Shown here: positions 1 through 64,000 of the stretch, piece after piece | Layout of the letters: every line of letters starts with the position of its first letter | Position numbering within the stretch: position 1 is the first letter of the stretch | Assembly (NCBI RefSeq): GCF_030254645.1 | Contig: NZ_CP116346.1 | Span: forward strand, 2,419,973-2,483,972 | DNA from: Paucibacter sediminis | GTDB lineage: Bacteria; Pseudomonadota; Gammaproteobacteria; Burkholderiales; Burkholderiaceae_C | Reading direction: 5' to 3' | Length of the DNA stretch: 64,000 nt | Notes under the pieces: generated by a model | Seen by the model: only the letters and a program-made list of their open reading frames with translations | Told to the model about the DNA's origin: nothing | The model's database searches: none | Translations under genes and position numbers: made by a program

Positions 1-1424
1 TCGGGTTGGCGCTGATCCTGCTGTTTGGCCGCAGCGGTGTTGTAACCGGCTGGGTCTCGGCCTGGTTCGACGTGGCGCCAGGCCGTGGCCTCTATGGCTT
101 CTATGGCGTATGGCTGGCGCAGTTGCTCTCGTTCACGCCGATCGCTTTCATGGTGCTGATCGGCGTGGTTGAGGGCGTGAGCCCTTCTGTGGAGGAGGCG
201 TCGCAGACCTTGGGTGGCTCGCGCTGGACCACATTCTGGCGGGTCTCGTTGCCCCTGATGCGTCCGGGCCTGGCAAATGCCTTCCTGGTGGCCTTCATCG
301 AGAGCATGGCCGACTTTGGCAACCCGATGGTGCTGGGCGGCAATTTCGGAGTGCTGTCCACCGAGATCTACTTTGCCATTGTCGGCGCGCAGAACGACGC
401 CGGCCGTGCCGCGGGTCTCGGCCTGATCTTGCTCTGCTTCGCCGTTGCAGCCTTCGTGGCACAGCGGCGCTGGGTGGGCAAGAAGTCATACGCCACCGTC
501 ACCGGCAAGGCCGACAACGGCCAGCATGCCGGGCTGGACAAGCGCATGTCCATGGCGCTCGCCCTGCTGGTGAGTCTGTGGACGGCCTTCACCCTGGTGC
601 TCTACGGCATGATCCTGGCCGGCGGCTTCGTCCACCAATGGGGCCGCGACAACAGCTTCACCCTGCGCCACTACAGCGACGCCTTCGGCATCAGCTTCGG
701 CGAGCAGGGCCTGCGCTGGGTCGGTACCGCCTGGGACTCGCTGTTCACCACCCTGGCCATCGCCGGCATCTCCGCCCCGCTGACGGCCGCCCTGGGGCTG
801 CTTGCCGCCTGGCTGCTGGTGCGTCAGCGCTTTGCCGGCAAGGCAGCATTCGAGTTCGCCACCATGCTCAGCTTCGCGATACCGGGCACGGTGATCGGTA
901 TCAGCTACATCCTGGCCTTCAACGCGGCACCGATCGAGCTGACCGGTACAGGCTCCATCCTGGTGTTGTGCTTTGTGTTCCGCAATATGCCGGTGGGACT
1001 GCGCGGTGGCGTTGCGGCCATGAGCCAACTGGACGGCAGTCTCGACGAGGCCTCGACCATGCTGGGTGCCAACAGCTTCACCACCGCCCGGCGGGTCGTG
1101 TTGCCGCTGATGCGACCGGCGCTGACCTCGGCCCTGGTCTACAGCTTCGTGCGCTCCATCACCTCCATCAGCGCCGTGATCTTCCTGGTCAGCGCGAAAT
1201 ACAACATGGCCACGGCCTACATCGTCGGCCTGGTCGAGAACGGTCAATACGGCATCGCCATCGCCTACGCGAGCGCGCTGATCGTGGTGATGTTGCTGTG
1301 CGTGCTAGTCGCGCAAAAGCTGGTCGGCCAGCGCCGCTTGCGGCGTGTCGAGCGCGTGCAGGGCGCGGCGCCTCAAGCCACACCGACCCCCAGTGAATTA
1401 GTTTTGAAGAAGGTTCAATCATGA
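1..1424 (+). CDS. ABC transporter permease, two-domain FbpB/PotB-like (5'-partial; start lies upstream of the window)
   Basis: ORF 6..1424, 472 aa, hydrophobic, with duplicated permease signature regions. Its stop overlaps the ATPase start (ATGA). Confidence 0.8.
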   Translation, partial: GLALILLFGRSGVVTGWVSAWFDVAPGRGLYGFYGVWLAQLLSFTPIAFMVLIGVVEGVSPSVEEASQTLGGSRWTTFWRVSLPLMRPGLANAFLVAFIESMADFGNPMVLGGNFGVLSTEIYFAIVGAQNDAGRAAGLGLILLCFAVAAFVAQRRWVGKKSYATVTGKADNGQHAGLDKRMSMALALLVSLWTAFTLVLYGMILAGGFVHQWGRDNSFTLRHYSDAFGISFGEQGLRWVGTAWDSLFTTLAIAGISAPLTAALGLLAAWLLVRQRFAGKAAFEFATMLSFAIPGTVIGISYILAFNAAPIELTGTGSILVLCFVFRNMPVGLRGGVAAMSQLDGSLDEASTMLGANSFTTARRVVLPLMRPALTSALVYSFVRSITSISAVIFLVSAKYNMATAYIVGLVENGQYGIAIAYASALIVVMLLCVLVAQKLVGQRRLRRVERVQGAAPQATPTPSELVLKKVQS

Positions 1425-2503
1425 AAGCCGACAACTCGTCCGCGATGACGGCCGGCCTGGCCTCGGGGGCCCTGGTCTTCGATCAGGTGAGCAAGCAGTA
1501 CGGCTCGGTCACTGCCGTCGACAACGTCTCGTTCAGCATTCCCAAGGGCGATCTCGTCACCTTGCTGGGTCCGAGCGGCTGCGGAAAGACCAGCACCTTG
1601 CGACTGATCGCCGGGCTGGAACACGTAAGCCGCGGGCGCATCCTGATTGGAGGACAGGACGTAACTCGTCAGTCCGCCATAGAGCGCAATGTCAGCATGG
1701 TGTTCCAGTCTTACGCCCTGTTTCCTCATATGACGGTGCAGGAAAACGTGGCCTATGGCCTGGAAGTGGGCGGAGCCCGCAAGACGGAGGCCAAGGAGCG
1801 CGCCATCGAGGGCCTGCGCTTGGTAGGTCTGGCCGACTTCGGCCCACGCCTGCCGAGCGAACTCTCAGGTGGGCAACAGCAACGCGTGGCGGTGGCGCGC
1901 GCGCTGGTGCTGGAACCCCAGGTGCTGCTGCTCGACGAGCCGCTGTCCAACCTCGACACCAAGCTGCGTCGCCGTGTGCGCGACGAGATCCGTGAGATCC
2001 AGCAGCGATTGCGGCTGACCGCCGTCTACGTAACCCATGACCAGGAAGAAGCCTTGGCCGTGTCAGACCAGATCATTGTGATGAACAAGCAGAAAGTAGC
2101 CCAGCAGGGCAGCCCGCGTGACCTGTTCGAAACCCCGGCCGATGAGTTCGTGGCCGACTTTATCTGCGACGCCAATCTGGTGGCGGGCGAGTTGCAGGGC
2201 GAGGCCTGCGAGATCGGCGGCATTAAGCTGCAACTGGCCAATCCGCGGCGCTATCGTGGCGCCGTGCGCGTTGCCGTGCGCCCCGATGCGATGCGCTTGC
2301 GCCCGGCTGCTGCTAACGATCCACTGGTGGGGGCGGTGCTGCACGCGGCCTTCCTCGGCACCGAGATGCAATACACCCTGGCCTCGCCCTTGGGAGAACT
2401 GTTCGTGCGTCAGGCCGAGGTGCGCCGCCCCCTGGCGGTCGGATCCTCTGTCGCCATCGATTTCGCAGACCACGGCCTGTGCGTTGTCGGAGGCCAGGCA
2501 TGA
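1421..2503 (+). CDS. ABC transporter ATP-binding protein (FbpC/PotA-like)
   Basis: Walker A GPSGCGKTS, ABC signature LSGGQQQRVAVARAL, Walker B LLLDEP, and a C-terminal TOBE-like domain. Translationally coupled to the upstream permease. Confidence 0.85.
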   Translation: MKADNSSAMTAGLASGALVFDQVSKQYGSVTAVDNVSFSIPKGDLVTLLGPSGCGKTSTLRLIAGLEHVSRGRILIGGQDVTRQSAIERNVSMVFQSYALFPHMTVQENVAYGLEVGGARKTEAKERAIEGLRLVGLADFGPRLPSELSGGQQQRVAVARALVLEPQVLLLDEPLSNLDTKLRRRVRDEIREIQQRLRLTAVYVTHDQEEALAVSDQIIVMNKQKVAQQGSPRDLFETPADEFVADFICDANLVAGELQGEACEIGGIKLQLANPRRYRGAVRVAVRPDAMRLRPAAANDPLVGAVLHAAFLGTEMQYTLASPLGELFVRQAEVRRPLAVGSSVAIDFADHGLCVVGGQA

Positions 2504-3327
2504 TGCTGCTGCAGGATCGCTATGAACTGGCCCGCAGCGTGGCCCGCGAGGCCGGCTTGCGCGCGCTGGAGATGTTCCGCCGCCGCGATGAGCTGGTGAT
2601 CGAATCCAAGGGTTTGCAGGACATGGTCAGCGCTGCCGATCAGGACACCGAGGCCTTTATCCGCCAGCAAGTGCTGGCCCGTTTCGCCGCCGATGGATTC
2701 CTCGGCGAGGAAGGCGGCCTGGACCGCGGCGATGCCGATTTCCTCTGGGTCATTGATCCGATTGACGGCACTGCCTGCTTCGTCAACGGCATGCATGCTT
2801 GGTGCTTGTCGATCGGCGTGCTGTGCCAGGGGCGGCCGGTCATCGGCGTCGTCTACGACCCGAACAGCGACGAGATGTTCCATGCCGCACAAGGGCAGGG
2901 CGCGTTTGCCAATGCCAAGCGCCTGCAGGTGCATTCGGCCGCCCGGGTCAGTGAGGGTGTGCTCGGCGTGGGCTTCTCACATCGGGTGCCGGTTGATGCC
3001 TTCGTGCCCTTTCTTGGCCGTGTGTTGGCCGATGGAGGCATGTTTATACGCAATGGTTCGGGTGCCTTGATGCTGGCCTATGTGGCCGCGGGGCGCTTGA
3101 TCGGCTACTACGAGCCGCACATCAACGCCTGGGACTGCCTGGCGGCCATCGTCTTGCTGCAGGAGGCTGGCGGAGTCGTCAACGATTTTCTGGCTGATGG
3201 GGGACTGCAGCACGGCAATCCAATCATCGCCGCCGGGCCGGCGCTGTACCCGCAGTTGCTGGCGCTGATCGCCCCGGAGTCCTGCAGCCCGCCGCTGCAG
3301 TCCAACAAATTGCCAGCGCTTTTTTGA
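2500..3327 (+). CDS. Inositol monophosphatase family protein (SuhB-like)
   Basis: IMPase motifs WVIDPIDGT ... GVVYDP. The ATG at 2500 overlaps the ATPase stop, and GGAGG lies upstream. Confidence 0.75.
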   Translation: MMLLQDRYELARSVAREAGLRALEMFRRRDELVIESKGLQDMVSAADQDTEAFIRQQVLARFAADGFLGEEGGLDRGDADFLWVIDPIDGTACFVNGMHAWCLSIGVLCQGRPVIGVVYDPNSDEMFHAAQGQGAFANAKRLQVHSAARVSEGVLGVGFSHRVPVDAFVPFLGRVLADGGMFIRNGSGALMLAYVAAGRLIGYYEPHINAWDCLAAIVLLQEAGGVVNDFLADGGLQHGNPIIAAGPALYPQLLALIAPESCSPPLQSNKLPALF

Positions 3328-3425
3328 GCCCTGAAATGCACACGTGTGCATTGCCTTTGCGATACCTGCCCGATACCGCCCGGGCCAACAAATCAATCAA
3401 GGCGGGCAGCCTACGGAGACATGGC

Positions 3426-5051
3426 ATGACGACAACAGCAATCCTCTCGCGACTCTGGGTCGCCGCCGCACTAACGGCGGGACTGGCCGCATGCGGTGGC
3501 GGTGACGACACCAGCACACAGACCCCGCCTCCGCCTGCACCGCCGCCGGCGCCGACCAATTTCTACTACCAGACCAAGACGCCTTACGCGCCGCAGCAGG
3601 ACGCGGCCAGCTACGAGGCGCCGCCCAGCGGCTTCAGCACCGTCTTCACCGAACTGGTGGCGCGCCATGGCTCGCGCGGCCTGTCCAGTCTGAAGTACGA
3701 CCTGGCGGTCTACAACATGTGGCTCAAGGCGGCATCCGAGGGGGCGCTGACCGATCTGGGCCTGAAGCTGGGCCCCGACGTCCTGAAGCTGATGAAGGCC
3801 AACTTCCTGCTCGGCTACGGCGTGCCTGGCATCAGCAAACCCGGCTACGGCAACGAGACGCAAGTCGGCATCGACGAGCACACCAACCTGGCCAAGCGCC
3901 TGCTGAGCCGCCATGCCGCGTTGTTCGAGCAGGTGGTCGGCACGGCCGCCACCAGCCCTCGGCGTATCGAGGTCGTGACCTCGGGCGTGGACCGTGCCGT
4001 GGACAGCGGCGCCTTCTTCGTCAAGGGCATGTTGGCCACGCAGCCCAAGCTGGCCGAGCTGGTCAGCTACCCGGCCGCGCCCGGCCCCTACCCGGTCAGT
4101 GCACCGGTGGCGCAGCCGGCCGGCACCGACCGCTTCCTGCTCTATTTCCACAAGCTGGTGGCGGCGACCGATCTGGTAAGCAACGCCTCCGATCCGCTCT
4201 ACACCACTTACCAGGACAGCCTCGCCTTCCAGAAGTGGCTGAAGGACGCCGACCTGGCGGCCAAGCAGGCGGCCATCCTCGCCGACCCGGCGGCCAAGAC
4301 GGCCGGCCGCGTCGTGCTGGAGCGCCTGTTCACCAAGGCCTTCGTCGACAAGATCGAGTCCGGCGCCTACAGCTTTGCCAACACCGGCAGCTTCACCTAC
4401 AGCAGTGCCGATGGCAAGTTCACCAGCACCCTCAGCGGTGACGGCGAAACGCCCATCGGCAATCTGGCCGAGGCGGCCTCGCGCATCTACGAGCTGTATG
4501 TGATCGCTCCGGCGATGAAGGCCGAGGCCGGTGTCGACTTCTCGCCCTATATGCCGCTGGAGCAGGCCAAGTACTTTGCCTTCACCCAGGACGCGGCCGA
4601 CTTCTACAAGATGGGCCCCGGCATCACCGAGAAGGGCAGCGTCACCTGGAAGATGGCCCAGCACCTGGAGGATGACTTCTTCAACCAGGTTGATGCCATC
4701 GCCAAGGGCCAGCTGGGCAAGGTCGCCAAGCTGCGCTTCGCCCATGCCGAGATCATCATTCCCTTCGCCTCGAAGATGGGCCTGAAGAACGTGCTGCAGC
4801 AGGTGCCGCTGGCCACCATGTACAGCTACGAAAACAACCCCTGGCGTGGTGACTATGTCTCGCCGATGGCGGCGAATATGCAGTGGGACGTGGTGCGCAA
4901 CGCCAGCGGCACCCTGCTCGTGAAGATGCTCTTCAACGAGAAGGAAACCGACTTCAAGGCCGACTGTGATGGCGCTCGCTATGCCGCCAACAGCCACTTC
5001 TACGACTACACGAAGCTGAAGGCCTGCTACGGCCACACGCCGGCGCCCTGA
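3426..5051 (+). CDS. Secreted lipoprotein, histidine-phosphatase (branch 2) -like, putative phosphatase/phytase
   Basis: GGAGA RBS then ATG 3426. Lipobox LAAC, Pro-rich linker, RHGSRG motif (cf. RHGxRxP). No clear HD motif, so function is tentative. Confidence 0.45.
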   Translation: MTTTAILSRLWVAAALTAGLAACGGGDDTSTQTPPPPAPPPAPTNFYYQTKTPYAPQQDAASYEAPPSGFSTVFTELVARHGSRGLSSLKYDLAVYNMWLKAASEGALTDLGLKLGPDVLKLMKANFLLGYGVPGISKPGYGNETQVGIDEHTNLAKRLLSRHAALFEQVVGTAATSPRRIEVVTSGVDRAVDSGAFFVKGMLATQPKLAELVSYPAAPGPYPVSAPVAQPAGTDRFLLYFHKLVAATDLVSNASDPLYTTYQDSLAFQKWLKDADLAAKQAAILADPAAKTAGRVVLERLFTKAFVDKIESGAYSFANTGSFTYSSADGKFTSTLSGDGETPIGNLAEAASRIYELYVIAPAMKAEAGVDFSPYMPLEQAKYFAFTQDAADFYKMGPGITEKGSVTWKMAQHLEDDFFNQVDAIAKGQLGKVAKLRFAHAEIIIPFASKMGLKNVLQQVPLATMYSYENNPWRGDYVSPMAANMQWDVVRNASGTLLVKMLFNEKETDFKADCDGARYAANSHFYDYTKLKACYGHTPAP

Positions 5052-5082
5052 GTCGCAGCGTTTCGCTCCCAAGGAGAATCCA

Positions 5083-6471
5083 ATGAAAGCAAGACTCAGC
5101 GCCGCAGCGCTGGCCGCCGCCGTCGCCCAGCTGCTGGCCGGCTGTGCCGCATCGACCGGCCCCTCGGCACAAGACCCGGCCCCCGATCCCAAGCTCGCCA
5201 AGATCGGTCAGATCGTCGTCGTCTACATGGAGAACCGCAGCTTCGACCATCTGTTCGGCCTCTATCCCGGCGCCAACGGCCTTGCCCAGGCCCGGGCCGA
5301 GGGCCGCACCGTGCAGACCGACAGGGACGGCAAGCCCTATGCCCAGCTGCCGGTGCCCCTGGCCGACAAGAACGGCAAGCCCGATGCGCGGCTGCTGGAT
5401 CCGATTCCCAACGGCCCGTTTGCACTGGAGCCGCGGGTGGCGCTGAACCAGCCCATGTTCAGCCCCATTCACGCCTATTACGCCAACCAGCGCCAGATCA
5501 ATGGCGGGCGCAACGACCGCTTCGTCGCCGAGGGCAATAGCGGCGGCCTGCTGATGGGCTATTACGACGGCAGCCAGATGGGTTTGTGGAAGCTGGCCCA
5601 GCGCTTCACCCTGGCCGACAACTTCTTTCAATCGGCCTTTGGTGGCTCCTTCCTGAACCACTTCTGGCTGGTCTGCGCCTGCACGCCGGTGTTCCCCGAC
5701 GCCCCGGCCACTATCAAGGCAGTGGACGAGGCCGGCAATGTGCCGGGCAGCCACGAGGAGGCCTATGTCACGACCGACGGTCATGCGGTCAACACGATGC
5801 AGGGCAGCTGGCTCTACGACCCGACGAAGAAGCAGGCACTGCTGCCGCCGCAAAGCCTGCCGACGATAGGCGACCGGCTGAGCGACAAGGGCATTGCCTG
5901 GGCCTATTACGCCCAGGACTATCAGCGCGCGGTGGCGGCCACGGCGGCGGGCAAGGGACTGTCGAGCTTCTCCTACCACCACCAGCCCTTCACCTTCTTC
6001 AAGCGCTTCATCGACAGCCCGGCGCAGCGCGCCACCCATCTGAAGGACCGCGAGGATTTCATCGCCGACGCCCGCGCCGGTCGCCTGCCACCGGTGTCGT
6101 TCTACAAGCCGACCGGCGGCAAGAACATGCACCCGGGCCGTGGCAATGTCGCCGATGGCGACGCCGAGGCAGTGGCCATCGTGCAGGAGGTGATGAACGG
6201 CCCGCAGTGGAAGAACACCGTCGTCATCGTCACCACCGACGAGAACGGCGGCTTCTGGGACCACGCCGCGCCGCCCAAGGGCGACCGCTGGGGCCCGGGC
6301 TCGCGTATCCCGGCGCTGGTGGTCTCGCCGTTCAGCGAGGGCGGCCACGTCGATCACACCCCGTACGAAACCGTGTCCATCCTGCGGCTGATCGAGGAGC
6401 GCTTCGGACTCAAGCCTCTGAGCAACCGGGATGCCAAGGCCACCAGCCTGGCACGCGCACTGAAGCTGTAA
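5083..6471 (+). CDS. Phosphoesterase family lipoprotein (PLC / AcpA acid phosphatase family)
   Basis: Lipobox LAGC. VVVYMENRSFDHLFG matches the ENRSFD motif of phospholipase C / AcpA phosphoesterases. 462 aa. Confidence 0.7.
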   Translation: MKARLSAAALAAAVAQLLAGCAASTGPSAQDPAPDPKLAKIGQIVVVYMENRSFDHLFGLYPGANGLAQARAEGRTVQTDRDGKPYAQLPVPLADKNGKPDARLLDPIPNGPFALEPRVALNQPMFSPIHAYYANQRQINGGRNDRFVAEGNSGGLLMGYYDGSQMGLWKLAQRFTLADNFFQSAFGGSFLNHFWLVCACTPVFPDAPATIKAVDEAGNVPGSHEEAYVTTDGHAVNTMQGSWLYDPTKKQALLPPQSLPTIGDRLSDKGIAWAYYAQDYQRAVAATAAGKGLSSFSYHHQPFTFFKRFIDSPAQRATHLKDREDFIADARAGRLPPVSFYKPTGGKNMHPGRGNVADGDAEAVAIVQEVMNGPQWKNTVVIVTTDENGGFWDHAAPPKGDRWGPGSRIPALVVSPFSEGGHVDHTPYETVSILRLIEERFGLKPLSNRDAKATSLARALKL

Positions 6472-6506
6472 GCACACTGCAACCATACTGAGAAAGAACG
6501 AGACAA

Positions 6507-7418
6507 ATGCAAACCCATCAAAAACTCACCGTGGCCCTGGCCGCCCTGCTGGCTCTTGGTGCCGCCCAGGCCCAGGTCAGCCTCGGCGGCCGCATCGACC
6601 AGAGTGTCGTTAAGAGCTCGCCTGGCGTCTGGCAGCTGACCCACGGCTCGGCCAACCGCATCATCTTCAAGGCCGAGGACGATCTTGGCGACGGCATGAA
6701 GGCTTACAGCTATCTGCAGCATCGCTTCCTGGGCGACACCGGGGCGCAGCGCTCGGGCCCGTTCTGGTACTACTCCTATGTCGGCATCAAGGGCCGCTTC
6801 GGCGACATCCGCCTGGGCCACCAGAAGTCGCCGCTGGACGACGCCACCGGCAGCGACTACGAGGTCTGGGACGGCGACACCGTTGCCTCCAGCTACTCGC
6901 GCATTGCTGGCGGTCAGAAGATCTGGGACAACGCCGTCAACTACACCTCGCCCGTGCTGGCCGGCTTCAGCATCAATGTCGGTGTGTCGCCCAGCGAAGG
7001 CGTGGCCAAGACCGTGCGCGGCCAGGGCTTCTCGCTGATCTACGAGATGGGCGGCCTCAGCGCCAGCCTGTCCACGCAGCGCAGCCCGACCAATGTGCAG
7101 ACCCATGGCATCGGCGGCCGCTACACCTTCGACAAGTTCCGCCTGTTCGGCACCTGGGCCAGCTCCACCCGCGTGGGTGGCAACAAGAAGCAGACCGATC
7201 TGCAGTTCAGCGCCGGCTACCAGGTCACGCCCGAGGGCGAGGCCCGGGTGCTCTACAACAGCAGCAAGCTGGTCAATGTGAAGACCGAGGTCTATGGCCT
7301 GGGCTACTTCCACTTCCTCAGCAAACGCACCGCGGTGTACGCCTCGCTGTCCGACACCCGGGCCGACAACGCCGCCACGGTCAACGCCTACCAGCTGGGC
7401 GTGCGGCACTCGTTCTGA
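6507..7418 (+). CDS. Outer-membrane porin (Gram-negative porin family)
   Basis: Signal peptide ending AQAQ, amphipathic beta pattern with alternating aromatics, C-terminal ...VRHSF (terminal Phe). Confidence 0.65.
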   Translation: MQTHQKLTVALAALLALGAAQAQVSLGGRIDQSVVKSSPGVWQLTHGSANRIIFKAEDDLGDGMKAYSYLQHRFLGDTGAQRSGPFWYYSYVGIKGRFGDIRLGHQKSPLDDATGSDYEVWDGDTVASSYSRIAGGQKIWDNAVNYTSPVLAGFSINVGVSPSEGVAKTVRGQGFSLIYEMGGLSASLSTQRSPTNVQTHGIGGRYTFDKFRLFGTWASSTRVGGNKKQTDLQFSAGYQVTPEGEARVLYNSSKLVNVKTEVYGLGYFHFLSKRTAVYASLSDTRADNAATVNAYQLGVRHSF

Positions 7419-7488
7419 TCGTTCCGACACCGGCGGCGGGCGCAGCAGTGCTCGCCGTCGTCCGACCCTCTGTTGTACCGCCCCCGCC

Positions 7489-9432
7489 ATGAGACTTTCC
7501 GATATCCCTTCAGGCCGCCGCCACGACCTGGCCTGCCTCGGCCGCCTGGCCGTGGACCTCTATGCCCAGCAGCTGGGCAGCCGGCTCGAAGACGTGAGCA
7601 GCTTCGCCAAATACCTGGGCGGCTCCTCGGCCAATATCGCCTTCGGCGCGGCGCGGCTGGGGCTGCGCGCGGCGATGATCTCGCGCGTCGGCGACGAGCA
7701 GATGGGCCGCTTCCTGACCGAGACGCTGCAGCGAGAGGGCTGCGACACCTCGCAACTGCAGATCGATCCGCAGCGCCTGACCGCGCTGGTGCTGCTGGGC
7801 CTGAAGGACCGCGACACCTTCCCGCTGCTGTTCTACCGTGAGAACTGCGCAGACATGGCGCTGGCTGCCGACGCCATCAGCGAAGACTTCATCGCCAGCT
7901 GCCGTGCGCTGCTGATCACCGGCACCCACCTGAGCACGCCCACCGTGCTGGCCGCCTCGGAGCGGGCTCTGGGCTTTGCCCAGCGCCATGGTGTGCTGCG
8001 CGTGCTCGACATCGACTACCGCCCGGTGCTGTGGGGGCTGACGGCCCGCGGCGAGGGCGCCAACCGCTTCGTCGCCGATGCAGCCGTGACCACGCGGCTG
8101 CAGGCGGTGCTGCCGCAGTTCGATCTGCTGATAGGCACCGAGGAGGAGTTCCTGATTGCCGGTGGCGTGCCCGGCGATCTGCTGGCCTCGCTGCGGGCGG
8201 TGCGGGCCGTCACCCAGGCGGCGCTGGTCGTCAAGCTCGGTGCAGCCGGCTGCTGCTTCATTGACGGCGAGATCCCGGCGCGCCTGACCGACGCCGTCAC
8301 CGTGCGCGGTGAGCGCATAGCGGTCATGAATGTGCTGGGCGCCGGCGACGCCTTCGCCGCCGGCCTGATGACGGGCCTGCTGCGCGGCCAGGGCTTCGAG
8401 CAGGCCGCGCGCCTGGCCAATGCCTGCGGCGCCATCGTCGTCTCGCGTCATGGCTGCGCGCCGGCCATGCCGACGCCGGCCGAGCTGGAGCACTGGTTCA
8501 GCGGCCAGCGGCTGCCGCGGGTCGATGCCGACGTGCAGCTGGCCCATCTGCACCGCACGACCGCGGCGCGCAAGGCCTGGCCCCAGCTCTGCGTGCTGGC
8601 CTTCGACCACCGCAGCCAGTTCTTCGAGCTGGCGCGCCAGGCCGGCGCCGACCCGGCGCGCCTGCCGGCACTGAAGCAGCTGCTGGTGCGCGCGGCCGAG
8701 CGCATCGAGACCAGCCACCGCCTGCAAGGCCAGGTCGGCGTGCTGATCGACGATGTCTATGGCGAGGACGCCTTGGCCTCGGCCACCGGTCGCGGCTGGT
8801 GGGTGGGCCGGCCCGTCGAGCTGCCCGGTTCGCGGCCGCTGCGCTTCGAGCATGGTGCCTCGCTGGCCACGCGCCTGCAGCAATGGCCGGCCGAGCAGGT
8901 CGTCAAGTGCCTGGTGCACTACCACCCAGACGACGCGACCGACCTGAGGCTTGAGCAGGAGCAGCAGCTGCGCCAGGTCTGGGACGCGACACGGGCCAGC
9001 GGCCATGAGCTGCTGCTGGAGCTGATCTCTCCGCCGGCCGTGACGCCGCCCGGCACCGCCGACACGGCCGTGCTGCGCAGCGTCAAGCGTCTCTACAACC
9101 TCGGCTTCAAGCCCGAGTGGTGGAAGCTGGCGCCCATGACGGCGGCCGGCTGGGAGGCCCTGGCCGCGCTGATCGCCGAGCGCGATCCGCAATGCCGCGG
9201 CGCCGTGATACTGGGCCTGAACAAACCGCTGGCCGAGCTCGCCGAGGGCTTTGGCCGGGCCCGCCATCCCATCGTCAAGGGCTTCATGGTCGGCCGCACG
9301 CTGTGGGCCGGGCCGGCGCTGGCCTGGCTGCGCGGCGAGTTGGATGACGAGGGCCTGGTGCGCCAGGTTTGCGGCAACTTCGCCACCCTGGTCGAGGCCT
9401 GGCGCGACGCTCGTGCGGAGGTGGCAGCATGA
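7489..9432 (+). CDS. iolC: Bifunctional 5-dehydro-2-deoxygluconokinase (PfkB) / DUF2090 aldolase-like, IolC(-IolJ) fusion
   Basis: N-terminal PfkB ribokinase-like kinase with GAGDAF. A C-terminal ~310 aa domain as in proteobacterial IolC fusions. Start chosen at ATG 7489 (MRLSDIP), downstream of the porin stop. Confidence 0.8.
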   Translation: MRLSDIPSGRRHDLACLGRLAVDLYAQQLGSRLEDVSSFAKYLGGSSANIAFGAARLGLRAAMISRVGDEQMGRFLTETLQREGCDTSQLQIDPQRLTALVLLGLKDRDTFPLLFYRENCADMALAADAISEDFIASCRALLITGTHLSTPTVLAASERALGFAQRHGVLRVLDIDYRPVLWGLTARGEGANRFVADAAVTTRLQAVLPQFDLLIGTEEEFLIAGGVPGDLLASLRAVRAVTQAALVVKLGAAGCCFIDGEIPARLTDAVTVRGERIAVMNVLGAGDAFAAGLMTGLLRGQGFEQAARLANACGAIVVSRHGCAPAMPTPAELEHWFSGQRLPRVDADVQLAHLHRTTAARKAWPQLCVLAFDHRSQFFELARQAGADPARLPALKQLLVRAAERIETSHRLQGQVGVLIDDVYGEDALASATGRGWWVGRPVELPGSRPLRFEHGASLATRLQQWPAEQVVKCLVHYHPDDATDLRLEQEQQLRQVWDATRASGHELLLELISPPAVTPPGTADTAVLRSVKRLYNLGFKPEWWKLAPMTAAGWEALAALIAERDPQCRGAVILGLNKPLAELAEGFGRARHPIVKGFMVGRTLWAGPALAWLRGELDDEGLVRQVCGNFATLVEAWRDARAEVAA

Positions 9433-11291
9433 GCAGCAAGACGGTACGCCTGACGATGAGCCAGGCGCTGGTGCGCCACCTGGCCGCGCTGCGCATCGAG
9501 CTGGCCGATGGTTCGGTGCAGCCCTATGTGGGCGGTGTGTTCTCGATCTTCGGTCACGGCAATGTGGCCGGCCTGGGCGAGGCCCTGTGGGCCGAGCGCG
9601 AGGCGCTGCCGACCTACCGCGCGCACAACGAGCAGGGCATGGCCCATGCGGCGATTGCCTACGCCAAGGCGCAGCACCGCCAGCGCATCATGGCCGTCAC
9701 CAGCTCGATCGGCCCCGGTGCCACCAATATGGTCACGGCCGCCGCGTTGGCCCACGTCAACCGGTTGCCGCTGCTGCTGCTCCCCGGTGACGTGTTCGCC
9801 ACGCGCGCACCCGACCCGGTGCTGCAGCAGATCGAGGATTTTCATCACGGCGATCTGTCGGCCAACGACTGCTTCCGCCCGGTGACCCGCTACTTCGACC
9901 GGCTGATGCGGCCCGAGCAGCTGCTGACGGCGCTGCCGCGGGCGATCCAGGTGATGACTGACCCCGCGCTGTGCGGCCCGGTCTGCCTGGCCCTGCCGCA
10001 GGACGTGCAGGCCATGGCCTTCGACTGCCCGGACGACTTTCTGCAGCCGGCCCTGCTGCGCCTGCGCCGCCCCATGGCCGACGCTCGCGAGCTGCAGCGC
10101 GCGGTCGAGCAGCTGCGTGCCGCCCGCCGGCCGCTGATCATCGCCGGTGGCGGCGTGCTCTACAGTCAGGCCTGGGAGGCGCTGCGGCAGTTTGCCGAGC
10201 GCCACGGCATTCCGGTCGTCGAGACCCAGGCCGGCAAGAGCAGCCTGCCCTGGGACCATGGCCTGAACCTGGGCGCCATCGGCGTCAGCGGTGCGCCGTC
10301 CGCCAACGAGCTGGCCTGCACCGCCGATCTGGTGCTGGCCGTGGGCACGCGGCTGCAGGACTTCACCACCGGCTCGCATGCGCTGTTCAGCCAGGCCGCG
10401 CTGCTGAGCCTGAATGTGCAGGCGCTGGACGCCGCCAAGTGGAACGGTCAGGCCCTGGTGGCCGATGCCCGCGAGGGCCTGCTGCAGCTCGACGCCGCCC
10501 TGCGCGACTGGCAGGCGGTGCCGGCCTGGACCGCGCACGCGCAGCGCCTGGCCGAGATCTGGCGACGGCGCGTCACCGAGCTGACCCTGGCCGAGCCGCA
10601 GCGCCAGCTGCCCTATGACGCCGAGGTGATAGGCGCGGTGCGCGACTCGACGCCGGACTCGCCGGCGCACGATGTCGTCGTCTGCGCGGCGGGCACCCTG
10701 CCGGCCGAGCTGCACAAGCTGTGGCGCGCCGGCGCACCGGCCAGCTACCACGTCGAGTACGGCTACTCCTGCATGGGCTACGAGATCGCCGGCGGCCTGG
10801 GCGTGAAGATGGCCCTGCCCGAGCGCGAGGTCATCGTCATGGTTGGCGACGGCTCCTATCTGATGATGAACTCGGAGATCGCCACCTCGGTGATGCTGGG
10901 CCACAAGCTGATCATCGTCGTGCTGGACAACCGCGGCTACGGCTGCATCCACCGGCTGCAGCGTGCCAGCGGCGGACCACGCTTCAACAATATGCTGGAC
11001 GACTGCGTGCCCGAGGGCGGCACCCTGCCCCAAGTCGACTTCGCCGCCCATGCGGCCAGCCTGGGCGCCGAGGCCTGCCATGTGGCCGATCTGGCCGAGC
11101 TGCGCGAGGCCCTTGTCCGCGCCCGCGCCGCCAGCCACACCCAGGTCATCGTCATCGACACCACCGCCGAGCGCACCACCCCTGATGGCGGCTGCTGGTG
11201 GGAGGTGGCCATTCCCGAAGTCTCGACCCGCGTCGAGGTGCGCGAGGCGCAGATTCTTTACCGCGCCCAGAAGGCGCAGCAGCGACCGTGA
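9429..11291 (+). CDS. iolD: 3D-(3,5/4)-trihydroxycyclohexane-1,2-dione acylhydrolase, TPP-dependent
   Basis: ~620 aa thiamine-diphosphate enzyme with GDGSYLMMNSE. The ATG at 9429 overlaps the iolC stop (ATGA). Confidence 0.85.
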   Translation: MSSKTVRLTMSQALVRHLAALRIELADGSVQPYVGGVFSIFGHGNVAGLGEALWAEREALPTYRAHNEQGMAHAAIAYAKAQHRQRIMAVTSSIGPGATNMVTAAALAHVNRLPLLLLPGDVFATRAPDPVLQQIEDFHHGDLSANDCFRPVTRYFDRLMRPEQLLTALPRAIQVMTDPALCGPVCLALPQDVQAMAFDCPDDFLQPALLRLRRPMADARELQRAVEQLRAARRPLIIAGGGVLYSQAWEALRQFAERHGIPVVETQAGKSSLPWDHGLNLGAIGVSGAPSANELACTADLVLAVGTRLQDFTTGSHALFSQAALLSLNVQALDAAKWNGQALVADAREGLLQLDAALRDWQAVPAWTAHAQRLAEIWRRRVTELTLAEPQRQLPYDAEVIGAVRDSTPDSPAHDVVVCAAGTLPAELHKLWRAGAPASYHVEYGYSCMGYEIAGGLGVKMALPEREVIVMVGDGSYLMMNSEIATSVMLGHKLIIVVLDNRGYGCIHRLQRASGGPRFNNMLDDCVPEGGTLPQVDFAAHAASLGAEACHVADLAELREALVRARAASHTQVIVIDTTAERTTPDGGCWWEVAIPEVSTRVEVREAQILYRAQKAQQRP

Positions 11292-12223
11292 TGATGATGA
11301 AAGAGCAGCAGAAGATGAAACCCTGGAACGTCCGCATCGGCATCAACCCGATCTCCTGGAGCAATGACGACCTGCCGGCGCTGGGCGGCGAAACCTCGCT
11401 GGACACGGCGCTGAGCGAGGGCGCCGAGATCGGCTATCAGGGCTTCGAGCTCGGCAATAAGTTTCCGCGCGAGCCCGAGGCGCTGAAGGCCAAGCTGGCC
11501 GAGTACGGCGTGGCCTGCGTGTCGGGCTGGTACTCGGGCCGACTCGCCGAGGGCGGGCTGGAGGAGGAGATCGCGCGCTGCCATGAGCACATGGCCAAGC
11601 TGCAGCACAACGGCTGCAAGGTGGCGGTCTATGGCGAGGTGGCGGGCTCCATCCAAGGGGCTATGGACGTGCCGCTGGCCCAGCGCCCGCGCTTCGCCGA
11701 CGACGCACAGTGGCAGGCCTATGGCCAGCGCCTGAGCAGCTTCGGCGAGCACCTGCAGGCCCGTTACGGCCTGACCCTGGCCTACCACCACCATATGGGC
11801 GCCTATGTCGAATCGCCCGAGGACGTGGACCGCCTGATGGCCGTGACCGGCCCCACCGTGGGCCTGCTGTTCGACACCGGCCATGCCTACTACGGCGGCG
11901 CGCAGGACCCGGTGGTGCTGCTGAAGAAGCATCTGTCACGCGTCGTCCATGTGCATTGCAAGGACGTGCGGGCCCAGGTGGTGGCGCTGGCTCGCAACGA
12001 CGGCTGGTCCTTCCTGGACGGCGTGCTGAACGGCACCTTCACCGTGCCCGGCGATGGCGTGATCGACTTCGAGCGCGTGCTGCGCACCCTGCACGGCGGC
12101 GGCTACGAGGGCTGGCTGGTCGTCGAGGCCGAGCAGGACCCGGCCGTGGCGCCGAGCTTCGAGTACGCGGCCAAGGGTTATCAGACCCTGGCCCGTCTGG
12201 TGGCACAGATCAACCCGGCCTGA
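11291..12223 (+). CDS. iolE: Inosose dehydratase (xylose-isomerase-like TIM barrel)
   Basis: IGINPISWSNDDLP is a typical IolE N-terminus. ~310 aa. The start overlaps the iolD stop. Confidence 0.8.
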   Translation: MMMKEQQKMKPWNVRIGINPISWSNDDLPALGGETSLDTALSEGAEIGYQGFELGNKFPREPEALKAKLAEYGVACVSGWYSGRLAEGGLEEEIARCHEHMAKLQHNGCKVAVYGEVAGSIQGAMDVPLAQRPRFADDAQWQAYGQRLSSFGEHLQARYGLTLAYHHHMGAYVESPEDVDRLMAVTGPTVGLLFDTGHAYYGGAQDPVVLLKKHLSRVVHVHCKDVRAQVVALARNDGWSFLDGVLNGTFTVPGDGVIDFERVLRTLHGGGYEGWLVVEAEQDPAVAPSFEYAAKGYQTLARLVAQINPA

Positions 12224-12228
12224 CGGCG

Positions 12229-13374
12229 ATGCGCGGGCAGGCGGCATTTCTCATCGCGTGGCTGCTGGCCGGTGCGGCGGCGCTGGCTCAACCGGTCGCG
12301 CCGACGGCGCAGGAGCTGCGCCCGGTGCTGCAGCACCATGCCGCCCTGGTCCATGCCACCTATGCCGACACGCTGACCCTGGCCCGCCGCCTGCAGCAGG
12401 CGGTGCGGCGCTTCACGCAGGCGCCCTCGGCCGCGGCCTTGGCCGGCGCCCGCCAGGCCTGGCTGCAGGCGCGCGAGCGCTATGCGCTGACCGAGGCCTT
12501 CCGCTTCCACGGCGGCCCCATCGATGGCGACGACGGCCCAGAGCCCCGGCTCAACGCCTGGCCGGTCGACGAGACCTATATCGATGCGCTGATCGCCCGG
12601 TGCCGGCAGCCCATCAGCAAACGCACACTGAGCGCGCTGAACACCCGCGACGGCGAGGAGAACGTGGCCACCGGCTGGCATGCGATCGAGTACCTGCTGT
12701 GGGGGCAGGACCTCAGCGCCGAGGGCCCCGGCGACCGGCCGCATACCGACTACGTCGATGGCCGGGCCACCAACGCCGACCGGCGCCGCCTGTACCTCGC
12801 CACCGTCACCGCCCTGCTGGTCGACGACCTGGCCTGGCTGGAGCAGGCCTGGGCACCGGCCCGCGCCAACTACCGCCGGCGTTTCGAGCGGGGCGATCAG
12901 GAGTCCCTGCGCGGCCTCATCGTCGGCCTCGGTTCGCTGTCGCGCGCCGAGCTGGCCGGCGAGCGGCTGGAGGTGGCGCTGGCCAGCCGCGACCAGGAGG
13001 ACGAGCAGTCCTGCTTCTCCGACAGCACGCACCGCGACATCGTCGGCGACGCGCTGGGCATACAGAACGCCTGGCTGGGACGCTATGCCGGGCTCGACGA
13101 CAGGCAGCTCAAGCAGGGGCCGGCGCTGCGCGATCTGGTGGCTGCCCGCGATCCGGCCCTGGCCGAACGCCTGACGGCACAGATGGCCGAGTCGCTGCAG
13201 GCGGCCGAGGCGATCGAGCCGCCGTTCGACCGCGAGATCCTCGGCGGCAGCGATGCGCCTGGGCGGCAACGCATCAAGCGCGTCATCGATGCACTGCTGC
13301 GCCAGTCGAGCTCGCTGGTCGAAGCCGCGCGGGCGCTGGGCATACAGAAGCTCAACTGGGTGCGCAAGCCATGA
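12229..13374 (+). CDS. Imelysin-like protein (Peptidase_M75/IrpA family) with signal peptide
   Basis: Signal peptide LLAGAAALAQP. ~380 aa helical protein in the conserved imelysin-DUF1111-imelysin-DUF1513 context. ATG lies 6 nt after the iolE stop. Confidence 0.65.
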   Translation: MRGQAAFLIAWLLAGAAALAQPVAPTAQELRPVLQHHAALVHATYADTLTLARRLQQAVRRFTQAPSAAALAGARQAWLQARERYALTEAFRFHGGPIDGDDGPEPRLNAWPVDETYIDALIARCRQPISKRTLSALNTRDGEENVATGWHAIEYLLWGQDLSAEGPGDRPHTDYVDGRATNADRRRLYLATVTALLVDDLAWLEQAWAPARANYRRRFERGDQESLRGLIVGLGSLSRAELAGERLEVALASRDQEDEQSCFSDSTHRDIVGDALGIQNAWLGRYAGLDDRQLKQGPALRDLVAARDPALAERLTAQMAESLQAAEAIEPPFDREILGGSDAPGRQRIKRVIDALLRQSSSLVEAARALGIQKLNWVRKP

Positions 13375-14741
13375 GGGCCGGCATCGCGTTGTTGCTGGTC
13401 GCCACGCTGGCCGGCGCGGCGCTGGGCCAGGCGGCGAGCGATGACCAGCAGCGCCCCGGCGGCGCCACCACGGTGGAGGTCAATGGCCGGCGCGCGTTCT
13501 CGCTGGCCGCCGCCAATCTGACGGCCGAGGAGCAGACGCGCTTTGCCGTCGGCAACTCCTTCTTCCGCCGCAACTGGGTCGCGGCGCCGGCCTCCACCGG
13601 CGCACGCGATGGCCTGGGGCCGCTGTTCAACGCGCGCTCCTGCAGCGGCTGCCATGTCAACGACGGCCGCGCCGCGCCGGGCGAGGCCGGCCTGCTGCTG
13701 CGCCTGTCGGTGCCGGGCCGCGACGCCCACGGCGGCCCGCTGCCCGAGCCGCGCTATGGCGCGCAGCTGGCCACGCAGGCCATTCCGGGCGTGCCGGTCG
13801 AAGGGCGCCTTCAGATGACCGAGCAGGCGCTGCACGGCCGCTACACCGACGGCACGCGCTACACGCTGCAAAGTCCCCGCTACCGCCTGGCCGCGCTGCG
13901 CCACGGGCCGCTGGACCGCCAGGCACTGCTGGGCCCGCGCATCGCGCCGCAGCTGATCGGCCTGGGCCTGCTGGAGGCTATTGCCGAGGCCGACATCGAG
14001 GCCAATGCCGCGGCCCAGGCCGCGCGTGGTGACGCCATCCGCGGCCAGGCCAACCGGGTCTGGGACGCGCCCAGCGGGCAGCAGCGCATCGGCCGCTTCG
14101 GCTGGAAGGCCAACGTCGCCTCCCTGGCCCACCAGACCGCCGCGGCCTTTGCCGGCGATATGGGCATCACGTCCCGCCTGTTCCCGCTGACCGATTGCAC
14201 GGCGGCCCAGCGCGAGTGCCTGGCCGCGCCCAGCGGCGGCGCGCCGGAGATCGAGGACGACGTGCTGGCCGAGGTGGTGTTCTACGCCGCCACGCTGGCA
14301 CCACCGCTGCGCCGCGATGGGGGCGATGCCGAGGTGCAACGTGGCCAGCAGCTGTTCCAGCAGGCGCAGTGCGCGGTCTGCCACCGGCCCAGCTATGTCA
14401 CCGCGCAGCCACCGTTCCCGCGTCTGAGCAGCCCGGCCCTGGCCGGCCAGGCCATTCATCCCTACACCGACCTGCTGCTGCATGACATGGGCGAGGGCCT
14501 GGCCGATGGCCGGCCCGACTTCCTGGCCAGCGGCCGGCAATGGAAGACGCCGCCGCTGTGGGGCCTGGGCCTGATCCATGGCGTCAACGGCCACCAGCGC
14601 CTGCTGCATGACGGCCGCGCGCGCGGCGTGCTGGAGGCCGTGCTGTGGCATGGCGGCGAGGCCGATGCCAGCCGCAAGCAGGTGCTGGCGATGAGCCGCG
14701 CCGAGCGGCAGGCCCTCATCCGTTTCGTGGAGTCGCTGTGA
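13371..14741 (+). CDS. Di-heme cytochrome c peroxidase-like oxidoreductase (DUF1111)
   Basis: Signal peptide and two CxxCH motifs (CSGCH, CAVCH). The ATG at 13371 overlaps the upstream stop (ATGA). ~456 aa. Confidence 0.75.
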   Translation: MRAGIALLLVATLAGAALGQAASDDQQRPGGATTVEVNGRRAFSLAAANLTAEEQTRFAVGNSFFRRNWVAAPASTGARDGLGPLFNARSCSGCHVNDGRAAPGEAGLLLRLSVPGRDAHGGPLPEPRYGAQLATQAIPGVPVEGRLQMTEQALHGRYTDGTRYTLQSPRYRLAALRHGPLDRQALLGPRIAPQLIGLGLLEAIAEADIEANAAAQAARGDAIRGQANRVWDAPSGQQRIGRFGWKANVASLAHQTAAAFAGDMGITSRLFPLTDCTAAQRECLAAPSGGAPEIEDDVLAEVVFYAATLAPPLRRDGGDAEVQRGQQLFQQAQCAVCHRPSYVTAQPPFPRLSSPALAGQAIHPYTDLLLHDMGEGLADGRPDFLASGRQWKTPPLWGLGLIHGVNGHQRLLHDGRARGVLEAVLWHGGEADASRKQVLAMSRAERQALIRFVESL

Positions 14742-15733
14742 TGCGCCGCCTCGTCGGCTGCTTGATCCTGCTGTTTGCGGGCACTGTTGCCCGAGCAGCC
14801 GATCCGCTTCCCTACGCGGCCTACGCCGCCTTCGTGCGCCAGCTGCACCAGCACTGGTATGTGCCGCGCAGCGCCGAGTTCGCCGAGCAGAGCCGACGTC
14901 TGGCCGCGGTGCTGCAGGGCGACTGCGCCGACACCGCCGCGCTGCGTGCGCAATGGCTGCAGACGGTGGCCAGCTGGGAGCGCTTCTCGGCGGTGCGCGG
15001 TGGCGCCCTGCTGGCACGTCGCTCGCCGCGCGAGATCGACTTCATGCCGACCCGGCCCGAGGCGATTGCCAAGGCGATACGACGTGCGCCTGCGGATGCC
15101 GCGGCGATGGACCAGATCGGCTCGCCGGCCAAGGGCCTGCCGGCGCTGGAGTGGCTGCTGTGGTCCGGCGCGACGCCCCTCGATGCGGCGGGCTGCCGCT
15201 ATGCACAGCTGGCTGCCGCGGCCGTGGCCGCCGAGGCGCAGCTGCTGCAGCGGGCCTACGAGCTGGCGCTGGCGCGGGGCTGGGATGACGGCGAGGCCGA
15301 GTACGCGATGTACGAGTTCCTCAACCTCTGGGACGCCGGCCTGCAAAAACTCTGGTGGGAGGAGCTGGACCGGCCCTTGCAGAAGGCGGCACCGAACCGG
15401 CCCGCGCTGTTCTCGCGCGCGCTCAGCGGCCACAGCCTGGCCGGCTGGCGCGGGCAGTGGCAGGGCCTGCGCCAGCTGGCCTTGGGTGTGGAGGCGGGTG
15501 GCCCCTCGATCAGCGCCTATCTGCGTGCCAGCGGCCAACAGCCGGCCGCCGACAAGCTGCTGCAACAGGTGCTCGAGGTCGATCGCGCGATGGCGGCGCT
15601 GGAGCTACCTGCGCATGCCGCGCAGGCCCGTGCGGCCGTGTCCGCGCTGAAGGCGCTGCAGCAGTTTGCCGAGGGCGAGATGGCGACGGCCCTGCATTTC
15701 GTCATCAGCTTCTTCGATGAAGACGGAGACTGA
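14741..15733 (+). CDS. Imelysin-like protein (second copy)
   Basis: Signal peptide LLFAGTVARA, ~330 aa. Start overlaps the DUF1111 stop (GTGATG). Confidence 0.6.
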   Translation: MRRLVGCLILLFAGTVARAADPLPYAAYAAFVRQLHQHWYVPRSAEFAEQSRRLAAVLQGDCADTAALRAQWLQTVASWERFSAVRGGALLARRSPREIDFMPTRPEAIAKAIRRAPADAAAMDQIGSPAKGLPALEWLLWSGATPLDAAGCRYAQLAAAAVAAEAQLLQRAYELALARGWDDGEAEYAMYEFLNLWDAGLQKLWWEELDRPLQKAAPNRPALFSRALSGHSLAGWRGQWQGLRQLALGVEAGGPSISAYLRASGQQPAADKLLQQVLEVDRAMAALELPAHAAQARAAVSALKALQQFAEGEMATALHFVISFFDEDGD

Positions 15734-15736
15734 GCG

Positions 15737-16807
15737 ATGCGCCGCCGTGACTGCCTGATCTGGACCGGGGCGTTGGCGCTGCCGCAGGCCCATGCGCGAG
15801 CGGATGCGCCCCTGTTGGCTGCCAGCTGGGCCAGCGGTGGCCAGCATCAGCTGGGCGTGCTGCGGGTGCATGAGGGGCGCACGGTGGTCGCCGCCGCCAT
15901 CGATCTGCCCACCCGCGCCCATGGCCTGCTGGCCGAGCCGGGCGGCAGCTTGCTGGCCGTGGCCCGGCGGCCCGGTGACTGGCTGCTGCGCTGGCGGGCT
16001 GATGGCCAGGTGATGGCGCGGCAGTGGATAGAGCCGCAGCGTTGCTTCAACGGCCACCTGCTGCTCAGCCGTGACGGCCGTTGGCTGTTCAGCAGCGAAA
16101 CCGACCTCGACAGCGGCCAGGGCCTGATCGGTGTGCGCGATGCCGCGACCTTGGAGAAGCTGGCCGAATGGCCGACGCAGGGCCTGGACCCTCACCAGCT
16201 GCTGCTGGACGACGATGACCATCTGCTGGTCGCCAACGGCGGCGTGGCTACGCAGGCGGAGACCGGCCGGCTGAAGCTGCAGCGGGCGACGATGGATGCC
16301 TCGCTGGTGCGGCTGGACGGACGCAGCGGAGCCCTGCTGGGGCAGTGGCGCTTGGCCGATGCGCGACTGAGCCCGCGCCATCTGGGCTGGGCCGGCACCG
16401 GCACCAGCGGGCGCCGCCTGCTCGGCATCGCCCTGCAGGCCGAGCATGACGATGCGGCCGCGCGCGCGGCAGCGCCTGTGCTGGCCCTGTTCGATGGCCA
16501 GCGCCTGACGCCCTGTGCGCAGCCGGCTGCGCTGGCCGGCTATGGCGGCGACATCGCCTTCGATGGCTCGCGCTGGGCCGTCAGCTGCCCGCGCGCCGAC
16601 GCCCTGGCCTGGTGGCAGGCCGATGGTCGCTGGCTGGGCATGCAGCCCGCGGCCGGGGCCTGCGCGCTGGCCGGCGACGTGCAGGCACTGTGGTCGGGCG
16701 GCGGTGCGCTCGGCCGTTGGCGCGCGGGCCTGGCTGACGGATCAGCTCCTCTGCCCGAGGCCGCGCTGCGCCTCGACAACCACTGGCTGCGCCTGCCATC
16801 GGCGTGA
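15737..16807 (+). CDS. DUF1513-family periplasmic protein with Tat signal
   Basis: RRRDCLIWTGALALPQAHA twin-arginine signal. Fourth gene of the conserved imelysin cassette. RBS GACGGAGA. Confidence 0.6.
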   Translation: MRRRDCLIWTGALALPQAHARADAPLLAASWASGGQHQLGVLRVHEGRTVVAAAIDLPTRAHGLLAEPGGSLLAVARRPGDWLLRWRADGQVMARQWIEPQRCFNGHLLLSRDGRWLFSSETDLDSGQGLIGVRDAATLEKLAEWPTQGLDPHQLLLDDDDHLLVANGGVATQAETGRLKLQRATMDASLVRLDGRSGALLGQWRLADARLSPRHLGWAGTGTSGRRLLGIALQAEHDDAAARAAAPVLALFDGQRLTPCAQPAALAGYGGDIAFDGSRWAVSCPRADALAWWQADGRWLGMQPAAGACALAGDVQALWSGGGALGRWRAGLADGSAPLPEAALRLDNHWLRLPSA

Positions 16808-16844
16808 CCCCTCTGATTCCCTATTCCGAACCCAAGGAGACACC

Positions 16845-17645
16845 GTGAGTCTGCTGAAAAAAGCCCACAAGACCGGACGCGAGATCGTCAACATCACGCC
16901 GGAGTCGGCCGGCTGGCAGTTCGTTGGCTTCCGCGCGCTGCGGCTGGGCGCCGGCGAGCGCGAGGCGCTGTCCACCGGCAAGCGCGAGCTGTGCCTGGTG
17001 GTGCTCAGCGGCAAGGTCGATGTGGCCGTGGGTGGCCAGACCTTTGTCGGCCTGGGCACGCGCGAGCATGTGTTCGATCCGGTCTCGCCGGCCGCGCTCT
17101 ACGTGCCACCGGGCCAGCCGCTGGTCATCACCGCGCAGGGCGAGGCCGAGATCGCGCTGGCCACCGCGCCGTCCAGTGGCCGCCATCCGCTGCGCCTGAT
17201 CGACCCGGCGGCGATGCAGCGCAGTGTGCGCGGCCAGGGCAGCAATCTGCGCCATGTCTGCGACATCCTGCCGCACACCGACCCCGGCGCCGACCACCTG
17301 CTGGTGGTGGAGGTGCTGACGCCGGCCGGCCATTCGTCCAGCTACCCGCCGCACAAGCATGACCGCGACGCCGCACCGCTGGAGACGCAGCTGGAGGAGA
17401 CCTACTACCACCGCATCGATCCGCCGCAGGGCTTCGGCTTCCAGCGCGTCTACACCGACGACCGCAGTCTCGACGAGGCGATGGCCGTCGAGGACCGCGA
17501 CACGGTGATGGTGCCGCGTGGCTATCACCCGGTCGTGGCACCCCACGGCTACAGCCTCTACTACCTGAACGTGATGGCCGGGCCGACACGCAACTGGGTG
17601 TTCATGAATGACCCGGCGCACGAGTGGATGCTGAACAGGACATGA
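16845..17645 (+). CDS. iolB: 5-deoxy-glucuronate isomerase
   Basis: GTG start after AAGGAGA. ~266 aa cupin with the conserved HKHDRD motif in the correct position. Confidence 0.75.
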
Positions 17646-19243
17646 AGACAAGGCGATTGGACGAGCTGTCCCTGAAGGCCCTGCTCAGTGCCGGCTTCGG
17701 CAGCGTGGCGCTGCTGATTGCCGCCCTGGGCGCCGCCGGCTGGCTGGGCATTGGCGCGCTCAATGCGCGGGTCGATGAGCTGGTGCGGGGCCAGTATCCG
17801 CGCATGGCCCTGGTCGGCGAGGTCGAGCGCGATGTGCGCGAGATGGGCCGCTCGCTGCGCAATCTGCTGCTGTGGAACGACATCCGCGAGATCAAGCAGG
17901 AGACGGCCAGGGTACAGGCCGCGCGCAAGCAGCTGGGGCAGGACCTGGAGGCGGTGGCGGCGCGGATCACGACCGCGGAGGGCCTGGCCATACTGGCCCG
18001 CATGCAGCAGGCGGGCAAGACCTATCTGCTGCTGCAGCGCCGCTTCGAGGACCTGGTGAATGCCGGCTCCAGCGACGATGGTCGCGATCTGCTGAAGGCC
18101 GAGGTGATACCGGCCGAGGCGGTGTTCCAGGCCGGCGTGCAGGAGTTGCTGCGCCACGAGACCGAGGCGATGGCGGCCGCGGCGGAGCAGGCCACCGCCA
18201 GCGCGACGCGGCTGCAGCGGGGTATTGCCGCCGGCGCCCTGTTCGCCCTCTTGCTGGCCCTGCTGCTGGCCTGGTGGATAGTCCGCACGACGACGCGGCC
18301 GCTGCAGCGGGCGGTGCTGCTGGCGCGGGGCGTTGCGGCCGGCGATCTGAGCCTGGCCATAGCCGCGCCGGGCCGCAGCGAGACCGCGCAGCTCTTGCAG
18401 GCGCTGGCCGAGATGCAGGTCGGCCTGTCCGGCGTGGTCGGACAGGTGCGCAGCAATGCTGAGCACCTGGCAGCGGCCAGTCAGGAGATTGCCCAGGGCA
18501 ATCAGGATCTGTCGGGCCGCACCGAGCAGCAGGCCGGTGCGCTGGAGCAAACGGCGGCGGCGATGGAGCAGCTGGGCAGCACGGTGCGCAACAACGCCGA
18601 GCAGGCCGGCCAGGCCAGCCGGCTGGCGCAGGACGCCAGCGCCGTGGCCCTGCGCGGCGGTGCCGTGGTGGGTGAGGTGGTGGCGACGATGAAGGGCATC
18701 ATTGACAGCTCGCGCCGCATCGCCGAGATCACCAGCGTGATCGACGGTATCGCCTTCCAGACCAATATCCTGGCGCTGAATGCCGCCGTCGAGGCCGCAC
18801 GGGCCGGCGACCAGGGCCGCGGCTTCGCCGTCGTCGCCGGCGAGGTGCGCAGCCTGGCGCAGCGCAGCGCCGAGGCGGCCAAGACCATCAGCGGCTTGAT
18901 AGACACCAGCGTCGGCCGTGTCGAGCAGGGCAGCCTGCTGGTCGATCGCGCCGGCGCGACGATGCAGGAGGTGGTTGCGGCCATCGAGCGCGTCAGCGGC
19001 CTGGTGGCCGACATCAGCCGCGCCTGCGCCGAGCAAAGCAGCGGCGTGGCCCAGGTCGGCGAGGCCATCACGCATATGGACCGCGCCACCCAGCAGAACG
19101 CCGCCCTGGTCGAGCAGAGCGCCGCCGCGGCGCTGTCGCTGCAGCAGCAGGCAGCTCAGCTGCTGCAGGCGGTGGCGGTGTTCAAGCTCGCCCAGACCTC
19201 TGTTTCCCCTTCTTTCCCATCCACATCCAAGGAATCTCGATGA
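17642..19243 (+). CDS. Methyl-accepting chemotaxis protein (4HB_MCP-HAMP-MCP signalling domain)
   Basis: N-terminal TM helix plus periplasmic four-helix bundle, second TM helix, HAMP, and the conserved MCP signalling domain (...[34 protein letters not shown]...). The ATG overlaps the iolB stop. The upstream GTG at 17624 listed by the track is less likely. Confidence 0.85.
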
Positions 19244-20238
19244 AAAACGTCGCCCTCTTCGGCGCAGGCCGCATCGGCCGCATCCATGCCGCCAATCTCG
19301 CGGCCCTGCCGGGCATACGGCTGAAGACCGTCAGTGACCCGATGGCAGATTCGGCCCGTGAGGTTGCCGCCCTGCACGGTGCCGACGTGGCCCCCGATAT
19401 CGACGCGGTGTTTGCCGATGCAGCCATAGACGCGGTGGTGATCGCTTCGCCGACGACCACGCACAGCGACCTCATACTGCGCGCCGCCGCCGCGCGCAAG
19501 CACGTGTTCTGCGAGAAACCGGTGGACCTGTCGGTGGCGCGCGCCCAGGCCTGCGCGGATGCGATCGCCACCGCCAATGTCGCCTGCATGATTGGTTTCC
19601 AGCGCCGCTTCGACCCCACCTTCAATGAAGCCAAGGCGCGGGCGCAGCGGGGCGAGATCGGCACGCCGGAGATGCTGGTCATCACCAGCCGCGACCCCGG
19701 CGCGCCGCCGGTGGACTACATCAAGCAGTCGGGCGGCATCTTCCGCGACATGCTGATACATGACTTCGACGTGTTCCGCTGGATGCTGTGCGAGGAGGGC
19801 GATGAGGCGGTCTGGCTCAGCGCCACCGGCTCCTGCCTGACCGACCCGGCAATAGCCACCGCTGGCGACGTGGACAGCACCGCCGTTACCCTGCGCACGC
19901 GCAGCGGGCGCCTCTGCCAGATCAACACCAGCCGCCGCGCCGCCTACGGTTACGACCAGCGCTTCGAGCTACTCGGCTCCAAGGGCCTGCTCGCCTGCGG
20001 CAACCACCGGCCCACCGAGGTGCTGCAGATGGACGGCCAGGGCGTGCGCACCGATCTGCCGGAGAACTTCTTTCTGCAGCGCTACCGCGAGGCCTACCGG
20101 CTGGAGTTGGCGCATTTCTTCGGGCAACTGCAGGCGGGCAGGGCGGTTCGAACCACCATCGAGGATGGTGTCGCTGCGCAACGCTTGGCAGACGCCGCTG
20201 CCGAGTCCTTCGCGCAAGGGCAGCCCGTGTTGTTTTAG
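19240..20238 (+). CDS. iolG: Inositol 2-dehydrogenase (Gfo/Idh/MocA family)
   Basis: [17 protein letters not shown] Rossmann N-terminus, Gfo/Idh/MocA layout, ATG overlapping the MCP stop, AAGGAA RBS. Confidence 0.8.
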
Positions 20239-20466
20239 GTTATGGACAGTCGGCCTGCATCGGTAGCTGAGTCACAACCGTGACGCTCGGGCTAGCTTGA
20301 GCACGCGGAATGGCGCCCTGCAAGCTCCTAGCTGGCCCGTTTCAACTTCTCCGTCCGTTTCTGCGGCTTCAGTCTGGCGGGCTGAATTCTTGGTCGGCAA
20401 GAATGCCTGCAGGGATCGAGGCCCGACTACTGGCTGAACTGGGTCCAGTTGCTGAAAGGTGATCCC

Positions 20467-20521
20467 GTTGTTTACGACTTTGGGTTGGCGGGGTAACTGA
20501 TGCCTAACCCCTCCGTCAAAG
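20467..20521. repeat. Direct repeat copy 1 (25-bp perfect core GTTGTTTACGACTTTGGGTTGGCGG plus ~30 bp imperfect)
   Basis: Identical 25-mer recurs at 23517-23541 in the same orientation, with a similar 3' extension (CTGA.TGCCT.CCCC.GT). Confidence 0.8.
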
Positions 20522-20573
20522 AGACGTCTTGCGCCAGGGCGCAAGCCGCCCCTTGCGTCGAACGTTAGACCCC

Positions 20574-20834
20574 ATGAAATCCAACACGCGCAGGACGTTG
20601 CTTCATTGGCTGCTCGTCGCCGGGTTCGCAGGCAGCCTCTTTTGCGCCGCTCGTGGCGCGATGCTGGTGTACTCCCTGAATTCTGTTGGTGGCATTTCGA
20701 TCCTTCAATCGGCGAGCGCGGAGACAATCAGTGCACAAGCTGCCGGGTTTAGTCCAATACACCGGAAACAGATGGTCTGTTTCGCATTGTTCAGAGGCAG
20801 CACAGTGAGCTTGACCTCATGTATTCATCGCTAG
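20574..20834 (+). CDS. Hypothetical small membrane protein
   Basis: 86 aa (MKSNTRRTLLHWLLVAGFAGSLFCAA...). One or two TM segments. Inside the lower-GC islet. Weak support. Confidence 0.3.
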   Translation: MKSNTRRTLLHWLLVAGFAGSLFCAARGAMLVYSLNSVGGISILQSASAETISAQAAGFSPIHRKQMVCFALFRGSTVSLTSCIHR

Positions 20835-21071
20835 AAACAGCAAGCGAACTTAACTGGGAGCTAGCGATTTTTGGAACTGCCGGATTCACGTTGCTGTCGT
20901 GCCTGTTTTCCGTCTGCCTTGCCATTCAAGCGCGCGGAGTGGGGAGTCAGAACCATGTGGTCTAACCGGTCGGTCAAGGGGACACACAACGGCGGTCCTG
21001 GCCTGTCCGCCTATGCTAGCGCCGTGCCGCCGTCGCGTGCCACTTACCTCCAACGTTAAAGCGCCAGCCAC

Positions 21072-21614
21072 ATGCGGGAACTGCACCGGTCTTCACAAGT
21101 TGTCCTAGCCTTTGCGATCGGTGTCGGCCTGCTTTCTGCACTTCGCTATCTGGTTGGCGCGGGCGCGCTCTTAGTTGCTGCCTTGCTTGCGATCCTCGGT
21201 GTCCTTGCACTTACCTGGTCAGGTTGGCGCGCTGTGAGCTTTCGGACAGCCGAAACGACGAACTACTTCGTTGTCGCTGCAACTGTTTGGCTTGCTTGGG
21301 TCTTCGCACCGTTGGATACCGCTGGTGTCTATGTGAAGTTTTGGCTGGAGCGCCCGTCATACGACTCAGCGGCGCGGGAAGCTGCACGAGGCGTTCAGCC
21401 CCCCTGCGCAACCACAAAGGCCTGCATGTTCGAGGCTGGATCCGATGCGAACTTGGCTTTCCCTTGGGAGGGAATCATTGATAACTGGATTGGGGTTGTT
21501 CATGACCCCTCCGGTCGGATTGAAGATGTGGACTCGCACAAGGGAGCTTTTGGCGGAGATTTGGTAGGCTGCCAACACCTTAGCGGACCCTACTACCTGT
21601 GCAGCTTTACATGA
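21072..21614 (+). CDS. Hypothetical membrane protein (3 TM N-terminus + Cys-containing C-terminal domain)
   Basis: 180 aa. Codon usage is lower-GC than the flanks. No recognisable family. Confidence 0.45.
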   Translation: MRELHRSSQVVLAFAIGVGLLSALRYLVGAGALLVAALLAILGVLALTWSGWRAVSFRTAETTNYFVVAATVWLAWVFAPLDTAGVYVKFWLERPSYDSAAREAARGVQPPCATTKACMFEAGSDANLAFPWEGIIDNWIGVVHDPSGRIEDVDSHKGAFGGDLVGCQHLSGPYYLCSFT

Positions 21615-21694
21615 GCCGCTTTAACCATTTGCTCGATCCGACTCGCGTCGGCCAGCCGCCGCTCGCGGCTCAGCGTCACCGTTGAACAGCGGCA

Positions 21695-22048
21695 ATGCGG
21701 CCAGGCACAGCTTTCATTGCTGTAGGAATTCTGGGTGCACTCTACGGATGCGACGCGGGATGTGGGAACGATGTCACGTCAACCTTTGAATCGCCTGGAG
21801 GTGGTCACATCGCGGTGATTTTCAGTCGCAACTGCGGGGCAACTACTGGCTTCAATACGCAGCTATCTGTCTTGGCGCGAGCCGACGCGTCTTCCAGCGA
21901 AGCTGGAAACACTCTTATTGCCGATGGCAAGCTGCCGCTAAAGGTTCGCTGGGCTTCGGAGTCCGAGCTTGTGGTCACAGGCTATCAGGGCGCGCGGCAT
22001 TTTAAGCAGGAGAAGCTCGCCAACGGAGTGACGGTCACATATGAATGA
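21695..22048 (+). CDS. Hypothetical lipoprotein
   Basis: 117 aa with signal peptide and lipobox LYGC. Confidence 0.45.
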   Translation: MRPGTAFIAVGILGALYGCDAGCGNDVTSTFESPGGGHIAVIFSRNCGATTGFNTQLSVLARADASSSEAGNTLIADGKLPLKVRWASESELVVTGYQGARHFKQEKLANGVTVTYE

Positions 22049-22124
22049 AACGCTTCTGTTCAACCCTGCGCCCAAGCGGACCTGCGCCAGCTATGCTGGC
22101 TGGTCCGCTTAGCTAGATCGTTGA

Positions 22125-22536
22125 GTGTCCGCATTGGGGCTGCGAATTCGACAGTGTGACTGACTGCAATCGCTGCCAAGGCGCCCTTCAATTGGGGCTC
22201 AGATGTGTATTGCCAACGGGTTGAATCTGCCTTGATGCCGCTTGAATCTGGGAGAAGCCTGGCTCCGACTGATTTTATTTGGAGCGACTCGCTGAAGGTC
22301 GCAGATTTAAGGAGTTCCGACGGACTTTCCAGTTTCGCACCCGGTAGAAAAATCAATGACATACGCGCGTCAATCCCGACGGACCTTATTTGTTGGAGTC
22401 ACATTCTTTCTGTCTATTTAAAGCCGTAAATGGTCTGTCCACTAGTGGCGCTTAAGCAGCCTTCGCCATGGTGAGGTCAGCTTTGCAGCGATTGCAGTCA
22501 GTCACATTGTCGAATGCGCAGCCCCAATGCGGATAC
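22125..22536. repeat. 412-bp element bounded by 52-bp inverted repeats (MITE-like / long-stem RNA candidate)
   Basis: 22125-22176 (GTGTCCGCATTGGGGCTGCGAATTCGACAGTGTGACTGACTGCAATCGCTGC) is the reverse complement of 22485-22536 with 3 mismatches. The ~308-bp AT-richer core has no convincing ORF. Confidence 0.75.
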
Positions 22537-22545
22537 TCAACGTTC

Positions 22546-22565
22546 GAGCTGAGCTGAGCTGAGCT
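22546..22565. repeat. (GAGCT)x4 tandem microsatellite
   Basis: gagctgagctgagctgagct directly follows the right inverted repeat. Confidence 0.7.
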
Positions 22566-22607
22566 GCGCGCGGAGGATTGCCGACGCGATTCGGCTCGAG
22601 CGAGGGG

Positions 22608-23255
22608 TTAGGCAGCGTTCGGCGAGCTTGCAACATGACCAGGAGCGGTCTCCAAACCTTGTGTCATCCGACCTGCGTCTCGGATCAGGCGCTCCGCCGC
22701 AAGCTCCAGGAAGAAGAAGCCGAATCTAGGGTTCTGGTAGTACATCTGCCGGACCTCGTCGTAGGTGAGGAGCAGGAGCTGGCCGTCTTGGTCGCATACA
22801 ACGGTCTGCGTTCGCTTGTGCCCTTTCGTGATCAGCCCAAGCTCGCCGATAACTTCACCTTGCTTCAACACGATATCAGCCTCTACGGCGCGAAACCTTC
22901 CGCTGAGCACGAACATAAACTCCGCGGCCTCGTCGCCCTGCTTGAAGAGAGTCTCCCCGGCGTGAACGGCCTTGCGGCGCGAGAACGGTCTGAGCCAGTC
23001 CATGGACAGGTGCCCCGTGGAGGCCTCCTCAATCTGACGGGTCAGTTGCAGCAGCTGCCGCAGGCGCCAAAGGTTCAAGGGCAGCAGAGTCAAGTGCAGA
23101 AGCAGCACTGGGTAGACGCTGCCCATCGCACCATAGGTGACAAACGCTAGATTGGAGACAATTCCAGCCATGCGTAGGTGCAACATTGTCTTCATTGAGA
23201 AGGTCGTCAGCGTCAGCAGTGCGCCCAGATAGCCAAACATCTCCACCCATTGCAT
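22608..23255 (-). CDS. Membrane-anchored cyclic-nucleotide-binding (CAP_ED/cNMP) domain protein
   Basis: Start ATG 23255 with GGAGGGG RBS. Three N-terminal TM helices, then a cNMP-binding fold (FKQGDEAAEFMFVLSGRFRAV...GEVIGELGLITKGHKRTQTVVC). GC ~58% versus ~68% in the flanks. Confidence 0.7.
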   Translation of the reverse strand: MQWVEMFGYLGALLTLTTFSMKTMLHLRMAGIVSNLAFVTYGAMGSVYPVLLLHLTLLPLNLWRLRQLLQLTRQIEEASTGHLSMDWLRPFSRRKAVHAGETLFKQGDEAAEFMFVLSGRFRAVEADIVLKQGEVIGELGLITKGHKRTQTVVCDQDGQLLLLTYDEVRQMYYQNPRFGFFFLELAAERLIRDAGRMTQGLETAPGHVASSPNAA

Positions 23256-23516
23256 GTCCGCCCCTCCATGAGCACTGAAGGCCCTTGGGGGCCTGGAGGA
23301 ATACATTGTGCTCTGTGACAGACGGCCCCCAAGTTCTGTGAGAGCTAACGTTGACGCTGAGCAGCGCGCGGCGCCTGCCGGCGCTTCAACATTCGGGCGC
23401 CCATCCGAGCATGCAGCTTGCCACCCCAGCAAGGAAGGCCATGCAAATGCTGATAGCTTAAGCGGCGAGATGCGTCTATCCGTTGATCTGGAGTCGGCCG
23501 CAAAAGTGGCCGATTT

Positions 23517-23567
23517 GTTGTTTACGACTTTGGGTTGGCGGTGAGGCTGACTGCCTCCCCGTAAAGT
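23517..23567. repeat. Direct repeat copy 2
   Basis: Same 25-bp core as 20467-20491 plus a degenerate extension. Confidence 0.8.
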
Positions 23568-23759
23568 GCGTAAACACGGGCTGAGCATTTATGCAGGCTG
23601 GCGACCGAAATCCGATTTGCGGTGACGTCCAGGTCCCCGCCGTCGGCGTTCAACGCCTGAATTGGTGATTGCTCCAGTGGTTCCCGGTTGAATAGCTGTT
23701 CAGTTTGGTCAGCCGGTACCACCGAATGTGGGGCCACCGGTTGTCAACGTGACATCGTG

Positions 23760-26393
23760 TCAGGAGTCCGACGTACACGGCGCTTCTGCAGAGCCGAGAC
23801 AGAAGCGGTCCCGTCCTCCTGCCTTGGCGGCGTACAACAAGTCGTCCGCCCGTTTGCTGAGGTCGCGCGGCGTCAGCCCAGGCTCGCCGCGATAAAGCAC
23901 CACGCCGATGCTGGTGCTGACGTGGACGGACCGGTTCTCCAGCACAAACGGCGTGCGCATCGCCTCAACGATATTGCCTGCAATGGTGACGGCATCGGCC
24001 GGCGCGGACAGTTGCTCGACGATGACGGCGAACTCGTCGCCGCCGGGGCGGGCCACGATGTCGGCGCCGCGCAGGCTGCGCGACAGCCGGCCGGCGAAGC
24101 CGCGCAGCAGCAGGTCGCCGGCCAGGTGCCCCAGGCTGTCGTTCACCTGCTTGAAGCCGTCCAGGTCCAGCAGCAGCAGGGCCATCGTGCCGCCCACGCT
24201 TTGGCAGCGCTGCACGGCCTCATACGCGCGCTGCTCGAAGCCGGCACGGTTCAGGAGGCCGGTGAGGCTGTCGGACTGGCTCAGCTCGATCAGTCGGCGC
24301 TCCTCCTGCTTCTGCGCGGTGGTGTCCAGAATCATCGCCACAAAGCCCAGCACCTCGCGGCCGTCGTCGGCGAACTGGGGCAGGTAGCTGGCGCGGTAGC
24401 AGCGGTAGCCTTCGCGCGTGGTGATCTCGCTGTCGAAACTCACGGTCTCGCCGGCCAGCGCGCGTCGGATGTGCGGTGCGGCCTCGCCGTACGCGCCCGC
24501 GCCAATCACCTCGCGGACGGTGAGGCCCAGCAGCTCGTGGCGCGGCCGGCCAAAGGCGCGCTCGTAGGCCAGGTTGATGAAGCGATAGCGCTCGTCCGCG
24601 TCGACATAGGACACGCGCATGGGCAGTTGATCGGTGATGCTGCGCAGGCGCTGCTCGCTCTGACGCAACGCCTGTTCGGCACGGCGGCGCGGCGTGATAT
24701 CGCTGGCCAGGGCGTAGAAGCCGTCCACCGCACCGGCGGCGTCGCGCCTGGGTACCAAGGCGACGTGGATCCAGCGCTCCTCGGCCCGTCCCTGGATGTG
24801 GCGCTCGTAGCTCGCGGCTTCGCCGCGCAGTGCGGCTTCCATGGCCGGCCGCACCTCGGCCCAGGCCGCCTCGCCCAGCACCGAGGCCACGGTCTGCCCG
24901 AGCACGGCCTCCGGCGCGATGCCCAGCCAGTCCTGGTAGGTGCGGTTGGCAAAGCGGTAGCGGAATTCGCGGTCGTGATCGGCGATCAGCGCGGGCGCGC
25001 TGTCGGTGATGGCGCGCAGGCGCTCCTCGCTGGCCGCCAACCTGGCCTGGGCCTCGCGGCCCTCGGTCACGTCGCGCAGCAGCAGCTGCGACAACTGGCG
25101 GCCGCGCGCATCTCGGTAGCGTGCGGTCTGGACCTCCACCTCGAGGCGCCGGCCATCGCTGCGGCATAGCGTCAGCAGGCGCGGCTGGCCCGCCGGCTGT
25201 TGCAGGCATTCGGCAAGCGATGTGCCATTGCCATTGGGCAGTTGCGTGAGCGCCAAGCCAGGCGTGCCTGGCGGCTCTTTCGGCGCCAGCTCCAGCATCA
25301 GCCGCGCCATCGGGTTGAGCGCGGTCAGCCGGCCTTCCGGATCGACCACCACAATGCCTTCGCTGGCATGCTGGAACTGCGCCTGTTGCTGACGCTGGCT
25401 GGCCAGCAGCTCGGCCGCCAGGCCGCAGATCAGCACGCCGGTGCAGACCTGGGCGGTGACATAGCTCCACAGGGCCAGCAGCCCGGCGTGGGTGTCGTGT
25501 CCGGCAAACGGGCCGATGCCGCTGGCGGTGCCCCAGGCGGCCGTGCCCGACAGCAGCAACACCGCCAGCGAGGCCGCTAGCACGCCGGCACGCAGCGCCA
25601 GCACGGCCATCAGGAACAGCGGCAGGGCCAGCAAGGGAAAGGTCAAGGCCGTCGCGGGCGCCGTCCAGGGCGAGAAGGTCAGCAGCCCGCAGGCCAGCAC
25701 CAGGCCCAGCAAGGCCATGTTGAAGCGGCCGCGCCGGCCGGCAAAGCTGGTGCGCATGCTGGCGCGGGACATGGCGACCAGCGGAATACCGCCCAGCAGG
25801 GCCCCGACCGCATCGCCGGTCCACCAGGTGAGCCAGGCGGGCGCCCATTGGCCGGCCGACAGGAAGCCCGCCAAACGCAGCCAGACGCAGCCATTGCTGG
25901 CGGTGACCAGCATGCCCAGCGCCACGGCCAGCAGGTAATGTCCCAGGTCGGCGCGGCGCGTGAGTGCCGCGTCAAAGCCCAAGCGGCCGAGCAGTTTGGC
26001 GCTTAGCCAAGGGCCCAGCGCATTGCCCGCCGCGATACCGAGCGCCGCCCAGGCGGGCGTGCCGATCTGGTAATTGATCAGAAAGGCGGCCAGCAGCATG
26101 GTCGGCGCCATCGAGGTGCCCCAACGCAGATAAGCAGCCAGTGCGATACCGGTGGGCAGCCAGATCAGCGAGACATGCGATCCGATGTAGGGAATCAGCA
26201 GGCCCAAGCGCGCTGCCAGGTAGTAGGCGAGCGCGGCCGCGCCCATGCGCGCGAACTGGTGCGGGCCTGATGCCTGTGACGGCGCTTCGTATGGGGTGCT
26301 CGAGTACACGGCCAGCCCAGGCAATGGCACTGCGTTGGCACCAAACTGCTCCCATGACATCCTTGGCCTGATGGGTAACCGGCCGGACTCCAT
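23760..26393 (-). CDS. Sensor diguanylate cyclase: MASE1 - PAS - PAS - GGDEF
   Basis: Seven-TM MASE1-like N-terminus, two PAS/PAC regions, C-terminal GGDEF (GGDEFAVIV) and no EAL. The start is ambiguous: TTG 26726, ATG ~26393 (MESGRL) or ATG ~26360 (MSWEQF). Confidence 0.8.
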   Translation of the reverse strand: MESGRLPIRPRMSWEQFGANAVPLPGLAVYSSTPYEAPSQASGPHQFARMGAAALAYYLAARLGLLIPYIGSHVSLIWLPTGIALAAYLRWGTSMAPTMLLAAFLINYQIGTPAWAALGIAAGNALGPWLSAKLLGRLGFDAALTRRADLGHYLLAVALGMLVTASNGCVWLRLAGFLSAGQWAPAWLTWWTGDAVGALLGGIPLVAMSRASMRTSFAGRRGRFNMALLGLVLACGLLTFSPWTAPATALTFPLLALPLFLMAVLALRAGVLAASLAVLLLSGTAAWGTASGIGPFAGHDTHAGLLALWSYVTAQVCTGVLICGLAAELLASQRQQQAQFQHASEGIVVVDPEGRLTALNPMARLMLELAPKEPPGTPGLALTQLPNGNGTSLAECLQQPAGQPRLLTLCRSDGRRLEVEVQTARYRDARGRQLSQLLLRDVTEGREAQARLAASEERLRAITDSAPALIADHDREFRYRFANRTYQDWLGIAPEAVLGQTVASVLGEAAWAEVRPAMEAALRGEAASYERHIQGRAEERWIHVALVPRRDAAGAVDGFYALASDITPRRRAEQALRQSEQRLRSITDQLPMRVSYVDADERYRFINLAYERAFGRPRHELLGLTVREVIGAGAYGEAAPHIRRALAGETVSFDSEITTREGYRCYRASYLPQFADDGREVLGFVAMILDTTAQKQEERRLIELSQSDSLTGLLNRAGFEQRAYEAVQRCQSVGGTMALLLLDLDGFKQVNDSLGHLAGDLLLRGFAGRLSRSLRGADIVARPGGDEFAVIVEQLSAPADAVTIAGNIVEAMRTPFVLENRSVHVSTSIGVVLYRGEPGLTPRDLSKRADDLLYAAKAGGRDRFCLGSAEAPCTSDS

Positions 26394-26589
26394 CTTCGTC
26401 GTCCGTGCTGTCTGTTGCCTGACATTTGGGACGGACCGCGGGCTGAATATGTCGCTACGCTTGCGGATGCCGGACGCACCGGGCTGCGCGATGCTGTGAA
26501 GGCTGCCTGGGCGGTCAAGGGCATCGCTCCGGCCTGAGATGGCGAGGCCCTGTGGCGATTGGCGGTCTACCTTGATTGAGGAGTCGGCG

Positions 26590-27045
26590 ATGAAGTACAA
26601 ACTGCTCTCGTTTCTGTTTGCTGCCTTGCTGCTGTCCAACGCGAGCGCGCAGGTGCAAGGGGTGGTCGCCATGCCCAGCAAATTCTCGGTTGCTGAAACC
26701 ATCGACCGCGCCGAAGCCGCAGTCAAGGCAGCCAGCGGCTTTCAGATCTTTGCAAGAGTCGACTTTCAGGCCGTGGCGGCGACGCAGGGCGGCAAGGTGC
26801 GCCCCGCCCAGCTGTTGATCTTTGGCCGAGGCACGGTGCTCCCAGCCCTGCTGCCGCAGTACCCCGCCACTGCGATCGATCTTCCGCTCAAGATCGTTGC
26901 CTGGGAGGATGAAACGGGCAAGGTCATGCTGGCCTACAACACCGGCGAGTACCTGGCGCAACGGCATGGAGTCATGGGCAAGGACGACGTCCTCAAACGC
27001 ATCACCGACGCCACCGCCTCTTTTGCAAAGCTGGCGATTGAGTAG
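26590..27045 (+). CDS. DUF302-family periplasmic protein
   Basis: GAGGAG RBS, signal peptide MKYKLLSFLFAALLLSNASA, ~150 aa. Confidence 0.55.
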   Translation: MKYKLLSFLFAALLLSNASAQVQGVVAMPSKFSVAETIDRAEAAVKAASGFQIFARVDFQAVAATQGGKVRPAQLLIFGRGTVLPALLPQYPATAIDLPLKIVAWEDETGKVMLAYNTGEYLAQRHGVMGKDDVLKRITDATASFAKLAIE

Positions 27046-27235
27046 TGCCCGAGCCGGCTGCACACGCGCCCTAGCGAAAGCAGCGGACGCGCGCCGGTGA
27101 TCGCAGGATTGACGCTTTCCAACTCCGGTGCGCAGAATCAAAAAGAGAGCCCTCGGGTGAAGACTCTCGTCCGCATCGGTGGCGCGCCGATCCTGCGCTC
27201 TGTCCAACCATACGGCGCGAAGAGAGGTTTATCCT

Positions 27236-27880
27236 ATGTCTCCGACCAGGTTTCTTGGACTCAGGCCGCTCATCGTGGCCGCGATCACCGCGCTGGGTAC
27301 GACGAGTGCGCACGCGCTGATCTTGTGTGTGGATTCGGGCGGCAACCTGTCCGCCGGAACGACGTGCAAGAAGGGTTGGACGCCTCTGGATCCGGTTGCT
27401 ACGGGCCTTCAGGGGCCGATGGGTCCACAGGGTCCGCAAGGTCCGCAGGGGCCACAAGGGTTGACAGGGCCTCAAGGCAACGTCGGGCCCATGGGGCCGC
27501 AAGGTAGTCGGGGCCCCAGTGATGTCTACGCCGTCGACGGGGTATTCGCGCCGGATCTGCTGAACGACGTCATCACCAATGTCGTTTCCATCAACCTTCC
27601 CCCTGGAAGTTACCTCGTTGTCGGGCGCGTGATGGTGGAGAACGACGATGTTCAAAGCAGGGCGACATGGTGCCGCCTCAGCGAGCCAAGCTTCACCCTG
27701 GACAACGCCGGACCGGAATACCAGCGAACGCTGCCGGCGGGGACGATGGACAACATCAGCCTTCAGCACACGCTGGTTTTCTCGTCGGCAAGCACAGTGA
27801 CGATGCAATGCAAGTCCTATAACGCGAGAGTGTTCTTTCCCCGTCTCGCGGCCATTCAGGTGGGGGCCGTTCACAAGTAG
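27236..27880 (+). CDS. Collagen-like triple-helix repeat protein with C-terminal globular domain
   Basis: AGAGG RBS and a signal peptide. 13 consecutive G-X-Y triplets (GLQGPMGPQGPQGPQGPQGLTGPQGNVGPMGPQGSRGPS), then a ~120-aa beta-rich domain (BclA / phage-fibre-like architecture). Confidence 0.6.
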   Translation: MSPTRFLGLRPLIVAAITALGTTSAHALILCVDSGGNLSAGTTCKKGWTPLDPVATGLQGPMGPQGPQGPQGPQGLTGPQGNVGPMGPQGSRGPSDVYAVDGVFAPDLLNDVITNVVSINLPPGSYLVVGRVMVENDDVQSRATWCRLSEPSFTLDNAGPEYQRTLPAGTMDNISLQHTLVFSSASTVTMQCKSYNARVFFPRLAAIQVGAVHK

Positions 27881-28107
27881 GAAACGGCGTGGCGCAGCGG
27901 GAGCGCCTGAGCTCTTCCGCTGACCTGGCCGACCAGGGGCGCACGTTGAAGGACCGATAGCCTCTGGAGGGCAATCAATGCAGTCAGGCTGACGCTGGCG
28001 TCGCGGCAGCGAACGGCAGTTGTGCAGCGATGGCAGCCTGAGCCCGACTAACTCTATGGGCTGCTCTCGGCCAGGCGCGGCCGTTCAACAACGACAGTGC
28101 GCATGCT

Positions 28108-28509
28108 TCAAGCATCGCTCACGGTCTCGTGCTCGGCAGGAATGAAGATCTCGAGCAGTTCGCAATCCTCGGACCATCCGACCACGGTGTGGCGGATGTT
28201 GGGTGGCTGCACCCAGCTCGAGCCCGCATGCAGCCGGCGCCGGCCGACACCCTCAAACTCGGTCTCGAACCACCCTCTCAGGCAGTAGACCATCTGGAAC
28301 TGCACGTCATGGCGATGACGGACGCTCAACTCGGGCCGGTAGGGCTCGATCATGCGGATCACATGCGCTCGCGCGAGGCCGTTCGTCGCCTCAGCGACAC
28401 CCAGATCACGATAGGACGAGTAGCTGCGTAGCCCCCCGGTCTTGAAGGCAGCCTCGTCATGGTGGCTGAGGACGAAGTGGTGCTGCTCGTTGGATGACGG
28501 CGTGTTCAT
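28108..28509 (-). CDS. Cupin-domain protein
   Basis: GGAG RBS. 133 aa with a two-motif cupin pattern (HRHDVQFQMVYCLRGWFETEFEG...HAGSSWVQPPNIRHTV). Confidence 0.55.
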   Translation of the reverse strand: MNTPSSNEQHHFVLSHHDEAAFKTGGLRSYSSYRDLGVAEATNGLARAHVIRMIEPYRPELSVRHRHDVQFQMVYCLRGWFETEFEGVGRRRLHAGSSWVQPPNIRHTVVGWSEDCELLEIFIPAEHETVSDA

Positions 28510-28988
28510 GTGAGCTCCAGTGACTGCCCGAATTCCGATCAGACCTCGCGACAGCGAGCTTGGCAATCCTAAGACCACGCTTGCAGCGCTCATCGGGGCT
28601 GTCTGCAGGCGTGCGCTGGGCCAGCGTTCAAGGGTTGCGGATTTGATCGGGCGCGCGGCGTACATGACGAGCGACGGTATTTGGACTTCCATGTCCACGC
28701 AGCCCAGGCGCTCACAGACCTGGACCAGGCCGAGCTGTCTGTCACTGATGCCAGCGCCAAACTGTTCGGCACGATCCGCCTCGCTGCGCCGATCGTGCTT
28801 AGTCCATAGGCAGATCTAGCGCGGGCCGCCTAATGCTCCCGTTCTTTACGAAGTTACCGTAGGAGAGCGGCGGAGTGCTCCTGGGCTTCAGCGATCTCAA
28901 CCCGGGCGAGGCCGTCATCGTCGATTTCCTGCCACTGCCGCCGGACGCTCGCCACAGCACAGGGCACTTCGAGCGAGGCGTCGAAGGG

Positions 28989-29354
28989 TTACTGGTGGAA
29001 CGTCTTCAGCAATTGCTTCAAGCGTTTTCGTCCGTCGCTATTCGTCTCGCGAAACGTCTTCAGCGCCAGTGCCAGGAACTGCTGTTCTCCTGGTGACAGA
29101 CCCGTTGGCTCGCGCTCTTCGTCCAGCCACCCGGGCTCCTTGCTGCAATGCTGCTCGATCTGTCGAGCCAGCTTGTCGCCGATCGGCCGAGCGCCGCTCT
29201 TGGCCATGGACCAGGTGGCGCTACTCACCTCGATCTTGCTTGCCCAGGCCGACTCAAGTCCCTTGGGTGGGTCGCCGGCGGCGATGCGTTCTTCCGCAAA
29301 AGTCTGGAAGAGCGCAATGGCGTTGAGTCGGCGAAATGTAGAGATGCTGGACAC
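28989..29354 (-). CDS. Hypothetical protein, possible HTH regulator
   Basis: 121 aa. Helix-turn-helix-like segment KIEVSSATWSMAKSGARPIGDKLARQIE. Lower GC. No family assigned. Confidence 0.35.
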   Translation of the reverse strand: MSSISTFRRLNAIALFQTFAEERIAAGDPPKGLESAWASKIEVSSATWSMAKSGARPIGDKLARQIEQHCSKEPGWLDEEREPTGLSPGEQQFLALALKTFRETNSDGRKRLKQLLKTFHQ

Positions 29355-29876
29355 GGCGTGTGTTGTTAAAACACTTCACATGCATTCTAGGGGATCGAAG
29401 GAGTTGACGGGGCCGTGAACACTCTTCACAATTCATCCATTCGTTAATTCACCCCAACCCGCCAGGTCTCATCATGCTTCGCACAGCCTACGTCACCAAC
29501 GCCAAGCGCCCCCTTTCGGGTGAGATGGCTGTGTGCTTCGCTGCGGCTCGCCATGAGATTGCGCTGGCACTGAGCCAGCCGCGCCAAGACCGATACGAAG
29601 GTGAATCAATGCTACCGGGGAAGGCTCCAGCCCGCTGAAGCTTTCGTACTCCAGGGATCCGTCGATCCCATGAAGCCCGGTCTCCTGCAGGAACCGGGCT
29701 TTTTGTTTGGCTCCTGCGAATCGGATTGATGCCATCTCGGGTGTGCCCGTGCACAAGCACCGGCCGGCCCGGTGCGCATGTGTGCCCAAGCACGTTCTGC
29801 AGACGGAGCCGGCATGCAGCGGTCAAGACAAGCCTTGCTTGCCTGGGTCGCGTGCGGACACAGCCGAGATGCCATC

Positions 29877-29953
29877 GCCTCGTTAGCTCAGTGGATCAGA
29901 GCGTCGGCCTACGAAGCCGGAGGCCGGAGGTTCGACTCCTTCACGAGGCACCA
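29877..29953 (+). tRNA. tRNA-Arg (anticodon ACG)
   Basis: Clean cloverleaf: acceptor GCCTCGT/ACGAGGC, D-arm GCTC..GAGC, anticodon loop CTACGAA, T-arm GGAGG-TTCGACT-CCTTC, CCA encoded. Confidence 0.85.
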
Positions 29954-29965
29954 GTTTTCATTTCT

Positions 29966-30040
29966 GTCCCGTTGGACTTCCGGTGAGGTCCTCGGCCCTT
30001 CAAGCCGAAGAGGCGGGTTCGACTCCCGCACGGGATACCA
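29966..30040 (+). tRNA. Aberrant tRNA-like gene (anticodon position reads TTC, C33 instead of U33, selC-like D-loop TCCGGTGAGG)
   Basis: Folds with a 7-bp acceptor (one G.U pair), T-arm GCGGG-TTCGACT-CCCGC and CCA, but the anticodon loop CCTTCAA is non-canonical. Possible pseudo-tRNA. Confidence 0.4.
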
Positions 30041-30142
30041 GATCAAAAGCCTGTCGTCGAGCTCGCGCTTCGACAGGCGCAAACCGGCCGCAACGATTGG
30101 GCGGCGTCGGAACCCGTCACCGACAGCTATAGCGAGCAAGAC

Positions 30143-30218
30143 CCGTGTGTAGCGCAACTGGTAGCGCATCTGCTTTGGGAGCAGGCGGTTGCAGGTTCAA
30201 GTCCTGCCGCACGGACCA
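30143..30218 (+). tRNA. tRNA-Pro (anticodon TGG)
   Basis: Acceptor CCGTGTG/CGCACGG (one G.U), D-arm GCGC-AACTGGTA-GCGC, anticodon loop TTTGGGA, T-arm GCAGG-TTCAAGT-CCTGC, CCA. Confidence 0.85.
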
Positions 30219-30228
30219 GGAGAAACAT

Positions 30229-30304
30229 GTCGCCATAGCTCAGTTGGAAGAGCAGCGGGTTTTGATCCCGCAGGTCGCAGGTTCGAACCCTGCCGCCCCT
30301 GCCA
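30229..30304 (+). pseudogene. Chimeric tRNA-Gln(TTG)-like sequence with non-pairing 5' acceptor strand
   Basis: Anticodon arm GCGGG-TTTTGAT-CCCGC, T-arm and 3' CGCCCCT-G-CCA match betaproteobacterial tRNA-Gln. The 5' strand GTCGCCA cannot pair with CGCCCCT, and the D-arm is of the Thr/Ala type. Confidence 0.45.
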
Positions 30305-30344
30305 GAACACATGAATCGTGCCCAGTCACAGAAAGGAGGACGCC

Positions 30345-30905
30345 ATGCACGACGTATTGCAGCTGGACATCATCGGCCAGCCTCAGGCCTGGATCTCGAT
30401 CAAGCAGGCGGCCGTCCATGTGGCTACGCGCTCGGTCGCCTGGTCGATCGGAGAACTGCCACTGGCTGTGCTGCGTGGTGGAACGAACGTTCGCAGCGGC
30501 CAGCAGTCGATCCTCGAGGTACCGGCCATCCTGGCTCTCAGCGGCAACTCGCGTCTGAATCTGTTCGACATGACGCCAAGCTTCAACAAGGCCAAGGTGA
30601 TCCGGCGCGACCGCCAGACCTGCGCCTACTGCGGCGATGCGCATGATGTGCGCTGCCTCACGGTCGACCACATCCTGCCGGCATCGCGTGGCGGGCCGCT
30701 CAGCTGGATGAACACGGTCGCTGCCTGCCGCGCCTGCAATGCGCGCAAGGCCGACCGCACGCCCGAGGAAGCCGGGATGCCGCTGCTGTTCACGCCCTAC
30801 GTGCCCAGCCGTTTCGAGGACTTCCTGCTCAAGGGCAGGCGGATCCGCGCGGACGTGCACGAGTGGCTGGCCGCGCGGCTACCGAAAGAATCGCGTCTGA
30901 GCTGA
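30345..30905 (+). CDS. HNH endonuclease
   Basis: AAGGAGGA RBS. Motif CAYCG...LTVDHILPASRGG...ACRACNARK (C-x2-C ... H ... H ... N ... C-x2-C). 186 aa. Embedded in the tRNA array. Confidence 0.8.
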   Translation: MHDVLQLDIIGQPQAWISIKQAAVHVATRSVAWSIGELPLAVLRGGTNVRSGQQSILEVPAILALSGNSRLNLFDMTPSFNKAKVIRRDRQTCAYCGDAHDVRCLTVDHILPASRGGPLSWMNTVAACRACNARKADRTPEEAGMPLLFTPYVPSRFEDFLLKGRRIRADVHEWLAARLPKESRLS

Positions 30906-31037
30906 CCCACCCGGTCGGCCCAGACGCCCACAGATCTGCCTTGGAAGGTAGGGCTCACAGCTTGGGGGTTCCACCCCACCGGTGCGTTGTGGCCGGGCTC
31001 GTCCCGTCGCTATGACGCATGCCGCCCTGCTGAAAGG

Positions 31038-31101
31038 GGCCGATACGGTGAAACACGGTTGTCCTGCAAGGGTTCGGGTTCGACTCCCGGGTTCGCCACC
31101 A
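31038..31101 (+). other. tRNA-like 3' fragment (acceptor-like stem GGCCGAT/GTTCGCC + T-arm TCGGG-TTCGACT-CCCGG + ACCA), no D/anticodon arms
   Basis: Ends ...GGGTTCGCCACCA. Only ~27 nt lie between the 5' acceptor-like strand and the T-arm. Its CCA abuts or overlaps the start of the downstream tRNA-Thr-like gene. Confidence 0.4.
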
Positions 31102-31173
31102 CTGGATAGCTCAGTCGGGTAGAGCAACGGATTCGTAATCCGTGTGTCGTGGGTTCGACGCCCACTCCACCAA
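31100..31173 (+). tRNA. tRNA-Thr (anticodon CGT)-like, first three acceptor pairs disrupted, no encoded CCA
   Basis: D-arm GCTC-AGTCGGGTA-GAGC, anticodon loop TTCGTAA, T-arm GTGGG-TTCGACG-CCCAC. The 3' acceptor TCCACCA needs a 5' TGGTGGA, but CACTGGA is found (positions 1-3 mismatched). Likely truncated or pseudo. Confidence 0.45.
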
Positions 31174-31432
31174 TGGCCTGTCACGCCAGTGAAAGAAGCG
31201 GTCGCAAGACCAACCCGCCGAACGTGCCGGCCTGCCCTCGGGTAAACCGGCATCAGCGCGGCCACCCGTGCTTCGGGCACGCGGGGCCTGCGTCCACGGC
31301 CAGTTCGAAGTGTGTCCAGGGAGGGCATGCCGACGACGCGCCGCGGCACCCAGTCCCAGGCATCCGGGGTCCGTGGCCGTGCTGTAACGGCACCCCTATT
31401 CAAACAACACGCTGCAAAACAAGGAGAACCTC

Positions 31433-32569
31433 ATGATGATCAAGCGTGTCACTGTGAAGAAGAACGAGCGCGGCCTGCTGCTGCGCAATGGTGATTTCGA
31501 GCGCGTGCTGCAACCCGGCACGCACTGGCTGTTCGCCGGCCTGGACCAGCTTCAGGTCGAGCTGTTTGCCATTGGAGCGCCGGCCTTCGTGCACCCTCTG
31601 ACCGATTACCTGCTGGCCAAGGAGCCGGCGGTGGTCGAGGCCGAGTTCGTGCGCGTCGAGTTGAACGCCAACCAGGTTGGCCTGCGTAGCGAGAACGGCG
31701 TGCTGGTTGAGCTGCTGCCGCCCGACACGCGGCGCCTGTACTGGAAGGGTCTGGTGGATGTGCGGGTCGAGGTGATCGACCTAGCGAGCTCCATCGAGCT
31801 GTCCCCGGCGCTCACCGCTCGGCTGCTGCAGACCCAGTTACGCCCACGGAGCATCACCGGCCTGGCCGGCGCGCTGCAAGTGGTCGTGCCGGAGCACGGC
31901 GCCGGCCTGCTGTGGGTCGACGGCAAGGTCGAGCGGCTGCTTGGCGCTGGCTCGTTCGCGTTCTGGAAGTTCAACCGCAACGTGAGCGTGGATCTGGTGG
32001 ACCTGCGGCTGCAGGCTGTCGAGGTGACGGGGCAGGAAATCCTGACCCGCGACAAGGTGGCTCTGCGGCTCAACCTCTCGGCCACCTGGCGCTACTCGGA
32101 CGTGCTGAGCGCCTACAAGGCCTTGGCCAAGCCGGCCGAGCATCTGTACCGTGAGCTGCAGTTCGGTCTGCGCGCGGCGGTGGGCACGCGCTCGCTCGAT
32201 GAGCTGCTCGAAAACAAGGGCGTCATTGACGAGGTGGTGACCGCCCAGGTCAAGGCCAAGCTCGCGGCGCTCGGGCTCGAGCTGACCAGCGTCGGCGTGA
32301 AGGACATCGTGCTGCCGGGCGAGATGAAGACCATCCTTGCCCAGGTGGTGGAGGCCGGGAAGTCGGCCGAAGCCAACGTGATCCGCCGCCGCGAGGAAAC
32401 CGCCGCGACCCGTTCGCTGCTGAACACCGCCAAGGTGATGGAGGACAACCCCGTCGCCCTGCGCCTCAAGGAGCTGGAAACCCTGGAGCGCGTGGCGGAG
32501 CGCATCGACAAGATCTCCGTCTTCGGAGGTCTGGACCAGGTGCTCAATGGGCTGGTGAAGCTGCGTTGA
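31433..32569 (+). CDS. SPFH/band-7 (slipin/HflC-like) domain protein
   Basis: AAGGAGA RBS. 378 aa with a recognisable SPFH domain (...ILTRDKVALRLNLSATWRY...LQFGLRAAVGTRSLDELLENK...) and a C-terminal coiled-coil. Confidence 0.75.
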   Translation: MMIKRVTVKKNERGLLLRNGDFERVLQPGTHWLFAGLDQLQVELFAIGAPAFVHPLTDYLLAKEPAVVEAEFVRVELNANQVGLRSENGVLVELLPPDTRRLYWKGLVDVRVEVIDLASSIELSPALTARLLQTQLRPRSITGLAGALQVVVPEHGAGLLWVDGKVERLLGAGSFAFWKFNRNVSVDLVDLRLQAVEVTGQEILTRDKVALRLNLSATWRYSDVLSAYKALAKPAEHLYRELQFGLRAAVGTRSLDELLENKGVIDEVVTAQVKAKLAALGLELTSVGVKDIVLPGEMKTILAQVVEAGKSAEANVIRRREETAATRSLLNTAKVMEDNPVALRLKELETLERVAERIDKISVFGGLDQVLNGLVKLR

Positions 32570-32633
32570 GTGCCGCCCCGGCCTGGCTCAATTTGAATCT
32601 CGCCCGGCTGGGGCTCTACATTGGAACAACATC

Positions 32634-33851
32634 ATGGAAGCTCAACACATTCACGAAGACGTCCCAGGCGGTGTGCCGCTGAAGATGTGGACGCGTGGCG
32701 TGCCCGTCGAGTCCGAGGCCAAGCGCCAGCTCACCAACGCGGCGCGCCTGCCCATCGTCTTCAAGCACATCGCCGCGATGCCTGACGTGCACTTCGGCAT
32801 CGGTGCCACGGTGGGCTCGGTCATCCCGACCATCAAGGCCATCATTCCGGCGGCCGTGGGCGTGGACATCGGCTGCGGCATGATCGCCTGCAAGACCACG
32901 CTGCGCGCCGAAGACCTGCCCGACAACCTCGCCCCGCTGCGCGCAGCCATTGAGCGCGCAGTGCCGCATGGCCGCGTGCCCGGCAACCGTGACCCGGGCG
33001 CCTGGCAAAAGCCGCCGGGCTCGGTGGATACGGCCTGGGCGCAGCTCGAGCCCGAGTTCGCTGAGCTTTGCCGCAACTACCCCAAGCTGGAAAAGACCAA
33101 CCATCACAAGCACCTGGGAACGCTCGGTGGCGGCAACCACTTCATCGAGGTCTGCCTGGACGAAGCTGGCGCGGTCTGGTTCATGCTGCATTCGGGCTCG
33201 CGCGGCGTGGGCAATGCCATCGGCACGATGTTCATCGAACTGGCCAAGCAGGACGCGATGCGCCATCAGGCCAACCTGCCTGACCGCGACCTGGCCTACT
33301 TCGAGGAAGGCAGCCGCTACTTTGGCGACTATGTCCGTGCCGTGAGCTGGGCTCAGAAGTACGCCGCTATGAACCGTGAGGTCATGATGCGCCGCGTCAT
33401 CGAGGCTGCAAAGACGGTCCTGCACAAGAACTTCCAGAGCCACATCGAGGCGGTGAACTGCCACCACAACTATGTGCAGCGCGAGCAGCACTTCGGCGAG
33501 GACGTGTTCGTGACCCGCAAGGGTGCGGTGAGCGCCAAGGCAGGCCAGCTGGGCATCATCCCGGGCAGCATGGGCGCGCGCAGCTACATCGTGCGCGGCA
33601 AGGGCAACCCGGAGTCCTTCGAGTCCTGCTCACATGGCGCGGGCCGCGTCATGAGCCGTGGCGATGCCAAGCGCAGCTTCACGCTAGCCGACCACCGCGC
33701 GGCCACGGAAGGCGTCGAGTGCCGCAAGGACAAGGACGTGCTGGATGAAACGCCCGCGGCTTACAAGGACATCGATGCCGTCATGGCCGCGCAGGCGAAC
33801 CTGGTCGACGTGGTGCATACGTTGAAGCAGGTGGTTTGTGTGAAGGGTTGA
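32634..33851 (+). CDS. rtcB: RNA-splicing ligase RtcB (3'-phosphate/5'-OH RNA ligase)
   Basis: 405 aa with hallmark motifs GGGNHFIEV, HSGSRGVGN, and C-terminal SHGAGRVMSR containing the guanylylated His. Confidence 0.9.
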   Translation: MEAQHIHEDVPGGVPLKMWTRGVPVESEAKRQLTNAARLPIVFKHIAAMPDVHFGIGATVGSVIPTIKAIIPAAVGVDIGCGMIACKTTLRAEDLPDNLAPLRAAIERAVPHGRVPGNRDPGAWQKPPGSVDTAWAQLEPEFAELCRNYPKLEKTNHHKHLGTLGGGNHFIEVCLDEAGAVWFMLHSGSRGVGNAIGTMFIELAKQDAMRHQANLPDRDLAYFEEGSRYFGDYVRAVSWAQKYAAMNREVMMRRVIEAAKTVLHKNFQSHIEAVNCHHNYVQREQHFGEDVFVTRKGAVSAKAGQLGIIPGSMGARSYIVRGKGNPESFESCSHGAGRVMSRGDAKRSFTLADHRAATEGVECRKDKDVLDETPAAYKDIDAVMAAQANLVDVVHTLKQVVCVKG

Positions 33852-33982
33852 GCCGCAGGGCTGCTCGGATGTTGTCTCCCGGCTTGACCATGGCGCCGCG
33901 CGAGGTCTCGAACACTTTCGGGAACGCAACCCCCGGATTCCGCATCCAATGGGCAACACTCGCAAACTCCGGTGAACGCACC

Positions 33983-34747
33983 ATGCCAGCCAAGCTCGCC
34001 ATACCCGCCATTAGCCACGCCCAAGCGCATCCCGCCAGTCAGGCGGATGGCGAACTCGCGCGCCTTGCCGCGGGCGGGGACGAGGCCGCCTTCGAGGCCT
34101 TGATGCGGCGCCACAACCGGCGCCTGTTCCGCACCGCGCGCAGCATCGTGAAGTGCGACGAGGAAGCCGAGGACGCGTTGCAGGAGGCCTATCTGCGGGC
34201 CTGGTCCGCCTTGCCCGGCTTCCGTGCCGAGGCGCAGTTGTCCACCTGGCTGGTGCGCATCGTGGCCAACGAAGCCCTGGGGCGGCTGCGCAAGCGTGCC
34301 CGCGGCGCACAGGTGATTGCCTTGGAGGGTCTGGCCATGCCGTCCGACGATGAGTCCGCTGCGTCGACGACGCTCGAAGCGCTGATGAGCGATCCTGCCG
34401 CGCAGGAGCAGCCCGAGCGGCTGGCGATGCGCGGGCAGATGCGCCAGCTCATCGAGGCGCGCATCGATCAGCTGCCCGCCCTGTTCCGCACGGTGTTCGT
34501 GCTTCGCGCCGTCGAGGAGATGAGCGTGGAGGAGGTGGCCCTGGCGCTGCAGTTGCCGGCCGCCACGGTGCGCACCCGCTTCTTCCGCGCCCGCGCCCTG
34601 CTGCGCGAAGCGCTCTCGCAGGACATGGACGTCGCAACCGGCGACGCCTTCTCCTTCGACGGCGCGCGCTGCGACCGCATCGTCGCCGCGGTGCTGTCAC
34701 GCCTGGCCGCGCAAGCCAGCGCCAGCCCCGCGGCCTCGGACCCCTAG
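33983..34747 (+). CDS. RNA polymerase ECF sigma factor (sigma-70 family, group 4) with ~60-aa C-terminal extension
   Basis: Region 2 (EEAEDALQEAYLRAW...TWLVRIVANEA) and region 4 (LPALFRTVFVLRAVEEMSVEEVALALQLPAATVRTRFFRAR). Confidence 0.75.
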   Translation: MPAKLAIPAISHAQAHPASQADGELARLAAGGDEAAFEALMRRHNRRLFRTARSIVKCDEEAEDALQEAYLRAWSALPGFRAEAQLSTWLVRIVANEALGRLRKRARGAQVIALEGLAMPSDDESAASTTLEALMSDPAAQEQPERLAMRGQMRQLIEARIDQLPALFRTVFVLRAVEEMSVEEVALALQLPAATVRTRFFRARALLREALSQDMDVATGDAFSFDGARCDRIVAAVLSRLAAQASASPAASDP

Positions 34748-34892
34748 CCGCCCGCGCCCGGCCGGCGCCGCCGGCCTCACCCACCCCGTTCGGCACTGAC
34801 GCCAGCGCGCCAGCGCCTGCCCACGCCCCTGCGCGCTCGGTTTTGCAGGGGCATCCACTTCACTCGTTACCACCCCGCGCAAGGAGTTTCAT

Positions 34893-35465
34893 ATGTCGTT
34901 CCTTCAAATCTCGAATCCCGCCATGGCGCGTCGCCTGTTCCTGGGCAGCTCCGGCCTGTCCTTGTCCGGTGCCGCCGTGGCGCTGCTGGCCGGCAAGCAT
35001 GCGCTGGCGGCGGCCAGCCCGGCCGGTTCGACGGCCAATGATGTGCAGATCATCAATACCGCCCTGGGGGCGGAGCTCGAGGCCATCGCGGCCTACCAGC
35101 TGGGCGCGGAGAGCCAGCTGCTGCAAAAGCCGGTGCTGGAGCTGGCGCTCGGCTTCCAGGGCCACCACAAGGAGCATGCGCAGACGCTGGCCAAGGTGGT
35201 GGAGCAGCTCGGCGGCAAGCCCGTCACGGCCAAGCCGGCCTACAACTTCCCGGTGGATCAGCTCAAGACCCAGGCCGATGTGCTGCGCTTTGCGGCGCGG
35301 CTCGAACAGGGCGCCGTGAGTGCCTACCTGGGGGCCGTGCCGCTGTTCGCGGACCGCGCGCTTGCCAAGGCGGCGGCCAGCATCCTCGGCGACGAGGCCA
35401 TGCACTGGGCCATCCTGCGGCAGGCGCTGGGCGAGGTGCCGGTCCCCAGCGCCTTCATGGCGTGA
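34893..35465 (+). CDS. Ferritin-like domain protein with Tat signal peptide
   Basis: AAGGAG RBS. ARRLFLGSSGLSLSGAAVALLA twin-arginine signal. Ferritin-like four-helix pattern (E...E..H / E..MHWA). Confidence 0.6.
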   Translation: MSFLQISNPAMARRLFLGSSGLSLSGAAVALLAGKHALAAASPAGSTANDVQIINTALGAELEAIAAYQLGAESQLLQKPVLELALGFQGHHKEHAQTLAKVVEQLGGKPVTAKPAYNFPVDQLKTQADVLRFAARLEQGAVSAYLGAVPLFADRALAKAAASILGDEAMHWAILRQALGEVPVPSAFMA

Positions 35466-35473
35466 GCCGCCGG

Positions 35474-35917
35474 ATGTGGGCGCGCGCATCCAGTCGGCTG
35501 TGGTGCCAGGTCTTGATCGCCGGCTTGGCCGCCGCGGCCAGCATCACCGCCGTGGCCGGCCCCGGCCAGCAGGCCCCGGATGTGCTGCGCGGCGAGCAGC
35601 TGTACGGGCGCTGCATGGGCTGCCATGCGCCGGCGTACGACAGCGTCGGGCCGCGGCACTGCGGCCTGTTCGGGCGGCGCGCCGGGAGCCTGCCGGGCTA
35701 TGCCTTCAGCGCGGCCATGAAGGCGCAGCCCTGGGTCTGGAATGCCGCCACGCTGGACCGCTTTCTGGCCGCACCGCTGGCGGCCGTACCCGGCACCAGC
35801 ATGACTTACGACGGCATCGCCGACGCGCGGGAGCGGCGCGACCTCATTGCCTACCTTCGCGCGCTGGACGCCAGCCCGCAATGCCGGGCCGCGAGTCCGG
35901 CCAAACATCAGGAGTGA
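35474..35917 (+). CDS. Class I c-type cytochrome (mono-heme)
   Basis: Signal peptide, CMGCH heme-binding motif, distal Met (GTSMTYDG). ~147 aa. Confidence 0.7.
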   Translation: MWARASSRLWCQVLIAGLAAAASITAVAGPGQQAPDVLRGEQLYGRCMGCHAPAYDSVGPRHCGLFGRRAGSLPGYAFSAAMKAQPWVWNAATLDRFLAAPLAAVPGTSMTYDGIADARERRDLIAYLRALDASPQCRAASPAKHQE

Positions 35918-35922
35918 GCGAC

Positions 35923-37179
35923 ATGCTTGAACGCAACACAGCAAACAAGGCCTGGCCGGTGATGGGCAAGGGCCTGCGAACGTACTGGGCCCTGCCGCTG
36001 GCCGCGGCCGTGACGCTGACGGCCTGCGGCGGCGCGGACGAGACCTCGCCCGCCGACACCGCCGCAGCGGATGCGGCGGCCATGGCCGAGCAGGGGCGGC
36101 AGATCTTTCGCTACGACACCTTTGGCGACGAAGCACATTGGACCGACACCCTGCGCATGCACGAGGTCATCAGCGCGGCCGTCGATCCGGCCACGGCCCT
36201 GTCCGTCGGCCTGAAGGTCGATGCCCAGGCGCTGCCGGCCAGCGTCGTCGAAGGCATCAAGAACGGCAGCATCGACCTGAGCAAGCCCGCGACGACGATC
36301 GCCCTGCTGAAGCTGGACGCGGTGCTGGGCCTCAAGGGCACGGTCGAAACGGTGAACGGGCAGGACGTGCTCAAGCGTGTCGGCATCACCTGCGCGCTAT
36401 GCCATTCGACGGTCGACAACTCGTTCGCGCCGGGCATCGGCAAGCGCCTGGACGGCTGGGCCAACCGCGACCTCAACGCCGGCGCCATCATCGCCTTGTC
36501 ACCCGCGCTCAGCGACGCAATGAAGAAGGTGTACCGGAGCTGGGGGCCGGGCAAGTTCGATCCGCGCCACAACATCGACGGACTGAACAAGCCCGTCGTC
36601 ATTCCTCCCGCCTATGGTCTCAAGGGCCTGCACGCCATCACGGTGACCGGCGACGGGCAGGACCTCGCGTACTGGAACCGCTACGTGGCCGTTGCGGAAA
36701 TGGGTGGCCAGGGCACGGTGACGGAGCCGCGCCTGCAGCTGAGCATCAGCAACGGCAACCAGGATCTGGTCTCGGCCAAGCTGCCGGCGCTGCAGGTCTA
36801 TCAGCTGACGCTCGCGGCCCCGCCCGCGCCGGCGGGGAGCTTTGATGCCAATGCCGCCGCCCGCGGGAAGCTGGTGTTCGAAGGGCAGGGCCAATGCGCA
36901 AGCTGCCACAGCGGCAGCCTGTTCAGCGATGCCAACAGCACCCTGCACCCAGCCGCGGACTCGATGGCCGAACCGGAGACGCCGAGCTACGCCGCACGTT
37001 CGGCCAGCCGGCAGTACCGCAGCTCACCGCTCAAGGGGGTGTGGCAGCACGCGCCGTACTTCCATGACGGCTCTGCCGCCAGCTTGCTCGACGTCGCACG
37101 CCGCTACAACGCCAGGCGAGGGCTGCAACTCACGGAGCAGCAGATGGCCGAGCTGGCCGAATACCTGAAGTCGCTGTGA
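35923..37179 (+). CDS. Di-heme c-type cytochrome lipoprotein (family unassigned)
   Basis: GGAG RBS, lipobox LTAC, two CxxCH motifs (CALCH, CASCH) ~180 aa apart, ~418 aa. Confidence 0.65.
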   Translation: MLERNTANKAWPVMGKGLRTYWALPLAAAVTLTACGGADETSPADTAAADAAAMAEQGRQIFRYDTFGDEAHWTDTLRMHEVISAAVDPATALSVGLKVDAQALPASVVEGIKNGSIDLSKPATTIALLKLDAVLGLKGTVETVNGQDVLKRVGITCALCHSTVDNSFAPGIGKRLDGWANRDLNAGAIIALSPALSDAMKKVYRSWGPGKFDPRHNIDGLNKPVVIPPAYGLKGLHAITVTGDGQDLAYWNRYVAVAEMGGQGTVTEPRLQLSISNGNQDLVSAKLPALQVYQLTLAAPPAPAGSFDANAAARGKLVFEGQGQCASCHSGSLFSDANSTLHPAADSMAEPETPSYAARSASRQYRSSPLKGVWQHAPYFHDGSAASLLDVARRYNARRGLQLTEQQMAELAEYLKSL

Positions 37180-37187
37180 GCCCGGCC

Positions 37188-37658
37188 TTAGACGACGACG
37201 AGATCCGTGTGCGCAAAGCCCTTGGTGTAGTCGAGCACGGAGACGATTTCCGGCACCACGCGGAAGATCGCCACCTCCTCCGGCCTGGGCATCGTCATCT
37301 GCGCGGTCGCGGGCGGCGCGTCGGCGTACTTCAGCGGCAGCATCGCGATGACCTTCACCGCCTCGGCGCGGTCGTTCACGCGCTGGGCTCGCGCCGCCAT
37401 CGTCAGGCCGGTGATCGACATGATGTCGGGCGTGTCATGGTCAACCGTGAGCGAAACGCGATCATCGTGCGCGAGGTTCCTGGCCTTCTGGCTGTCGAGG
37501 CCGCAGAGAAACCACAGCGTGAGGCCCTCGTTCACGTAGCCCACCGTGGTTGCCTGGGGCCAGCCGTCCGGCCGCAGTGTCGCAATCGTCATGATTCTGT
37601 GGCCATCAAGCAGGGCCAGGATCTTCTGCTTCATCAGATCGTCCATGGGGATCTCCAT
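37188..37658 (-). CDS. Pyridoxamine 5'-phosphate oxidase-like FMN-binding protein (general stress protein 26-like)
   Basis: ~150 aa split-barrel pattern (KILALLDGHRIMTIATLRPDGWPQATTVGY...). The start could also be ATG 37646. Confidence 0.55.
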   Translation of the reverse strand: MEIPMDDLMKQKILALLDGHRIMTIATLRPDGWPQATTVGYVNEGLTLWFLCGLDSQKARNLAHDDRVSLTVDHDTPDIMSITGLTMAARAQRVNDRAEAVKVIAMLPLKYADAPPATAQMTMPRPEEVAIFRVVPEIVSVLDYTKGFAHTDLVVV

Positions 37659-37803
37659 AGCTGCCGTTCGGCGGGATGCCAGGGCCAGCCTGCCATGGCG
37701 GTGCCCGGGCCGCGTTGACCGCAGTCAACGCAAATTCCCCCTCGGAGACGCCGCGACTGAGGCCGGGAGACAATCCGCAACTCATCCACCACGGGGCGTT
37801 GGC

Positions 37804-38418
37804 ATGGAAGCAAAGAACCATTGGGACAGGGTCTACGCGAGCAAGCCGGCCGAAACGGTCAGCTGGTTCCAGCCGCATGCCCAGCAGTCGCTGGCGCTGA
37901 TACGGCGGATCGCCGGCCCGGGCCCGATCCGCGTGATCGATGTGGGCGGCGGTGCCTCGACGCTGGTCGACGACCTGATGGCGCAGCCGCGGTTCGAGGT
38001 CTCGGTGCTCGACATCTCCGCGGCCGCACTCGCCGTGGCGCAGCAGCGGCTGCAGGCGCGGGCCGATGCCGTGCGTTGGATCGTCGGCGACATCACCCAG
38101 GTCGAATTGCCCGAGAACGCCTACGACATCTGGCACGACCGCGCGGTGTTCCACTTCCTGACCGAACCGGCGCAGCGCGCGGCCTATGTGGAACGGGTGC
38201 GGCGCGGGGTGCGGCCCGGCGGGCATGTCATCGTGGCCGCCTTCGGACCCGAGGGCCCCACGCAATGCAGCGGCCTGCCGGTGGTGCGCTACGCGCCAGG
38301 CGAACTCCACGCCCAGTTCGGCGGCTCATTCGAGTTGCTGGAGCACCTCAGCGAGGCGCATCAGACGCCGGCCGGTGCGATCCAGCAATTCGTCTATTGC
38401 CACTGCCGGATGCACTGA
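37804..38418 (+). CDS. Class I SAM-dependent methyltransferase
   Basis: Motif I VIDVGGGASTL, motif II and post-I acidic residue present. ~204 aa. Confidence 0.7.
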   Translation: MEAKNHWDRVYASKPAETVSWFQPHAQQSLALIRRIAGPGPIRVIDVGGGASTLVDDLMAQPRFEVSVLDISAAALAVAQQRLQARADAVRWIVGDITQVELPENAYDIWHDRAVFHFLTEPAQRAAYVERVRRGVRPGGHVIVAAFGPEGPTQCSGLPVVRYAPGELHAQFGGSFELLEHLSEAHQTPAGAIQQFVYCHCRMH

Positions 38419-38478
38419 GCCGCCGGCGTCCGCCGGGCATCCTTGAGTACGCGCTGCAGCGGTTGGTGGCGCCGGCGC

Positions 38479-39027
38479 TCAGGCGGCCAACTTGGCGTGC
38501 ACCGCCGGGAAATCGATGTCGGTGGCGGCCACGTTGTTGACGTAGTTGGTCAGCACGTTGAGGGCCACGTTTAGCACGATCTCGACCACGCTGGCTTCAT
38601 CGAAGTCGGCAGCGCGCAGGGCGGCCAGGTCAGCGTCGGAGACGCGCCCACGGGTCTCTGCCACGCGGCGAGCAAAGTGCAGCGCCGCCGCGCTGCGCGC
38701 GTCATCCGAGCGGCCCGCACGTGCGGCGTCGATTTCGGCGGCACCGATCTTGGCGACGTTGGCGGCCAGGTAGCTGTGTGCCGACAGACAGTAGTCGCAG
38801 CCGTTGTATTCGGCGATGGCCAGAGCGATGCGCTCACGCAGCTGCGCGCTCAGCTTGCCCTTGGCCAGGGCGCCGTTCAGCGACAGATAGCCTTCCAGCG
38901 CGGCGGGGCTGTGGCCCACCAGCTTCATCAGATTGGGCACCACGCCCAGTTGCTGCTTGACGGCTGCCAGCAGGGGCTTGGAGGCTTCGAGCGAGGTTTC
39001 GACGCTGGGGATGCTGATGCGCGACAT
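38479..39027 (-). CDS. Carboxymuconolactone decarboxylase / AhpD-like family protein
   Basis: GGAG RBS. Conserved AhpD-core CxxxH region (YNGCDYCLSAHSY). ~182 aa. Confidence 0.7.
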   Translation of the reverse strand: MSRISIPSVETSLEASKPLLAAVKQQLGVVPNLMKLVGHSPAALEGYLSLNGALAKGKLSAQLRERIALAIAEYNGCDYCLSAHSYLAANVAKIGAAEIDAARAGRSDDARSAAALHFARRVAETRGRVSDADLAALRAADFDEASVVEIVLNVALNVLTNYVNNVAATDIDFPAVHAKLAA

Positions 39028-39173
39028 GTTCAATCTCCGGTGGGTAGCAGGGGCAAGTTGATTGGGGTTTGGTCTCATCCGCTCTGTGTTGAGCGAATGG
39101 CTGAACTGTCCTTGAATCGCCCGCTGCTTAGAATCACCTGCAAATCCAAGACACCGTTACGTGGAGTGAAACA

Positions 39174-40073
39174 GTGGACCGACTGCACCTGATCAATGTG
39201 TTCACGGCGGTGGTGGACGCGAACGGTTTTGCCGGCGCCGCGCGCAAGCTCAACATCTCGCCGCCCGCGGTCACGCGGGCCATCAGCGAGCTGGAAGCCC
39301 ATCTGGGCGTGCGCCTGCTGACCCGCACCACGCGGGTGGTGCGGGTCACGGACGCGGGGGCGCGCTATGTGGAAGATTGCCGGCGCATCCTGGCCGAACT
39401 GGCCGAGGCCGACGAATCGGTGAGCGGCCTGCACGGCGCACCACGTGGGCGGCTGACGCTCACGGCGCCGGTGCTCTTCGGCGCGCTCTACGTCACCCCC
39501 ATCGTGACGGAGTATTTGCAGCGCTATCCCGAGGTGACGGCCTCTTGCTGGTTTCTCGATCGCGTCGTGAACATGATGGACGAGGGCGTGGACATCGCCG
39601 TGCGCATCGGCGAATTGCCCGACTCTTCGATGCAGGCGATCCGTGTCGGCAAGGTGCGGCGCGTGATCTGCGCGGCGCCCAGCTATCTGGAGCGGCATGG
39701 CGAGCCGCAAAGCCCGGACGAGCTGGCGGCCCACACCATTGTTTCCGCCAGCGGCGTCACCCCCGCGCCCGAATGGCGCCTGGTGGAGAACGGTGCAGCC
39801 AGGATCGTCAAGCTGCAGCCGCGCATGATCACCACCACCAATGATTCGGCGGTGGCCGCCGCCGTGGCTGGCTTTGGCTTGTCGCGCCTGATGTCCTACC
39901 AGGTCGCGGAACATGTGCGCGAAGGGCGCCTCAAGATATTGCTGAGCGAGTTCGAGACGGCGCCCCTGCCGGTGCAGCTGGTGCACCGCGAGGGGCGTCA
40001 TGCCTCGCAGAAGGCGCGCGCATTTCTGGATCTGGCGATCGAACGGTTGCGCGCCAGCCCGGCGCTCAACTGA
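39174..40073 (+). CDS. LysR-family transcriptional regulator
   Basis: N-terminal HTH (FAGAARKLNISPPAVTRAISELEAHLGVRLLTRTTR) and LysR substrate-binding domain. Divergent from the AhpD-like gene. GTG start. Confidence 0.85.
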   Translation: MDRLHLINVFTAVVDANGFAGAARKLNISPPAVTRAISELEAHLGVRLLTRTTRVVRVTDAGARYVEDCRRILAELAEADESVSGLHGAPRGRLTLTAPVLFGALYVTPIVTEYLQRYPEVTASCWFLDRVVNMMDEGVDIAVRIGELPDSSMQAIRVGKVRRVICAAPSYLERHGEPQSPDELAAHTIVSASGVTPAPEWRLVENGAARIVKLQPRMITTTNDSAVAAAVAGFGLSRLMSYQVAEHVREGRLKILLSEFETAPLPVQLVHREGRHASQKARAFLDLAIERLRASPALN

Positions 40074-40160
40074 AGCGCATTGCCGAGCGCGGCGCGCGGC
40101 GGCTGGTTTCCAATGCACCGGCACCCAGCCGGACTACCCTGACACCTCAAGGAGCGATGC

Positions 40161-41603
40161 ATGCGTGAACACCGGGTCGATGTTGCCATCATTGGCAGTG
40201 GCACAGCGGGCATGTCCGCCTATCGCGCCGCCTTGGCGCACACCAGCAGCGTGCTGGCCATCGAGGGCGGCCCTTATGGCACCACCTGCGCCCGCGTTGG
40301 CTGCATGCCCAGCAAGCTGCTGATTGCCGCGGCCGAGGCGGCGCATGCGGTGGCCGAGGCGGGCCGCTTCGGGGTGTGCGTCGATGCCCCGGCGCGCATT
40401 GACGGCACCGCCGTGATGGCCCGGGTTCGCAGCGAGCGGGATCGCTTTGTCGGCTTCGTGACCGAGGCGGTGGAGGGCTGGGCGCCCGAGCACCGCCTGC
40501 GAGGCTGGGCACGCTTCATCGCGCCGCTGACCCTGGAAGTCAGCGGTGCGGACGCTCAGGCGCATCGCGTGCACGCCGAGCGCATCGTCATCGCCACGGG
40601 CTCGGAGCCGCATATCGAGCCGGCCTGGGCTGCGGCCCTGGGCGAGCGCCTGATACGCAACGACGAGCTGTTCGACTGGCACGACCTGCCGCGCGCCGTG
40701 CTCGTGCTCGGCACCGGGGTGATCGCGCTCGAGCTGGCGCAGGCCCTGCATCGCCTTGGCGTGCGCGTGCGGGTGCTGGGCCGCAGCCAGCGCGTCGGCC
40801 CCCTCACCGACCCGGCATTGCAGGCCTTGGCGCGCGAGTTGTTCGGCGCCGAACTGGCGCTGTCGCTGAACCAGCCCACGCCCAGGCTGCGGCGTACGGG
40901 CGAGGAAGTGCTGCTGGAATTGGACGGCCGCACCGAGCGCTTCGACTATGTGCTGGCGGCGGCCGGGCGCCGCCCCCGCCTGAGCGGGCTGGGGCTGGAG
41001 CACAGCGGTCTGATGCTGGGCCCCGATGGCCTGCCGGCCTACGACCGGCACACCGGCCAGATCGGCACGGCCCCCGTGTTCATCGCCGGCGACGCCAACG
41101 GCGAGCGCGAGCTGCTGCACGAGGCGGCGGACGAGGGCCGCATTGCCGGTGACAACGCCGGCCGCTGGCCCGACGTGCGCGTGCGGCCGCGCCGCGCGCC
41201 CCTGGCCGTGGTGTTCAGCGACCCGCAGATGGCCATCGCCGGCCACAGCCATGCCGAGCTGCGGGCCGCCGGCAAGGCCTTTCTGGCGGGCCATGTGTCC
41301 TTTGCCGACCAGGGGCGCAGCCGTGTCATGGGCGTCAATCGCGGTGCCCTGCATGTCTATGCCGCGCAGGGCAGCGGGCGCCTGCTGGGCGCCGAGATGC
41401 TCGGCCCGCGCGCCGAGCATCTGGCGCATCTGCTGGCCTGGTCGGTGCAGCGCGGCGATACCGTGCAGGAGATGCTGGACAGCCCCTTCTACCACCCGGT
41501 CATCGAGGAGGGCTTGCGCACCGCGCTGCGCCTGCTGCAGCGCGATCTGCGCATGGGGCCGCCGCCGGTCGAGCGCTGCCTGGATTGCGGGCCGGGCGCC
41601 TGA
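40161..41603 (+). CDS. FAD-dependent pyridine nucleotide-disulfide oxidoreductase (dihydrolipoyl dehydrogenase-like, class I)
   Basis: AAGGAG RBS. FAD motif [10 protein letters not shown], redox-active disulfide [15 protein letters not shown] motif [11 protein letters not shown]-terminal dimerisation domain. Confidence 0.75.
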
Positions 41604-41717
41604 GCGCCGCGCTGATACGGCCGCTGCAACTCAGTCTTTCACGCGGCGGCGGTTCCGCAAGCGGGGCAAGCCCGGCACAGTGCAAGCTTGTTCTGCTCGC
41701 TTTGCCCGAGGTTTGCC

Positions 41718-42329
41718 TTGAAGCTCTACCACTTCCCCCTCTCCGGAAACGCGCACAAGGTGCGCCTGCTGCTCGCCATGCTGGGGCTGCCGCACGAGTT
41801 GCTGGCGCCCACCGGCGGCGCGCACAAGCAGCCCGAGTTCCTCGCCATGAATCCCTTCGGCCAGGTGCCGGTGCTGGTGGATGGCGAGGTGGTCGTGCGC
41901 GACAGCCAGGCCATCCTGGTCTACTTGGCGGCGCGTTACGGCGGGCCGGCCTGGTGGCCCGAGGACGCGGCGCGGCTGGGTGCGCTGCAGGCATGGCTGT
42001 CCACGGCCGCCAACGAAGTGGCGCACGGTCCCGCGCTCTTGCGCATGCACAAGAAGTTCGGCCGCAGCATCGATGTGGAGGCGGCCACGCAGCGCAGCCA
42101 GGCCTTGCTGCAAGTGCTGGACGCACAGTTGCGCGATCAGGCGTGGTTGCTCGCGGGCGAGCGGCCCAGCATCGCCGATCTTGCCATCTACCCCTATATC
42201 GCCCTGGCGCCGGAGGGTGGTGTCGAGCTGGCGCCATACGTCCACCTCTGCCGCTGGATCGCGCGCCTTCAGGCCCTGCGTGGGCATGTCGACATGCCCG
42301 GTTTGTGGCATCCCCAACAGCAGGCATGA
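41718..42329 (+). CDS. Glutathione S-transferase
   Basis: [17 protein letters not shown] (TTG start) is a typical GST N-terminus, with the [13 protein letters not shown] thioredoxin-like motif. The track's longer start at 41688 is also TTG. Confidence 0.7.
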
Positions 42330-42820
42330 ACATCATGAACAGCTACGCAAGCGAAGCCCCCCGTCCCCCGCTGCCGCCCTTCAGCCTGGAGACCGCCATG
42401 CAGAAGGTGCGCGCCGCGGAAGACGGCTGGAACACCCGCGACGCCCAGCGCGTCGCCATGGCCTACACGGCCGACAGCCGCTGGCGCAACCGCGCCGAGA
42501 TCTTCCACGGCCGCGCGGCCATCCAGGCCTTTCTGGAGCGCAAATGGGCCAAGGAGCTGGAGTACCGCCTGATCAAGGAACTCTGGGCCGTGAGCGGGAA
42601 CCGCATCGCCGTTCGCTTCGCCTACGAGTGGCGCGACGACTCCGGCCAGTGGTACCGCGCTTACGGCAACGAGAACTGGGAGTTCGACGCCGCCGGCTAT
42701 ATGGCGGTGCGCCACGCCAGCATCAATGATCTGCCGATCAAGCCCGAGGAGCGCAAGTTCCACTGGCCGCAAGGGCGTCGCCCCGACGACCATCCATCGC
42801 TCAGCGAGCTGGGTCTGTGA
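42326..42820 (+). CDS. DUF1348 / NTF2-like (SnoaL-like) protein
   Basis: The ATG overlaps the GST stop (ATGA). ~164 aa (...[22 protein letters not shown]...). Confidence 0.55.
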
Positions 42821-42839
42821 GCTGCGTGGGCCGCCGGGC

Positions 42840-43775
42840 TCACAGCTCCAGCGTCAGTTCCGCACTGCTGGCCCAGCCCACGCAGATGCACAGGCCCTGC
42901 TCGCGCTGTGCCGCGCTCAGGCAGAGGTCGCGATGCAGCGGGCTGCCGTCCAGCACACGGCTGTGGCATTGCCCGCATTCGCCGCGTTTGCAGTCATAGG
43001 GCACGAAGGCATCGGCGGCGATCAAGGCATCCAGGATCGAGGTGCCGGGCGCCACGTCCACGCTCTTGCCGCTGAGCGCCATGTGCACGCGCAGGGGGCG
43101 GTCGCCGCTGGCGGCGCGCGCGCCAAAGCTCTCGAAGTGCAGCGCCGCCTCCGGCCAGCCCAGCGCAGCCCCGCGCTCGCGCAGCGTGTTCAGCAGCGGC
43201 ACCGGGCCGCAGCCATGCAGGCTGGCCCCGGCCTGGTAGCGTCCCAGCATGTCGTCCAGCGCGGCAGCCGTGCCACCGACGTGCAGATGTAGGCGCGCGT
43301 GCGGCAGGGCGCGCAGTTCGTCGAGCAGCACCAGCCGCTCGGCACTGCGCGCCAGGTAGTGCAGCTCGAAGTCCTGCCCGCGCGCGTTGAGCGCATGGGC
43401 CATGGCGTGCATGGGCGTGATGCCGATGCCGCCGCCTACCAGCACGCTGCGGCCTTGCCCGGCCTGCAGGGGGAAGCTGTCAACCGGCGCGTCAACCTCC
43501 AGCAGCGCGCCCTCGCGCAATTGGGTGTGAATCCAGCGGGAGCCGCCGCGCGAGTTCGGGTCCTGCAGCACGGCGATGCGGTACTCCTGCGCCGCGCCCT
43601 CCGGGCCCAGCAGCGAGTAATGGCGTTGCAGCGGCTCGCCTTGCGCCAGCGGCAGCTGCAGGCGCAGATGCGCACCGGCGTGCCAGGCAGGCAAGACCTG
43701 ACCCTGTAGGTCGCGCAGGCGGATCTCGCGCACCGCCGCACCATGTTGCAGGATTTGATGGACGACGAGCTTCAT
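42840..43775 (-). CDS. PDR/VanB-family oxidoreductase (FMN + NAD + plant-type [2Fe-2S])
   Basis: RHYS flavin motif, GGGIGITP NAD motif, C-terminal CKRGECGQC ferredoxin cysteines. Confidence 0.8.
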   Translation of the reverse strand: MKLVVHQILQHGAAVREIRLRDLQGQVLPAWHAGAHLRLQLPLAQGEPLQRHYSLLGPEGAAQEYRIAVLQDPNSRGGSRWIHTQLREGALLEVDAPVDSFPLQAGQGRSVLVGGGIGITPMHAMAHALNARGQDFELHYLARSAERLVLLDELRALPHARLHLHVGGTAAALDDMLGRYQAGASLHGCGPVPLLNTLRERGAALGWPEAALHFESFGARAASGDRPLRVHMALSGKSVDVAPGTSILDALIAADAFVPYDCKRGECGQCHSRVLDGSPLHRDLCLSAAQREQGLCICVGWASSAELTLEL

Positions 43776-44701
43776 GCGGAGGCCTTGGGCAAGAAGGGCG
43801 ATGCGTCCAGGTATTCCCAGGCCAGCCCGCTCGCCGCAGGGCGCGCCAGCCAGTCGTCCACCTCGAACTCCCAGAAGCGCTGGGTGCCGCCGCTGAGCCC
43901 CTGCGGATCCGGCAGGTCCCAGCGCAGGCTGGCACGGCCGCTGAGATGCAGCAGCCGGCCATGCTCGAAGTCCGGCACCACCAGGCCGCAGGCGGGGTCG
44001 AGCGCCAGGTTGCCGAGGGTGTTGAACATGCTGTTGCCGGCGTAGTCGGGCACGCGCAGGCGCCTTGTATCCAGCAGCTGGATGAAGCCGGGCGGGCCGC
44101 CGCGGTGCGAAGCATCGAGCTCGCCGCCGGGGGCGCCGGTGGCCATGAACAAGGTGTCGGCCGCGGCCAGCAGGGCCATGGCCGCGGCATCCAGCGCGTG
44201 GCCGCGGCGCGTCGACGCCGGCTCGGCCGCCGGGGCCGAAGCATCACTCCGGGGGTGACGGCGCTGGATGTACTTGGGGCAGTTGGGGTAGGCCTCGGCG
44301 ATGCCCAGCCGCGCCATCTCGGCGTCCAGATGCTCGACCTGGCCGTTCACGCGGTAGCGCCGCCGTGTCGCCAGTTCGATGAAGAGCAGGCCGGCCCGCG
44401 ATCCCGCGGCTAGGCCTTGCCAGAAGGGATCGTCCGCCGGGCGGCGCTCGACCCCGAGTTGAATCTCGATCGCGCGCCCCTCCGGGCTGCGCAGAAAGCC
44501 CGGCGGCCCGGACAGCAGCGAGGCCCAGAGCTGGCCCTCGGCGTTGCGCGTCGCCGTGGCGACCATGAGCTGCTTCTCGATGAAGGCGCGGGCGCCCGCG
44601 ATCACCGTGTCGGTGATCACGCTGGCATTGCGCAGCGCCATCGCCGCCTCGCCGGCGCGTGCCTGCACGGCGCGTTCGCCCTCATGGAATGCAAAGGCCA
44701 T
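43772..44701 (-). CDS. Pyridoxamine 5'-phosphate oxidase-family FMN-binding protein (two-domain)
   Basis: ~309 aa. Start overlaps the PDR gene. Split-barrel FMN-binding pattern. Partner of the PDR reductase. Confidence 0.55.
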   Translation of the reverse strand: MAFAFHEGERAVQARAGEAAMALRNASVITDTVIAGARAFIEKQLMVATATRNAEGQLWASLLSGPPGFLRSPEGRAIEIQLGVERRPADDPFWQGLAAGSRAGLLFIELATRRRYRVNGQVEHLDAEMARLGIAEAYPNCPKYIQRRHPRSDASAPAAEPASTRRGHALDAAAMALLAAADTLFMATGAPGGELDASHRGGPPGFIQLLDTRRLRVPDYAGNSMFNTLGNLALDPACGLVVPDFEHGRLLHLSGRASLRWDLPDPQGLSGGTQRFWEFEVDDWLARPAASGLAWEYLDASPFLPKASA

Positions 44702-44724
44702 GGTCGTTTCTCCTCAGCGCTGCG

Positions 44725-45099
44725 TCAGAAGGTGAAGACGGTGAAGCCGTCGGCCACCAGCTTGCCCAGGCTGGGCAGGCCGGAGGTGCCGGGCACGCTG
44801 TTGTCGGTGATCAGATCGAAGCCGCTCTTCACGGCGTCCTCACGCGAGCCGAACACATCGGCGCAACCGCAGGAGACGCCGGCGATCTCGCCCTCGACGG
44901 CCTTGAACAGCGCATGCACCGGGTGCTCGGCCTGGCTGATCACGCCGGGCCAGCGCGTGCCCGCGCCCTGGAAGTAGATCGAGACGGCGGTGCCGCGCTG
45001 CTTGAAGTCGTAGGCGGCGGCCAGGCCGTTGAACATGCGGCCCAGGGCGTCTTCGCCGCCGTTCTTGGGGTCCGACAGGATGATGATGGCTGCTTTCAT
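44725..45099 (-). CDS. DsrE/DsrF-like family protein
   Basis: 124 aa (MKAAIIILSDPKNGGEDALGRMFN...CGCADVFG) with the DsrE-fold pattern. Confidence 0.6.
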   Translation of the reverse strand: MKAAIIILSDPKNGGEDALGRMFNGLAAAYDFKQRGTAVSIYFQGAGTRWPGVISQAEHPVHALFKAVEGEIAGVSCGCADVFGSREDAVKSGFDLITDNSVPGTSGLPSLGKLVADGFTVFTF

Positions 45100-45282
45100 G
45101 GGGTTTCCTTTGTGGATGCGATTTGGAGTGTTGGCAGGTCCTGCGCAATGCCGCAGGCCTGGGTCGGCACTCTAGGGAGCGCCCCGCATTTGAGAAATCA
45201 CCCATGGGGAAATTGGCTGTTCCGGCGCGCGGAAGAATCACCCGCCGTGCCTCAAGGGTGTACGGAGCGCCCGTCGGCAGCC

Positions 45283-45597
45283 CCTTGATCGCGCAGCTAT
45301 CGGCGCCGCCGCGGACCGCCTGAGCGAACTGGTCCTGATCCATCTGCTGCGCGCGGTGCTGACATAGGGTCATCTCAAGGCTGGCGCATCGGCCTGGCCC
45401 AAGGTCTGCTGGCCAAGGGGCGGCAGCTCAAGCATGTGGCGGACGAGGTGGGCTATGGCAGCCCCAACGCCTTGACGCGCGCCTTCGTGCTGAGGACGGG
45501 GTCCACGCCGACCGAATGGCTTGCCGCGCGGCGCCGCGCCGTGCCGGAAGTCTCGGCCCCTGGCCGGCGCTCAAGGCCCAAGCAAAGCGCGCCTTAA
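45283..45597 (+). pseudogene. AraC-family regulator C-terminal remnant (second HTH only, upstream part frameshifted/stopped)
   Basis: Translates to ...GLAQGLLAKGRQLKHVADEVGYGSPNALTRAFVLRTGSTPTEWLAARRRA... with an in-frame stop just upstream. No intact N-terminal or ligand domain. Confidence 0.35.
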
Positions 45598-46340
45598 GTT
45601 CTATTTCGCCGGCGGCTCATCCCAAGCGCTAGCAGGCCCGCCCAAAGCAGGGTGATGGTGGAAGGCAGGGGGACCTGCCCATCCGTCACGCGCACCACGC
45701 CCACGAAGTCGTCCATCCCGAACACGTCAGGGCTGCCCGTATCGGCGTTGGTATTGAAGGTGATGCTGGAATAGCGAACAGTGAGATCGGACTCAAGGAC
45801 GCCGAAAAACAGCAGGCTGGCATTCTCGCCACCACGCTGGACATCCACTTGCGCCGTGCCGCCGCCGACCAGCGCCACGGTCGCCGTGAGCAGGGCGCCA
45901 TTGAAGTCACCCAGGTCGGTCAGGTAGAGGCCGAAACCCGAGAGCGCCTGGCCGAAGGTGATCGTCACGTCGCCCGTCGCATCGATGAACTTCGACCCAC
46001 CACTGGTGGTGTTGAACACACCGGTGACGGGCAGGCTCACAGCCTCAGTCGACGGGGTGACGGCCGTGCCCGTCACGCTGCCGAAGGAAAACGCAATCGG
46101 GGACTTGTTCAGGAGGTCCGTGACGCTCATGCCCTCCATGTCCTCGCGCAGCAACGGACCACCCAGATTGGAGAGCGCCGTCTCGAAGCTGGCCCGCGCT
46201 ATCGCCGGCGCATTGCCTGGCACGACCACCTTGTTGGCCGTTGCATCGTAGCCAAAGGTCACGAGAGGCACCGCCAGGGCGGACGCCGCGCTGGCTGACA
46301 ACAGGCCGGCCAATGCCGTGTTTCGGTAGAGCTTGCGCAT
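45594..46340 (-). CDS. PEP-CTERM sorting-domain secreted protein
   Basis: Signal peptide. C-terminal ...VPLPSTITLLWAGLLALGMSRRRNRT (PEP-like motif + TM + Arg cluster). Confidence 0.6.
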   Translation of the reverse strand: MRKLYRNTALAGLLSASAASALAVPLVTFGYDATANKVVVPGNAPAIARASFETALSNLGGPLLREDMEGMSVTDLLNKSPIAFSFGSVTGTAVTPSTEAVSLPVTGVFNTTSGGSKFIDATGDVTITFGQALSGFGLYLTDLGDFNGALLTATVALVGGGTAQVDVQRGGENASLLFFGVLESDLTVRYSSITFNTNADTGSPDVFGMDDFVGVVRVTDGQVPLPSTITLLWAGLLALGMSRRRNRT

Positions 46341-46626
46341 GGATGCTCCAGTTGTTCAGTCCAAGATGCGCGCCATGAGGCGCGCCTGTGCCTGGCGTCG
46401 CAATCCGCATGCCCGCATGAAGATCACCTCTGAAATCAACAGCCTGCGCCCGTCTTCGGCGATGGCATGGCGCCGGGTGTCAAGAATCCCGACGACGCAG
46501 CCAAGCCATGCCGCCGGACTTACGGATTGGGGGGAGCCCCAAGAATGAACCCCGGCGCGCGTCCCTTCAGCGGGCCTGCCCCCGCAGAATGGGCCGCCAT
46601 CAACGAATCCGAGCGGGGTACCCACC

Positions 46627-47259
46627 ATGTTCAACAGAATCTCGCGGGGGTTGACCGGGCCGCTGCTGGCCCTGCTTGCCGGGCCGGCGCTGGCCGCCGT
46701 GGTCTCGCTGAGCGGCAAGCTCGACGATCCCAGCAACACCGCGCTCGTGGCATCGGACATGGGCGCGGCACAGTTCATCGACGAACTGGCAAGCGCGAAC
46801 AACGTGGCCCTGCATGTGCTGCATGTCGCCCTGGGCGGAACGGTGAGCGTCACCAGCCTGGGCTTTGCGGCGGGCGGCATCGATCCCTACTTCACGCTGT
46901 TCAGCGGCACGGACTGGGCCACGGCCGGCTTCAGCGCATCGAATTACCTGCACGCGGTGAGCGTGGGAGGTGACTTCACGCAGGACCTGCTGCTGAGTGC
47001 CGGCGACTACACCCTGGCGATCGGCGTTTTCGAGAACCTGTCGTTCGCGGAGAACCTCGGCAGTGGTGTTCTGGGCGATGGCTTCACAGCCCTGGGCGGG
47101 CCGCTCTACTTTGGCGACGGCCACTACGCGTTCACGGTGACGTTGCCCGAGGCGGCCACCGTGCCCGAACCCGGCGGCGCCCTGTTGGGCTTGACGGCGG
47201 CTTGCGCCGCCGGCTGGTCCGCGCGGCGTCGCAGGCCCTTGGCCCCCAACGAAGGATGA
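46627..47259 (+). CDS. PEP-CTERM sorting-domain secreted protein
   Basis: Signal peptide. Canonical C-terminus ...TVPEPGGALLGLTAACAAGWSARRRR. Confidence 0.7.
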   Translation: MFNRISRGLTGPLLALLAGPALAAVVSLSGKLDDPSNTALVASDMGAAQFIDELASANNVALHVLHVALGGTVSVTSLGFAAGGIDPYFTLFSGTDWATAGFSASNYLHAVSVGGDFTQDLLLSAGDYTLAIGVFENLSFAENLGSGVLGDGFTALGGPLYFGDGHYAFTVTLPEAATVPEPGGALLGLTAACAAGWSARRRRPLAPNEG

Positions 47260-47264
47260 AGAAC

Positions 47265-47783
47265 ATGACATTGACCTTGATTTCCCGTCACGGCCTGACC
47301 TCAGCCATGGCCGTTGCCTTCGCGATGGCTGGTGTGTCCTGGGCTCCCGCCGCGATGGCGCAGACCCGCGCTGCGCTGGTCCAGTCGATCGATGAACCCG
47401 GGCGCAATCCCTACCAGGAGACCCAGGCCAACACGAACTGCCGCGGCAGCACGGTCTGCGTCTTCAACTTTGCCCAGGTCCCGGTGGGCAAGCGCCTGGT
47501 GCTGACCCACATCAGCGGCTATGTGGATACCGCCGCCGGCACGCTGCCCAATGGGTTCGTGAGCTCCGGCTTCGGCGGCTCCACCTATGCCACGCTCGCC
47601 TTCACCGGCGTGCGCGGGCCAACCGGCGTGCTGGGCACGCGCAACTTCATCAACCACAACGTGCTGGCCTACTTTGGCCCTGGCGAACCGATCAATGCGA
47701 GCTACCACGTCAATGGCACCGGCGACACCATGTCGGGTGGCGCGCTGTTGATGCTGACGGGCTATTTCGTCAACCTGCCCTGA
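47265..47783 (+). CDS. Secreted hypothetical protein
   Basis: GAAGGA RBS. Signal peptide ...AMAQT, then a Gly/Thr-rich beta-type sequence. ~172 aa. ATG 47256 is also possible. Confidence 0.45.
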   Translation: MTLTLISRHGLTSAMAVAFAMAGVSWAPAAMAQTRAALVQSIDEPGRNPYQETQANTNCRGSTVCVFNFAQVPVGKRLVLTHISGYVDTAAGTLPNGFVSSGFGGSTYATLAFTGVRGPTGVLGTRNFINHNVLAYFGPGEPINASYHVNGTGDTMSGGALLMLTGYFVNLP

Positions 47784-47833
47784 GACGCCGGCGCAGCGGT
47801 CTTGGCGCTAAGCTAGCGGCCGAGACTGCCGCC

Positions 47834-48300
47834 ATGCCCGCCGACGCACTGCCTTCAAGCCAAGACCCCGAACTGCTGCGCCGCTTGCTGCGCGCCAAGG
47901 ACCGCATCGATGCCGCGTCGCATGAGGCCTGGCCGGTGGCCCGGCTGGCCGACGTCAGCGGCGTCTCCGCCGCGCATTTCGCGCGTTCCTTCAAGCAGGC
48001 CTTCGGCGTGCCGCCGCACCGCTACCTGCTGACGCGGCGCATCGAGCGCGCGACACCGAGCTGCCCATCACCGAGATCGCCTTCCAGACCGGCTGGGAGA
48101 GCCTGGGCACCTTCGGCCGCACCTTTCGGGATGTCACCGGCGAGAGCCCCAGCGCCAACCGCGAGCGCGGGCGAGCCCAGCGCCAGCAGCTCGACCGCGT
48201 GCCCCACTGCATCGTCAGCGCCGCCCAGCGCCCCGGTCTGGTCATCGCAGTTTCGGAGAAGCGGCGCCGTGCGGCGGGCGCTACAAACAAGCCTTCGAAA
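47834..48300 (+). pseudogene. AraC-family HTH regulator, apparently frameshifted
   Basis: Frame 1 gives the first AraC helix (LADVSGVSAAHFARSFKQAFGVPPHRYLLTRRIERA). The second HTH (TELPITEIAFQTGWESLGTFGRTFRDVTGESP) continues in another frame from ~48050. Confidence 0.45.
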
Positions 48301-48315
48301 TGAACAGGAGGCTCC

Positions 48316-48723
48316 ATGAGTCAAGGTATCGATGTGGTCGGCTTGTATGTGCGCAGCCAGGACGAAGCGCTTGCGTTCTACGTTGAGAAGCTGGGTTTTC
48401 GCGTTCACACCGACGTGCGCAACGGCGCTTTCCGCTGGCTGACGGTGCAGCACCCGGAACAGCCCTCGTTCCAGCTCGGCCTTTTCGAGCCCGGGCCGCC
48501 GATGCAGGATGAGGCCACCGCCCAGGCACTGCGCGCGCTGGTCGCCAAGGGCGCGATGCCGCCGCTGGTGCTGGTGGTGAACGACTGCCGCGCCGCCTAC
48601 GAGCGCCTGCGCGGCCTGGGGGTGGAATTCACGCAGGAGCCGGTCGAGCGCTATGGCAGCGTCGACGCGGGCTTTCGCGACCCTTCGGGCAACGGCTGGA
48701 AGATGATCGGCGCGCGCGCTTGA
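48316..48723 (+). CDS. VOC-family (glyoxalase/bleomycin-resistance fold) protein
   Basis: AGGAGG RBS. 135 aa with paired beta-alpha-beta-beta-beta modules (GIDVVGLYVRSQDEALAFYVEKLGF...). Confidence 0.7.
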   Translation: MSQGIDVVGLYVRSQDEALAFYVEKLGFRVHTDVRNGAFRWLTVQHPEQPSFQLGLFEPGPPMQDEATAQALRALVAKGAMPPLVLVVNDCRAAYERLRGLGVEFTQEPVERYGSVDAGFRDPSGNGWKMIGARA

Positions 48724-48776
48724 CGCCGGCCGGGAAACGCTTAAGATACATTAAAAATGTATCTTTAAGTGCCCGC

Positions 48777-48998
48777 ATGGCCAAGCGATTCCCGATCCAT
48801 CCCGCGCAACCCTCGCGCATCTGCTGGGGTTGCGACAAATACTGTCCCGCGGACGCGATGATGTGCGGCAATGGCAGCGTGGCCACGCTCCATCCGTCCG
48901 AACTCTTCGGCGAGGACTGGATGTCCTGGGGGCTGGACGCCGCCGAGACGCCGGCGCCGCCCCAGGGCCCGCCTACATCGGGCGAAACAGATGGCTGA
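48777..48998 (+). CDS. Small Cys-containing hypothetical protein
   Basis: 73 aa, MAKRFPIHPAQPSRICWGCDKYCPADAMMCGNGS. Overlaps the 3' end of the convergent response-regulator gene. Weak support. Confidence 0.3.
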   Translation: MAKRFPIHPAQPSRICWGCDKYCPADAMMCGNGSVATLHPSELFGEDWMSWGLDAAETPAPPQGPPTSGETDG

Positions 48999-49779
48999 AG
49001 GCGCGGCTGACTTTCAGCGGCCGCTGCAGGCCGCGCACGCTCAGGCTGTAGTGCCCGTTCTCATCGCGCGTCGCGCTCACGATGCAGCTTGAGTTCACCA
49101 GCACGCTGCGATGCACCTGGATGAAGTCCTCCGAGTCGATCGACGCCATCAGCTCGCGCAAGCTCATGCGCACCAGGGCCTCGCCCGCCGGGGTCACCAC
49201 GTTGACGTATTTTTCCGTCGCCTCGAAGCACACCACCTCGGCGAGCGGGATCATGCGCACCGTGTTGCCGACACCGGCGCGTATCACCTTGATGCGCTCG
49301 CGCGGCGCGGCCTCCTGGGTCGCCACCGACTGCATGCGCTGCATCAGGGCGGCCATGTCCCCGGCATGCGGTGACGCGGCGCGCTCGGCCAGCCTGGCCT
49401 GGAGCCGCTCGACGCTTTGCCGCAGGCGCTCGTTGGTGACGGGCTTGAGCAGGTAGTCGACCGCGGCGCGCTCGAACGCCGACACGGCAAAGCCGTCATA
49501 GGCGGTGATGAACACGAACAGCGGTTCGGGCTTGCCCTCGGGCCATTCGTCGGCAACGGCCTCGGCCACCTCGATGCCGGTCCGGCCGGGCATCTTGATG
49601 TCCAGAAACATCACGTCGGGCAGCTGGCCCAGCGCCAGCTCGGTGGCCTGCAGGCCGTCCTCGGCCACGCCGGCGATGTGCAGCGCCGGCCATACCTCGG
49701 CCAACAGGCGGCACATGGTGCGCGCGAGCACGGGTTCGTCTTCGGCAATCACGGCGGTCGGCGGGGCGGGCAGGGTCAT
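48973..49779 (-). CDS. Two-component response regulator, REC + LytTR DNA-binding domain
   Basis: REC domain (VIAEDEP...FLDIKMPG...) and C-terminal LytTR (...VHRSVLVNSSCIV...). Confidence 0.85.
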   Translation of the reverse strand: MTLPAPPTAVIAEDEPVLARTMCRLLAEVWPALHIAGVAEDGLQATELALGQLPDVMFLDIKMPGRTGIEVAEAVADEWPEGKPEPLFVFITAYDGFAVSAFERAAVDYLLKPVTNERLRQSVERLQARLAERAASPHAGDMAALMQRMQSVATQEAAPRERIKVIRAGVGNTVRMIPLAEVVCFEATEKYVNVVTPAGEALVRMSLRELMASIDSEDFIQVHRSVLVNSSCIVSATRDENGHYSLSVRGLQRPLKVSRAFSHLFRPM

Positions 49780-49812
49780 GTCGGTTTCCTCGAGGCGTCG
49801 ATAAGGGTCGGC

Positions 49813-50883
49813 TCAGTGGGGGATGCACACCACGGCGCTAACGCCGGTGGGCTCGCGCCGCTCGAGGCTGAGCCGGGCCGCCGGGCCATAGACGGTGCGC
49901 AGTCGATCGCGCACATGTTGCAGGCCATAGCTGGCGTTGGCGGGGCGCGCGGACGGGCCGGGGTCTTCGTCGGCCGGCAGGCCCAGGCCGCTGTCGCTGA
50001 CGCGGATCTCGATGCCCGCCGCGGTGGCGCGCGCCACCACCTCGATGCTGCCCGCGCCGACCTTGGGTTCCAGGCCATGCTTGATGGCGTTCTCCACCAG
50101 CGGTTGCAGCAGCATCGGCGGCACCAGGGTGGCTTCGAGCGCGCCCGGCAATTCGAGCCGGTAGCTCAGCCTGGGCCCCATGCGCAGCGACATGATGTCC
50201 AGATAGGCGCGCAGCTGCGCGAACTCGCGGCTCAGCGTCACCGCCTCGGTCTGCGAGGCCGCCAGCGCGCTGCGCAGATACACGATCAACTGGTCGATCA
50301 TCGACTCGGCCCGCCCCACGTCTTCCCTGAGCAGCGAGCGGACATTGGCCAGGGTGTTGAAGAGCATGTGCGGCTCGAGCTGCGCGCGCAGCAGGCGCAG
50401 CTGCGCTTCGACCGCAAGGCGCTGCGCTTCCGAGCGCGTGGCGGCCTCGTTGGCGAGCTGCTCGCGCGTGGCGTAGTAATGCAGCGCCAGCCCGCCGACC
50501 AGCACGGTGAAGATGATGGGAACCACGCTGACCTGCTCGAGCCCGACCATGCGCGCCGGCTCGCCCAGCAGCAGGAAGGCGATCTGGTGGCCCACGAAAT
50601 AGCCGGTCGGGATCGCGATCGCGCCGGTGAGCAGCCAGCGCGTGCCGGTCTGCAGCTGCGCAAAATGGCGCGTGCGCCTGAGCAGCAGGGTGCAGACAAG
50701 CATCGTCAGGCCGACGCATTCCGAGAACATCAGCAGCCGGGGAAAGGTCTCCAGCCCCGGGGCGAGGAAGAACAGCAGGGTCGCCGCCAGGGCCCAGACC
50801 AGCGCGGCGACGAGGGCGATGCGCAGCGCGCCGCCGAGCGTGTCGGGCCAGAGGCTGGCGGTTCGAAACTTGGAAGACGACAT
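49813..50883 (-). CDS. Sensor histidine kinase, LytS/AlgZ-type (His_kinase + HATPase_c) with membrane N-terminus
   Basis: Four or more TM helices, phosphoacceptor region (...NTLANVRSLL...), HATPase motifs (LLQPLVENAIKHG, G-rich lid). Confidence 0.8.
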   Translation of the reverse strand: MSSSKFRTASLWPDTLGGALRIALVAALVWALAATLLFFLAPGLETFPRLLMFSECVGLTMLVCTLLLRRTRHFAQLQTGTRWLLTGAIAIPTGYFVGHQIAFLLLGEPARMVGLEQVSVVPIIFTVLVGGLALHYYATREQLANEAATRSEAQRLAVEAQLRLLRAQLEPHMLFNTLANVRSLLREDVGRAESMIDQLIVYLRSALAASQTEAVTLSREFAQLRAYLDIMSLRMGPRLSYRLELPGALEATLVPPMLLQPLVENAIKHGLEPKVGAGSIEVVARATAAGIEIRVSDSGLGLPADEDPGPSARPANASYGLQHVRDRLRTVYGPAARLSLERREPTGVSAVVCIPH

Positions 50884-50996
50884 GATGGGCTTGGGCCGGG
50901 TCTGGATCGCTGAGCGGGCAACAGCGCCACTCTAGGGCCACCCATGCCGCCCGCCAAGCGCGGGGCAGCAAGGGTGGGATTGCCGCACCCGCGGGC

Positions 50997-51164
50997 TCAG
51001 GCCTTGGGGCAGGCGCAATCGGCGCCGCACTTGCATTGCGGGCCACAGGCGCAGGCCTGCGCCGCGGCGCCTGGCTGGCAGCCGCAGGGGCATTGCTGGC
51101 CGGGGCAGGCGGCACAGCCGCAGTTGTTGGTGCTGGTGCTGGGGGTTTGCTGGTTGGCGTTCAT
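50997..51164 (-). CDS. Cys-rich 55-aa protein (metallothionein-like or peptide of unknown role)
   Basis: AGGA RBS. MNANQQTPSTSTNNCGCAACPGQQCPCGCQPGAAAQACACGPQCKCGADCACPKA has 15 Cys and no His. GC3-rich codons consistent with a genuine host gene. Confidence 0.5.
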   Translation of the reverse strand: MNANQQTPSTSTNNCGCAACPGQQCPCGCQPGAAAQACACGPQCKCGADCACPKA

Positions 51165-51494
51165 GGTGAAAAGTCCTTGAGTTTGGTCGACGACGGGATG
51201 TGGTCGACAGCCAGACTTTCGGCGCCGCGGCGCCGGCCCGAAAGCCGTATGAGACGAGCCGTGCGCGGCAGTGCCGCAGTGGTGCCTGCTGTCGACCGAA
51301 CGGTGGCGAACGGTACCGACGGGCCGCCCGGCGGGCCGGGCTGCGCCTGAGCGGCCGGATCGACCGTTCGATCGCCGCACCCAACCCTTGCCGGATGGAA
51401 TCCGACGGCCGATCGCAATCCGCTGTCGCGCGGCGGCGGCGCCAACGAAAGTTCGTACCGCCAATCCGTTCAGCTTCAGCAAGGAGTCCTCACC

Positions 51495-51947
51495 ATGTCT
51501 CGATCTTCCCTCTCGTTCGCCCTGGTCGCCGCCGCCAGCACCGCGCTGGCGGGCCTGCTCACGGCCTGCGGCACCCCGCCGGCCGACCTCGACCTGAGCC
51601 TGCAGCACCCGAGCGTGCAGCGCCGCTTCGTGGTGGCGATGGAGCCGCCCGCGCAGGGCCCGGCCGTCGGCCAGATGCATGCCTGGCGGCTCAAGCTCGC
51701 CACCGCCGAGGGCCAGCCGGTGAGCCAGGCGCGCATCAGCATCGCCGGCGGCATGCCGCAGCATGGCCATGGCCTGCCCACCCAACCGCGCGTCACCAAG
51801 GAACCCATCCTCGGCACCTATGTGATCGAGGGCATGAAGTTCAGCATGACCGGCTGGTGGGATCTGCGCCTGGACATCGATGCGGCCGGTGCGCGCGACC
51901 AGGCCGTGTTCAACCTCGTCATGACCGACGCCGGCCTGCAGCGCTGA
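51495..51947 (+). CDS. Lipoprotein, beta-sandwich (FixH/YtkA-like?) domain, possible metal-handling
   Basis: AAGGAG RBS, lipobox LTAC, motif GMPQHGHGLP...GTYVIEGMKFSMTGWWDLRL. 150 aa. The family guess is weak. Confidence 0.45.
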   Translation: MSRSSLSFALVAAASTALAGLLTACGTPPADLDLSLQHPSVQRRFVVAMEPPAQGPAVGQMHAWRLKLATAEGQPVSQARISIAGGMPQHGHGLPTQPRVTKEPILGTYVIEGMKFSMTGWWDLRLDIDAAGARDQAVFNLVMTDAGLQR

Positions 51948-51974
51948 CGCCGGCACTTGTTGAAGGGAGACCCC

Positions 51975-53255
51975 ATGATGCACCAAGCCCTGCTGATCGC
52001 CACCATGCTGCTCGCGCTGCCCGCCTGCGGCGCCGGACGCGAGGCCGCGGGCGGCGAGCGCTGGTCGCAGGCCGAGCGCGCGCAGCTCGCCTCGATGAGC
52101 CTGGCGCGCCTGCCCGCGCCGCCGCCGGACCCCTCCAATGCCGTGGCCGACCAGCCCGCGGCGGCGGCGCTGGGCCGGCAGCTGTTCGCCGATGCGCGCC
52201 TGTCGCGCGACGGCAAGGTCTCCTGTGCCAGCTGCCATGACCCGCAGCGCCAGTTCCAGGACGACCGGGCGCTGGGCCGCGGTGTCGGCACGGGCCAGCG
52301 CCGCACCATGAGCGTGCCCGCGGCGGCGCACAGCCCCTGGCTGTTCTGGGACGGCCGCAAGGACAGCCTGTGGTCGCAGGCGCTCGGGCCCCTGGAAGAC
52401 GGCCTCGAGCATGGCAGCAACCGCACGCGCCTGGTGCAGCAACTGCGCAGCCACCATCGCCCCGGCTACGAGGCCGTGTTCGGGCCATTCCCTCCGCTCA
52501 GCGGGCTGCCCGCCGATGCCGCCCCGGCCGGCACGCCCGACGAGCGCCAGGCCTGGTCGCGCATGAGCGAGGCGCAGCGCGACAGCGTCAACCGCGTGTT
52601 TGCCAACCTGGGCAAGGCCCTGGCCGCCTATGAGCGCAGCCTGGCCTACGGCGCGTCGCGCTTCGACCGCTATGTGCAGGCCCTGCAGGCCGGCGATGCG
52701 GCCGGGCAGCAGCAGTTGTCGCGCGACGAGGTGCAGGGCCTGCGCCTCTTCATTGGCAAGGCGCAGTGCTCCACCTGCCACAACGGCCCGCTGTTCAGCG
52801 ACCAGCATTTCCACAACACCGGCGTGCCGCCGCGCGACCCCGCCCGCCCCGACCGCGGCCGCGCGCCGGCCATCGCCAAGGTGCAGGCCGACGAGTTCAA
52901 CTGCCTGGGCCGCTACAGCGACGCGCCGGCCGAGGCCTGCGCCGAGCTGCGCTTCATGGCCGACCAGGACCCCGCCATGGAGGGCGCGTTCAAGACCCCG
53001 GGGCTGCGCAATATCGCGCTGCGTCCGCCCTATATGCACGCCGGCCAACTGGCGACGCTGGACGAGGTGCTGGCGCATTACCGGCGCGCACCGGCCGCCG
53101 CCGCCGGCCAGACCGAGCTGGCCCGCCCCGGTGCCGCCGTGGCGGGGCGGCAGCCGATCCGGCTGTCGGATGACGAGGCGCGGCAGCTGATCGCTTTCCT
53201 GCACAGCCTGTCGGGGCCGGTCGAGGAGCGCCCGAGCGGGGGCGGCGCGAGATGA
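51975..53255 (+). CDS. Di-heme cytochrome c peroxidase (CcpA/MauG family)
   Basis: GGGAGA RBS, lipobox-like LPAC, two CxxCH (CASCH, CSTCH), conserved FKTPGLRN and PYMHAG regions. Confidence 0.8.
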   Translation: MMHQALLIATMLLALPACGAGREAAGGERWSQAERAQLASMSLARLPAPPPDPSNAVADQPAAAALGRQLFADARLSRDGKVSCASCHDPQRQFQDDRALGRGVGTGQRRTMSVPAAAHSPWLFWDGRKDSLWSQALGPLEDGLEHGSNRTRLVQQLRSHHRPGYEAVFGPFPPLSGLPADAAPAGTPDERQAWSRMSEAQRDSVNRVFANLGKALAAYERSLAYGASRFDRYVQALQAGDAAGQQQLSRDEVQGLRLFIGKAQCSTCHNGPLFSDQHFHNTGVPPRDPARPDRGRAPAIAKVQADEFNCLGRYSDAPAEACAELRFMADQDPAMEGAFKTPGLRNIALRPPYMHAGQLATLDEVLAHYRRAPAAAAGQTELARPGAAVAGRQPIRLSDDEARQLIAFLHSLSGPVEERPSGGGAR

Positions 53256-53314
53256 CGGCCTGAATCAAAATGCTGCCATTCGATGCCGGTGCTCGGCACG
53301 GAAGGAGACACAGC

Positions 53315-53707
53315 ATGGACCGATTCAACGGAGGCTGCCTGTGCGGCCAGGTGCGCATGGTGGTATCGGGGCGGCCCTACCGGGTCGGCATTTGCCACTG
53401 CCTCGATTGCCGCAAGCATCACGGCGCGCTGTTCCATGCGTCGGCGGTGTTTCCGCAGCAGGCGCTGGTGGTGGAGGGCGAGACGGGCGCGTACGCCGGG
53501 CGGCATTTCTGCCCGCGCTGCGGCTCCTCCGTGTTCTCGCGCAGTGCCGACGAGGTCGAGGTGAACCTGGGCTCGCTGGATGCGCCCGATCAGCTGACGC
53601 CAAGCTACGAAATCTGGACCCTCCGCCGCGAGTCCTGGCTGCCGCCGTTTCCGCTGGCCCGACACTACGAGCGCGACCGCGACCCGAGCAGCCGCATCGA
53701 GGCATAG
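53315..53707 (+). CDS. GFA-family (CENP-V/glutathione-dependent formaldehyde-activating-like) zinc protein
   Basis: AAGGAGA RBS. Cys pattern CLCG...CHCLDCRK...CPRCGS. 130 aa. Confidence 0.7.
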   Translation: MDRFNGGCLCGQVRMVVSGRPYRVGICHCLDCRKHHGALFHASAVFPQQALVVEGETGAYAGRHFCPRCGSSVFSRSADEVEVNLGSLDAPDQLTPSYEIWTLRRESWLPPFPLARHYERDRDPSSRIEA

Positions 53708-53766
53708 CCCAGCACCCGCGTCGCCTACAGTCGCTAGCCCATATTGACGAGGGCAACAGCGATTTC

Positions 53767-54089
53767 ATGGCACCAGAGATTCTGGTTCTGGGCGCTGGAT
53801 GGGCGCGCGCTCGCCGCGGCCGAATAGGCGTTTCGCCTGCCGCTGGCGGGCGCCGTGCATTGGCTGGAGTCCTGCAAGGTCAGCGACCCGGGCGAGCTTG
53901 TGGAGCGTTATGCCGCGCTGTTCCGGCAGCGCGGCGCCGCGGCACCGCGGGCTGTGGATCAACTGCGGCCATGGCCATCAGGGCTTCACCCTGGGGCCGG
54001 CCAGCGCCAGGCTGCTGGCCGACCTGATCGAGGGCGGCACGCCCTATACCGAGGCCGCGGCCTTTGCGCCGCTGCGCTTCGGGCGCTGA
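53767..54089 (+). pseudogene. Remnant of an FAD-dependent amino-acid oxidase/dehydrogenase gene (N- and C-terminal ends only)
   Basis: MAPEILVLGAGW... resembles a dinucleotide-binding N-terminus. ...GLWINCGHGHQGFTLGPASARLLADLIEGGTPYTEAAAFAPLRFGR is a typical DadA/ThiO-type C-terminus. They are only ~300 bp apart and in different frames. Confidence 0.35.
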
Positions 54090-54093
54090 GCGT

Positions 54094-54993
54094 TCACGCG
54101 GGCCAGGCGCGCGTGCGGAAGGCCTTGGCCAGGAAATCGATCATCAGCCGGACCTTGGGCGAGACGAATTTGCGCGAGGGATAGACCGCGTAGACGCCCA
54201 GCTCGATCGAGCGCCAGGCCGGCATCACTTCCACTAGGGTGCCGGCCTGCAGGTCGGGCCCGACCAGGAAGCTGGGTTGCAGCACGATGCCCTGGTGGCG
54301 CAGCGCGGCCACACGACAGGTGTCGCCGCTGTTGGTGCGCAGGCGCGGCCTCACCCTGACCGTGACCGCCCCCTCGGAACCCGTGAACTCCCATTGCTCG
54401 CCCATCGAGAACAGGCTGTAGGTCAGCACGTCGTGGTCGGCCAGCTCGGAGGGGTGGCCGGGGTGGCCGCGTGCCTGCAGATAGGTCGGCGAGGCGCACA
54501 GCACCATGCGTGTTGAGGTGAGCTGCCGGCTCACCAGCGACGAGTTGGGCAGGCGCGCGATGCGCACCGCCATGTCGAAGCCCTCCTCGACGAGGTCGAC
54601 CACGCGATCGGCCAGGGTCACGTCCAGCACCACCTGCGGGTGCTGCGCCATGAACTCGGCCCACAGCGGCGCGAGGTGCAGCAGGCCGAAGGAGAAGGGC
54701 ACGTTGATGCGCAAGAGGCCGCTGGCCTCGCCGCTGCTCGAGGTGATTTCGGCTTCGGCCTCGCTGACTCCGCTCAGCAAGTCGCGGCAGCGCGCCTGGA
54801 AGACCTCGCCTTCCGGTGTCAGCGAGAGCTTGCGCGTGGTGCGATGCAGCAGCCTGACCCCCAGGCGCGCTTCAAGTTCCGCCAGGTAGCGCGAGACCGC
54901 CGCTTTCGAGACGCCGAGCGTCTCGGCGGCTTTGACAAAGCTGCCGGCATCGGCCACGGCGACGAAGGCCTGCATTTCGGTGAACCTGTCCAT
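54094..54993 (-). CDS. LysR-family transcriptional regulator
   Basis: HTH MQAFVAVADAGSFVKAAETLGVSKAAVSRYLAELE plus LysR substrate domain. Divergent from the 55120 gene. Confidence 0.8.
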   Translation of the reverse strand: MDRFTEMQAFVAVADAGSFVKAAETLGVSKAAVSRYLAELEARLGVRLLHRTTRKLSLTPEGEVFQARCRDLLSGVSEAEAEITSSSGEASGLLRINVPFSFGLLHLAPLWAEFMAQHPQVVLDVTLADRVVDLVEEGFDMAVRIARLPNSSLVSRQLTSTRMVLCASPTYLQARGHPGHPSELADHDVLTYSLFSMGEQWEFTGSEGAVTVRVRPRLRTNSGDTCRVAALRHQGIVLQPSFLVGPDLQAGTLVEVMPAWRSIELGVYAVYPSRKFVSPKVRLMIDFLAKAFRTRAWPA

Positions 54994-55119
54994 ATGGGTC
55001 GGGATTGTCTCGTATGGCGAGACAGTCAAACCTTGTTTGGCTTGTTTATCTCTATCCACGGCGCTTCTACAGTTTCAGTCATCGCAGCAAATCGCTGCAG
55101 CAACCCGAGGAAACAAGTC

Positions 55120-55752
55120 ATGAAGATCACCGTCATCGGCGCCGGCCCCATGGGCTCGGCCTTTGTCAGCCAACTCGTCCGCGCTGGCCACCAGGTCAGC
55201 GTGACGGCACGCAACGGCGCCAAGGCGGCCCAGCTGGCCGCCGCCAACCCCGGCGCCAAGGCCGTGGCTTCCGCCGGCGCAGCGGCCGACGCCGATGCCA
55301 TCATCCTCGCCACCGGCTATGCCGATGCGGTCGGCGCGCTGCTGGCCGTCGGCGAGCTCAAGGGCAAGGTGGTGATCGACATCACCAACCCGCTGACGGC
55401 CGACTACATGGGCCTGACGATAGGCCACAGCAGCTCGGCGGCCGAGGAGATCGCCAAGGCGCTTCCCGGTGTCGAGCTCGTCAAGGCCTTCAACACCGTC
55501 TTCGCGCAGCTGTTGGCCGAGGGCCCGGACTTCGGCCAGGGCCGCAAGGTCGAGGTGTTCGTGGCCAGCGACAGCGAGCGCGCGAAGCTGACCGCCAGCA
55601 CGATCGCGCAGAGCCTCGGCTTTGCGGTGGTCGACGCCGGTGGCCTGAAGAATGCACGCTACCTCGAGCCGCTGGCCGGCTTGAACATCTACCTCGGCTA
55701 CGGCGCCGGCCTGGGCACGGCGATCGCGCCGAGCTGGATCCGCAAGGCCTGA
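55120..55752 (+). CDS. NAD(P)-binding oxidoreductase (NADPH-dependent F420 reductase / P5CR-like Rossmann protein)
   Basis: GAGGA RBS, MKITVIGAGPMGSAF Rossmann N-terminus, ~210 aa. Confidence 0.6.
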   Translation: MKITVIGAGPMGSAFVSQLVRAGHQVSVTARNGAKAAQLAAANPGAKAVASAGAAADADAIILATGYADAVGALLAVGELKGKVVIDITNPLTADYMGLTIGHSSSAAEEIAKALPGVELVKAFNTVFAQLLAEGPDFGQGRKVEVFVASDSERAKLTASTIAQSLGFAVVDAGGLKNARYLEPLAGLNIYLGYGAGLGTAIAPSWIRKA

Positions 55753-55785
55753 GGCGCGCGCGGGCCAAACATCGAAAGGTATGCC

Positions 55786-56280
55786 ATGAGCACCCATGAT
55801 CTGACCCGCCTTGCCTCGAATGCCAGCCCGCCCACCGATGCAGGATCACAGGCTAACGAATTGGATGCCTTGCTTGAGACCGCAGCGACGCAGATCGCCG
55901 GCAACTTGTTCCGGCACGATCCGCCGCGCTCCGGCGAGATCGAGCGCGCCATCGACTTCATCGAGGATGAGTTGATGCGGCCGGGGGCTCCGGTGGCTCC
56001 GGCGGCACCCGGCGCCGCGCTCTGGAGTACGGCGCCGGCCTTGCAGGCCTGGGCCGCGGTGTCCGGCCCGACCCTGACGGTGGAGCTGGTCGAGCAGTGG
56101 TTCCAGCGCCTGGCCCTGGCCGCGCACGGCCAGACTGGCGCGTTGCAGGGGCTGCCGCCCGGCGGCGAGGCAGCTGCGAGCCTGCTGGTGCTGCGCGAGT
56201 TCATGCATCACCGCGGGCATGCGGCCATCACCGTCGCCGCCGCGCGGAAAACGCTTGTGGCCCCACCCCCATCGGCGTAG
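55786..56280 (+). CDS. Hypothetical protein
   Basis: 164 aa, Ala/Pro-rich. No recognisable motif. Weak RBS. Confidence 0.3.
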   Translation: MSTHDLTRLASNASPPTDAGSQANELDALLETAATQIAGNLFRHDPPRSGEIERAIDFIEDELMRPGAPVAPAAPGAALWSTAPALQAWAAVSGPTLTVELVEQWFQRLALAAHGQTGALQGLPPGGEAAASLLVLREFMHHRGHAAITVAAARKTLVAPPPSA

Positions 56281-56316
56281 AAACAGGCTCCAGCCCAAAC
56301 TTCCAAGGAGCAGCGT

Positions 56317-56889
56317 ATGGCCAGCTACAAGGTCGGCTATTTCGTCGGCAGCCTCTCGTCGACGTCCATCAACCGCCTGCTCGCCAAGGCGCTGGTGCGG
56401 TTGGCGCCGCCCGAGCTGGTGCTCAGCGAGATCGCCATCAGGGACCTGCCGCTCTACAGCCAGGATTACGACGCCGACTATCCGCCGGTGGCGCGCGCCT
56501 TCAAGCAGGCCATCGCCGATGTCGACGCGGTGCTGTTCGTCACGCCCGAATTCAACCGCTCGATCCCGGGCGCGCTGAAGAACGCCATTGACTGGGCCAG
56601 CCGACCCTGGGGCAAGAACTCCTTCACGCGCAAGCCCTCGGGCGTGATCGGCACCTCGCCGGGCGCCATCGGCACCGCGGTGGCACAGCAGAGCCTGCGC
56701 GGCGTGCTGTGCTTCTGCAACTCGCCCCTGATGAACCAGGTGGAGGCCTATATCCAGTTCAAGCCCGGCCTCATCACCGCCGACGGCGAGGTCACCGACG
56801 AGGGCACCCGGCAGTTCCTGCAGAACTACATGAGCGAACTGCACGCCTTCATCGTGCGCGTGCTGACGGTGCTGCCGCGCAATCCCTGA
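56317..56889 (+). CDS. NADPH-dependent FMN reductase (flavodoxin-like fold)
   Basis: AAGGAG RBS. GYFVGSLSSTSINRLLA...VTPEFNRSIPGALKNAIDW is the classic FMN_red pattern. Confidence 0.75.
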   Translation: MASYKVGYFVGSLSSTSINRLLAKALVRLAPPELVLSEIAIRDLPLYSQDYDADYPPVARAFKQAIADVDAVLFVTPEFNRSIPGALKNAIDWASRPWGKNSFTRKPSGVIGTSPGAIGTAVAQQSLRGVLCFCNSPLMNQVEAYIQFKPGLITADGEVTDEGTRQFLQNYMSELHAFIVRVLTVLPRNP

Positions 56890-56922
56890 GGCCGTGCCAC
56901 CGGCCCGGCTGCCGGCTCGGCC

Positions 56923-57570
56923 TCAGGCGGCGCGCTTTGGTGCCGCGGTGTAGCGCAGATAGGGGCGCACCGCGTCCCAGCCCTGCGGGAACTTCTGTTT
57001 CAGCAGCGCCGGGTCCTGCAAGGAGGGCACGATCACCACATCGTCGCCCTCCTTCCAGTTGGCCGGAGTCGCCACGCTGTGCTCGTCGGTGAGTTGCAGC
57101 GAGTCGATCACGCGCAGGATTTCGTCGAAGTTGCGCCCGGTGCTGGCCGGGTAGGTGATGATCAGGCGCACCTTCTTGGCCGGATCGATGATGAAAAGCG
57201 AGCGCACCGTCGCGGTACTGCTGGCGTTGGGGTGGATCAGGTCGTAGAGCTCGCTGACCTTGCGGTCGGCATCGGCCAGGATCGGGAAGTTGAGCTCGGT
57301 GCCCTGCGTGTCGTTGATGTCGGCGATCCAGGCATGGTGCTTGTCCACCGGGTCCACCGAGAGCGCGATGGCCTTGACGTTGCGGCGCGCGAACTCGTCC
57401 CTTAGCTTGGCCGTGCGGCCGAGCTCGGTGGTGCAGACGGGCGTGAAGTCGGCGGGGTGCGAGAACAGCACGCCCCAGCTTTCGCCCAGCCAGGCGTGAA
57501 AGCGGATGCGGCCTTCGGTGGAGTCCTGTTCAAAGTCGGGGGCGAGGTCGCCCAGGCGTAGGCTGGTCAT
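56923..57570 (-). CDS. Peroxiredoxin, 1-Cys (Prx6) type
   Basis: HPADFTPVCTTE peroxidatic-Cys motif. ~215 aa. Confidence 0.85.
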   Translation of the reverse strand: MTSLRLGDLAPDFEQDSTEGRIRFHAWLGESWGVLFSHPADFTPVCTTELGRTAKLRDEFARRNVKAIALSVDPVDKHHAWIADINDTQGTELNFPILADADRKVSELYDLIHPNASSTATVRSLFIIDPAKKVRLIITYPASTGRNFDEILRVIDSLQLTDEHSVATPANWKEGDDVVIVPSLQDPALLKQKFPQGWDAVRPYLRYTAAPKRAA

Positions 57571-57648
57571 GTGCTTTCCTGTGTTGGTTGGTAGAACGGG
57601 GATCTCGAAGCTCGGGTGGCGATGCGGCCTTGCGCGCCCCAGCTTGTG

Positions 57649-58593
57649 TCAGGCCGCCAGCAGGCCCAGCCTGGCCTCGGCCACGGTCGCGCGCGTCAGC
57701 GGCGCGGCGAAGGTGGAGATGAAGGCGTAGACGTAGTCGCGCAGATAGGCGTCCTTGCGCACCGCCAGCCGCGTCATGTTGTCGGCGAACAGATGGCGGC
57801 CGTCGATCGGATGCAGCTGCTTGTCGCGCTCCTCGTCGTAGGCGATGGCGGCCACGATGCCCACGCCCAGGCCCAGCTCCACATAGGTCTTGATGACGTC
57901 GGCATCCATGGCCACCAGCACCACGTTCAGTTCCAGCCCGGCGGCGCGGAAGGCGTCGTCGATGTGCGAGCGGCCGGTATAGCCGCTCTCGTAGGTGATG
58001 ATGGGGAACTGGGCCAACCGCTCCAGCGTCAAGGCCTGACCCTCGGCCGATTCGCGCGCCAGCGCATGCTCGGGCGGTACCAGCACGGTGTGGGTCCAGC
58101 GGTAGCAGGGCAGGGCCACCAGCTCGTCGTACTGGGCCAGCGCCTCGGTGGCGATGCCCACATCGGCATCGCCGTCCAGCAGCAGGCGCGCCACCTGCTG
58201 CGGCGAGCCCTGCTGCATGTGCAGCAGCACGTCGGGGTGGGCGGCGCGGAAGTCGCGCACCACCGGCGGCAGCGCATAGCGTGCCTGGCTGTGGGTGGCG
58301 GCGATGCGCAGCGTGCCGCTGCCGGCGCGGGCGAAGTCGTCGCCGGCGCGCCGCAGGTTGTCGGCCTCGTGCAGCAGGCGCTCGACGATGGGCAGCACCT
58401 GGCGGCCCGGCTCGGTGAGCCCGGTGAGACGCTTGCCGGCGCGCACGAAGATCTCGATGCCCAGCTCGTCCTCCAGTTCGCGGATCTGGCGGCTCACGCC
58501 GGGCTGCGAGGTATGCAGGGCGTTGGCCACCTCGGTGAGATTGAAGTCGCGGCGCTGGGCTTCGCGGACGGATCGCAATTGCTGGAAATTCAC
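57649..58593 (-). CDS. LysR-family regulator, CysB/Cbl-like
   Basis: N-terminus MNFQQLRSVREA...NLTEVANALHTSQPGVSRQIRELEDELGIEIF closely follows the CysB-type HTH pattern. Confidence 0.8.
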   Translation of the reverse strand: MNFQQLRSVREAQRRDFNLTEVANALHTSQPGVSRQIRELEDELGIEIFVRAGKRLTGLTEPGRQVLPIVERLLHEADNLRRAGDDFARAGSGTLRIAATHSQARYALPPVVRDFRAAHPDVLLHMQQGSPQQVARLLLDGDADVGIATEALAQYDELVALPCYRWTHTVLVPPEHALARESAEGQALTLERLAQFPIITYESGYTGRSHIDDAFRAAGLELNVVLVAMDADVIKTYVELGLGVGIVAAIAYDEERDKQLHPIDGRHLFADNMTRLAVRKDAYLRDYVYAFISTFAAPLTRATVAEARLGLLAA

Positions 58594-58695
58594 GTTGCAG
58601 GGCTCTCGTTATGCGTTGTGCATTTTTTGCGCGCGGCGCGGGCCTTGTCCTCCAAGAAATTCAGCAAAGCATTTCGGCCCGCCGCGGGCAAGCTA

Positions 58696-59979
58696 TCAAA
58701 GCCGCCAGCCGTAGGAGATGCCCAGCAGGGTCTCCTGCAGGCGCACATGGGCATTGCCACCGCCGAAGCCGCCCGGCGGCAGGCCTGCCGGGATCGAGCC
58801 GCTGCCCCGCACCGTCTTGCCCGGGGCGTAGGCGAGGTAGCCGCTGAGCTCGCCGCCGCCGAGCTGCCAGCTCGCGCCCAGCGAGACATGGTCCTGCACC
58901 ACACCGGGGGCCAGGATGTTGAACAGGGTCTCGCCGCCCGGCACCGGCTGGCGCGCATGGCTGATGCCGGCGCGCAGCGTCAGCTCGCGGCTGAGCTGGT
59001 GGCTGACGGCCAGCTTGAGCACCGTCAGGTCGCGCCAGCCAAAGCCCGGGCCCTCGGCCGCACCCAGGGGCTGGCCCTGCAGCAGGCGCGCCAGCGAGTG
59101 GCCCACCGCCGCCACGCGGCTGTAGCGGATCGTCTGCACATCGGCGCCCAGGGTCCAGTCGCGGCCGGCCTGCCAGGCCAGGCCGATGCCGTAGTTCTCG
59201 GGCACGTCGAAGCGCCCGCCATCGGCGAACAGGCCGGCATAGTCCTTGAACCGGCCGCGCACCTTGGAGGCCCAGCTCAGGCCCAGCGTCAGCTCGGGGC
59301 TCAGGCGTGCCTGCCAGCCCAGGCGCAACCCCAGGCCCAGGCTGCTGTCCGTGCCCCGGTCGCTGAGCTGGCCGGGCGCCTGCGAGAAGCCCGCGAACAG
59401 ACCCAGGCCCTGGGCCGCAAAGCGCTGGTAGGCGATGTTGGCGGCCAGGCCCAGGCTATGGTCGGCGCCGGGCTTCCAGGCGATCGAGGGCGCGACGAAG
59501 AGCTGCTCCAGATTCACCCCCGCGGTGCCGCTGGCGCCGAAGCGCGCATAGGGGTTGCTGGCGTACTCGGTGTTCATGCCGCCGTTGCCGTACACGGCCA
59601 GGCCGGTGCTCAGGCGCGGCGACAAGGCGCGCACATAGCCGAACTCGGGGATGAAGAAATTCTTCCTGCCGTTGCCGCCATAGCTGGCATCCGGGCCGAA
59701 GGCATTGCCCTGGATCTCGGCGCTGCGGCGCGGCGCAAACCAGCTCAGGCCCAGGTCCAGGCGCGCCTGCTGCCCGGCCTGCTCCGCCACCAGGGCGGTG
59801 CCGGCCGGGTTGCTGGCGGCCGCCAGCGCATCCTGCGACCAGGCGATGCCCACGCCGGCCTGGCCCAGCGCCTTGACGCCGTAGCCATGCGAGAAATAGC
59901 CGTTGGTGGCCTGGGCGGCGCAGGGGATCAGGCCGAGGGCGAGGAGGGCGGCAAGGCGGGTGAGGTGCTGGGGGCGCAT
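58696..59979 (-). CDS. Outer-membrane transport protein, OmpP1/FadL/TodX family
   Basis: Signal peptide ...AAQATNGYFSHGYGVKALGQAGVG is a typical FadL-family start. Beta-barrel pattern and aromatic C-terminus. Confidence 0.75.
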   Translation of the reverse strand: MRPQHLTRLAALLALGLIPCAAQATNGYFSHGYGVKALGQAGVGIAWSQDALAAASNPAGTALVAEQAGQQARLDLGLSWFAPRRSAEIQGNAFGPDASYGGNGRKNFFIPEFGYVRALSPRLSTGLAVYGNGGMNTEYASNPYARFGASGTAGVNLEQLFVAPSIAWKPGADHSLGLAANIAYQRFAAQGLGLFAGFSQAPGQLSDRGTDSSLGLGLRLGWQARLSPELTLGLSWASKVRGRFKDYAGLFADGGRFDVPENYGIGLAWQAGRDWTLGADVQTIRYSRVAAVGHSLARLLQGQPLGAAEGPGFGWRDLTVLKLAVSHQLSRELTLRAGISHARQPVPGGETLFNILAPGVVQDHVSLGASWQLGGGELSGYLAYAPGKTVRGSGSIPAGLPPGGFGGGNAHVRLQETLLGISYGWRL

Positions 59980-60077
59980 GGCTTCGCAAAGGGTCGGTGA
60001 AGCCGCCCAATCTAGTCAGCCCGAGCCACCGCCGCCACGAAGCAAAGCGGTTTTCGATATGCGCAAAAAATGCTGCG

Positions 60078-60503
60078 TCACGGCGTTGCGCCGAACTCCT
60101 TCAGCAACGCCCGGTGCTCGCCCTTGTGCAGCGCCACCAGCTCCTCCAGCACGCGCTCGCCCTTCTCGAGCAGATGGATCTCCACCACGCGCTGATCCTC
60201 GCGGCCCGGTCGGCGCTCCAGCAGGCCGAGCTCGGCGCAGCGGTCGACCAGCGCCACCACGCCATGGTGATGCGCTTGCAGCCGCTGTGCCAGCTCGCTC
60301 ACCGTGGCCCAGCTGCGTTCGGGGAAGCCCATCACATGCAGCAGCAGCTGGTATTGCAGGGCGGTCAGGCCGAAGCGCTTGCACAGCAATTCGCTGTTGC
60401 GCAGGAACTGGCGCAGGCGATGCCGAAAATCGGACAAGCGTTCGTAGTCGCGCTTGCCCACCGTGGCCCTTGCCTTGCCCGCGCGCGTCGATGCTGGTTT
60501 CAT
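60078..60503 (-). CDS. MarR-family transcriptional regulator
   Basis: Winged-helix region LTALQYQLLLHVMGFPERSWATVSELAQRLQAHHHGVVALVDRCAELGLLER. 141 aa. Confidence 0.8.
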   Translation of the reverse strand: MKPASTRAGKARATVGKRDYERLSDFRHRLRQFLRNSELLCKRFGLTALQYQLLLHVMGFPERSWATVSELAQRLQAHHHGVVALVDRCAELGLLERRPGREDQRVVEIHLLEKGERVLEELVALHKGEHRALLKEFGATP

Positions 60504-60515
60504 GATTGAATTTAG

Positions 60516-60530
60516 TATCACAACATGATA
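60516..60530. promoter_or_regulatory. Palindrome TATCAcaacaTGATA in the AT-rich MarR / 60570-gene divergent intergenic region (candidate operator)
   Basis: Inverted repeat TATCA-N5-TGATA 13 bp upstream of the MarR start codon. The only AT-rich patch in the region. Confidence 0.35.
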
Positions 60531-60569
60531 TTGTTTACGCACTCGAGACCACCTTGTCGGGAGTGCCGC

Positions 60570-61130
60570 ATGAACCTTCGTAGTTTGTCCAGGATACCGA
60601 TCTCGCTGGATAGCGCCTGGCCCGAGCTGATCGAGCGGCGCCTCGATGTGCAGCGTCTGTTCATTTTCCTCGTCCTGCCGGCGGTGCTGGTGACGCCGGT
60701 GTCCCTGCTGGTAGCGAGCGGTCGGCAGACGGGCTACTTGCCCGAAATGCTGAGCCGCAAGCCGGTCCAGGACCTGATGGGGTTCCTCTTCATCGCCGAG
60801 GTGTTCAGCTTCGTCTTGCTGGGTTGGCTGCTCAAGCAGGTGGCCAGGACGGTGGGCTTGCCGCTCGGCCACGACGATGCCTATCGGCTCGCCGCGATCG
60901 GCCCGGTGCCGATGTGGCTTTCGGGGCTGGGGGTGCTGGCGCCCGATCCGCTGCTGGGGTCCTGCGCCATGGTGCTGGGGCTGGGCCTTTCCTGTGGCAC
61001 GCTGTACCACGGGCTTTGCGCGCTGAGCCGCTCGCGGGGCGACGCACTGCTCGTCGCCAGCGTCGTCCATGTGTCCATCGGTGCCTGCGTCGCCGCCTGG
61101 GCGGTGCTGCTCGTCGGTGTGCTGGTTTGA
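60570..61130 (+). CDS. Yip1/DUF1282-like multi-pass membrane protein
   Basis: GGGAG RBS. 186 aa with five predicted TM helices. Divergent from MarR. Confidence 0.5.
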   Translation: MNLRSLSRIPISLDSAWPELIERRLDVQRLFIFLVLPAVLVTPVSLLVASGRQTGYLPEMLSRKPVQDLMGFLFIAEVFSFVLLGWLLKQVARTVGLPLGHDDAYRLAAIGPVPMWLSGLGVLAPDPLLGSCAMVLGLGLSCGTLYHGLCALSRSRGDALLVASVVHVSIGACVAAWAVLLVGVLV

Positions 61131-61160
61131 GCCGCTGAGCCAGGCCGTGCTCGCAATGGG

Positions 61161-62339
61161 TTAGGCCAGGGCCGTGCCGTCGGCCAGGGCGCTGGCCAGC
61201 GTGTCGGCGCTCGGCATCGCGGCCATCTCGGCCGCCAGGCGCCAGGCCGCGGCGGCGTATGGGCCGCCGGCGAACAGCTGCCGCGCCGCGGCACGCAGGC
61301 CGTCGGCCGTCTGCGCCGCCGGCGCCACCACCAGGCCGGCGCCGGCCGCGGCCAGGGCGCGCGCGTTGCGGAAATGGTCCGCACCCTGGGGCAGCACGAG
61401 CTGGGGCAAGCCATGCGCGGCCGCCCCCAGCAGGGTGCCGGCGCCGCCATGCGAGACCACCGCGTCGCAGCAGGGCAGCAGGGCGGCCTGATCGATGAAG
61501 CGGTGCACATGCAGCCGCGGCAGGTGGGGGGCGAAGCGCTGGGGATCGCCATCCGCGCCAACGGTGACGACGAGCTCGGCGCCTAGGCCCAGCAGCGCAT
61601 GCGCGGCCGCCGCCAGGGCGGGCTGCCGGTTGAAGACGGTGCCGAAGCTGAGGTAGACACGCGGCCGCCTGCCGGCCTGCAGCGCGCGCTGCAGCGCCTC
61701 GGGCAGCGGCGGGCCCGCAGCGGCGCGCGGCGCGTAGGGGTTCAGCGCCAGCCGGCGCGGGGCCGGCGGGCCGGCGTGGCCTGGCGGCTGCAGGCTGGGC
61801 GGGGCGATGTCGATGTAGCCATGCCGGTACAGGCCGCCCGCGGCCGGCGCGGCCAGGCCATGCGCCGCCCAGCTGGGCGCGAAGCATTGCGTTGCCGCCT
61901 CCAGGTAGGCGGGCGGCAGCGGCAGGCCATAGCCATGGGTGAGGTAGCGCAGGCCATGCAGGGCGCAGGCCAGCGGTCCGGCCAGGGCCGCCGGCTCCAG
62001 CACCATCAGCTCGGGCCGCCATTGCGCGATCGCCGCGTTCACGCCCGCCAGCATCGCCGGTGCCAGGCTGCCGCCAAAGAGGCGCGGAAAGGTCTGCGCC
62101 GAGCGCTGCTCAGCCTCGAGCTCGAGCAGCTCGGGGTGCTGGGCGCGGAACTGGCGCCGGCTGGTCTCGAAGTCCAGGCCGGCCGGGAACAGCGCGATGC
62201 CCTGGCCGGCGAGCATTTGCAGGGCATCGGGTGCGCTGACCCAGCCGACGGCGTGGCCCTGGCGCTGCAGCGCCAGCGCGAGCGGGCGCAGCGGCTGGAG
62301 ATGGCCGGCGCCGCCGGTGGAGCAGAACAGCAGCCGCAT
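61161..62339 (-). CDS. Glycosyltransferase family 1 (UDP-glycosyltransferase/MGT-like)
   Basis: N-terminal LLFCSTGGAGHLQPLRPLA and C-terminal donor-binding CDAVVSHGGAGTLLGAAAHGLPQLVLPQGADHF, as in GT1 UDP-glycosyltransferases. Confidence 0.7.
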   Translation of the reverse strand: MRLLFCSTGGAGHLQPLRPLALALQRQGHAVGWVSAPDALQMLAGQGIALFPAGLDFETSRRQFRAQHPELLELEAEQRSAQTFPRLFGGSLAPAMLAGVNAAIAQWRPELMVLEPAALAGPLACALHGLRYLTHGYGLPLPPAYLEAATQCFAPSWAAHGLAAPAAGGLYRHGYIDIAPPSLQPPGHAGPPAPRRLALNPYAPRAAAGPPLPEALQRALQAGRRPRVYLSFGTVFNRQPALAAAAHALLGLGAELVVTVGADGDPQRFAPHLPRLHVHRFIDQAALLPCCDAVVSHGGAGTLLGAAAHGLPQLVLPQGADHFRNARALAAAGAGLVVAPAAQTADGLRAAARQLFAGGPYAAAAWRLAAEMAAMPSADTLASALADGTALA

Positions 62340-62366
62340 CGCCGACCCGGGTGCCTGAAGGCCGCG

Positions 62367-63344
62367 TCAATCCGCCGTCAGCTTGTAGGCGTCGATCAGC
62401 GCCGCCCAGCTGCCCAGGTCCTGCGCGATGGTGGCAGCGAGCTCCTGCGGCGAGCCGGTCTCGACGGCCAGCAGGCGCTTGTCCAGCTCGGCACGCATGT
62501 CCGGCCGTGCCGCCACCGTGGCGAGGGCACGGGCGAGCTGCTGCTGGCGCGTGCCGGCCACGCGCGCCGACACGTACAAGGCCTGCCAGGTGGGCACCGC
62601 CACGGCCGCGAAGCCGGCTTCGCGCATGGTCGGCACCTCGGGGAAGGCGGCGCTGCGCTCCGGGCCGAGCACCGCCAGCAGGCGCAGCGCCCCCGCCCTG
62701 ACCTGCGCCTGCAGCGCGGCGAGCGGGCCGAACATCAGCTGCACGCGGCCGGCCAGCAGATCCGGCAATGCCTGTGTGGCGCCGCGGTAGGGCACGCGCG
62801 TCAGCTCCACGCCGGCGGCCTGCATGAACTGCGCCGCCGCCATGATCTCGCTGGGCGTGCTGGTCGCCACATTCAGCCGGCCGGGCTGGCTGCGCGCATG
62901 GGTGGCCAGCTCGGCAACCGTGGTCGCGGGCAGCGCCGGATGCACGGCCAGCCCGAAGGGTACGCGGCCGATCTTGCCGAGCGGCGCGAGCTCCTGCACC
63001 CAGTCGAAGCCCGAGCCCTTGGCGAGCAGGGGCGTGGCGATCATCGAGCCGGGGGCATACAGCAGGGTCTGGCCCTCCGGCCCGGCGGCGGCCACCTCGC
63101 GGGCGGCCAGCAAGCCGTTGCCGCTGGGCTTGTTCTCCACGATCACGGTCTGGCCCAGCGCTTCCGACAGATGCTGGGCGGCCTGGCGCGCGATGAAGTC
63201 GCTCGGGCCTCCGGCCGGCAGCGGCACGAGCAGGCGCAAGGCCTTGCCGGCATTGGCGGCGCCGGCTTCGGTGGCATGCGCCTGTCCGGCCGGGCCCAGC
63301 AGGCAGCAGGCGGCGAGGAGGGTGATCTGCAGCAGTGAGGGCAT
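62367..63344 (-). CDS. Bug-family (TctC) tripartite tricarboxylate transporter substrate-binding protein
   Basis: Signal peptide ...AHATE. ~325 aa with typical Bug pattern (LRLLVPLPAGGPSDFIARQAAQHLSE...). Confidence 0.8.
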   Translation of the reverse strand: MPSLLQITLLAACCLLGPAGQAHATEAGAANAGKALRLLVPLPAGGPSDFIARQAAQHLSEALGQTVIVENKPSGNGLLAAREVAAAGPEGQTLLYAPGSMIATPLLAKGSGFDWVQELAPLGKIGRVPFGLAVHPALPATTVAELATHARSQPGRLNVATSTPSEIMAAAQFMQAAGVELTRVPYRGATQALPDLLAGRVQLMFGPLAALQAQVRAGALRLLAVLGPERSAAFPEVPTMREAGFAAVAVPTWQALYVSARVAGTRQQQLARALATVAARPDMRAELDKRLLAVETGSPQELAATIAQDLGSWAALIDAYKLTAD

Positions 63345-63470
63345 GGCTTGCTCCGATCGGTGCGTGGGCAGCGAGATGGGAAGGAGGGGCGATGGCTCGG
63401 ACTGTAGGCAGGCATGGGCAAAGCAGAAAGCGCCGCCGCGGCACAATGGGTTTGAACCAATGGTTAAAGC

Positions 63471-64000
63471 ATGGACAAGCTGCGCGCCCTTCAGTACTTC
63501 ATCGCGGCCGCCGAGGAAGGCAGTTTCTCGGCGGCCGCGCGGCGTTTCGAGCTCAGCGTGCCGGCGGTCACCAAGCTGGTGGGGGCGCTGGAGCGCGAGC
63601 TGGGCGTCCGGCTGCTGGAGCGCAGCACGCGCGGCCTGGCGCTCACGCCACAGGGCGCGGCCTACCGCGAAGCCTGCGCGCCACTGCTGGCCCAGCTGGC
63701 CGAGGCCGAGCGCGCGGCCGCCGGCCCGGTGCGGGCGCGCACCCTGGTGGTCGGTGCGCCGGCCCTGCTGGCGCGCGCGCTGCTGATCCCGGCGCTGCCG
63801 GGCTATCGCGACAAGCACCCGCATGTGCAGATCGAGCTGAGCACGGTGGACCAGCTGACCGTCACCGATGCCGAGGCGCGCGGCTTCGACGTGCTGATCG
63901 CGCTGGGCTGGCCCGGCGCGCTGGACCTGGTGAAGCGCCCGCTGGCGCAAAGCCGGCTGATCGTCTGCGCCAGCCCGGCCTATTGGCGCAACCACGCGGT
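63471..64000 (+). CDS. LysR-family transcriptional regulator (3'-partial, runs off the window)
   Basis: MDKLRALQYFIAAAEEGSFSAAARRFELSVPAVTKLVGALERELGVRLLERSTRG HTH. Divergent from the TctC gene. No stop before the window end. Confidence 0.75.
   Translation, partial: MDKLRALQYFIAAAEEGSFSAAARRFELSVPAVTKLVGALERELGVRLLERSTRGLALTPQGAAYREACAPLLAQLAEAERAAAGPVRARTLVVGAPALLARALLIPALPGYRDKHPHVQIELSTVDQLTVTDAEARGFDVLIALGWPGALDLVKRPLAQSRLIVCASPAYWRNHA

Follow-up and report, generated by a model that had tools for sequence, protein, structure and literature searches.

The window analysed here is a 64,000-nucleotide stretch of Paucibacter sediminis DNA, and the locus of interest lies between iolG and a gene for a diguanylate cyclase. 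iolG (inositol 2-dehydrogenase; 19240-20238, + strand; Pfam GFO_IDH_MocA, as seen in identical metagenome copies) is the last gene of a conserved iol operon and forms the left boundary of a variable region; in a relative with a syntenic iol operon, homology to the window ends at position 20229. The right neighbour (23760-26726, - strand) encodes a protein with the Pfam architecture MASE1-PAS-GGDEF that shares 89% amino acid identity with its Paucibacter soli counterpart, and one sister strain (L044) matches the window only over 23800-26424. This GGDEF gene is a resident of the genus, and its flanks are strain-specific. A first-pass annotation had described a drop in GC content between two copies of a direct repeat located here. 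The drop was confirmed in 400-nt windows (0.52-0.60 at about 20200-23800 versus 0.66-0.77 upstream and about 0.70 downstream), but the low-GC stretch reaches beyond the inter-repeat interval and fills the entire iolG-GGDEF intergenic space (20239-23759), referred to below as the islet. That annotation had also noted no integrase or transposase in the block, and no such domain, including PF00589, was detected in the approximately 40 ORFs tested across the 64-kb window, nor were tnsA, tnsB, tnsC or tniQ/tnsD found in it. Rfam searches of the islet, at a permissive threshold, and of the whole window returned no islet match and only tRNAs at 29.9-31.2 kb, and no sigma-70-like promoter was matched within 20100-23900.

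Using a covariance model (R2) trained only on nine attC sites of a sister-strain array, none of which is present in the window, we detected exactly five sites over the 64 kb, all within the islet (E = 1e-13 to 2e-3; next best hit, 0.45). Four lie on the + strand within 1.6 kb (20502-22126) and one on the - strand, and together they mark out three cassettes in forward orientation and a fourth that is inverted. The alignment of this attC family displays R''/R' and L''/L' stems with an extrahelical base, an RNAalifold consensus of 13 pairs (6 of which show compensatory changes), and loops of 57 to 111 nt; cassette ends are reverse-complementary, as in GTTAGACC..GGTCTAAC. The first site, attC0 (20502-20570, + strand; GCCTAAC...GTTAGAC, with the G|TT crossover at 20564|20565), is atypical and attC-like, with a low score under the independent model R2 (19.4 bits; E = 2e-3). 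Cassette 1 (20565-21055, + strand) carries an 86-aa ORF (20574-20834), which is frameshifted relative to a 130-aa ORF of sister strains (the 130-aa version is found in L001), and ends with attC1 (20960-21061; R2 E = 7e-10), which has a long loop. Cassette 2 (21056-21681, + strand) consists of a 180-aa ORF (21072-21614), obviously a multi-TM protein and devoid of any Pfam match, and attC2 (21619-21687; R2 E = 2e-10). Cassette 3 (21682-22120, + strand; ends GTTGAACAG...CTGTTCAAC) carries a 117-aa ORF (21695-22048), also lacking a Pfam match and with a lipoprotein-type N-terminus judged by reading the sequence, followed by attC3 (22058-22126; R1 E = 1e-8, R2 E = 2e-7), a site outside the model training. 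The inverted cassette (22541-23348, - strand) encodes a 215-aa protein (22608-23255, - strand) with an N-terminal membrane segment and a cNMP-binding domain (PF00027, cNMP_binding; E = 5e-14), an identical copy of which occurs in identical context in 9 metagenome contigs. The inventory of small membrane proteins or lipoproteins and a membrane-anchored cNMP-binding protein given by the first-pass annotation thus agrees with the ORF reading and the PF00027 match. The attC site of this cassette, attC4 (22535-22613, - strand), contains a (GCTGA)n run inside its loop and gave the best independent match in the window (R1 E = 1e-14, R2 E = 1e-13). The inverted cassette is preceded by a partial attC (23343-23384, - strand; L'-R' half only, ...GCTCAGCGTCAAC|GTTAGCT), which matches the 3' half of the family attC sites at 87% and was called by neither covariance model.

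The islet is best explained as a small, strain-variable array of integron gene cassettes without an adjacent integrase. No integron integrase lies within 4 kb of the array, the distance from iolG to the first attC site is only 264 nt, and neither an intI gene nor a Pc promoter was found beside the first cassette by ORF domain search and promoter scan. Because no integrase or transposase gene is present anywhere in the 64 kb, the array is of the CALIN type, that is, a cluster of attC sites lacking an integron-integrase (Cury et al. 2016, PMC4889954).

The 25-mer GTTGTTTACGACTTTGGGTTGGCGG occurs, as previously annotated, at 20467-20491 and 23517-23541, in two exact + strand copies, with no further match in the window at up to 3 mismatches (0 expected; 100 shuffles). 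The similarity said to continue past the 25-mer was also recovered: it amounts to 34 nt at 88% when ungapped; small gaps extend it to about 55-60 nt in the 3' direction and, at about 60-70% identity, to about 60-80 nt in the 5' direction. The core is thus identical (25/25) and the flanks, at about 60-70% over about 150 nt, are diverged yet homologous, which is the pattern of a conserved protein-binding site and not that of an insertion duplication. Judged from these alignments, the two copies are diverged paralogues and not attL/attR. The 25-mer represents one arm of a 58-59-nt palindromic unit built from the motif GTTTACGACTTT, of which the window holds 3 copies versus 0.06 expected. Repeat copy 1 lies in a spaced-site end module, SSE-a (20405-20563, + strand), defined by motif scans and alignment, in which attC0 occupies the expected place of the terminal site and tip; the tip, predicted from the site start + 93 nt, would be at 20563, beside the attC0 G|TT. 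Copy 2 lies in a second module, SSE-b (23454-23577, + strand), defined by alignments, where it forms the left arm of an imperfect palindrome (23519-23576) composed of the site, a GC hairpin and the inverted site (DNA fold, -16.3 kcal/mol; z = -6.2). SSE-b lacks the terminal site found in other strains, modules 85-87% identical to it are present in L011, L014 and L023, and end tips are absent from both repeat modules of the window.

Between the forward array and the inverted cassette lies X (22121-22187, + strand), a non-coding segment that forms the left arm of an 84-nt inverted repeat (22104-22187); its inverted copy X' (22474-22541, - strand) belongs to the right arm (22474-22557), and the arms are 87% complementary. 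A variant spaced-site end module, SSE' (22300-22403, + strand), is tentatively defined by a pair of direct, rightward-pointing CCGACGGACYTT sites (22317 and 22376; spacing 59 nt), and the same pair of sites recurs in L014 at 60-nt spacing. Reading 22196-22400 as a degenerate copy of the standard end module was tried and rejected, as the alignment did not convince. Adjacent to X' is a packed-site end relic, PSE (22407-22473, - strand; terminal site TTTCTGTCTATTTAAAGCCGTAAAT, tip leftward; motif match at 22420-22430, - strand), which is homologous to complete ends in L014, L053 and L060 and, relative to sister strains, has been partly removed by an internal deletion. The distal third of the islet (about 1.2 kb; about 22405-23610) thus runs from this packed-site end through X', the inverted attC and the cNMP-binding gene to a spaced-site end. 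This is the anatomy of a non-autonomous Tn7-type mini-element, termed E2, which would have been mobile as a unit. No single inversion or insertion history accounting for both X/X' and the inverted cassette could be derived.

The assignment of these ends is based on their comparison with other strains and with Tn7 itself. Complete ends in L011, L014, L023, L029, L053 and L060 display TGT tips in inverted orientation and two kinds of repeat array, a packed one and a spaced one, at opposite ends. Their terminal 26 nt align in the same register with the authentic Tn7 right end beside tnsA, sharing TGT and then 14 of 18 positions, with 12 of 13 in the core TAAAGTCnTAAAC; the site thereby matches the Tn7 right-end TnsB site. 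Related contigs part exactly past ...CAGGAACA, 68 nt beyond the repeat, and inverted ends abut with a 5-nt spacer (TTATC in L014, TCATT in L060). No clean 5-bp target-site duplication was seen, the spacers of the abutted tips having no duplicate at the other end. In sister strains, tnsA (PF08722), a TnsB homologue (PDB 7PIK; E = 5.5e-16), a tnsC-like gene, tniQ and tnsD form a block that begins at a distance of 108 nt past the tip of this same packed end; this tnsABC-tniQ-tnsD set lies outside the end with GTTTACGACTTT-type sites and apparently has its own, diverged end sites. The two-site 68-nt module was also encountered, with a non-conserved spacer, in Diaphorobacter and Polaromonas plasmids (Comamonadaceae), and in a search for the opposite ends and tns genes that covered a further 100 kb on two plasmids, only a second solitary spaced-site module was detected. 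Left of the module in Polaromonas plasmid 2, integrase fragments and toxin-antitoxin genes were considered as a possible integron, a candidate discarded because the covariance model gave no attC match there. Scanning viral contigs for the two-site motif returned only unrelated low-GC tandem repeats, and a full-text literature search for the motif nothing relevant. Overall, the motif GTTTACGACTTT is the predicted terminal and subterminal site, present in repeats, of a family of Tn7-type transposon ends, and the Tn7-type elements of the islet are, as far as their sequence tells, relics or non-autonomous.

We then compared the same junction among sister strains of the same Paucibacter-like species, represented mostly by metagenome contigs, some of them short, and found it to hold 0, 3 or at least 14 cassettes. 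The point at which strains diverge in sequence is precisely the attC G|TT crossover. The window shares 94 of 94 positions with L001 through attC2 (to CACCGTT), and the two are unrelated directly past GTT, L001 carrying at least 12 further cassettes beyond this breakpoint. In L060, the attC0 G|TT is fused directly to X, which corresponds to a zero-cassette state, on a contig of only 1.6 kb that could be chimeric. In every strain (L023, L053) it is X that comes after the array's last attC, and a variant X follows attC0 in L060. As 0, 3 or at least 14 cassettes are found between the same two repeat modules, the intervening content is not one unit; the cassettes probably represent discrete mobile units with junctions at G|TT, and the attC0 G|TT the likely point of cassette gain and loss. 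In sister strains attC sites are interrupted by an IS-like element, for which no Rfam match was obtained.

Taken together, these data make it quite probable that the islet is a CALIN situated in a hypervariable hotspot of a Paucibacter-like betaproteobacterium, with Tn7-type ends interleaved. Each cassette would consist of a promoterless ORF and its attC site, and, as in integron biology generally, an IntI encoded elsewhere would excise and insert cassettes singly, with folded attC sites as substrates and the G|TT in the R' box as the crossover point. Such integrase activity, to which it is the cassette polymorphism that points here, would account for an attC0|X junction that holds 0, 3 or at least 14 cassettes, depending on the strain. 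The 25-bp repeat would be the inner putative transposase-binding motif of two paralogous spaced-site modules in the same orientation, and repeated same-orientation Tn7-type insertions at the hotspot, in line with the known behaviour of the family, may have left the end relics. The cassette array and the Tn7-type ends are both known kinds of mobile DNA, and current concepts are unchanged by the finding. The locus nevertheless provides a clean natural case of cassette gain and loss at one junction, among co-occurring environmental strains and with no integrase in cis, which bears on how CALINs arise and whether their activity persists. The end sequences appear to form a previously undescribed Tn7-type family in Burkholderiales, on chromosomes as well as plasmids, that could aid in delimiting Tn7-type elements during genome annotation.

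Like CALINs and sedentary chromosomal integrons of Beta- and Gammaproteobacteria, the islet combines two or more same-strand attC sites separated by less than 4 kb, the lack of a neighbouring intI, short ORFs that have neither a promoter of their own nor a known function, homogeneous species-specific attC sites, and strain-level presence or absence of cassettes. Unlike them, it contains an inverted cassette with an inverted attC, has an atypical first site whose left part is homologous to a transposon-end module, and is interleaved with Tn7-type end relics. According to Benler et al. 2021 (PMC8649781), integrons or partial integrons are present in 10% of Tn7-like elements, and insertions next to one another give rise to multiple ends. 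As in Tn7 with its class 2 integron and in the cargo integrons of Tn7-like elements, the cassette array adjoins the end of a Tn7-family element, and the cassette of E2 runs, as in Tn7, from the spaced-site end to the packed-site end. In contrast to Tn7 and the class 2 integron, the window has no intI2-like gene, resistance cassettes or tns genes, the main array runs towards a spaced-site end and not away from it, and its ends are of a distinct sequence family (AAAGTCGTAAAC). Several end modules in one orientation, inverted tips that abut with a spacer of about 5 nt, and the complete tnsABC-tniQ-tnsD element at the same place in sister strains also recall Tn7-like elements inserted in tandem or side by side at an attachment hotspot; the majority of the present ends, however, are relics or parts of mini-elements that are non-autonomous.

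Over its left half, attC0 shares homology with the Tn7-type end module, with the crossover where the transposon tip is expected, and the same "attC - X" arrangement is present on the inner side of both the spaced and the packed ends. The cassette-recombination site might accordingly be built into the transposon end, so that the terminal repeats of Tn7-type (mini-)elements would double as platforms for cassette acquisition. We regard this as rather unlikely; if true, integron recombination and transposition would be coupled more tightly than in Tn7 and its class 2 integron.

In a related reading, the repeat module would be no transposon end and would instead form part of the integron platform, as an attI-like site with accessory integrase-binding repeats. 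The cassette-addition crossover is always found 94 nt downstream of repeat copy 1, module a ceases to be homologous to the end module precisely at this G|TT, attC0 is atypical, and direct-repeat IntI-binding sites are also a feature of attI1 in class 1 integrons. However, modules without a nearby attC exist (in L011/L044 and in the plasmids there was no covariance-model match), the modules show TGT tips, inverted pairs and a match to Tn7 TnsB sites, and module b sits at the far end of the array, facing away. An attI-like role is thus improbable in our view, and the modules are better read as Tn7-type ends.

It is more doubtful still, and we consider it very unlikely, that the ends belong to a tyrosine-recombinase element with three recombinases in a row, as documented for the GInt/SE/ILE type (PMC5385486, PMC4542609). 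The Diaphorobacter plasmid with two modules does contain, within umuC, a trio of integrase, 555-aa and 604-aa recombinases plus a small gene, and the circular joint of such elements, with inverted motifs around a spacer of about 6 bp (PMC10214605), resembles the abutted ends in L014. Nonetheless, the umuC-proximal border of the Diaphorobacter element lacks the motif and the closing umuC 3' fragment lies upstream of both modules, so that these borders do not fit and the element was rejected as owner of the ends. Multiple subterminal repeats and TGT tips, as found here, are typical of DDE (TnsB/MuA-type) ends, and genuine tnsABCD genes are present at the hotspot.

The first-pass annotation had taken the repeats as the signature of site-specific insertion, which amounts to one non-autonomous integrative element of about 3.1 kb, inserted once with its repeats of about 55 bp as attL and attR. 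As in integrative islands of this kind, direct repeats, exact over the 25-mer, edge both sides of a compositionally distinct low-GC block beside a conserved gene, and the block itself has no recombinase gene. Against this, the content is modular and differs cassette by cassette between strains with breakpoints at attC G|TT, the flanks of the repeats are homologous at 60-70% and not unrelated, the module bounds unrelated cargo or zero cassettes elsewhere (other strains, Comamonadaceae plasmids), and one sister strain has a different sequence at the position of copy 2 between identical flanks. An empty site with iolG, one repeat copy and the GGDEF gene was seen in none of the relatives (same-species strains, P. 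soli, and the relative with a syntenic iol operon). We hold a single insertion to be highly improbable. What survives of that proposal is horizontal acquisition by site-specific recombination, with a recombinase that would act in trans or has been lost; the repeat-bracketed element itself gives way to a mosaic of probably singly mobile cassettes, each with its own attC, and Tn7-type end relics. Direct repeats around a low-GC block can therefore mislead: here they are conserved predicted transposase-binding motifs, and the true mobility units would be single cassettes.

Finally, a dispersed intergenic palindrome of the REP or MITE kind, unrelated to the islet, can practically be set aside in spite of the strong 59-nt palindrome at repeat copy 2: when 241 million metagenome records and 185,579 genomes were scanned with a 20-mer, only same-species contigs with these two junction types were retrieved, besides chance matches in valS, and the 64 kb hold just three motif copies. 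The matches in genomes were all of this chance valS-type coding kind (PFTTLGWP), in Patescibacteria and Acidobacteria.

The low-GC stretch described in the first-pass annotation (GC fraction 0.52-0.60 at ~20200-23800, versus 0.66-0.77 upstream and ~0.70 downstream) corresponds to the whole gap between iolG (19240-20238) and a MASE1-PAS-GGDEF gene on the minus strand (23760-26726), which are convergent. The direct repeat reported there was found again as exactly two exact plus-strand copies of a 25-mer (20467-20491 and 23517-23541), where none is expected by chance; similarity extends past the 25-mer without gaps to 34 nt, and with small gaps to ~55-60 nt, and is weaker upstream (~60-70% over ~60-80 nt). 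We consider that this islet is very probably an integron cassette array and, somewhat less firmly, that the repeat is likely to be part of Tn7-type ends; the combined statement, a cassette array with a Tn7-type-end repeat, is held with good confidence. As integron cargo and multiple adjacent ends have already been documented (PMC8649781), the finding belongs to known kinds.

Reading of the sequence revealed imperfect palindromes of the GCCTAAC...GTTAGAC type after each small ORF of the islet. A metagenome contig encoding an identical IolG protein (L001) matches the window for ~2.2 kb after iolG, and then continues with a long run of small ORFs without Pfam matches, each followed by an attC-type site of 57-111 nt with the form ..TAACC..TCGAGCCGAC..GGCTCAGC..AACGTTRRRY, each cassette starting with a sequence reverse-complementary to its end. 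The consensus of 11 aligned sites, with an outer AAC/GTT stem, an inner stem containing one unpaired base, a variable loop, and compensatory changes in 6 of its 13 pairs, is, as judged from the alignment, textbook attC architecture. The covariance model R1, built from such sites, gave 5 matches in the 64-kb window, all within the islet. A second model (R2), trained only on nine L001 sites without counterparts in the window, recovered the same five, namely attC4 (22613-22535, minus strand; E = 1e-13), and, on the plus strand, attC2 (21619-21687; 2e-10), attC1 (20960-21061; 7e-10), attC3 (22058-22126; 2e-7) and attC0 (20502-20570; 2e-3), and nothing further below E = 0.4. The attC4 loop holds a short (GCTGA)n microsatellite (22546-22570), with fewer units in the sister strains L053 and L060.

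Three cassettes lie in forward orientation (20565-22120): cassette 1 (20565-21055), whose ORF carries a frameshift compared with sister strains; cassette 2 (21056-21681), encoding a 180-aa membrane protein; and cassette 3 (21682-22120), encoding a 117-aa lipoprotein-like protein. An inverted cassette (22541-23348, minus strand), preceded by a half attC (23343-23384, minus strand), encodes a 215-aa membrane-anchored cNMP-binding protein. The cassette 1 ORF (20574-20834) has 86 aa from its ATG or 101 aa from an upstream TTG, compared with 130 aa in some sister strains (L001 11335-11727); small indels near 20745-20760 account for the frameshift in the window and in L005, and the window ORF is probably a pseudogene. 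The earlier statement that the islet contains neither integrase nor transposase holds, with no such domain among the ~40 ORFs tested across the 64-kb window. The islet, showing every tested defining feature, is a CALIN (cluster of attC sites without an integron integrase) by the published definition (PMC4889954), and is not a complete integron, because the window has no intI.

Comparison among strains refuted a single 3.1-kb insertion, as first proposed. The same two repeat modules lie ~1.9 kb, 3.1 kb or >8 kb apart, depending on the strain. The window and L001 are identical over the 94 nt through attC2 and unrelated right after its GTT, with at least 12 cassettes beyond this breakpoint in L001. 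In contigs L003 and L060, both from another sample, the attC0 G|TT is fused directly to X, the non-coding sequence located after the last attC of every strain compared, giving a zero-cassette array. These observations support gain and loss of cassettes at attC sites by an integrase, which we infer to act in trans on the islet; site-specific insertion is retained in this form, and not as entry of one unit between the repeats. Several strains carry, in two different attC sites, an IS-like element between the R'' box and the L'' stem (L002 11732-11958; L006 3231-3314; L012; L022; L001 17597-17721; L023 6818-6935), with inverted ends TTACAGGGACTTCCC... and ...GGGAAGTCCCTTCGTA, at which assemblies break. 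It recalls IS1111-type elements that target attC, or group IIC introns; it had no Rfam match and offers too little sequence for classification.

The array is bounded by two spaced-site end modules, both pointing right: SSE-a (20405-20563), holding repeat copy 1, whose homology to complete modules stops at 20563, beside the attC0 crossover, and SSE-b (23454-23577), holding copy 2. Between the last forward attC and the inverted cassette lie X (22121-22187), a module tentatively read as a two-site variant (22317 and 22376), a packed-site end pointing left (22407-22473) and X', an inverted copy of X (22474-22541). Compared with L023, the window has ~1.24 kb extra between X and SSE-b, and the segment 22407-23577 is laid out like a non-autonomous Tn7-type element of 1.2 kb that carries a cassette as its cargo. 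It seems improbable that the first recombination site has been joined to the transposon end or evolved from it, and that both end types come with an 'attC - X' unit. An 84-nt inverted repeat (87%; 22104-22187 and 22474-22557) is made up of X together with the final 17 nt of two attC sites that face each other. Its arms are separated by 286 nt, in which two transposon-end modules abut; homologous recombination could invert this segment.

With regard to the repeat itself, a 20-mer from it was scanned against public genomes and metagenomes, and a dispersed repeat family found no support: apart from chance valS-like matches, only same-species contigs were retrieved, nine with the iolG-side junction and three (L011, L014, L023) with a copy of the GGDEF-side module, 85-87% identical. 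A sequence identical to the 20-mer (23519-23538) encodes PFTTLGWP in valS-like genes from unrelated bacteria (L007-L009, L013, L015-L021, L024), the same frame in the window reading ...LLFTTLGWR*; we rejected this link as a coincidence of a conserved-motif-like string with very large databases. Pairwise alignment showed the copies to be 25/25 identical within flanks of 60-70% identity, which makes neutral relics very unlikely (chance ~0.65^25 = 2e-5) and indicates a putative conserved binding site or short-tract conversion rather than a fresh target duplication. Copy 2 provides the site that is the left arm of an imperfect palindrome of 59 nt (fold z = -6.2), which continues with a GC hairpin and the inverted site, and in L053, L054 and L058 two abutted terminal sites occupy the position of copy 2 between identical flanks, so that the local sequence is exchangeable. 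In L011, L014 and L023 the first half of the repeat recurs 68 nt on (start to start), embedded in GTGTTTACGACTTTAATTGYCAGGAACA, immediately past which these contigs diverge; in L014 and L060 this tip is succeeded, 5 nt further on, by a tightly packed array of the motif in inverted orientation (TGTTCCTGTCTATTAATGTCGAAAAC TGTCTATTAAAGTCGTAAAT ...). The same two-site, 68-nt module, with a non-conserved spacer, is also found on plasmids: Polaromonas JS666 plasmid 2 has one copy, and a Diaphorobacter plasmid has two in direct orientation at a distance of 18 kb. Polaromonas plasmid 1 has a three-site packed end. The Diaphorobacter plasmid (NZ_CP049911) also carries, after umuC codon 13, a GInt/ILE-type element (75413-80448; L042 22185-27220) with an integrase, a 555-aa protein, a 604-aa recombinase, a small 'TetR' gene and an RND efflux system, a umuC 3' fragment lying ~9 kb downstream.

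The Tn7 reference end used for comparison was 100% identical to public records and, lying directly upstream of tnsA, is the right end. Aligned in the same register, the ends described here share with it the TGT tip, an 8-bp terminal segment and 14 of the 18 positions after it (12/13 within the core TAAAGTCnTAAAC), and the ends to which the repeat belongs show the structure that defines Tn7-family ends. The window elements have neither tns genes nor tips, and no clear target duplication was found, so they count as either relics or non-autonomous members. Nine contigs encode the cNMP-binding protein; in L053-L055 a packed end stands beside its gene and, 108 nt past the packed-end tip, follows a five-gene set of tnsA (PF08722), a 747-aa TnsB homologue (PDB 7PIK, E 5.5e-16), a tnsC-like gene (TniB/AAA_22 protein), tniQ and tniQ+TnsD, the complete Tn7-like module spanning L053 10926-19339 and L054 4294-12707. 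This set lies outside the element carrying the GTTTACGACTTT motif and seems to have its own diverged, tnsA-proximal end sites (TGAACTTGCAATAAATGCG, CAGTTAAATGCG). This shows a hotspot populated by Tn7-type elements, the tns genes seen lying outside the motif-bearing one. About 10% of Tn7-like elements carry integrons or partial integrons as cargo, and adjacent insertions produce multiple ends (PMC8649781).

The empty site expected under the first-pass annotation, iolG followed by one repeat and the GGDEF gene, was absent from all data compared. The organism is a near relative of Paucibacter, with a GGDEF protein 89% identical to that of P. soli and nucleotide identity of 87-91%. The P. soli GGDEF gene does not adjoin iolG; in a same-species strain (L044, same contig as L011) the gene has different genes on both sides, homology to the window being confined to 23800-26424. 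The relative L050 has a syntenic iol operon; its homology to the window ends with iolG and resumes at rtcB (32667), and its locus contains neither attC nor motif. In other strains a repeat-2-type module is linked to position 37198 via unrelated cargo. The whole of 20239-37198 is, on these comparisons, a strain-variable hotspot. In its part past the GGDEF gene, 27179-27880 encodes a protein of 233 aa containing collagen-like G-P-Q triplets (PF01391) in repeated form. Within 29877-33851 lies a tRNA gene cluster (Arg-ACG, Glu-TTC, Pro-TGG, Thr-CGT, and one or two partial tRNA-like matches), neighboured by an HNH endonuclease (30318-30905), an SPFH/Band7 protein and the RNA ligase RtcB; it may represent a mobile module for tRNA supply or RNA repair. 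In L053, 28618-33870 is entirely absent, and a relative carries RtcR-Ro60(vWA)-RtcB at the position corresponding to the tRNA/RtcB cluster.

What the first reader, a model, noticed from the sequence alone, without database searches (positions are those of the whole stretch)
29877..34747. Aberrant tRNA array + HNH endonuclease + tRNA-fragment junction immediately upstream of an SPFH(band-7)-RtcB pair and an ECF sigma factor: candidate RNA-damage/repair or conflict island
Within 5 kb the sequence shows two intact tRNAs (Arg-ACG, Pro-TGG) interleaved with three defective tRNA-like genes. One has a TTC anticodon position with C33 and a selC-like D-loop. One is a tRNA-Gln chimera whose 5' acceptor strand cannot pair. 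One is a tRNA-Thr(CGT)-like gene whose first three acceptor pairs are replaced. An HNH endonuclease is embedded between them. A 64-nt element with only an acceptor-like stem plus T-arm plus ACCA sits against the tRNA-Thr-like gene. Directly downstream is a two-gene module: an SPFH/band-7 protein followed by a canonical RtcB RNA ligase. No rtcA, rtcR or Rsr gene is visible, and an ECF sigma factor follows. Established knowledge: RtcB reseals tRNAs and rRNAs cut by ribotoxins, and Rtc operons are normally rtcR-controlled and sigma-54-dependent. Tying it to an SPFH membrane scaffold and defective tRNA decoys, with ECF-sigma control, is not a described arrangement to my knowledge. The pseudo-tRNAs could be decoys or mimics (cf. 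Y-RNA tRNA-like modules next to rtcB in other bacteria), integration scars, or a degraded phage tRNA array.
Basis: partly seen in the sequence, partly recalled or inferred. Interest (0 to 1): 0.7.

Follow-up and report, generated by a model that had tools for sequence, protein, structure and literature searches.

The report
tRNA array joined to RtcB repair operon
This stretch joins a shrunken, horizontally spread spare-tRNA array (with its usual HNH nuclease) to an already predicted RNA-repair operon, in which a large structured RNA carrying two tRNA mimics precedes a stomatin-like protein and the RtcB RNA ligase; the parts are known, but the fusion and the full size of the RNA have not been described as far as I could check.

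Summary
ARAGORN and Rfam confirm two ordinary tRNAs, three aberrant tRNA-like elements, an HNH gene, an SPFH gene and a canonical RtcB.

The claim that this is undescribed is wrong. SPFH/Band-7 + RtcB + a tRNA-like RNA ("b7a-tRNA") was predicted by Burroughs & Aravind in 2016. Long tRNA arrays with an HNH gene, linked or co-regulated with rtcB and a slipin, are described in cyanobacteria.

The three "defective" tRNAs have three different explanations.
- **Glu-like tRNA with C33:** a conserved array variant with compensatory stem changes.
- **"Gln chimera":** a window-specific tRNA-Asp/tRNA-Gln deletion hybrid.
- **"Thr-like" gene plus the 64-nt element:** two tRNA mimics inside a roughly 490-nt structured RNA. 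77 of 120 pairs show compensatory changes, and it lies upstream of SPFH in about 80 Burkholderiales loci.

The ECF sigma factor is an unrelated neighbour.

What appears new:
- the size and architecture of the RNA, which is absent from Rfam;
- recurrent non-U33 anticodon loops in array tRNAs;
- an operon variant in which the array, HNH and a repressor-like gene replace RtcR and its sigma-54 promoter.

Function is inferred, not shown.

The parts
28989..29354 (-). Small repressor-like ORF (121 aa), divergent from the array; candidate regulator of the locus
   Evidence: An orthologue sits in 30 related loci at the same place, just upstream of the tRNA array on the opposite strand. PHROG 'transcriptional repressor' matches residues 44-84, E 2e-6. 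No Pfam or NCBIfam hit.
29404..29432 (+). Sigma-70-like promoter TTGACG-17-CACAAT with two copies of AACAC(T/TC)TTCACA, one of them over the -10 box; candidate operator-controlled promoter
   Evidence: It is the only promoter-like site on the + strand in 28900-34000. The motifs are invariant in 6 loci (A2). Function is inferred.
29474..29709 (+). Leader: 54-aa ORF (29474-29638, no family) followed by a hairpin GCCCGGT..ACCGGGC and a T-tract (29675-29709), terminator-like
   Evidence: The hairpin and T-tract are conserved in A2. The ORF has no Pfam hit. A role as an attenuator is speculation.
29731..29873 (+). About 140-nt stable stem-loop element closed by CCAUCUCGG/CCGAGAUGG, directly 5' of tRNA-Arg
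   Evidence: MFE -78.9 kcal/mol, z -3.6. Conserved in 6 loci. No Rfam match.
29877..29953 (+). tRNA-Arg(ACG), intact, CCA encoded
   Evidence: ARAGORN; Rfam 67.4 bits.
29966..30040 (+). tRNA-Glu(UUC)-like with C33 (loop CCUUCAA); a conserved array variant, not a decayed gene
   Evidence: ARAGORN; Rfam 47.8 bits, full length. 12 of the 21 array tRNA-Glu(TTC) genes have the CCUUCAA (C33) loop. Within this lineage 10 loci have C33 and 2 have G33, with compensatory changes at 2:71, in the anticodon stem and in the T stem.
30041..30142 (+). About 100-nt spacer between tRNA-Glu and tRNA-Pro, nearly invariant among related arrays
   Evidence: A2 alignment. The fold is not unusual, z -1.05. Role unknown.
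30143..30218 (+). tRNA-Pro(UGG), intact, CCA encoded
   Evidence: ARAGORN; Rfam 66 bits.
30229..30304 (+). Hybrid pseudo-tRNA: the 5' acceptor strand and D-arm of tRNA-Asp(GUC) fused to the anticodon arm, T-arm and 3' end of tRNA-Gln(UUG). It is a deletion between the homologous D-arms.
   Evidence: Bases 1-8 match L004 tRNA-Asp 7/8 against tRNA-Gln 1/8. Bases 28-76 match tRNA-Gln 43/49 against tRNA-Asp 31/49. L004 has both genes intact, about 280 nt apart. Rfam gives a partial match only, model positions 8-63.
30345..30905 (+). HNH endonuclease (186 aa), the hallmark companion of long tRNA arrays
   Evidence: Pfam HNH_5/HNH. Found at the same position in 42 related loci at 63-88% identity. 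Median dN/dS 0.33. Homologues lie next to 24-29-tRNA arrays on Methylibium, Nostoc and Mycolicibacterium plasmids.
30928..31046 (+). Structured RNA, domain 1: nested helices with the invariant core ..CCGGUG..[hairpin]..CAUGCCGC
   Evidence: fold_alignment and the count of structure pairs. Covariance model R1 scores 96.9 bits here and 52.6 bits (E 2.5e-10) in Burkholderia cenocepacia. nhmmer finds it upstream of SPFH in 77 places.
31047..31101 (+).
   Evidence: The acceptor stem pairs perfectly in 40 of 64 loci and has one mismatch in 19, across 48 distinct stem versions. In a permuted control 10.6% pair perfectly. T-arm pairs covary.
31100..31173 (+).
   Evidence: ARAGORN assigns a different anticodon in almost every locus. 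In RtcR-type loci a GNRA tetraloop replaces the loop in 20 of 21 cases. Rfam tRNA 48.6 bits. Named b7a-tRNA in the literature.
31200..31211 (+). Structured RNA: invariant GGUC-GMAA-GACC hairpin
   Evidence: All four pairs are invariant in 28 sequences.
31217..31391 (+). Structured RNA, domain 3: long-range closing helix GCCG/CGGC enclosing about 170 nt of covarying helices, ending in CUGUAACGGCACC
   Evidence: Helices 15-23, most with changes on both sides. nhmmer finds it upstream of SPFH in 81 places.
31433..32569 (+). SPFH/Band-7 (stomatin-type 'slipin') protein, 378 aa, no transmembrane segment, with an extra beta-rich N-terminal region of about 150 aa
   Evidence: Pfam Band_7 103 bits. 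PDB stomatin matches residues 173-375, E 1e-16. Maximum 19-residue hydropathy 1.31. 74-94% identical in the 80 fetched Burkholderiales loci.
32634..33851 (+). RtcB RNA ligase (3'-P/2',3'-cyclic-P + 5'-OH), 405 aa, catalytic motifs intact
   Evidence: Pfam RtcB 428.7 bits. Alignment to T. thermophilus RtcB keeps the metal-binding and GMP-histidine motifs. It follows SPFH in 61 loci.

Best explanation
In Paucibacter and its relatives they are fused into what looks like one repressor-controlled transcription unit.

**Module 1: a reduced long tRNA array.** It is the horizontally spread kind and comes with its characteristic HNH endonuclease and a divergent small repressor-like gene. In this genome it has shrunk to tRNA-Arg, a variant tRNA-Glu with C33, tRNA-Pro and a dead Asp/Gln deletion hybrid.

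**Module 2: the Band-7 (SPFH)/RtcB RNA-repair operon.**
- Its first roughly 490 nt are not a tRNA gene plus a fragment. They form one large, strongly covarying structured RNA.
- That RNA contains two tRNA mimics in tandem. One is a minihelix-like mimic ending in an invariant CCA. The other is the previously predicted 'band 7-associated tRNA', whose anticodon is unconstrained.
- In sister lineages the same RNA-SPFH-RtcB(-RlaP-RtcA) unit is driven by RtcR and a sigma-54 promoter. Here the array, HNH and the repressor have taken that place.

**Most likely mode of action (inferred, not shown).**
1. Translational or tRNA damage derepresses the promoter at about 29.4 kb.
2. The array supplies spare tRNAs. 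Some have altered anticodon loops that may escape anticodon nucleases.
3. RtcB reseals cut tRNA or rRNA.
4. The soluble stomatin-like protein and the structured RNA form a ribonucleoprotein cofactor or scaffold for RtcB, analogous to Ro/Y RNA in the rsr-yrlBA-rtcBA operon.

The ECF sigma factor downstream is an unrelated neighbour.
For: **Shown here**
- Identity of all parts.
- The module [0-18 tRNAs]-HNH-RNA-SPFH-(x)-RtcB recurs in about 42 of 80 Burkholderiales loci, with HNH at a fixed distance from SPFH.
- All three blocks of the RNA lie upstream of SPFH in essentially all 80 loci, including the 27 with rtcR.
- In the rtcR loci aligned, a sigma-54 promoter TGGCACGCATCTGGCA sits directly 5' of RNA domain 1.
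- RNA structure:
  - 94.5% of cells are paired, against 82.3% in shuffles.
  - 77 of 120 pairs change on both sides, against 44.8 +/- 3 in shuffles (0 of 500 reach it) and 29-40 in slid controls.
  - The covariation score is 0.388, against 0.06-0.07.
- The acceptor stem of mimic A covaries in 48 versions.
- The mimic B anticodon differs from locus to locus, or is replaced by a GNRA tetraloop.
- The HNH family sits beside 24-29-tRNA arrays in Methylibium, Nostoc and Mycolicibacterium plasmids that lack SPFH/RtcB.
- HNH is under purifying selection, dN/dS 0.33.
- Glu-C33, Gly-C33 and His-C33 variants recur with compensatory stem changes.
- The Asp/Gln hybrid is confirmed.
- L038 shows an intermediate layout: array-HNH-rtcR-RNA-SPFH...RtcB-RlaP-RtcA.

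**From the literature**
- b7a-tRNA/Band-7/RtcB was predicted earlier (10.1101/312249).
- Cyanobacterial long arrays carry a conserved HNH gene and linked, co-regulated rtcB (PMC8421152).
- The Anabaena TrcR regulon holds the trn array, rtcB, two HNH genes and a slipin (PMC10272220).
- Anticodon-loop changes in phage tRNAs are proposed to evade anticodon nucleases (PMC10264068).
Against: - No expression, processing or binding data exist. The b7a RNA has never been validated experimentally.
- A single transcription unit is inferred from one consensus promoter hit and from the lack of others. A terminator-like hairpin at 29675-29709 lies between that promoter and the array.
- The window's array is small and partly dead, so its contribution here may be marginal.
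- Whether C33 tRNAs are aminoacylated or decode is unknown. The counts of C33 variants are not independent, because the genes share descent.
- The link between anticodon-loop form and regulator type is confounded by phylogeny.
- HNH could be only a selfish homing nuclease.
- The SPFH structure model was poor (pLDDT 54), so nothing can be said about an RNA-binding surface.
- Beyond Burkholderiales, RNA domain 1 is statistically supported only in Burkholderia. It is weak in Photobacterium (10 bits, E 0.64) and not detected in E. coli or Subdoligranulum.
Confidence: 0.8

Rival explanations
1. The roughly 490-nt RNA is purely a cis-acting leader. It would work as a sensor or attenuator of SPFH-rtcB expression. 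For example, ribotoxins might cut its tRNA mimics, or a tRNA-processing or modification enzyme might bind them, changing translation or stability of the downstream mRNA. On this reading it is not a trans-acting RNP partner.
For: - It lies between the promoter and the SPFH start codon in both architectures, with no clear terminator before the Shine-Dalgarno sequence.
- Loci without RtcR mostly keep a 7-nt anticodon-like loop (YU-NNN-RA), whereas RtcR loci cap that arm with a tetraloop. This fits a sensing role being needed where RtcR is absent.
Against: - RtcR loci already have a dedicated sensor yet keep the whole RNA.
- The invariant CCA at the end of mimic A, and its perfect minihelix geometry, look like processing and end-recognition signals for a released RNA.
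- The analogous YrlA/YrlB RNAs are stable trans-acting RNAs cut from the operon transcript (literature).
- The loop-versus-regulator correlation may reflect only one or two evolutionary events.
Confidence: 0.3
2. The array tRNAs, including Glu-C33, are nuclease-resistant spares or decoys. The locus would then be a chromosomal counter-measure against tRNA-cleaving toxins (colicin-like, CDI, VapC/PrrC-like or phage-triggered), with RtcB repairing what is still cut.
For: - Non-U33 loops recur in particular isoacceptors: Glu 14/21, Gly-GCC 8/9, His 6/19 and Lys-CUU 2/5. Arg, Leu, Pro, Gln, Asn, Trp, Met and Phe all keep U33.
- Stems in these genes show compensatory changes.
- Sporadic non-U33 tRNAs also occur in the Methylibium, Nostoc and Mycolicibacterium arrays.
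- There is published precedent for anticodon-loop changes in phage tRNAs and a proposed 'sponge' role for array tRNAs.
Against: - No cognate nuclease is identified.
- The effect of C33 on cleavage or on decoding is untested.
- The variants descend from a few ancestors, so the counts overstate independence.
- The window keeps only three usable tRNAs.
Confidence: 0.3
3. Prophage or integrative-element debris: a decayed phage tRNA block with a homing HNH and tRNA-fragment integration scars, lying next to rtcB by chance.
For: - The Asp/Gln hybrid is a real scar.
- G+C is lower at 26-34 kb (61-65%) than the roughly 70% of the flanks.
- The HNH family occurs in jumbo phages and on plasmids.
- Array content is highly variable, from 0 to 18 genes.
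Against: - No integrase, terminase or structural genes lie within about 10 kb.
- No SPFH relative is found in IMG/VR.
- HNH keeps a fixed position and an intact reading frame in 42 loci, with dN/dS 0.33.
- The 'fragment junction' is a covarying RNA conserved in 80 loci.
Confidence: 0.1
4. The ECF sigma factor downstream controls the SPFH-RtcB pair.
For: The gene starts close to, and may overlap, the RtcB stop codon in this window.
Against: A homologue of the sigma gene is not found next to the module in any of the 80 related loci. The one weak hit, in L039, is 28% identical and far upstream. Other loci carry different downstream genes.
Confidence: 0.03

Closest known systems
[quoted passage not shown] The paper is not held; it is cited in bioRxiv 10.1101/312249, and its abstract is recalled from memory.
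   Same: - RtcB lies immediately after a Band-7 protein, preceded by a tRNA-like non-coding RNA.
- The proposed scaffold/cofactor role is analogous to Ro/Y RNA.
- Sister loci carry RtcR, RlaP and RtcA.
   Different: - No RtcR, sigma-54 promoter, RtcA or RlaP is present here.
- The tRNA-like gene is only about 70 nt of a roughly 490-nt covarying RNA that holds a second mimic with an invariant CCA and two further domains. I could not check whether the 2016 paper describes these.
- The RNA is absent from Rfam 15.
[quoted passage not shown]
   Same: - Same-strand tRNA array with an adjacent HNH gene of the same family (35% identity to the Nostoc plasmid copies).
- Patchy distribution.
- Linkage or co-regulation with rtcB and a slipin.
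- A nearby repressor-like gene and repeats over the -10 box.
   Different: - Here all parts are physically contiguous, whereas in Anabaena they are dispersed.
- The window's array is reduced to three usable genes.
- The regulator's family is not established to be TrcR-like.
- The host is a betaproteobacterium.
rsr-yrlBA-rtcBA operon (Ro60 orthologue + Y RNA-like YrlA/YrlB + RtcB/RtcA) of Salmonella
   Same: - A structured RNA with a tRNA-like module is encoded between the promoter and rtcB, beside a putative RNA-binding scaffold protein.
- There is a weak YrlA covariance-model match across the junction of the two mimics (29 bits).
   Different: - No Rsr/TROVE gene is present.
- The YrlA match is far below the gathering score (69 bits).
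- The tRNA mimics are linear and tandem, not a closed permuted mimic.
Phage tRNA clusters with embedded homing endonucleases (T4 segB, T5 HNH genes) and anticodon-loop-variant phage tRNAs (PMC10264068)
   Same: - An HNH gene lies inside or beside a tRNA cluster.
- Some tRNAs have anticodon-loop variants.
- The same element may carry an RNA ligase.
   Different: - The context is chromosomal, with no phage genes nearby.
- HNH is conserved at one position across genera.
- The locus is coupled to SPFH and a large structured RNA.

Membership tests
Band-7/RtcB/b7a-tRNA RNA-repair system | RtcB-family ligase with intact catalytic motifs | tested here: met
   Pfam RtcB 428.7 bits. Motifs are aligned to solved RtcB structures.
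Band-7/RtcB/b7a-tRNA RNA-repair system | SPFH/Band-7 protein gene immediately upstream of rtcB | tested here: met
   Band_7 103 bits. The adjacency is conserved in 61 loci and also in Burkholderia, Photobacterium and Subdoligranulum.
Band-7/RtcB/b7a-tRNA RNA-repair system | tRNA-like non-coding RNA upstream of the Band-7 gene | tested here: met
   ARAGORN and Rfam in the window. ARAGORN finds a tRNA-like element about 240-330 nt upstream of SPFH in most HNH-type loci, with no conserved anticodon, and nhmmer finds it upstream of SPFH in nearly all 80 loci.
Band-7/RtcB/b7a-tRNA RNA-repair system | RtcR (CARF + sigma-54 activator) and a sigma-54 promoter controlling the operon | tested here: not met
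   No RtcR homologue is in the window, and no GG-N10-GC promoter lies upstream. Both are present in 27 sister loci. This feature is common but, to my knowledge, not obligatory for the family.
Band-7/RtcB/b7a-tRNA RNA-repair system | The RNA is expressed and associates with the Band-7 protein or RtcB | not testable with these tools
   No expression data are available. The literature states that it has not been validated.
Long tRNA array (L-array) with HNH | Many (about 10-43) same-strand tRNA genes at close spacing | tested here: not met
   The window has three intact tRNAs and one hybrid. Orthologous loci have up to 18. The window copy is best called a remnant.
Long tRNA array (L-array) with HNH | Adjacent HNH endonuclease of the array-associated family | tested here: met
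   tblastn finds homologues, including the N-terminal region, next to arrays of 27, 24 and 29 tRNAs in Methylibium, Nostoc and Mycolicibacterium plasmids.
Long tRNA array (L-array) with HNH | Supernumerary to the housekeeping tRNA set; horizontally acquired | tested here: inconclusive
   Array content varies from 0 to 18 genes among close relatives, and G+C is lower here. The rest of the genome is not available to test redundancy.
Long tRNA array (L-array) with HNH | Repressed, and induced by translational stress | not testable with these tools
   Only a divergent repressor-like ORF and operator-like repeats over the -10 box are seen.
Rsr/Y RNA (YrlA) module | Match to the YrlA covariance model at or above the gathering score, and an adjacent Rsr (TROVE) gene | tested here: not met
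   YrlA scores 29 bits against a gathering score of 69. No TROVE domain is found among the neighbouring ORFs scanned.
Prophage tRNA block | Integrase or phage structural and replication genes flanking the tRNAs | tested here: not met
   Pfam on ORFs from 19 to 38 kb shows metabolic and signalling genes only. No SPFH relative is in IMG/VR.
tRNA-Sec (selC)-like | 8/5 acceptor/T-stem geometry, 6-bp D-stem, long variable arm, UCA anticodon | tested here: not met
   The element at 29966-30040 has 7/5 geometry, a 4-bp D-stem, a 4-nt variable region and a UUC anticodon. The best clan member is tRNA, and ARAGORN calls it Glu.

The most novel reading that the evidence does not exclude
The roughly 490-nt RNA is a new class of large structured bacterial non-coding RNA. 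It has two tandem tRNA mimics, one ending in an obligatory CCA, flanked by two covarying domains. With a soluble stomatin-like cage protein it would form a Ro/Y-RNA-like or vault-like particle that presents damaged tRNAs or rRNA to RtcB.

In the lineage of this window the particle has been wired to a repressor-controlled set of spare tRNAs with altered anticodon loops. The locus would then be a self-contained 'replace and repair' immunity island against tRNA-cleaving toxins.
Probability: 0.25. Interest if true: 0.8.

Novelty: new variant of a known kind. Interest (0 to 1): 0.5.

Why it matters
Bacterial RtcB still lacks well-defined substrates and cofactors. The Band-7/b7a branch of RNA repair has existed only as a 2016 computational prediction.

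- **The RNA is bigger than predicted.** The predicted tRNA-like gene is part of a much larger, strongly covarying RNA, which gives experimenters a defined RNA and a defined protein partner to test.
- **Two literatures are joined.** In a whole group of Burkholderiales the operon is physically fused to a long-tRNA-array/HNH element in place of RtcR. This links work on cryptic tRNA arrays induced by translational stress with work on Rtc RNA repair, and argues that spare tRNAs and tRNA ligation act in one response.
- **There is a concrete test.** The recurrent non-U33 anticodon loops offer a direct test of the idea that array tRNAs are nuclease-resistant.

If none of this holds, the locus is an ordinary, partly decayed member of known families.

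Tried and rejected
1. **Phage origin via RtcB.** RtcB is about 70% identical at the DNA level to RtcB of Caulobacter and Brevundimonas jumbo phages. Those phage loci have no SPFH, HNH or tRNA-like RNA nearby, so this only reflects RtcB conservation.
2. **Sigma-54 promoter in the window.** None was found. The conserved ACGGCACC at the 3' end of the RNA resembles a -24 box and pairs with TTGC in Acidovorax. The real sigma-54 promoter in RtcR loci lies 5' of the RNA.
3. **Structure prediction of the SPFH protein.** The alignment was shallow (all sequences 83-94% identical to the query) and gave pLDDT 54 and pTM 0.28. No fold search was run because matches would be meaningless.
4. **Reaching distant HNH and SPFH relatives through the big protein search.** The listed top 120 were all close Burkholderiales sequences. 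tblastn against plasmids and phages was more useful.
5. **Covariance model of RNA domain 1 on distant loci.** It was significant only in Burkholderia. It was weak in Photobacterium and absent in E. coli and Subdoligranulum, although related motifs are visible by eye.
6. **PADLOC.** Only the generic HNH core matches PtuB, PDC-M01B and Cas9 models. SPFH, RtcB and the regulator have no defence-system match.
7. **Reading Burroughs & Aravind 2016 directly.** The paper is not held.
8. **Protein-coding explanation for 30.9-31.4 kb.** Rejected. No ORF there passes the third-codon-position G+C filter used to pick likely genes, indels are not in multiples of three, and substitutions are compensatory.

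Full report
**1. Checking the observation**

The window comes from Paucibacter sediminis or a near-identical genome. Its SPFH protein is 100% identical to one from a 5.3-Mb contig of that species.

- **tRNAs.** ARAGORN finds exactly four tRNA genes in the 64 kb, all in the flagged segment: Arg(ACG) 29877-29953, Glu(TTC) 29966-30040, Pro(TGG) 30143-30218 and Thr(CGT) 31100-31173.
- **Rfam scores.** Arg and Pro score 67.4 and 66 bits over the full tRNA model. Glu scores 47.8 bits. The Thr-like element scores 48.6 bits over model positions 4-67 only. A fifth partial match at 30236-30293 scores 46.9 bits over positions 8-63.
  - the Glu-like loop is CCUUCAA, with C33;
  - the first three acceptor pairs of the Thr-like element cannot form;
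  - the fifth element has a 5' strand that cannot pair with its 3' strand;
  - an acceptor-stem + T-arm + ACCA element ends at 31101, abutting the Thr-like element.
- **Proteins.** Pfam confirms HNH (30345-30905), Band_7 (31433-32569), RtcB (32634-33851, 428.7 bits) and an ECF-type sigma factor. RtcB keeps its catalytic motifs.
- **Absent genes.** No RtcR, RtcA or RlaP homologue is present in the window.

The Glu-like D-arm is not selC-like. The SPFH protein has no transmembrane segment (maximum 19-residue hydropathy 1.31); it is a soluble stomatin-type protein.

**2. Related loci**

A scan of one genome per species returned 80 Burkholderiales loci encoding a 74-94% identical SPFH protein. tblastn and ORF clustering show two architectures.

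- **Type A** (Acidovorax, Delftia, Hydrogenophaga, Simplicispira and others; 27 loci have rtcR): rtcR on the opposite strand, then a sigma-54 promoter, about 500 nt of non-coding sequence, SPFH, sometimes an unknown ORF, RtcB, the RlaP nucleotidyltransferase and RtcA.
- **Type B** (this window, Roseateles, Pelomonas, Aquabacterium, Rubrivivax, Piscinibacter, Caldimonas, Ramlibacter, Ideonella and others; about 42 loci): a small divergent ORF, 0-18 same-strand tRNA genes, the HNH gene at a fixed distance, the same roughly 500-nt non-coding sequence, SPFH, sometimes a second SPFH or an unknown ORF, then RtcB. There is no rtcR and no rtcA.
- **An intermediate.** One locus, L038 (Albitalea terrae), has an 18-tRNA array and HNH upstream of a complete type A unit.
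- **The sigma factor and the ferritin-like genes** that follow RtcB in the window are not found next to the module in any other locus.

**3. The 'tRNA-Thr-like gene' and the '64-nt element' are parts of one large structured RNA**

- **Conservation.** An alignment of 28 HNH-stop-to-SPFH-start regions is conserved throughout (A1).
- **Structure.** RNAalifold predicts 120 pairs, 77 of them with compensatory double changes.
- **Controls:**
  - 94.5% of cells are paired, against 82.3% in shuffles;
  - 77 pairs change on both sides, against 44.8 +/- 3 in shuffles (0 of 500 reach it) and 29-40 when partners are slid by 1-3 columns;
  - the covariation score is 0.388, against 0.06-0.07.
- **Distribution.** nhmmer profiles of three blocks of this alignment each find one strong match upstream of SPFH in essentially all 80 loci, type A included. 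The RNA therefore belongs to SPFH-RtcB, not to HNH or the array.
- **Transcription in type A.** In the type A loci aligned, the sigma-54 promoter (TGGCACGCATCTGGCA) lies directly 5' of the first block. The RNA is thus the 5' part of the RtcR-activated transcript.

In window coordinates the RNA consists of five parts.
1. **Domain 1, 30928-31046.** It has an invariant CCGGUG...CAUGCCGC core.
2. **tRNA mimic A, 31047-31101.** It has a 7-bp acceptor-like stem, a short GNRA-capped hairpin, a canonical T-arm, a discriminator and an invariant CCA.
3. **tRNA mimic B, 31100-31173.** Its D-arm and T-arm are invariant and its acceptor stem has only 4-6 pairs.
4. **An invariant GGUC-GMAA-GACC hairpin, 31200-31211.**
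5. **Domain 3, 31217-31391.** It is closed by a long-range GCCG/CGGC helix.

The acceptor stem of mimic A pairs perfectly in 40 of 64 loci and has one mismatch in 19, across 48 different sequence versions. A permuted control gives 10.6% perfect.

Mimic B has no conserved anticodon. ARAGORN calls it Ile, Thr, Glu, Val, Ser, Met, Phe, Lys, Ala, Gly, Cys, Asn or a 4-nt anticodon in different species. In type B the loop usually keeps the YU-NNN-RA form. In type A it is replaced by a GNRA tetraloop in 20 of 21 loci, though this contrast is confounded by phylogeny. Mimic B is therefore a structural tRNA mimic, not a decoder.

No Rfam 15 family matches the RNA apart from tRNA. There is a weak YrlA match across the A/B junction, at 29 bits against a gathering score of 69.

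**4. Distribution of the RNA beyond this group**

- SPFH-RtcB with an upstream tRNA-like RNA is also present in Burkholderia cenocepacia and in Photobacterium, which has two tandem tRNA-likes. Both loci have rtcR.
- SPFH-RtcB adjacency is present in the firmicute Subdoligranulum.
- An E. coli strain has a sigma-54-like promoter, a leader containing a T-arm, a slipin and RlaP, but no RtcB.
- A covariance model of domain 1 scores 52.6 bits (E 2.5e-10) in Burkholderia and only 10 bits (E 0.64, at the expected place) in Photobacterium. It finds nothing in E. coli or Subdoligranulum.

**5. What the literature already says**

- **b7a-tRNA.** Wang et al. (bioRxiv 10.1101/312249) summarise Burroughs & Aravind 2016. 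[quoted passage not shown] The authors propose that it is functionally analogous to YrlA, and it has not been validated experimentally. From memory, the 2016 abstract speaks of SPFH/Band-7 scaffolds with 'a novel tRNA-like molecule'. I could not read the paper. In the held library only that one preprint mentions b7a-tRNA.
- **P. aeruginosa.** An SPFH gene embedded in its rtc locus is noted in PMC13086221.
- **Long tRNA arrays.** Santamaria-Gomez et al. (PMC8421152) describe long, horizontally spread tRNA arrays with a conserved adjacent HNH gene and neighbourhood links to rtcB. All are induced by translational stress.
- **The TrcR regulon.** In Anabaena it contains the trn array, rtcB, two HNH genes and a slipin (PMC10272220).

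**6. The array and HNH**

- **HNH and long arrays.** By tblastn, the HNH protein (including its N-terminal region) has homologues in three places:
  - 70 nt after a 27-tRNA array on the Methylibium petroleiphilum megaplasmid (68% identity);
  - in front of a 24-tRNA array on Nostoc plasmids (35%);
  - inside a 29-tRNA array on a Mycolicibacterium plasmid (37%).

  None of these has SPFH/RtcB beside it. Homologues also occur in jumbo phages. HNH is thus the companion of long arrays.
- **Selection on HNH.** In type B loci it is intact in 42 genomes, even where the array has shrunk to 0-2 genes. It evolves under purifying selection: median dN/dS is 0.33, against 0.25 for SPFH and 0.17 for RtcB.
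- **Anticodon loops.** Array tRNAs show recurrent departures from the near-universal U33.
  - Of 21 Glu(UUC) genes, 12 have C33 and 2 have G33.
  - Of 9 Gly(GCC) genes, 8 have C33.
  - Of 19 His genes, 6 have C33.
  - Of 5 Lys(CUU) genes, 2 have C33.
  - All Arg, Leu, Pro, Gln, Asn, Trp, Met and Phe genes keep U33.
- **The window's Glu-like gene.** It belongs to a lineage shared by 12 loci in which position 33 is C or G but never U. Compensatory changes occur at pair 2:71, in the anticodon stem and in the T stem. It is a conserved variant rather than a decayed gene.
- **Other arrays.** Sporadic non-U33 tRNAs also occur in the Methylibium, Nostoc and Mycolicibacterium arrays.
- **Precedent.** Phage tRNAs with anticodon-loop changes have been proposed to escape anticodon nucleases (PMC10264068). 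Whether that applies here is untested.

**7. The 'Gln chimera'**

Aligned with the close relative L004, bases 1-8 of 30229-30304 match tRNA-Asp (7/8, against 1/8 for tRNA-Gln). Bases 28-76 match tRNA-Gln (43/49, against 31/49 for tRNA-Asp). The switch lies in the D-arm that the two genes share. In L004 both genes are intact and about 280 nt apart. The window element is thus a deletion hybrid, a pseudogene specific to this genome.

**8. Upstream control region**

The following features are conserved in six type B loci (A2).
- A divergent 121-aa ORF (28989-29354, minus strand), present in 30 loci. It matches a PHROG 'transcriptional repressor' family at E 2e-6.
- The only sigma-70-like promoter on the + strand of the region (29404-29432). 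It has two copies of AACAC(T/TC)TTCACA, one of them over the -10 box.
- A 54-aa ORF.
- A terminator-like hairpin with a T-tract (29675-29709).
- A stable roughly 140-nt stem-loop element (29731-29873, z -3.6).
- A nearly invariant 100-nt spacer between tRNA-Glu and tRNA-Pro.

This layout resembles the repressor-controlled promoters of the Anabaena system, but the regulator's family and the roles of the elements are not established.

**9. Interpretation**

- **Shown.** The identities of the parts, conservation of the two modules, the covarying RNA, the alternative regulatory front ends, and the origin of each 'defective' tRNA.
- **Inferred.** A single stress-derepressed transcription unit. Spare or resistant tRNAs from the array. 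RtcB resealing cut RNAs. The SPFH protein plus the structured RNA acting as an RNP cofactor in the manner of Ro/Y RNA. The tRNA mimics (a perfect minihelix with CCA) serving as processing signals or as RtcB/tRNA-enzyme docking sites.
- **Rivals.** A purely cis-acting leader, nuclease-resistant spares or decoys as the main point, prophage debris, and ECF-sigma control. The last two are poorly supported.

**10. Verdict**

The finding is real and carefully observed, but its headline novelty claim fails. Both halves belong to kinds already described computationally, and for cyanobacterial arrays experimentally.

What seems new:
- the full extent and architecture of the RNA;
- its tandem tRNA mimics with an invariant CCA;
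- the isoacceptor-specific non-U33 loops;
- the operon variant in which an array/HNH/repressor front end replaces RtcR.

I rate it a new variant of a known kind, of moderate interest, mainly because it makes an unvalidated RNA-repair RNP directly testable.

Noticed in passing
window 29355-29876: A conserved control region lies between the divergent repressor-like ORF and tRNA-Arg. It holds a sigma-70-like promoter with repeated AACAC(T/TC)TTCACA motifs, a 54-aa ORF with no family, a terminator-like hairpin + T-tract (29675-29709) and a stable roughly 140-nt stem-loop element (29731-29873, z -3.6). It could be an attenuator or a processing structure.
   Followed up: partly
window 30041-30142: The 100-nt spacer between tRNA-Glu and tRNA-Pro is nearly invariant across six related arrays, as conserved as the tRNAs themselves. 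Its predicted fold is not unusual (z -1.05).
   Followed up: partly
L038 (Albitalea terrae) 200-10500: An intermediate architecture: an 18-tRNA array, HNH, then rtcR on the opposite strand, a sigma-54 promoter, the structured RNA, SPFH, RtcB, RlaP and RtcA. It suggests the array/HNH element first landed beside a complete rtc locus, and that rtcR was lost later.
   Followed up: partly
L009, L014, L015, L024, L027 (second SPFH); L006, L026, L029, L055 and others (cluster 8); L012, L021, L037 (cluster 19): Many related loci carry an extra gene between SPFH and RtcB. It is either a second SPFH paralogue or one of two unknown proteins of about 247 and 275 aa with no Pfam or NCBIfam match.
   Followed up: partly
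L009, L010, L022, L023, L028, L041 (inside or beside the arrays): A roughly 386-aa PcfJ-like protein (Pfam PF14284, E 1e-13) is encoded within some arrays. In L004 and L037 a small ORF with a SEC-C-like CPCGS motif lies between tRNA-Asp and tRNA-Gln.
   Followed up: no
L087 (E. coli STEC639, CP061233.1 611-614 kb): Some E. coli carry a sigma-54-like promoter, a leader with a T-arm-like hairpin, a slipin 55% identical to the window's SPFH and an RlaP nucleotidyltransferase, but no RtcB. The locus lies between a DUF3811 gene and lysC.
   Followed up: partly
L089 (Photobacterium sp. GJ3) 5674-5815: Upstream of SPFH-RtcB there are two complete tRNA-like elements in tandem, sharing a boundary. This mirrors the mimic A/mimic B pair of the window but with a full cloverleaf in the first position.
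   Followed up: partly
window 20000-24000: This stretch has 58-59% G+C against about 70% around it, and no ORF with the genome's usual third-position G+C bias. Its only domain hit is a cNMP-binding ORF (22608-23588, minus strand). It is probably foreign DNA unrelated to the finding.
   Followed up: partly
window 27179-27880: An ORF with collagen triple-helix repeats (Pfam PF01391, E 3e-7) overlaps an equally long ORF on the opposite strand. Its coding status is uncertain.
   Followed up: no
window 30345-30905: The HNH core (residues about 80-155) also matches PADLOC models for PtuB and PDC-M01B, as well as Cas9/IscB HNH domains (E about 1e-8). This covers the core motif only, but PtuAB-type HNH effectors are reported to deplete tRNA, so an RNA-directed activity is worth testing.
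   Followed up: no
L091-L093 (IMG/VR proviral contigs): Three predicted proviruses begin exactly at a 64-65% identical HNH gene, with no tRNAs or SPFH downstream. The array/HNH junction may serve as a prophage boundary or integration site in some Burkholderiales.
   Followed up: no

Follow-up and report, generated by a model that had tools for sequence, protein, structure and literature searches.

A conserved bipartite tRNA-like RNA upstream of the Band-7 and RtcB genes of Paucibacter sediminis

Genes and features of the locus

The DNA analyzed here, referred to as the window, is a stretch of 64,000 nt of Paucibacter sediminis (contig NZ_CP116346.1 of assembly GCF_030254645.1, positions 2,419,973-2,483,972 of the forward strand), and all coordinates given below are numbered within it. 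Around its midpoint the forward strand carries, in the 5' to 3' direction, a tRNA array, an HNH endonuclease gene, a tRNA-like RNA, a Band-7/SPFH gene and an RtcB RNA ligase gene. The array, which heads this conserved gene order, contains tRNA-Arg(ACG), tRNA-Glu(TTC) and tRNA-Pro(TGG) genes (29877-30218), called by ARAGORN and scoring 48-67 bits with the Rfam tRNA model; at the equivalent place relatives have 1 to 12 tRNA genes. The final unit of the array (30236-30293) resembles tRNA-Gln(TTG) and is degenerate, with no pairing of the acceptor; it is not called by ARAGORN and is matched by the Rfam tRNA model, at 46.9 bits, over model positions 8-63 only. Relatives carry an intact tRNA-Gln(ttg) at this place, directly 5' of the HNH gene. 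The HNH gene itself occupies 30345-30905 (Pfam HNH_5, 1.9e-13; HNH, 6.2e-12). It is a conserved neighbour, placed after the array and before the RNA, and 43 of 80 loci have a homolog with 64-89% identity at the corresponding place.

Downstream of the RNA, the Band-7/SPFH (slipin) gene (31433-32569; Pfam Band_7, 2.4e-29) starts 260 nt after the RNA 3' end. Its product matches the Paucibacter sediminis slipin with 100% identity and is stomatin-like by PDB sequence search. The RtcB gene (32634-33851; Pfam RtcB, 3.9e-128) starts approximately 1.5 kb downstream of the RNA, and most relatives with sufficiently long contigs have RtcB 3' of Band-7. Among the 12 ORFs scanned with Pfam between 19.2 and 37.2 kb there was no integrase and no TROVE/Ro60 domain, and the 64 kb window contains no RtcR homolog. 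A search of a phage collection with the locus returned generic tRNA and HNH similarity only. Neither a sigma-70 promoter nor a forward-strand intrinsic terminator was found in scans of 29600-31500, and the sigma-54 pattern had no match near the RNA at this locus. The GC content is 58-63% at 20-30 kb as compared with 65-73% elsewhere, and the RNA locus stands at the edge of the lower-GC part.

Structure of the two modules

The tRNA-like RNA is composed of two modules. Module 1 (31047-31101) is a tRNA-like unit without a D-arm, defined by covariation in 71 sequences. Its acceptor helix, P1, pairs 31047-31052 with 31092-31097, and is followed by a joining segment with a conserved GG (31057-31058), kept in 69 of 71 relatives, which may be a remnant of the D-loop. 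A hairpin with a GCAA loop, P2 (31062-31073), occupies the place of the anticodon arm and leads into the T-arm TCGGG-TTCGACT-CCCGG (31074-31090) and the 3' end, made of GTTCGCC (31091-31097), the discriminator A (31098) and CCA (31099-31101). Acceptor helix and T-arm together form a minihelix of 12 bp terminated by NCCA, an ending found in about 60 of the 71 relatives and absent in about 10. The internal CCA triplets (CACCACCA) confound a count of the nucleotides from T-loop 1 to the discriminator, and this count was discarded.

A previous reading of this DNA, made from the sequence alone, had described the T-arm, GTTCGCC, A and CCA as they stand here, but it took GGCCGAT (31038-31044) for the acceptor 5' strand. 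Covariation and an alignment-free test both place that strand at GGTGAA (31047-31052). All six P1 pairs show compensatory changes among the 71 relatives, with 96.8% pairing, and a perfect 6-mer complement occurs at a fixed distance in 59 of 74 sequences, which use 44 distinct strands; the alignment-free score was 0.966, against 0.84 for the swap null and a null maximum of 0.87. The description of the element as having no D or anticodon arms was right about the D-arm; the module is not completely armless, given the GCAA hairpin and the GG. The Rfam tRNA model gave no separate match on 31038-31101 even at E<=10. In 51 of 68 distant metagenomic loci the homolog of module 1 is a full cloverleaf, and consequently the mini-element is a version that has lost its D-arm. 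In its acceptor helix placed on a T-arm, its apparent D-loop remnant without a D-stem and its 3' NCCA, module 1 resembles the tRNA-like domain of tmRNA and acceptor/T-arm minihelices. It differs from tmRNA by lacking a tag reading frame, pseudoknots and G3:U70, and its inserted helix is a tetraloop hairpin of 4-5 bp. For tmRNA there was no ARAGORN call and no Rfam match even at E<=10.

Module 2 (31102-31173) follows with no spacer and forms a cloverleaf with an acceptor helix of 4 bp, supported by ARAGORN, by the Rfam tRNA model and by covariation. The acceptor strands TGGA and TCCA (31103-31106 with 31166-31169) enclose a D-arm (31109-31125), an anticodon arm with the loop TTCGTAA (31127-31143) and a T-arm (31149-31165). 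ARAGORN calls the module tRNA-Thr(cgt) at 31100-31173, overlapping the CCA of module 1, as had been noticed before. The Rfam match, of 48.6 bits on 31103-31169, is limited to model positions 4-67, because only TGGA and TCCA pair, leaving CAC and CCA unpaired. The mismatch formerly seen between CACTGGA and TCCACCA is real for CAC facing CCA and does not extend to the four pairs beside it.

The short acceptor helix had been taken as the mark of a tRNA-Thr damaged at its 5' end. Relatives have the same short pairing, with covariation: the strands are TGGA/TCCA, GAGA/TCTC, TGGC/GCCA, TCCC/GGGA or CAGG/CCTG depending on the lineage, and across lineages 3.73 of 4 positions pair, as compared with 2.74 in the null. 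Its length varies from 3 to 5 bp, mostly 4 bp, short of the 7 pairs of a canonical tRNA. The anticodon and T stems also covary, and the D-arm is invariant. The conserved arrangement, the covarying stems and the absence of both a second copy and an integrase, in the window and among the scanned ORFs respectively, show that the short acceptor is a selected state and not damage. The anticodon loop behaves differently from the near-invariant rest of the module, with 18 or more 'anticodons' and over 40 distinct loop sequences among relatives, some orthologs having loops of 6 or 8 nt and the Acidovorax clade having tetraloops.

Conservation, covariation and genomic context

To follow the arrangement we used 80 Band-7 loci, each from a different Burkholderiales species. 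The fused two-module arrangement lies about 300-400 nt 5' of the Band-7/SPFH gene in 78 of them, and in the remaining two the contig stops less than 350 nt upstream of Band-7. A covariance model built here scores 135 bits on 31041-31174, and its matches at the expected position give this count of 78. Such constancy of place and fold is far above chance. As the model also matches tandem tRNAs of arrays, with up to 76 bits, and these matches are dimeric-tRNA false positives, only those at the expected position were counted. After fitting to the model, the alignment of 71 sequences has 97.4% of its cells paired, a value that falls to 40-47% in controls where the partner was slid by 1-3 columns, and compensatory changes are present in 25 of the 33 pairs. 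An unfitted MAFFT alignment gives 87.6% pairing versus 73.4% after shuffling. Single-sequence folding was no better than that of shuffled sequences (z of 0.03 for 31041-31174 and -0.55 for the whole 536 nt spacer).

An independent search, with the RNA alone as the query, scanned metagenomes for the DNA pattern of the junction. Of the 81 loci that had enough downstream sequence, 65 showed a Band-7 gene beside the junction; these Band-7 homologs had 27-93% identity, the first T-arm lay 370-580 nt upstream of them, and RtcB was often next. In all the loci examined the RNA is on the Band-7 coding strand. The same pattern had 5 matches in IMG/VR, all of them ordinary tRNA arrays without Band-7.

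The junction is present with either HNH or rtcR as the gene on its upstream side. In Acidovorax-type relatives the upstream neighbours seen in the window are replaced by a divergent rtcR and a sigma-54 promoter directly 5' of the RNA: 25 such loci carry the same RNA beside a divergent RtcR (Pfam RtcR and Sigma54_activat), and in 18 of these 25 the motif TGGCAC-N5-nTGCA/nGGCA is located about 151 nt before the RNA. Since this promoter precedes the RNA, no other element of the operon is transcribed ahead of it in the RtcR clade. The clade to which the window belongs lacks both RtcR and the sigma-54 promoter.

Conservation extends beyond the modules. The whole spacer of ~540 nt from HNH to Band-7 is conserved and holds further covarying structure, and the ~260 nt from the RNA to the Band-7 start are conserved within Burkholderiales. 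Directly 5' of the modules lies a long, bulged hairpin, hairpin B (30980-31024), with 18 pairs, 10 of them showing compensatory changes (RNAalifold, 28 relatives); it is also visible in the intergenic alignment, and its 3' strand carries a conserved CATGCCG motif. On the other side, a block at 31200-31226 is near-invariant in Burkholderiales alignments and comprises a hairpin, GGTCGCAAGACC (31200-31211), and the segment CCCGCCGAACGTG (31214-31226), which includes GCCGAACG (31217-31224). The latter matches the Y-RNA motif GNCGAAN0-1G (PMC4201824), which in YrlA is expected near the 5' end; here it stands 3' of the modules, and it is confined to Burkholderiales, being absent from most distant lineages. 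Downstream of the RNA the motif occurs in 34 of 70 loci, versus about 15 expected, mostly in hairpins with a GAAA tetraloop. RNAalifold also proposed a long-range helix (31005-31009 with 31219-31224) that would enclose both modules; it was rejected because it shows no compensatory change and clashes with the covarying hairpin B.

Identity and possible role of the RNA

Burroughs & Aravind (2016), as summarized in bioRxiv 10.1101/312249, predicted a ncRNA beside Band-7 and RtcB, strongly tRNA-like and named b7a-tRNA, for which that summary reports no experimental validation as of 2018. In the literature we searched we found neither an experimental test since the 2016 prediction nor a further mention, and Rfam 15 has no entry for the family. 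As far as the summary describes it, the likeness is close: the RNA of the window adjoins a Band-7/SPFH gene, is linked to RtcB, has a tRNA-like module 2, and occupies the place held by Rsr and Y RNAs in other Rtc operons. The summary, which takes one paragraph, names a single tRNA-like RNA, whereas the unit in the window is made of two fused modules, and in Burkholderiales module 1 is a D-armless minihelix. Identity with the b7a-tRNA family fits that paragraph, on which the comparison is based. The best reading is that 31041-31174 is the b7a-tRNA belonging to an RtcB repair operon, an analogue of YrlA that stands outside the YrlA family. There is also a small chance that the two-module architecture and the structured leader of ~500 nt around it have so far gone undescribed; they would then represent an uncatalogued RNA family of at least 140 members.

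Two other known systems are close to this locus. YrlA (RF02553) is, like the RNA of the window, a tRNA-mimicking ncRNA of an RtcB operon in which T-arm and D-arm mimicry are kept, and in Acidovorax-type relatives this operon is under RtcR and sigma-54. In M. smegmatis YrlA is cleaved by RNase P and CCA is added (PMC4201824), an end comparable to the NCCA junction described here. However, YrlA is circularly permuted, in the order T-arm, acceptor hairpin and D-arm, and closed by a Ro60-binding stem, whereas the RNA of the window has two tandem units in normal tRNA order and a Band-7 partner instead of Ro60. Long tRNA arrays that are associated with an HNH gene and regulated together with rtcB have also been described, and this arrangement was interpreted as a means of responding to translational stress and tRNA cleavage (PMC8421152). 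The window cluster has the same combination of tRNA array, HNH endonuclease gene and RtcB; the published arrays differ in having up to 43 genes and in being mainly cyanobacterial. The main text of that paper contains neither 'band 7' nor 'tRNA-like'.

We put at roughly 0.7 the probability that 31041-31174 is one conserved bipartite tRNA-like ncRNA which is excised and acts in trans in Band-7/RtcB repair, the function being inferred. The RNA would lie in the 5' portion of the Band-7/RtcB transcript and be excised by RNase P and 3' trimming; cleavage where module 2 begins would leave module 1 with a free CCA end. The RNA could then fold as two tRNA-shaped elbows and work as a cofactor, scaffold or decoy for a Band-7/RtcB machinery that reseals nuclease-cut tRNAs, by analogy with the YrlA Y RNA and Ro60 of the Salmonella rsr-yrlBA-rtcBA operon. 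The variable anticodon loop and the tetraloops of Acidovorax suggest that it does not decode. A more elaborate version, to which we give little credence, makes it a 'sentinel tRNA': module 1, released by RNase P with a true CCA end, would serve tRNA-handling enzymes as a reporter or entry point, and module 2 as a bait or competitive inhibitor of anticodon nucleases, held by Band-7 and resealed by RtcB. The loop would then vary between species because it tracks the toxins that each lineage meets.

An unlikely alternative is that the structure, together with the conserved hairpins beside it, acts in cis, as the regulatory 5' UTR of the Band-7/RtcB mRNA and not as a free-standing cofactor; RNase P processing or tRNA-binding factors could, for example, couple the stability or translation of the mRNA to the state of the tRNA pool. 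Several observations agree with such a leader, among them the constant coding strand and closeness to Band-7, the conserved spacer with its extra covarying structure, the lack of a forward-strand intrinsic terminator between RNA and Band-7 in our scan and, in the RtcR clade, the sigma-54 promoter that precedes the RNA. However, what is kept while Band-7 identity falls to 27-40% is the folded tRNA body (D-arm, T-loops, 12 bp minihelix and NCCA), and the preserved features include neither pairing with a ribosome-binding site nor a terminator/antiterminator switch; furthermore, yrlA and yrlB of rsr-yrlBA-rtcBA are processed, trans-acting RNAs (PMC4201824, PMC7790460). Roles in cis and in trans are not mutually exclusive. 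The trans-acting reading also has to be set against membership in the Ro60/Rsr-binding YrlA-type Y RNAs, with their order of T-arm, acceptor-like hairpin and D-arm, which we consider very improbable. In a 1.8 kb search RF02553 aligns to 31052-31149 through T-arm 1 and the module 2 D-arm (29 bits, E=0.001), rtcB is a neighbour as it is for YrlA, and GCCGAACG matches the Y-RNA motif. Yet the 29.0 bits compare with a gathering threshold of 69, and dimeric tRNAs yield exactly such false positives (Chen et al.). In addition, 31091-31106 forms no hairpin, its halves pairing outward to 31047-31052 and 31166-31169, both with covariation. YrlA would be expected within ~4 kb of a Ro60/Rsr gene, and none is encoded by the 12 ORFs scanned; the motif follows the modules on their 3' side and lacks conservation beyond Burkholderiales. 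The sequence-only reading had also suggested a Y-RNA-like tRNA mimic next to rtcB; the tRNA-like nature and the RtcB gene were borne out, and membership in YrlA and a standalone mini-element were not, the two modules forming a single conserved RNA associated with Band-7 and not with Ro60.

The remaining explanations concern the tRNA array. The preferred suggestion of the sequence-only reading was an att-type junction or a recombination scar, in which the 3' half of one tRNA had overwritten the 5' end of a tRNA-Thr. The edge of the lower-GC stretch, the adjacent array with its homing-type HNH gene and the truly degenerate array member at 30236-30293 speak for such a scar. Against it, the identical fusion is shared by 78 of 80 species and extends to distant metagenomic lineages, so that a junction supposed to be missing from relatives lacking the island is present in essentially all of them, and the stems, the short acceptor helix included, show compensatory evolution. 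The 3' segments have no second copy in the 64 kb window, where the longest match is 15 nt of T-arm shared with tRNA-Glu, and no integrase occurs among the 12 ORFs scanned. Conservation and covariation together refute the scar, to which we attach next to no probability. It is likewise extremely improbable that the array ends with module 2 as a functional tRNA-Thr(CGU) gene, preceded by module 1 as a decaying pseudo-tRNA. The ARAGORN call, the canonical D, anticodon and T arms, and U33 and A37 in the loop TTCGTAA are what such a gene would show; a 4 bp acceptor with CAC facing CCA, and orthologs with other anticodons, altered loop sizes or a tetraloop on an almost invariant body, are not. Module 1 covaries and is subject to purifying selection, and therefore is not decaying.

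To our knowledge, among the ncRNAs of RtcB operons only the Y RNAs, with Ro60, have been studied in part. On sequence grounds the present locus supplies a second candidate RNA partner of these operons, sharply defined and supported by covariation, with its boundaries, helices and invariant nucleotides located and with Band-7 as the fixed protein partner. In one clade the RNA is under the known RtcR/sigma-54 damage-sensing switch; another clade has it in linkage with a tRNA array and an HNH gene. Consequently the cofactor, decoy and leader hypotheses can be tested in culturable Acidovorax, Delftia and Roseateles. The locus also bears on annotation: ARAGORN reads module 2 as an ordinary tRNA, for threonine here and for isoleucine, phenylalanine, valine and others elsewhere, and such calls, if accepted, would inflate tRNA gene counts.

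Anatomy and covariation of the bipartite RNA

The sequence-only reading had described a T-arm and CCA end running straight into a tRNA-Thr(CGT)-like gene, and direct reading, ARAGORN and Rfam confirmed this sequence. T-arm 1 (TCGGG-TTCGACT-CCCGG, 31074-31090) is directly followed by GTTCGCC, then A, then CCA (31091-31101), and 3' of this mini-element ARAGORN calls a tRNA-Thr(cgt) at 31100-31173. In the Rfam search the 64 nt mini-element gave no match to the tRNA model, and the downstream cloverleaf matched it only locally (model positions 4-67, 31103-31169, 48.6 bits), pairing in its partial acceptor stem being confined to TGGA/TCCA. In the structure that we propose, module 1 comprises an acceptor helix, P1 (31047-31052 with 31092-31097), a hairpin with a GCAA loop, P2 (31062-31065 with 31070-31073), the T-arm 1 stem (31074-31078 with 31086-31090) and a terminal ACCA (31098-31101). 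Module 2 comprises an acceptor (31103-31106 with 31166-31169), a D stem (31109-31112 with 31122-31125), an anticodon stem (31127-31131 with 31139-31143) and the T-arm 2 stem (31149-31153 with 31161-31165). A GG in the joining segment of module 1, kept in 69 of 71 sequences, may be a remnant of the D-loop G18-G19.

We compared the window with 80 loci from different species carrying a Band-7 homolog at 74-94% identity. By BLAST and motif scans, almost every one of these loci keeps the region 31000-31200 upstream of Band-7, and its two T-arm motifs are 62-82 nt apart. A covariance model built from 41 sequences and the structure proposed here matches at the expected position in 78 of the 80 loci, the contigs of the other two having less than 350 nt of sequence ahead of Band-7; scores reach at least 76 bits in 70 loci and the window, whose element scores 135 bits at 31041-31174, and are lower or partial in eight further loci. 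This refutes the suggested att-type junction, since a recombination scar would not stay in register across genera. Furthermore, no second copy of either 3' segment was found within the 64 kb window, and none of the 12 ORFs tested near the feature (19.2-37.2 kb) encodes an integrase. The model also scores tandem tRNAs in arrays, up to 76 bits (loci L004, L010, L015, L038, L044 and others), and genome-wide searches for this family require a positional or acceptor-length filter.

Covariation was measured in several ways. When 74 sequences were aligned with MAFFT and left unfitted, 87.6% of cells were paired; shuffling lowered this to 73.4%, and sliding the 3' partner by 1-3 columns as a control gave 31-50%. 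This alignment put P1 out of register in one clade, and an alignment-free test was used for this helix: in 59 of the 74 sequences a 6-mer that complements the 3' strand perfectly lies at a constant distance upstream. The strands are of 44 distinct kinds, and the fraction paired is 0.966; swapping them among the sequences gives 0.84 (maximum 0.87). A model-fitted alignment of 71 sequences, biased toward its own structure but in agreement with the two other tests, has 97.4% of cells paired (40-47% in slid controls) and compensatory changes in 25 of 33 pairs; P1 is 96.8% paired, and all six of its pairs covary. The acceptor 5' strand of the mini-element is therefore GGTGAA (31047-31052) and not, as had been assigned, GGCCGAT (31038-31044).

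The RNA alone was also sought in metagenome contigs, with the pattern GGTTCGANTCC-N9-12-CCA-N3-5-TAGCTCAG, whose spacing is too tight for two ordinary neighbouring tRNAs, and at least 120 loci carried it. Among the matches listed, 81 loci extend more than 900 nt downstream, and in 65 of these a gene for a Band-7 homolog (27-93% identity) begins 370-580 nt past T-arm 1, often with RtcB next and in some with HNH upstream; the rest are mostly single tRNAs with a chance TAGCTCAG. Where Band-7 identity is about 60% or lower, 51 of 68 loci among the matches listed have a module 1 that forms a complete cloverleaf (6-7 bp acceptor, D-arm, anticodon stem with a short loop cap, T-arm and NCCA); in these lineages the two modules are often both called by ARAGORN, at overlapping coordinates and with odd loops. 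The mini-element of the window is therefore module 1 minus its D-arm, a loss in the Burkholderiales lineage. The module 2 acceptor of these distant lineages is likewise 4-5 bp among the matches listed, and it covaries (TGGA/TCCA, GAGA/TCTC, TGGC/GCCA, TCCC/GGGA, CGAC/GTCG, CAGG/CCTG). Among the 70 listed loci all four pairs are formed in 52, with a mean of 3.73 of 4 paired versus 2.74 with strands permuted. What had been read as the 5'-damaged acceptor of a tRNA-Thr is therefore a short helix under selection.

The whole HNH-to-Band-7 spacer of about 540 nt (30905-31432) is structured, and it is conserved within Burkholderiales. A bulged hairpin at 30980-31024 shows compensatory changes in 10 of 18 pairs. 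There is almost no variation in the GGTCGCAAGACC hairpin (31200-31211) or the block CCCGCCGAACGTG (31214-31226), and CATCAGC and CTGTAACGGCACCC are further invariant blocks; GCCGAACG, at 31217-31224, matches the Y-RNA motif GNCGAAN0-1G. RNAalifold also proposed an enclosing long-range helix; this was rejected because its pairs do not covary and because it is incompatible with the hairpin at 30980-31024. The HNH stop codon lies within an inverted repeat, GCGTCTG...CAGACGC (30893-30927); the repeat is kept in relatives as a hairpin with a variable centre and, having no T-run, is not an intrinsic terminator.

Two upstream contexts

In the window the RNA (31041-31174) lies on the same strand as tRNA-Arg, tRNA-Glu and tRNA-Pro (29877-30218), an HNH endonuclease gene (30345-30905), the Band-7/SPFH gene (31433-32569) and the RtcB RNA ligase gene (32634-33851). 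The Band-7 protein is 100% identical to a Paucibacter sediminis (Burkholderiales) slipin and has thousands of close homologs. This order, type B (window 29877-33851, loci L002-L052), is shared by 43 of the 80 loci: a tRNA array of 1-12 genes, HNH, RNA, Band-7, sometimes a ClpP-like protease, and RtcB. The HNH protein, 64-89% identical among relatives, appears to belong to the system. The arrangement resembles the HNH/rtcB neighbourhood of cyanobacterial long tRNA arrays, the L-arrays induced by translational stress (PMC8421152).

Several elements surround this core. On the same strand, a degenerate tRNA-Gln(TTG)-like core (30236-30293) matches the Rfam tRNA model at positions 8-63 (46.9 bits) with unpaired acceptor strands and no ARAGORN call; relatives have an intact tRNA-Gln(ttg) here, directly before the HNH gene, so that it looks like a decaying array member. 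Between Band-7 and RtcB some relatives have an extra gene, which in L009 (6157-7242) encodes a ClpP-like serine protease of the SDH type, classically the partner of prokaryotic stomatins, and in the Acidovorax locus L053 (4426-5169) a 247 aa protein without a family match in Pfam or NCBIfam. An ECF-like sigma factor gene of the sigma-70 family (33836-34747) overlaps the end of rtcB by 16 nt and has no homolog in the 80 related loci. At 20001-30000 GC content drops to 58-63%, apart from 71% at 24-26 kb, against 65-73% over the remainder of the window; this stretch, which may be acquired DNA, ends around the tRNA array and encodes a cNMP-binding protein, a PAS/GGDEF protein, a cupin and ORFs without a Pfam family.

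In type A (25 loci; Acidovorax, Delftia, Hydrogenophaga, Simplicispira, Rhizobacter and Albitalea) a divergent rtcR, identified by Pfam RtcR and Sigma54_activat (913-2553, minus strand, in L053), precedes the same RNA, Band-7 and RtcB. The RNA is preceded, at about 151 nt, by a sigma-54 promoter, TGGCAC-N5-nTGCA/nGGCA, whose strict pattern is matched in 18 of the 25 loci and which reads TGGCACGCATCTGGCA in Acidovorax-type relatives (L038, L050-L080). In type A the RNA is therefore transcribed ahead of all other elements of an RtcR/sigma-54 operon, the position that rsr-yrlBA holds in Salmonella (PMC7790460). The window has neither RtcR nor a sigma-54 promoter of this kind; thus the RNA/Band-7/RtcB module is placed under two upstream contexts. 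No sigma-70-like promoter or plus-strand terminator was found in 29600-31500, and transcription from upstream of the tRNA array is therefore possible.

Identity and possible function

The covarying pair of tRNA-shaped modules is physically and evolutionarily tied to Band-7 and RtcB. On sequence grounds module 2 is non-decoding: ARAGORN assigns at least 18 different anticodons at its position across relatives and none in the Acidovorax clade. Its loop takes more than 40 different sequences among 71 loci, GAAA and GCAA tetraloops included, despite an invariant D-arm and covarying stems, and in close relatives with a near-identical module 2 body 3-4 of 7 loop positions differ.

The alternative offered by the sequence-only reading, a tRNA mimic next to rtcB, was essentially right in that the RNA is tRNA-like and RtcB-linked, but it was incomplete, and its comparison with Y RNAs does not extend to membership of the YrlA family. 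The YrlA match in the window (31052-31149) reaches 29 bits against a gathering score of 69 and joins T-arm 1 with the D-arm of the module 2 cloverleaf; YrlA was rejected on score, topology and Ro60 linkage, none of the 12 ORFs tested at 19.2-37.2 kb having a TROVE/Ro60 domain, and tmRNA, a decoding tRNA and an att site were each rejected as well. The closest known family is the b7a-tRNA of Burroughs & Aravind (2016), compared here by its description only, and the window RNA has the three defining features given there: it lies beside Band-7, is linked to RtcB and is tRNA-like. We rate it as a member of this so far only predicted kind. A specialist aware of that prediction would not be surprised by the RNA, but an untested proposal becomes a precisely defined, testable RNA, and its anatomy (a fused two-module unit, a D-armless module 1 and a 4-5 bp acceptor helix) may be new, as may its RtcR/sigma-54 versus array/HNH contexts.

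The RNA would be co-transcribed with the Band-7/RtcB operon and excised by RNase P and 3' trimming; because the NCCA junction has zero spacer, a single cut where module 2 begins would leave the CCA of module 1 exposed. By analogy with YrlA, the RNA may then serve the Band-7/RtcB repair machinery in trans, whether as cofactor, as scaffold or as decoy. Such roles have been put forward for Y RNAs and, as far as its description goes, for b7a-tRNA, and YrlA has been proposed as a competitive inhibitor of anticodon nuclease. The main rival to a trans role is a cis-acting leader; the computed results fit either, and both may coexist.

A further candidate occurs in E. coli (CP061233.1; L206, 4475-6928), where a slipin (55% identity) and a nucleotidyltransferase gene lie between a DUF3811 gene and lysC. 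Of 5426 complete genomes, 1629 cover at least 80% of a query made up of upstream spacer, slipin gene and nucleotidyltransferase start. The locus has no RtcB, ARAGORN call or Rfam match; upstream it carries a sigma-54-like promoter, CTGGCACGCTTCTCGCAA, together with a single motif that resembles a T-arm, TGGGTTCGATTCCCA, and a diverged RNA partner may lie here.
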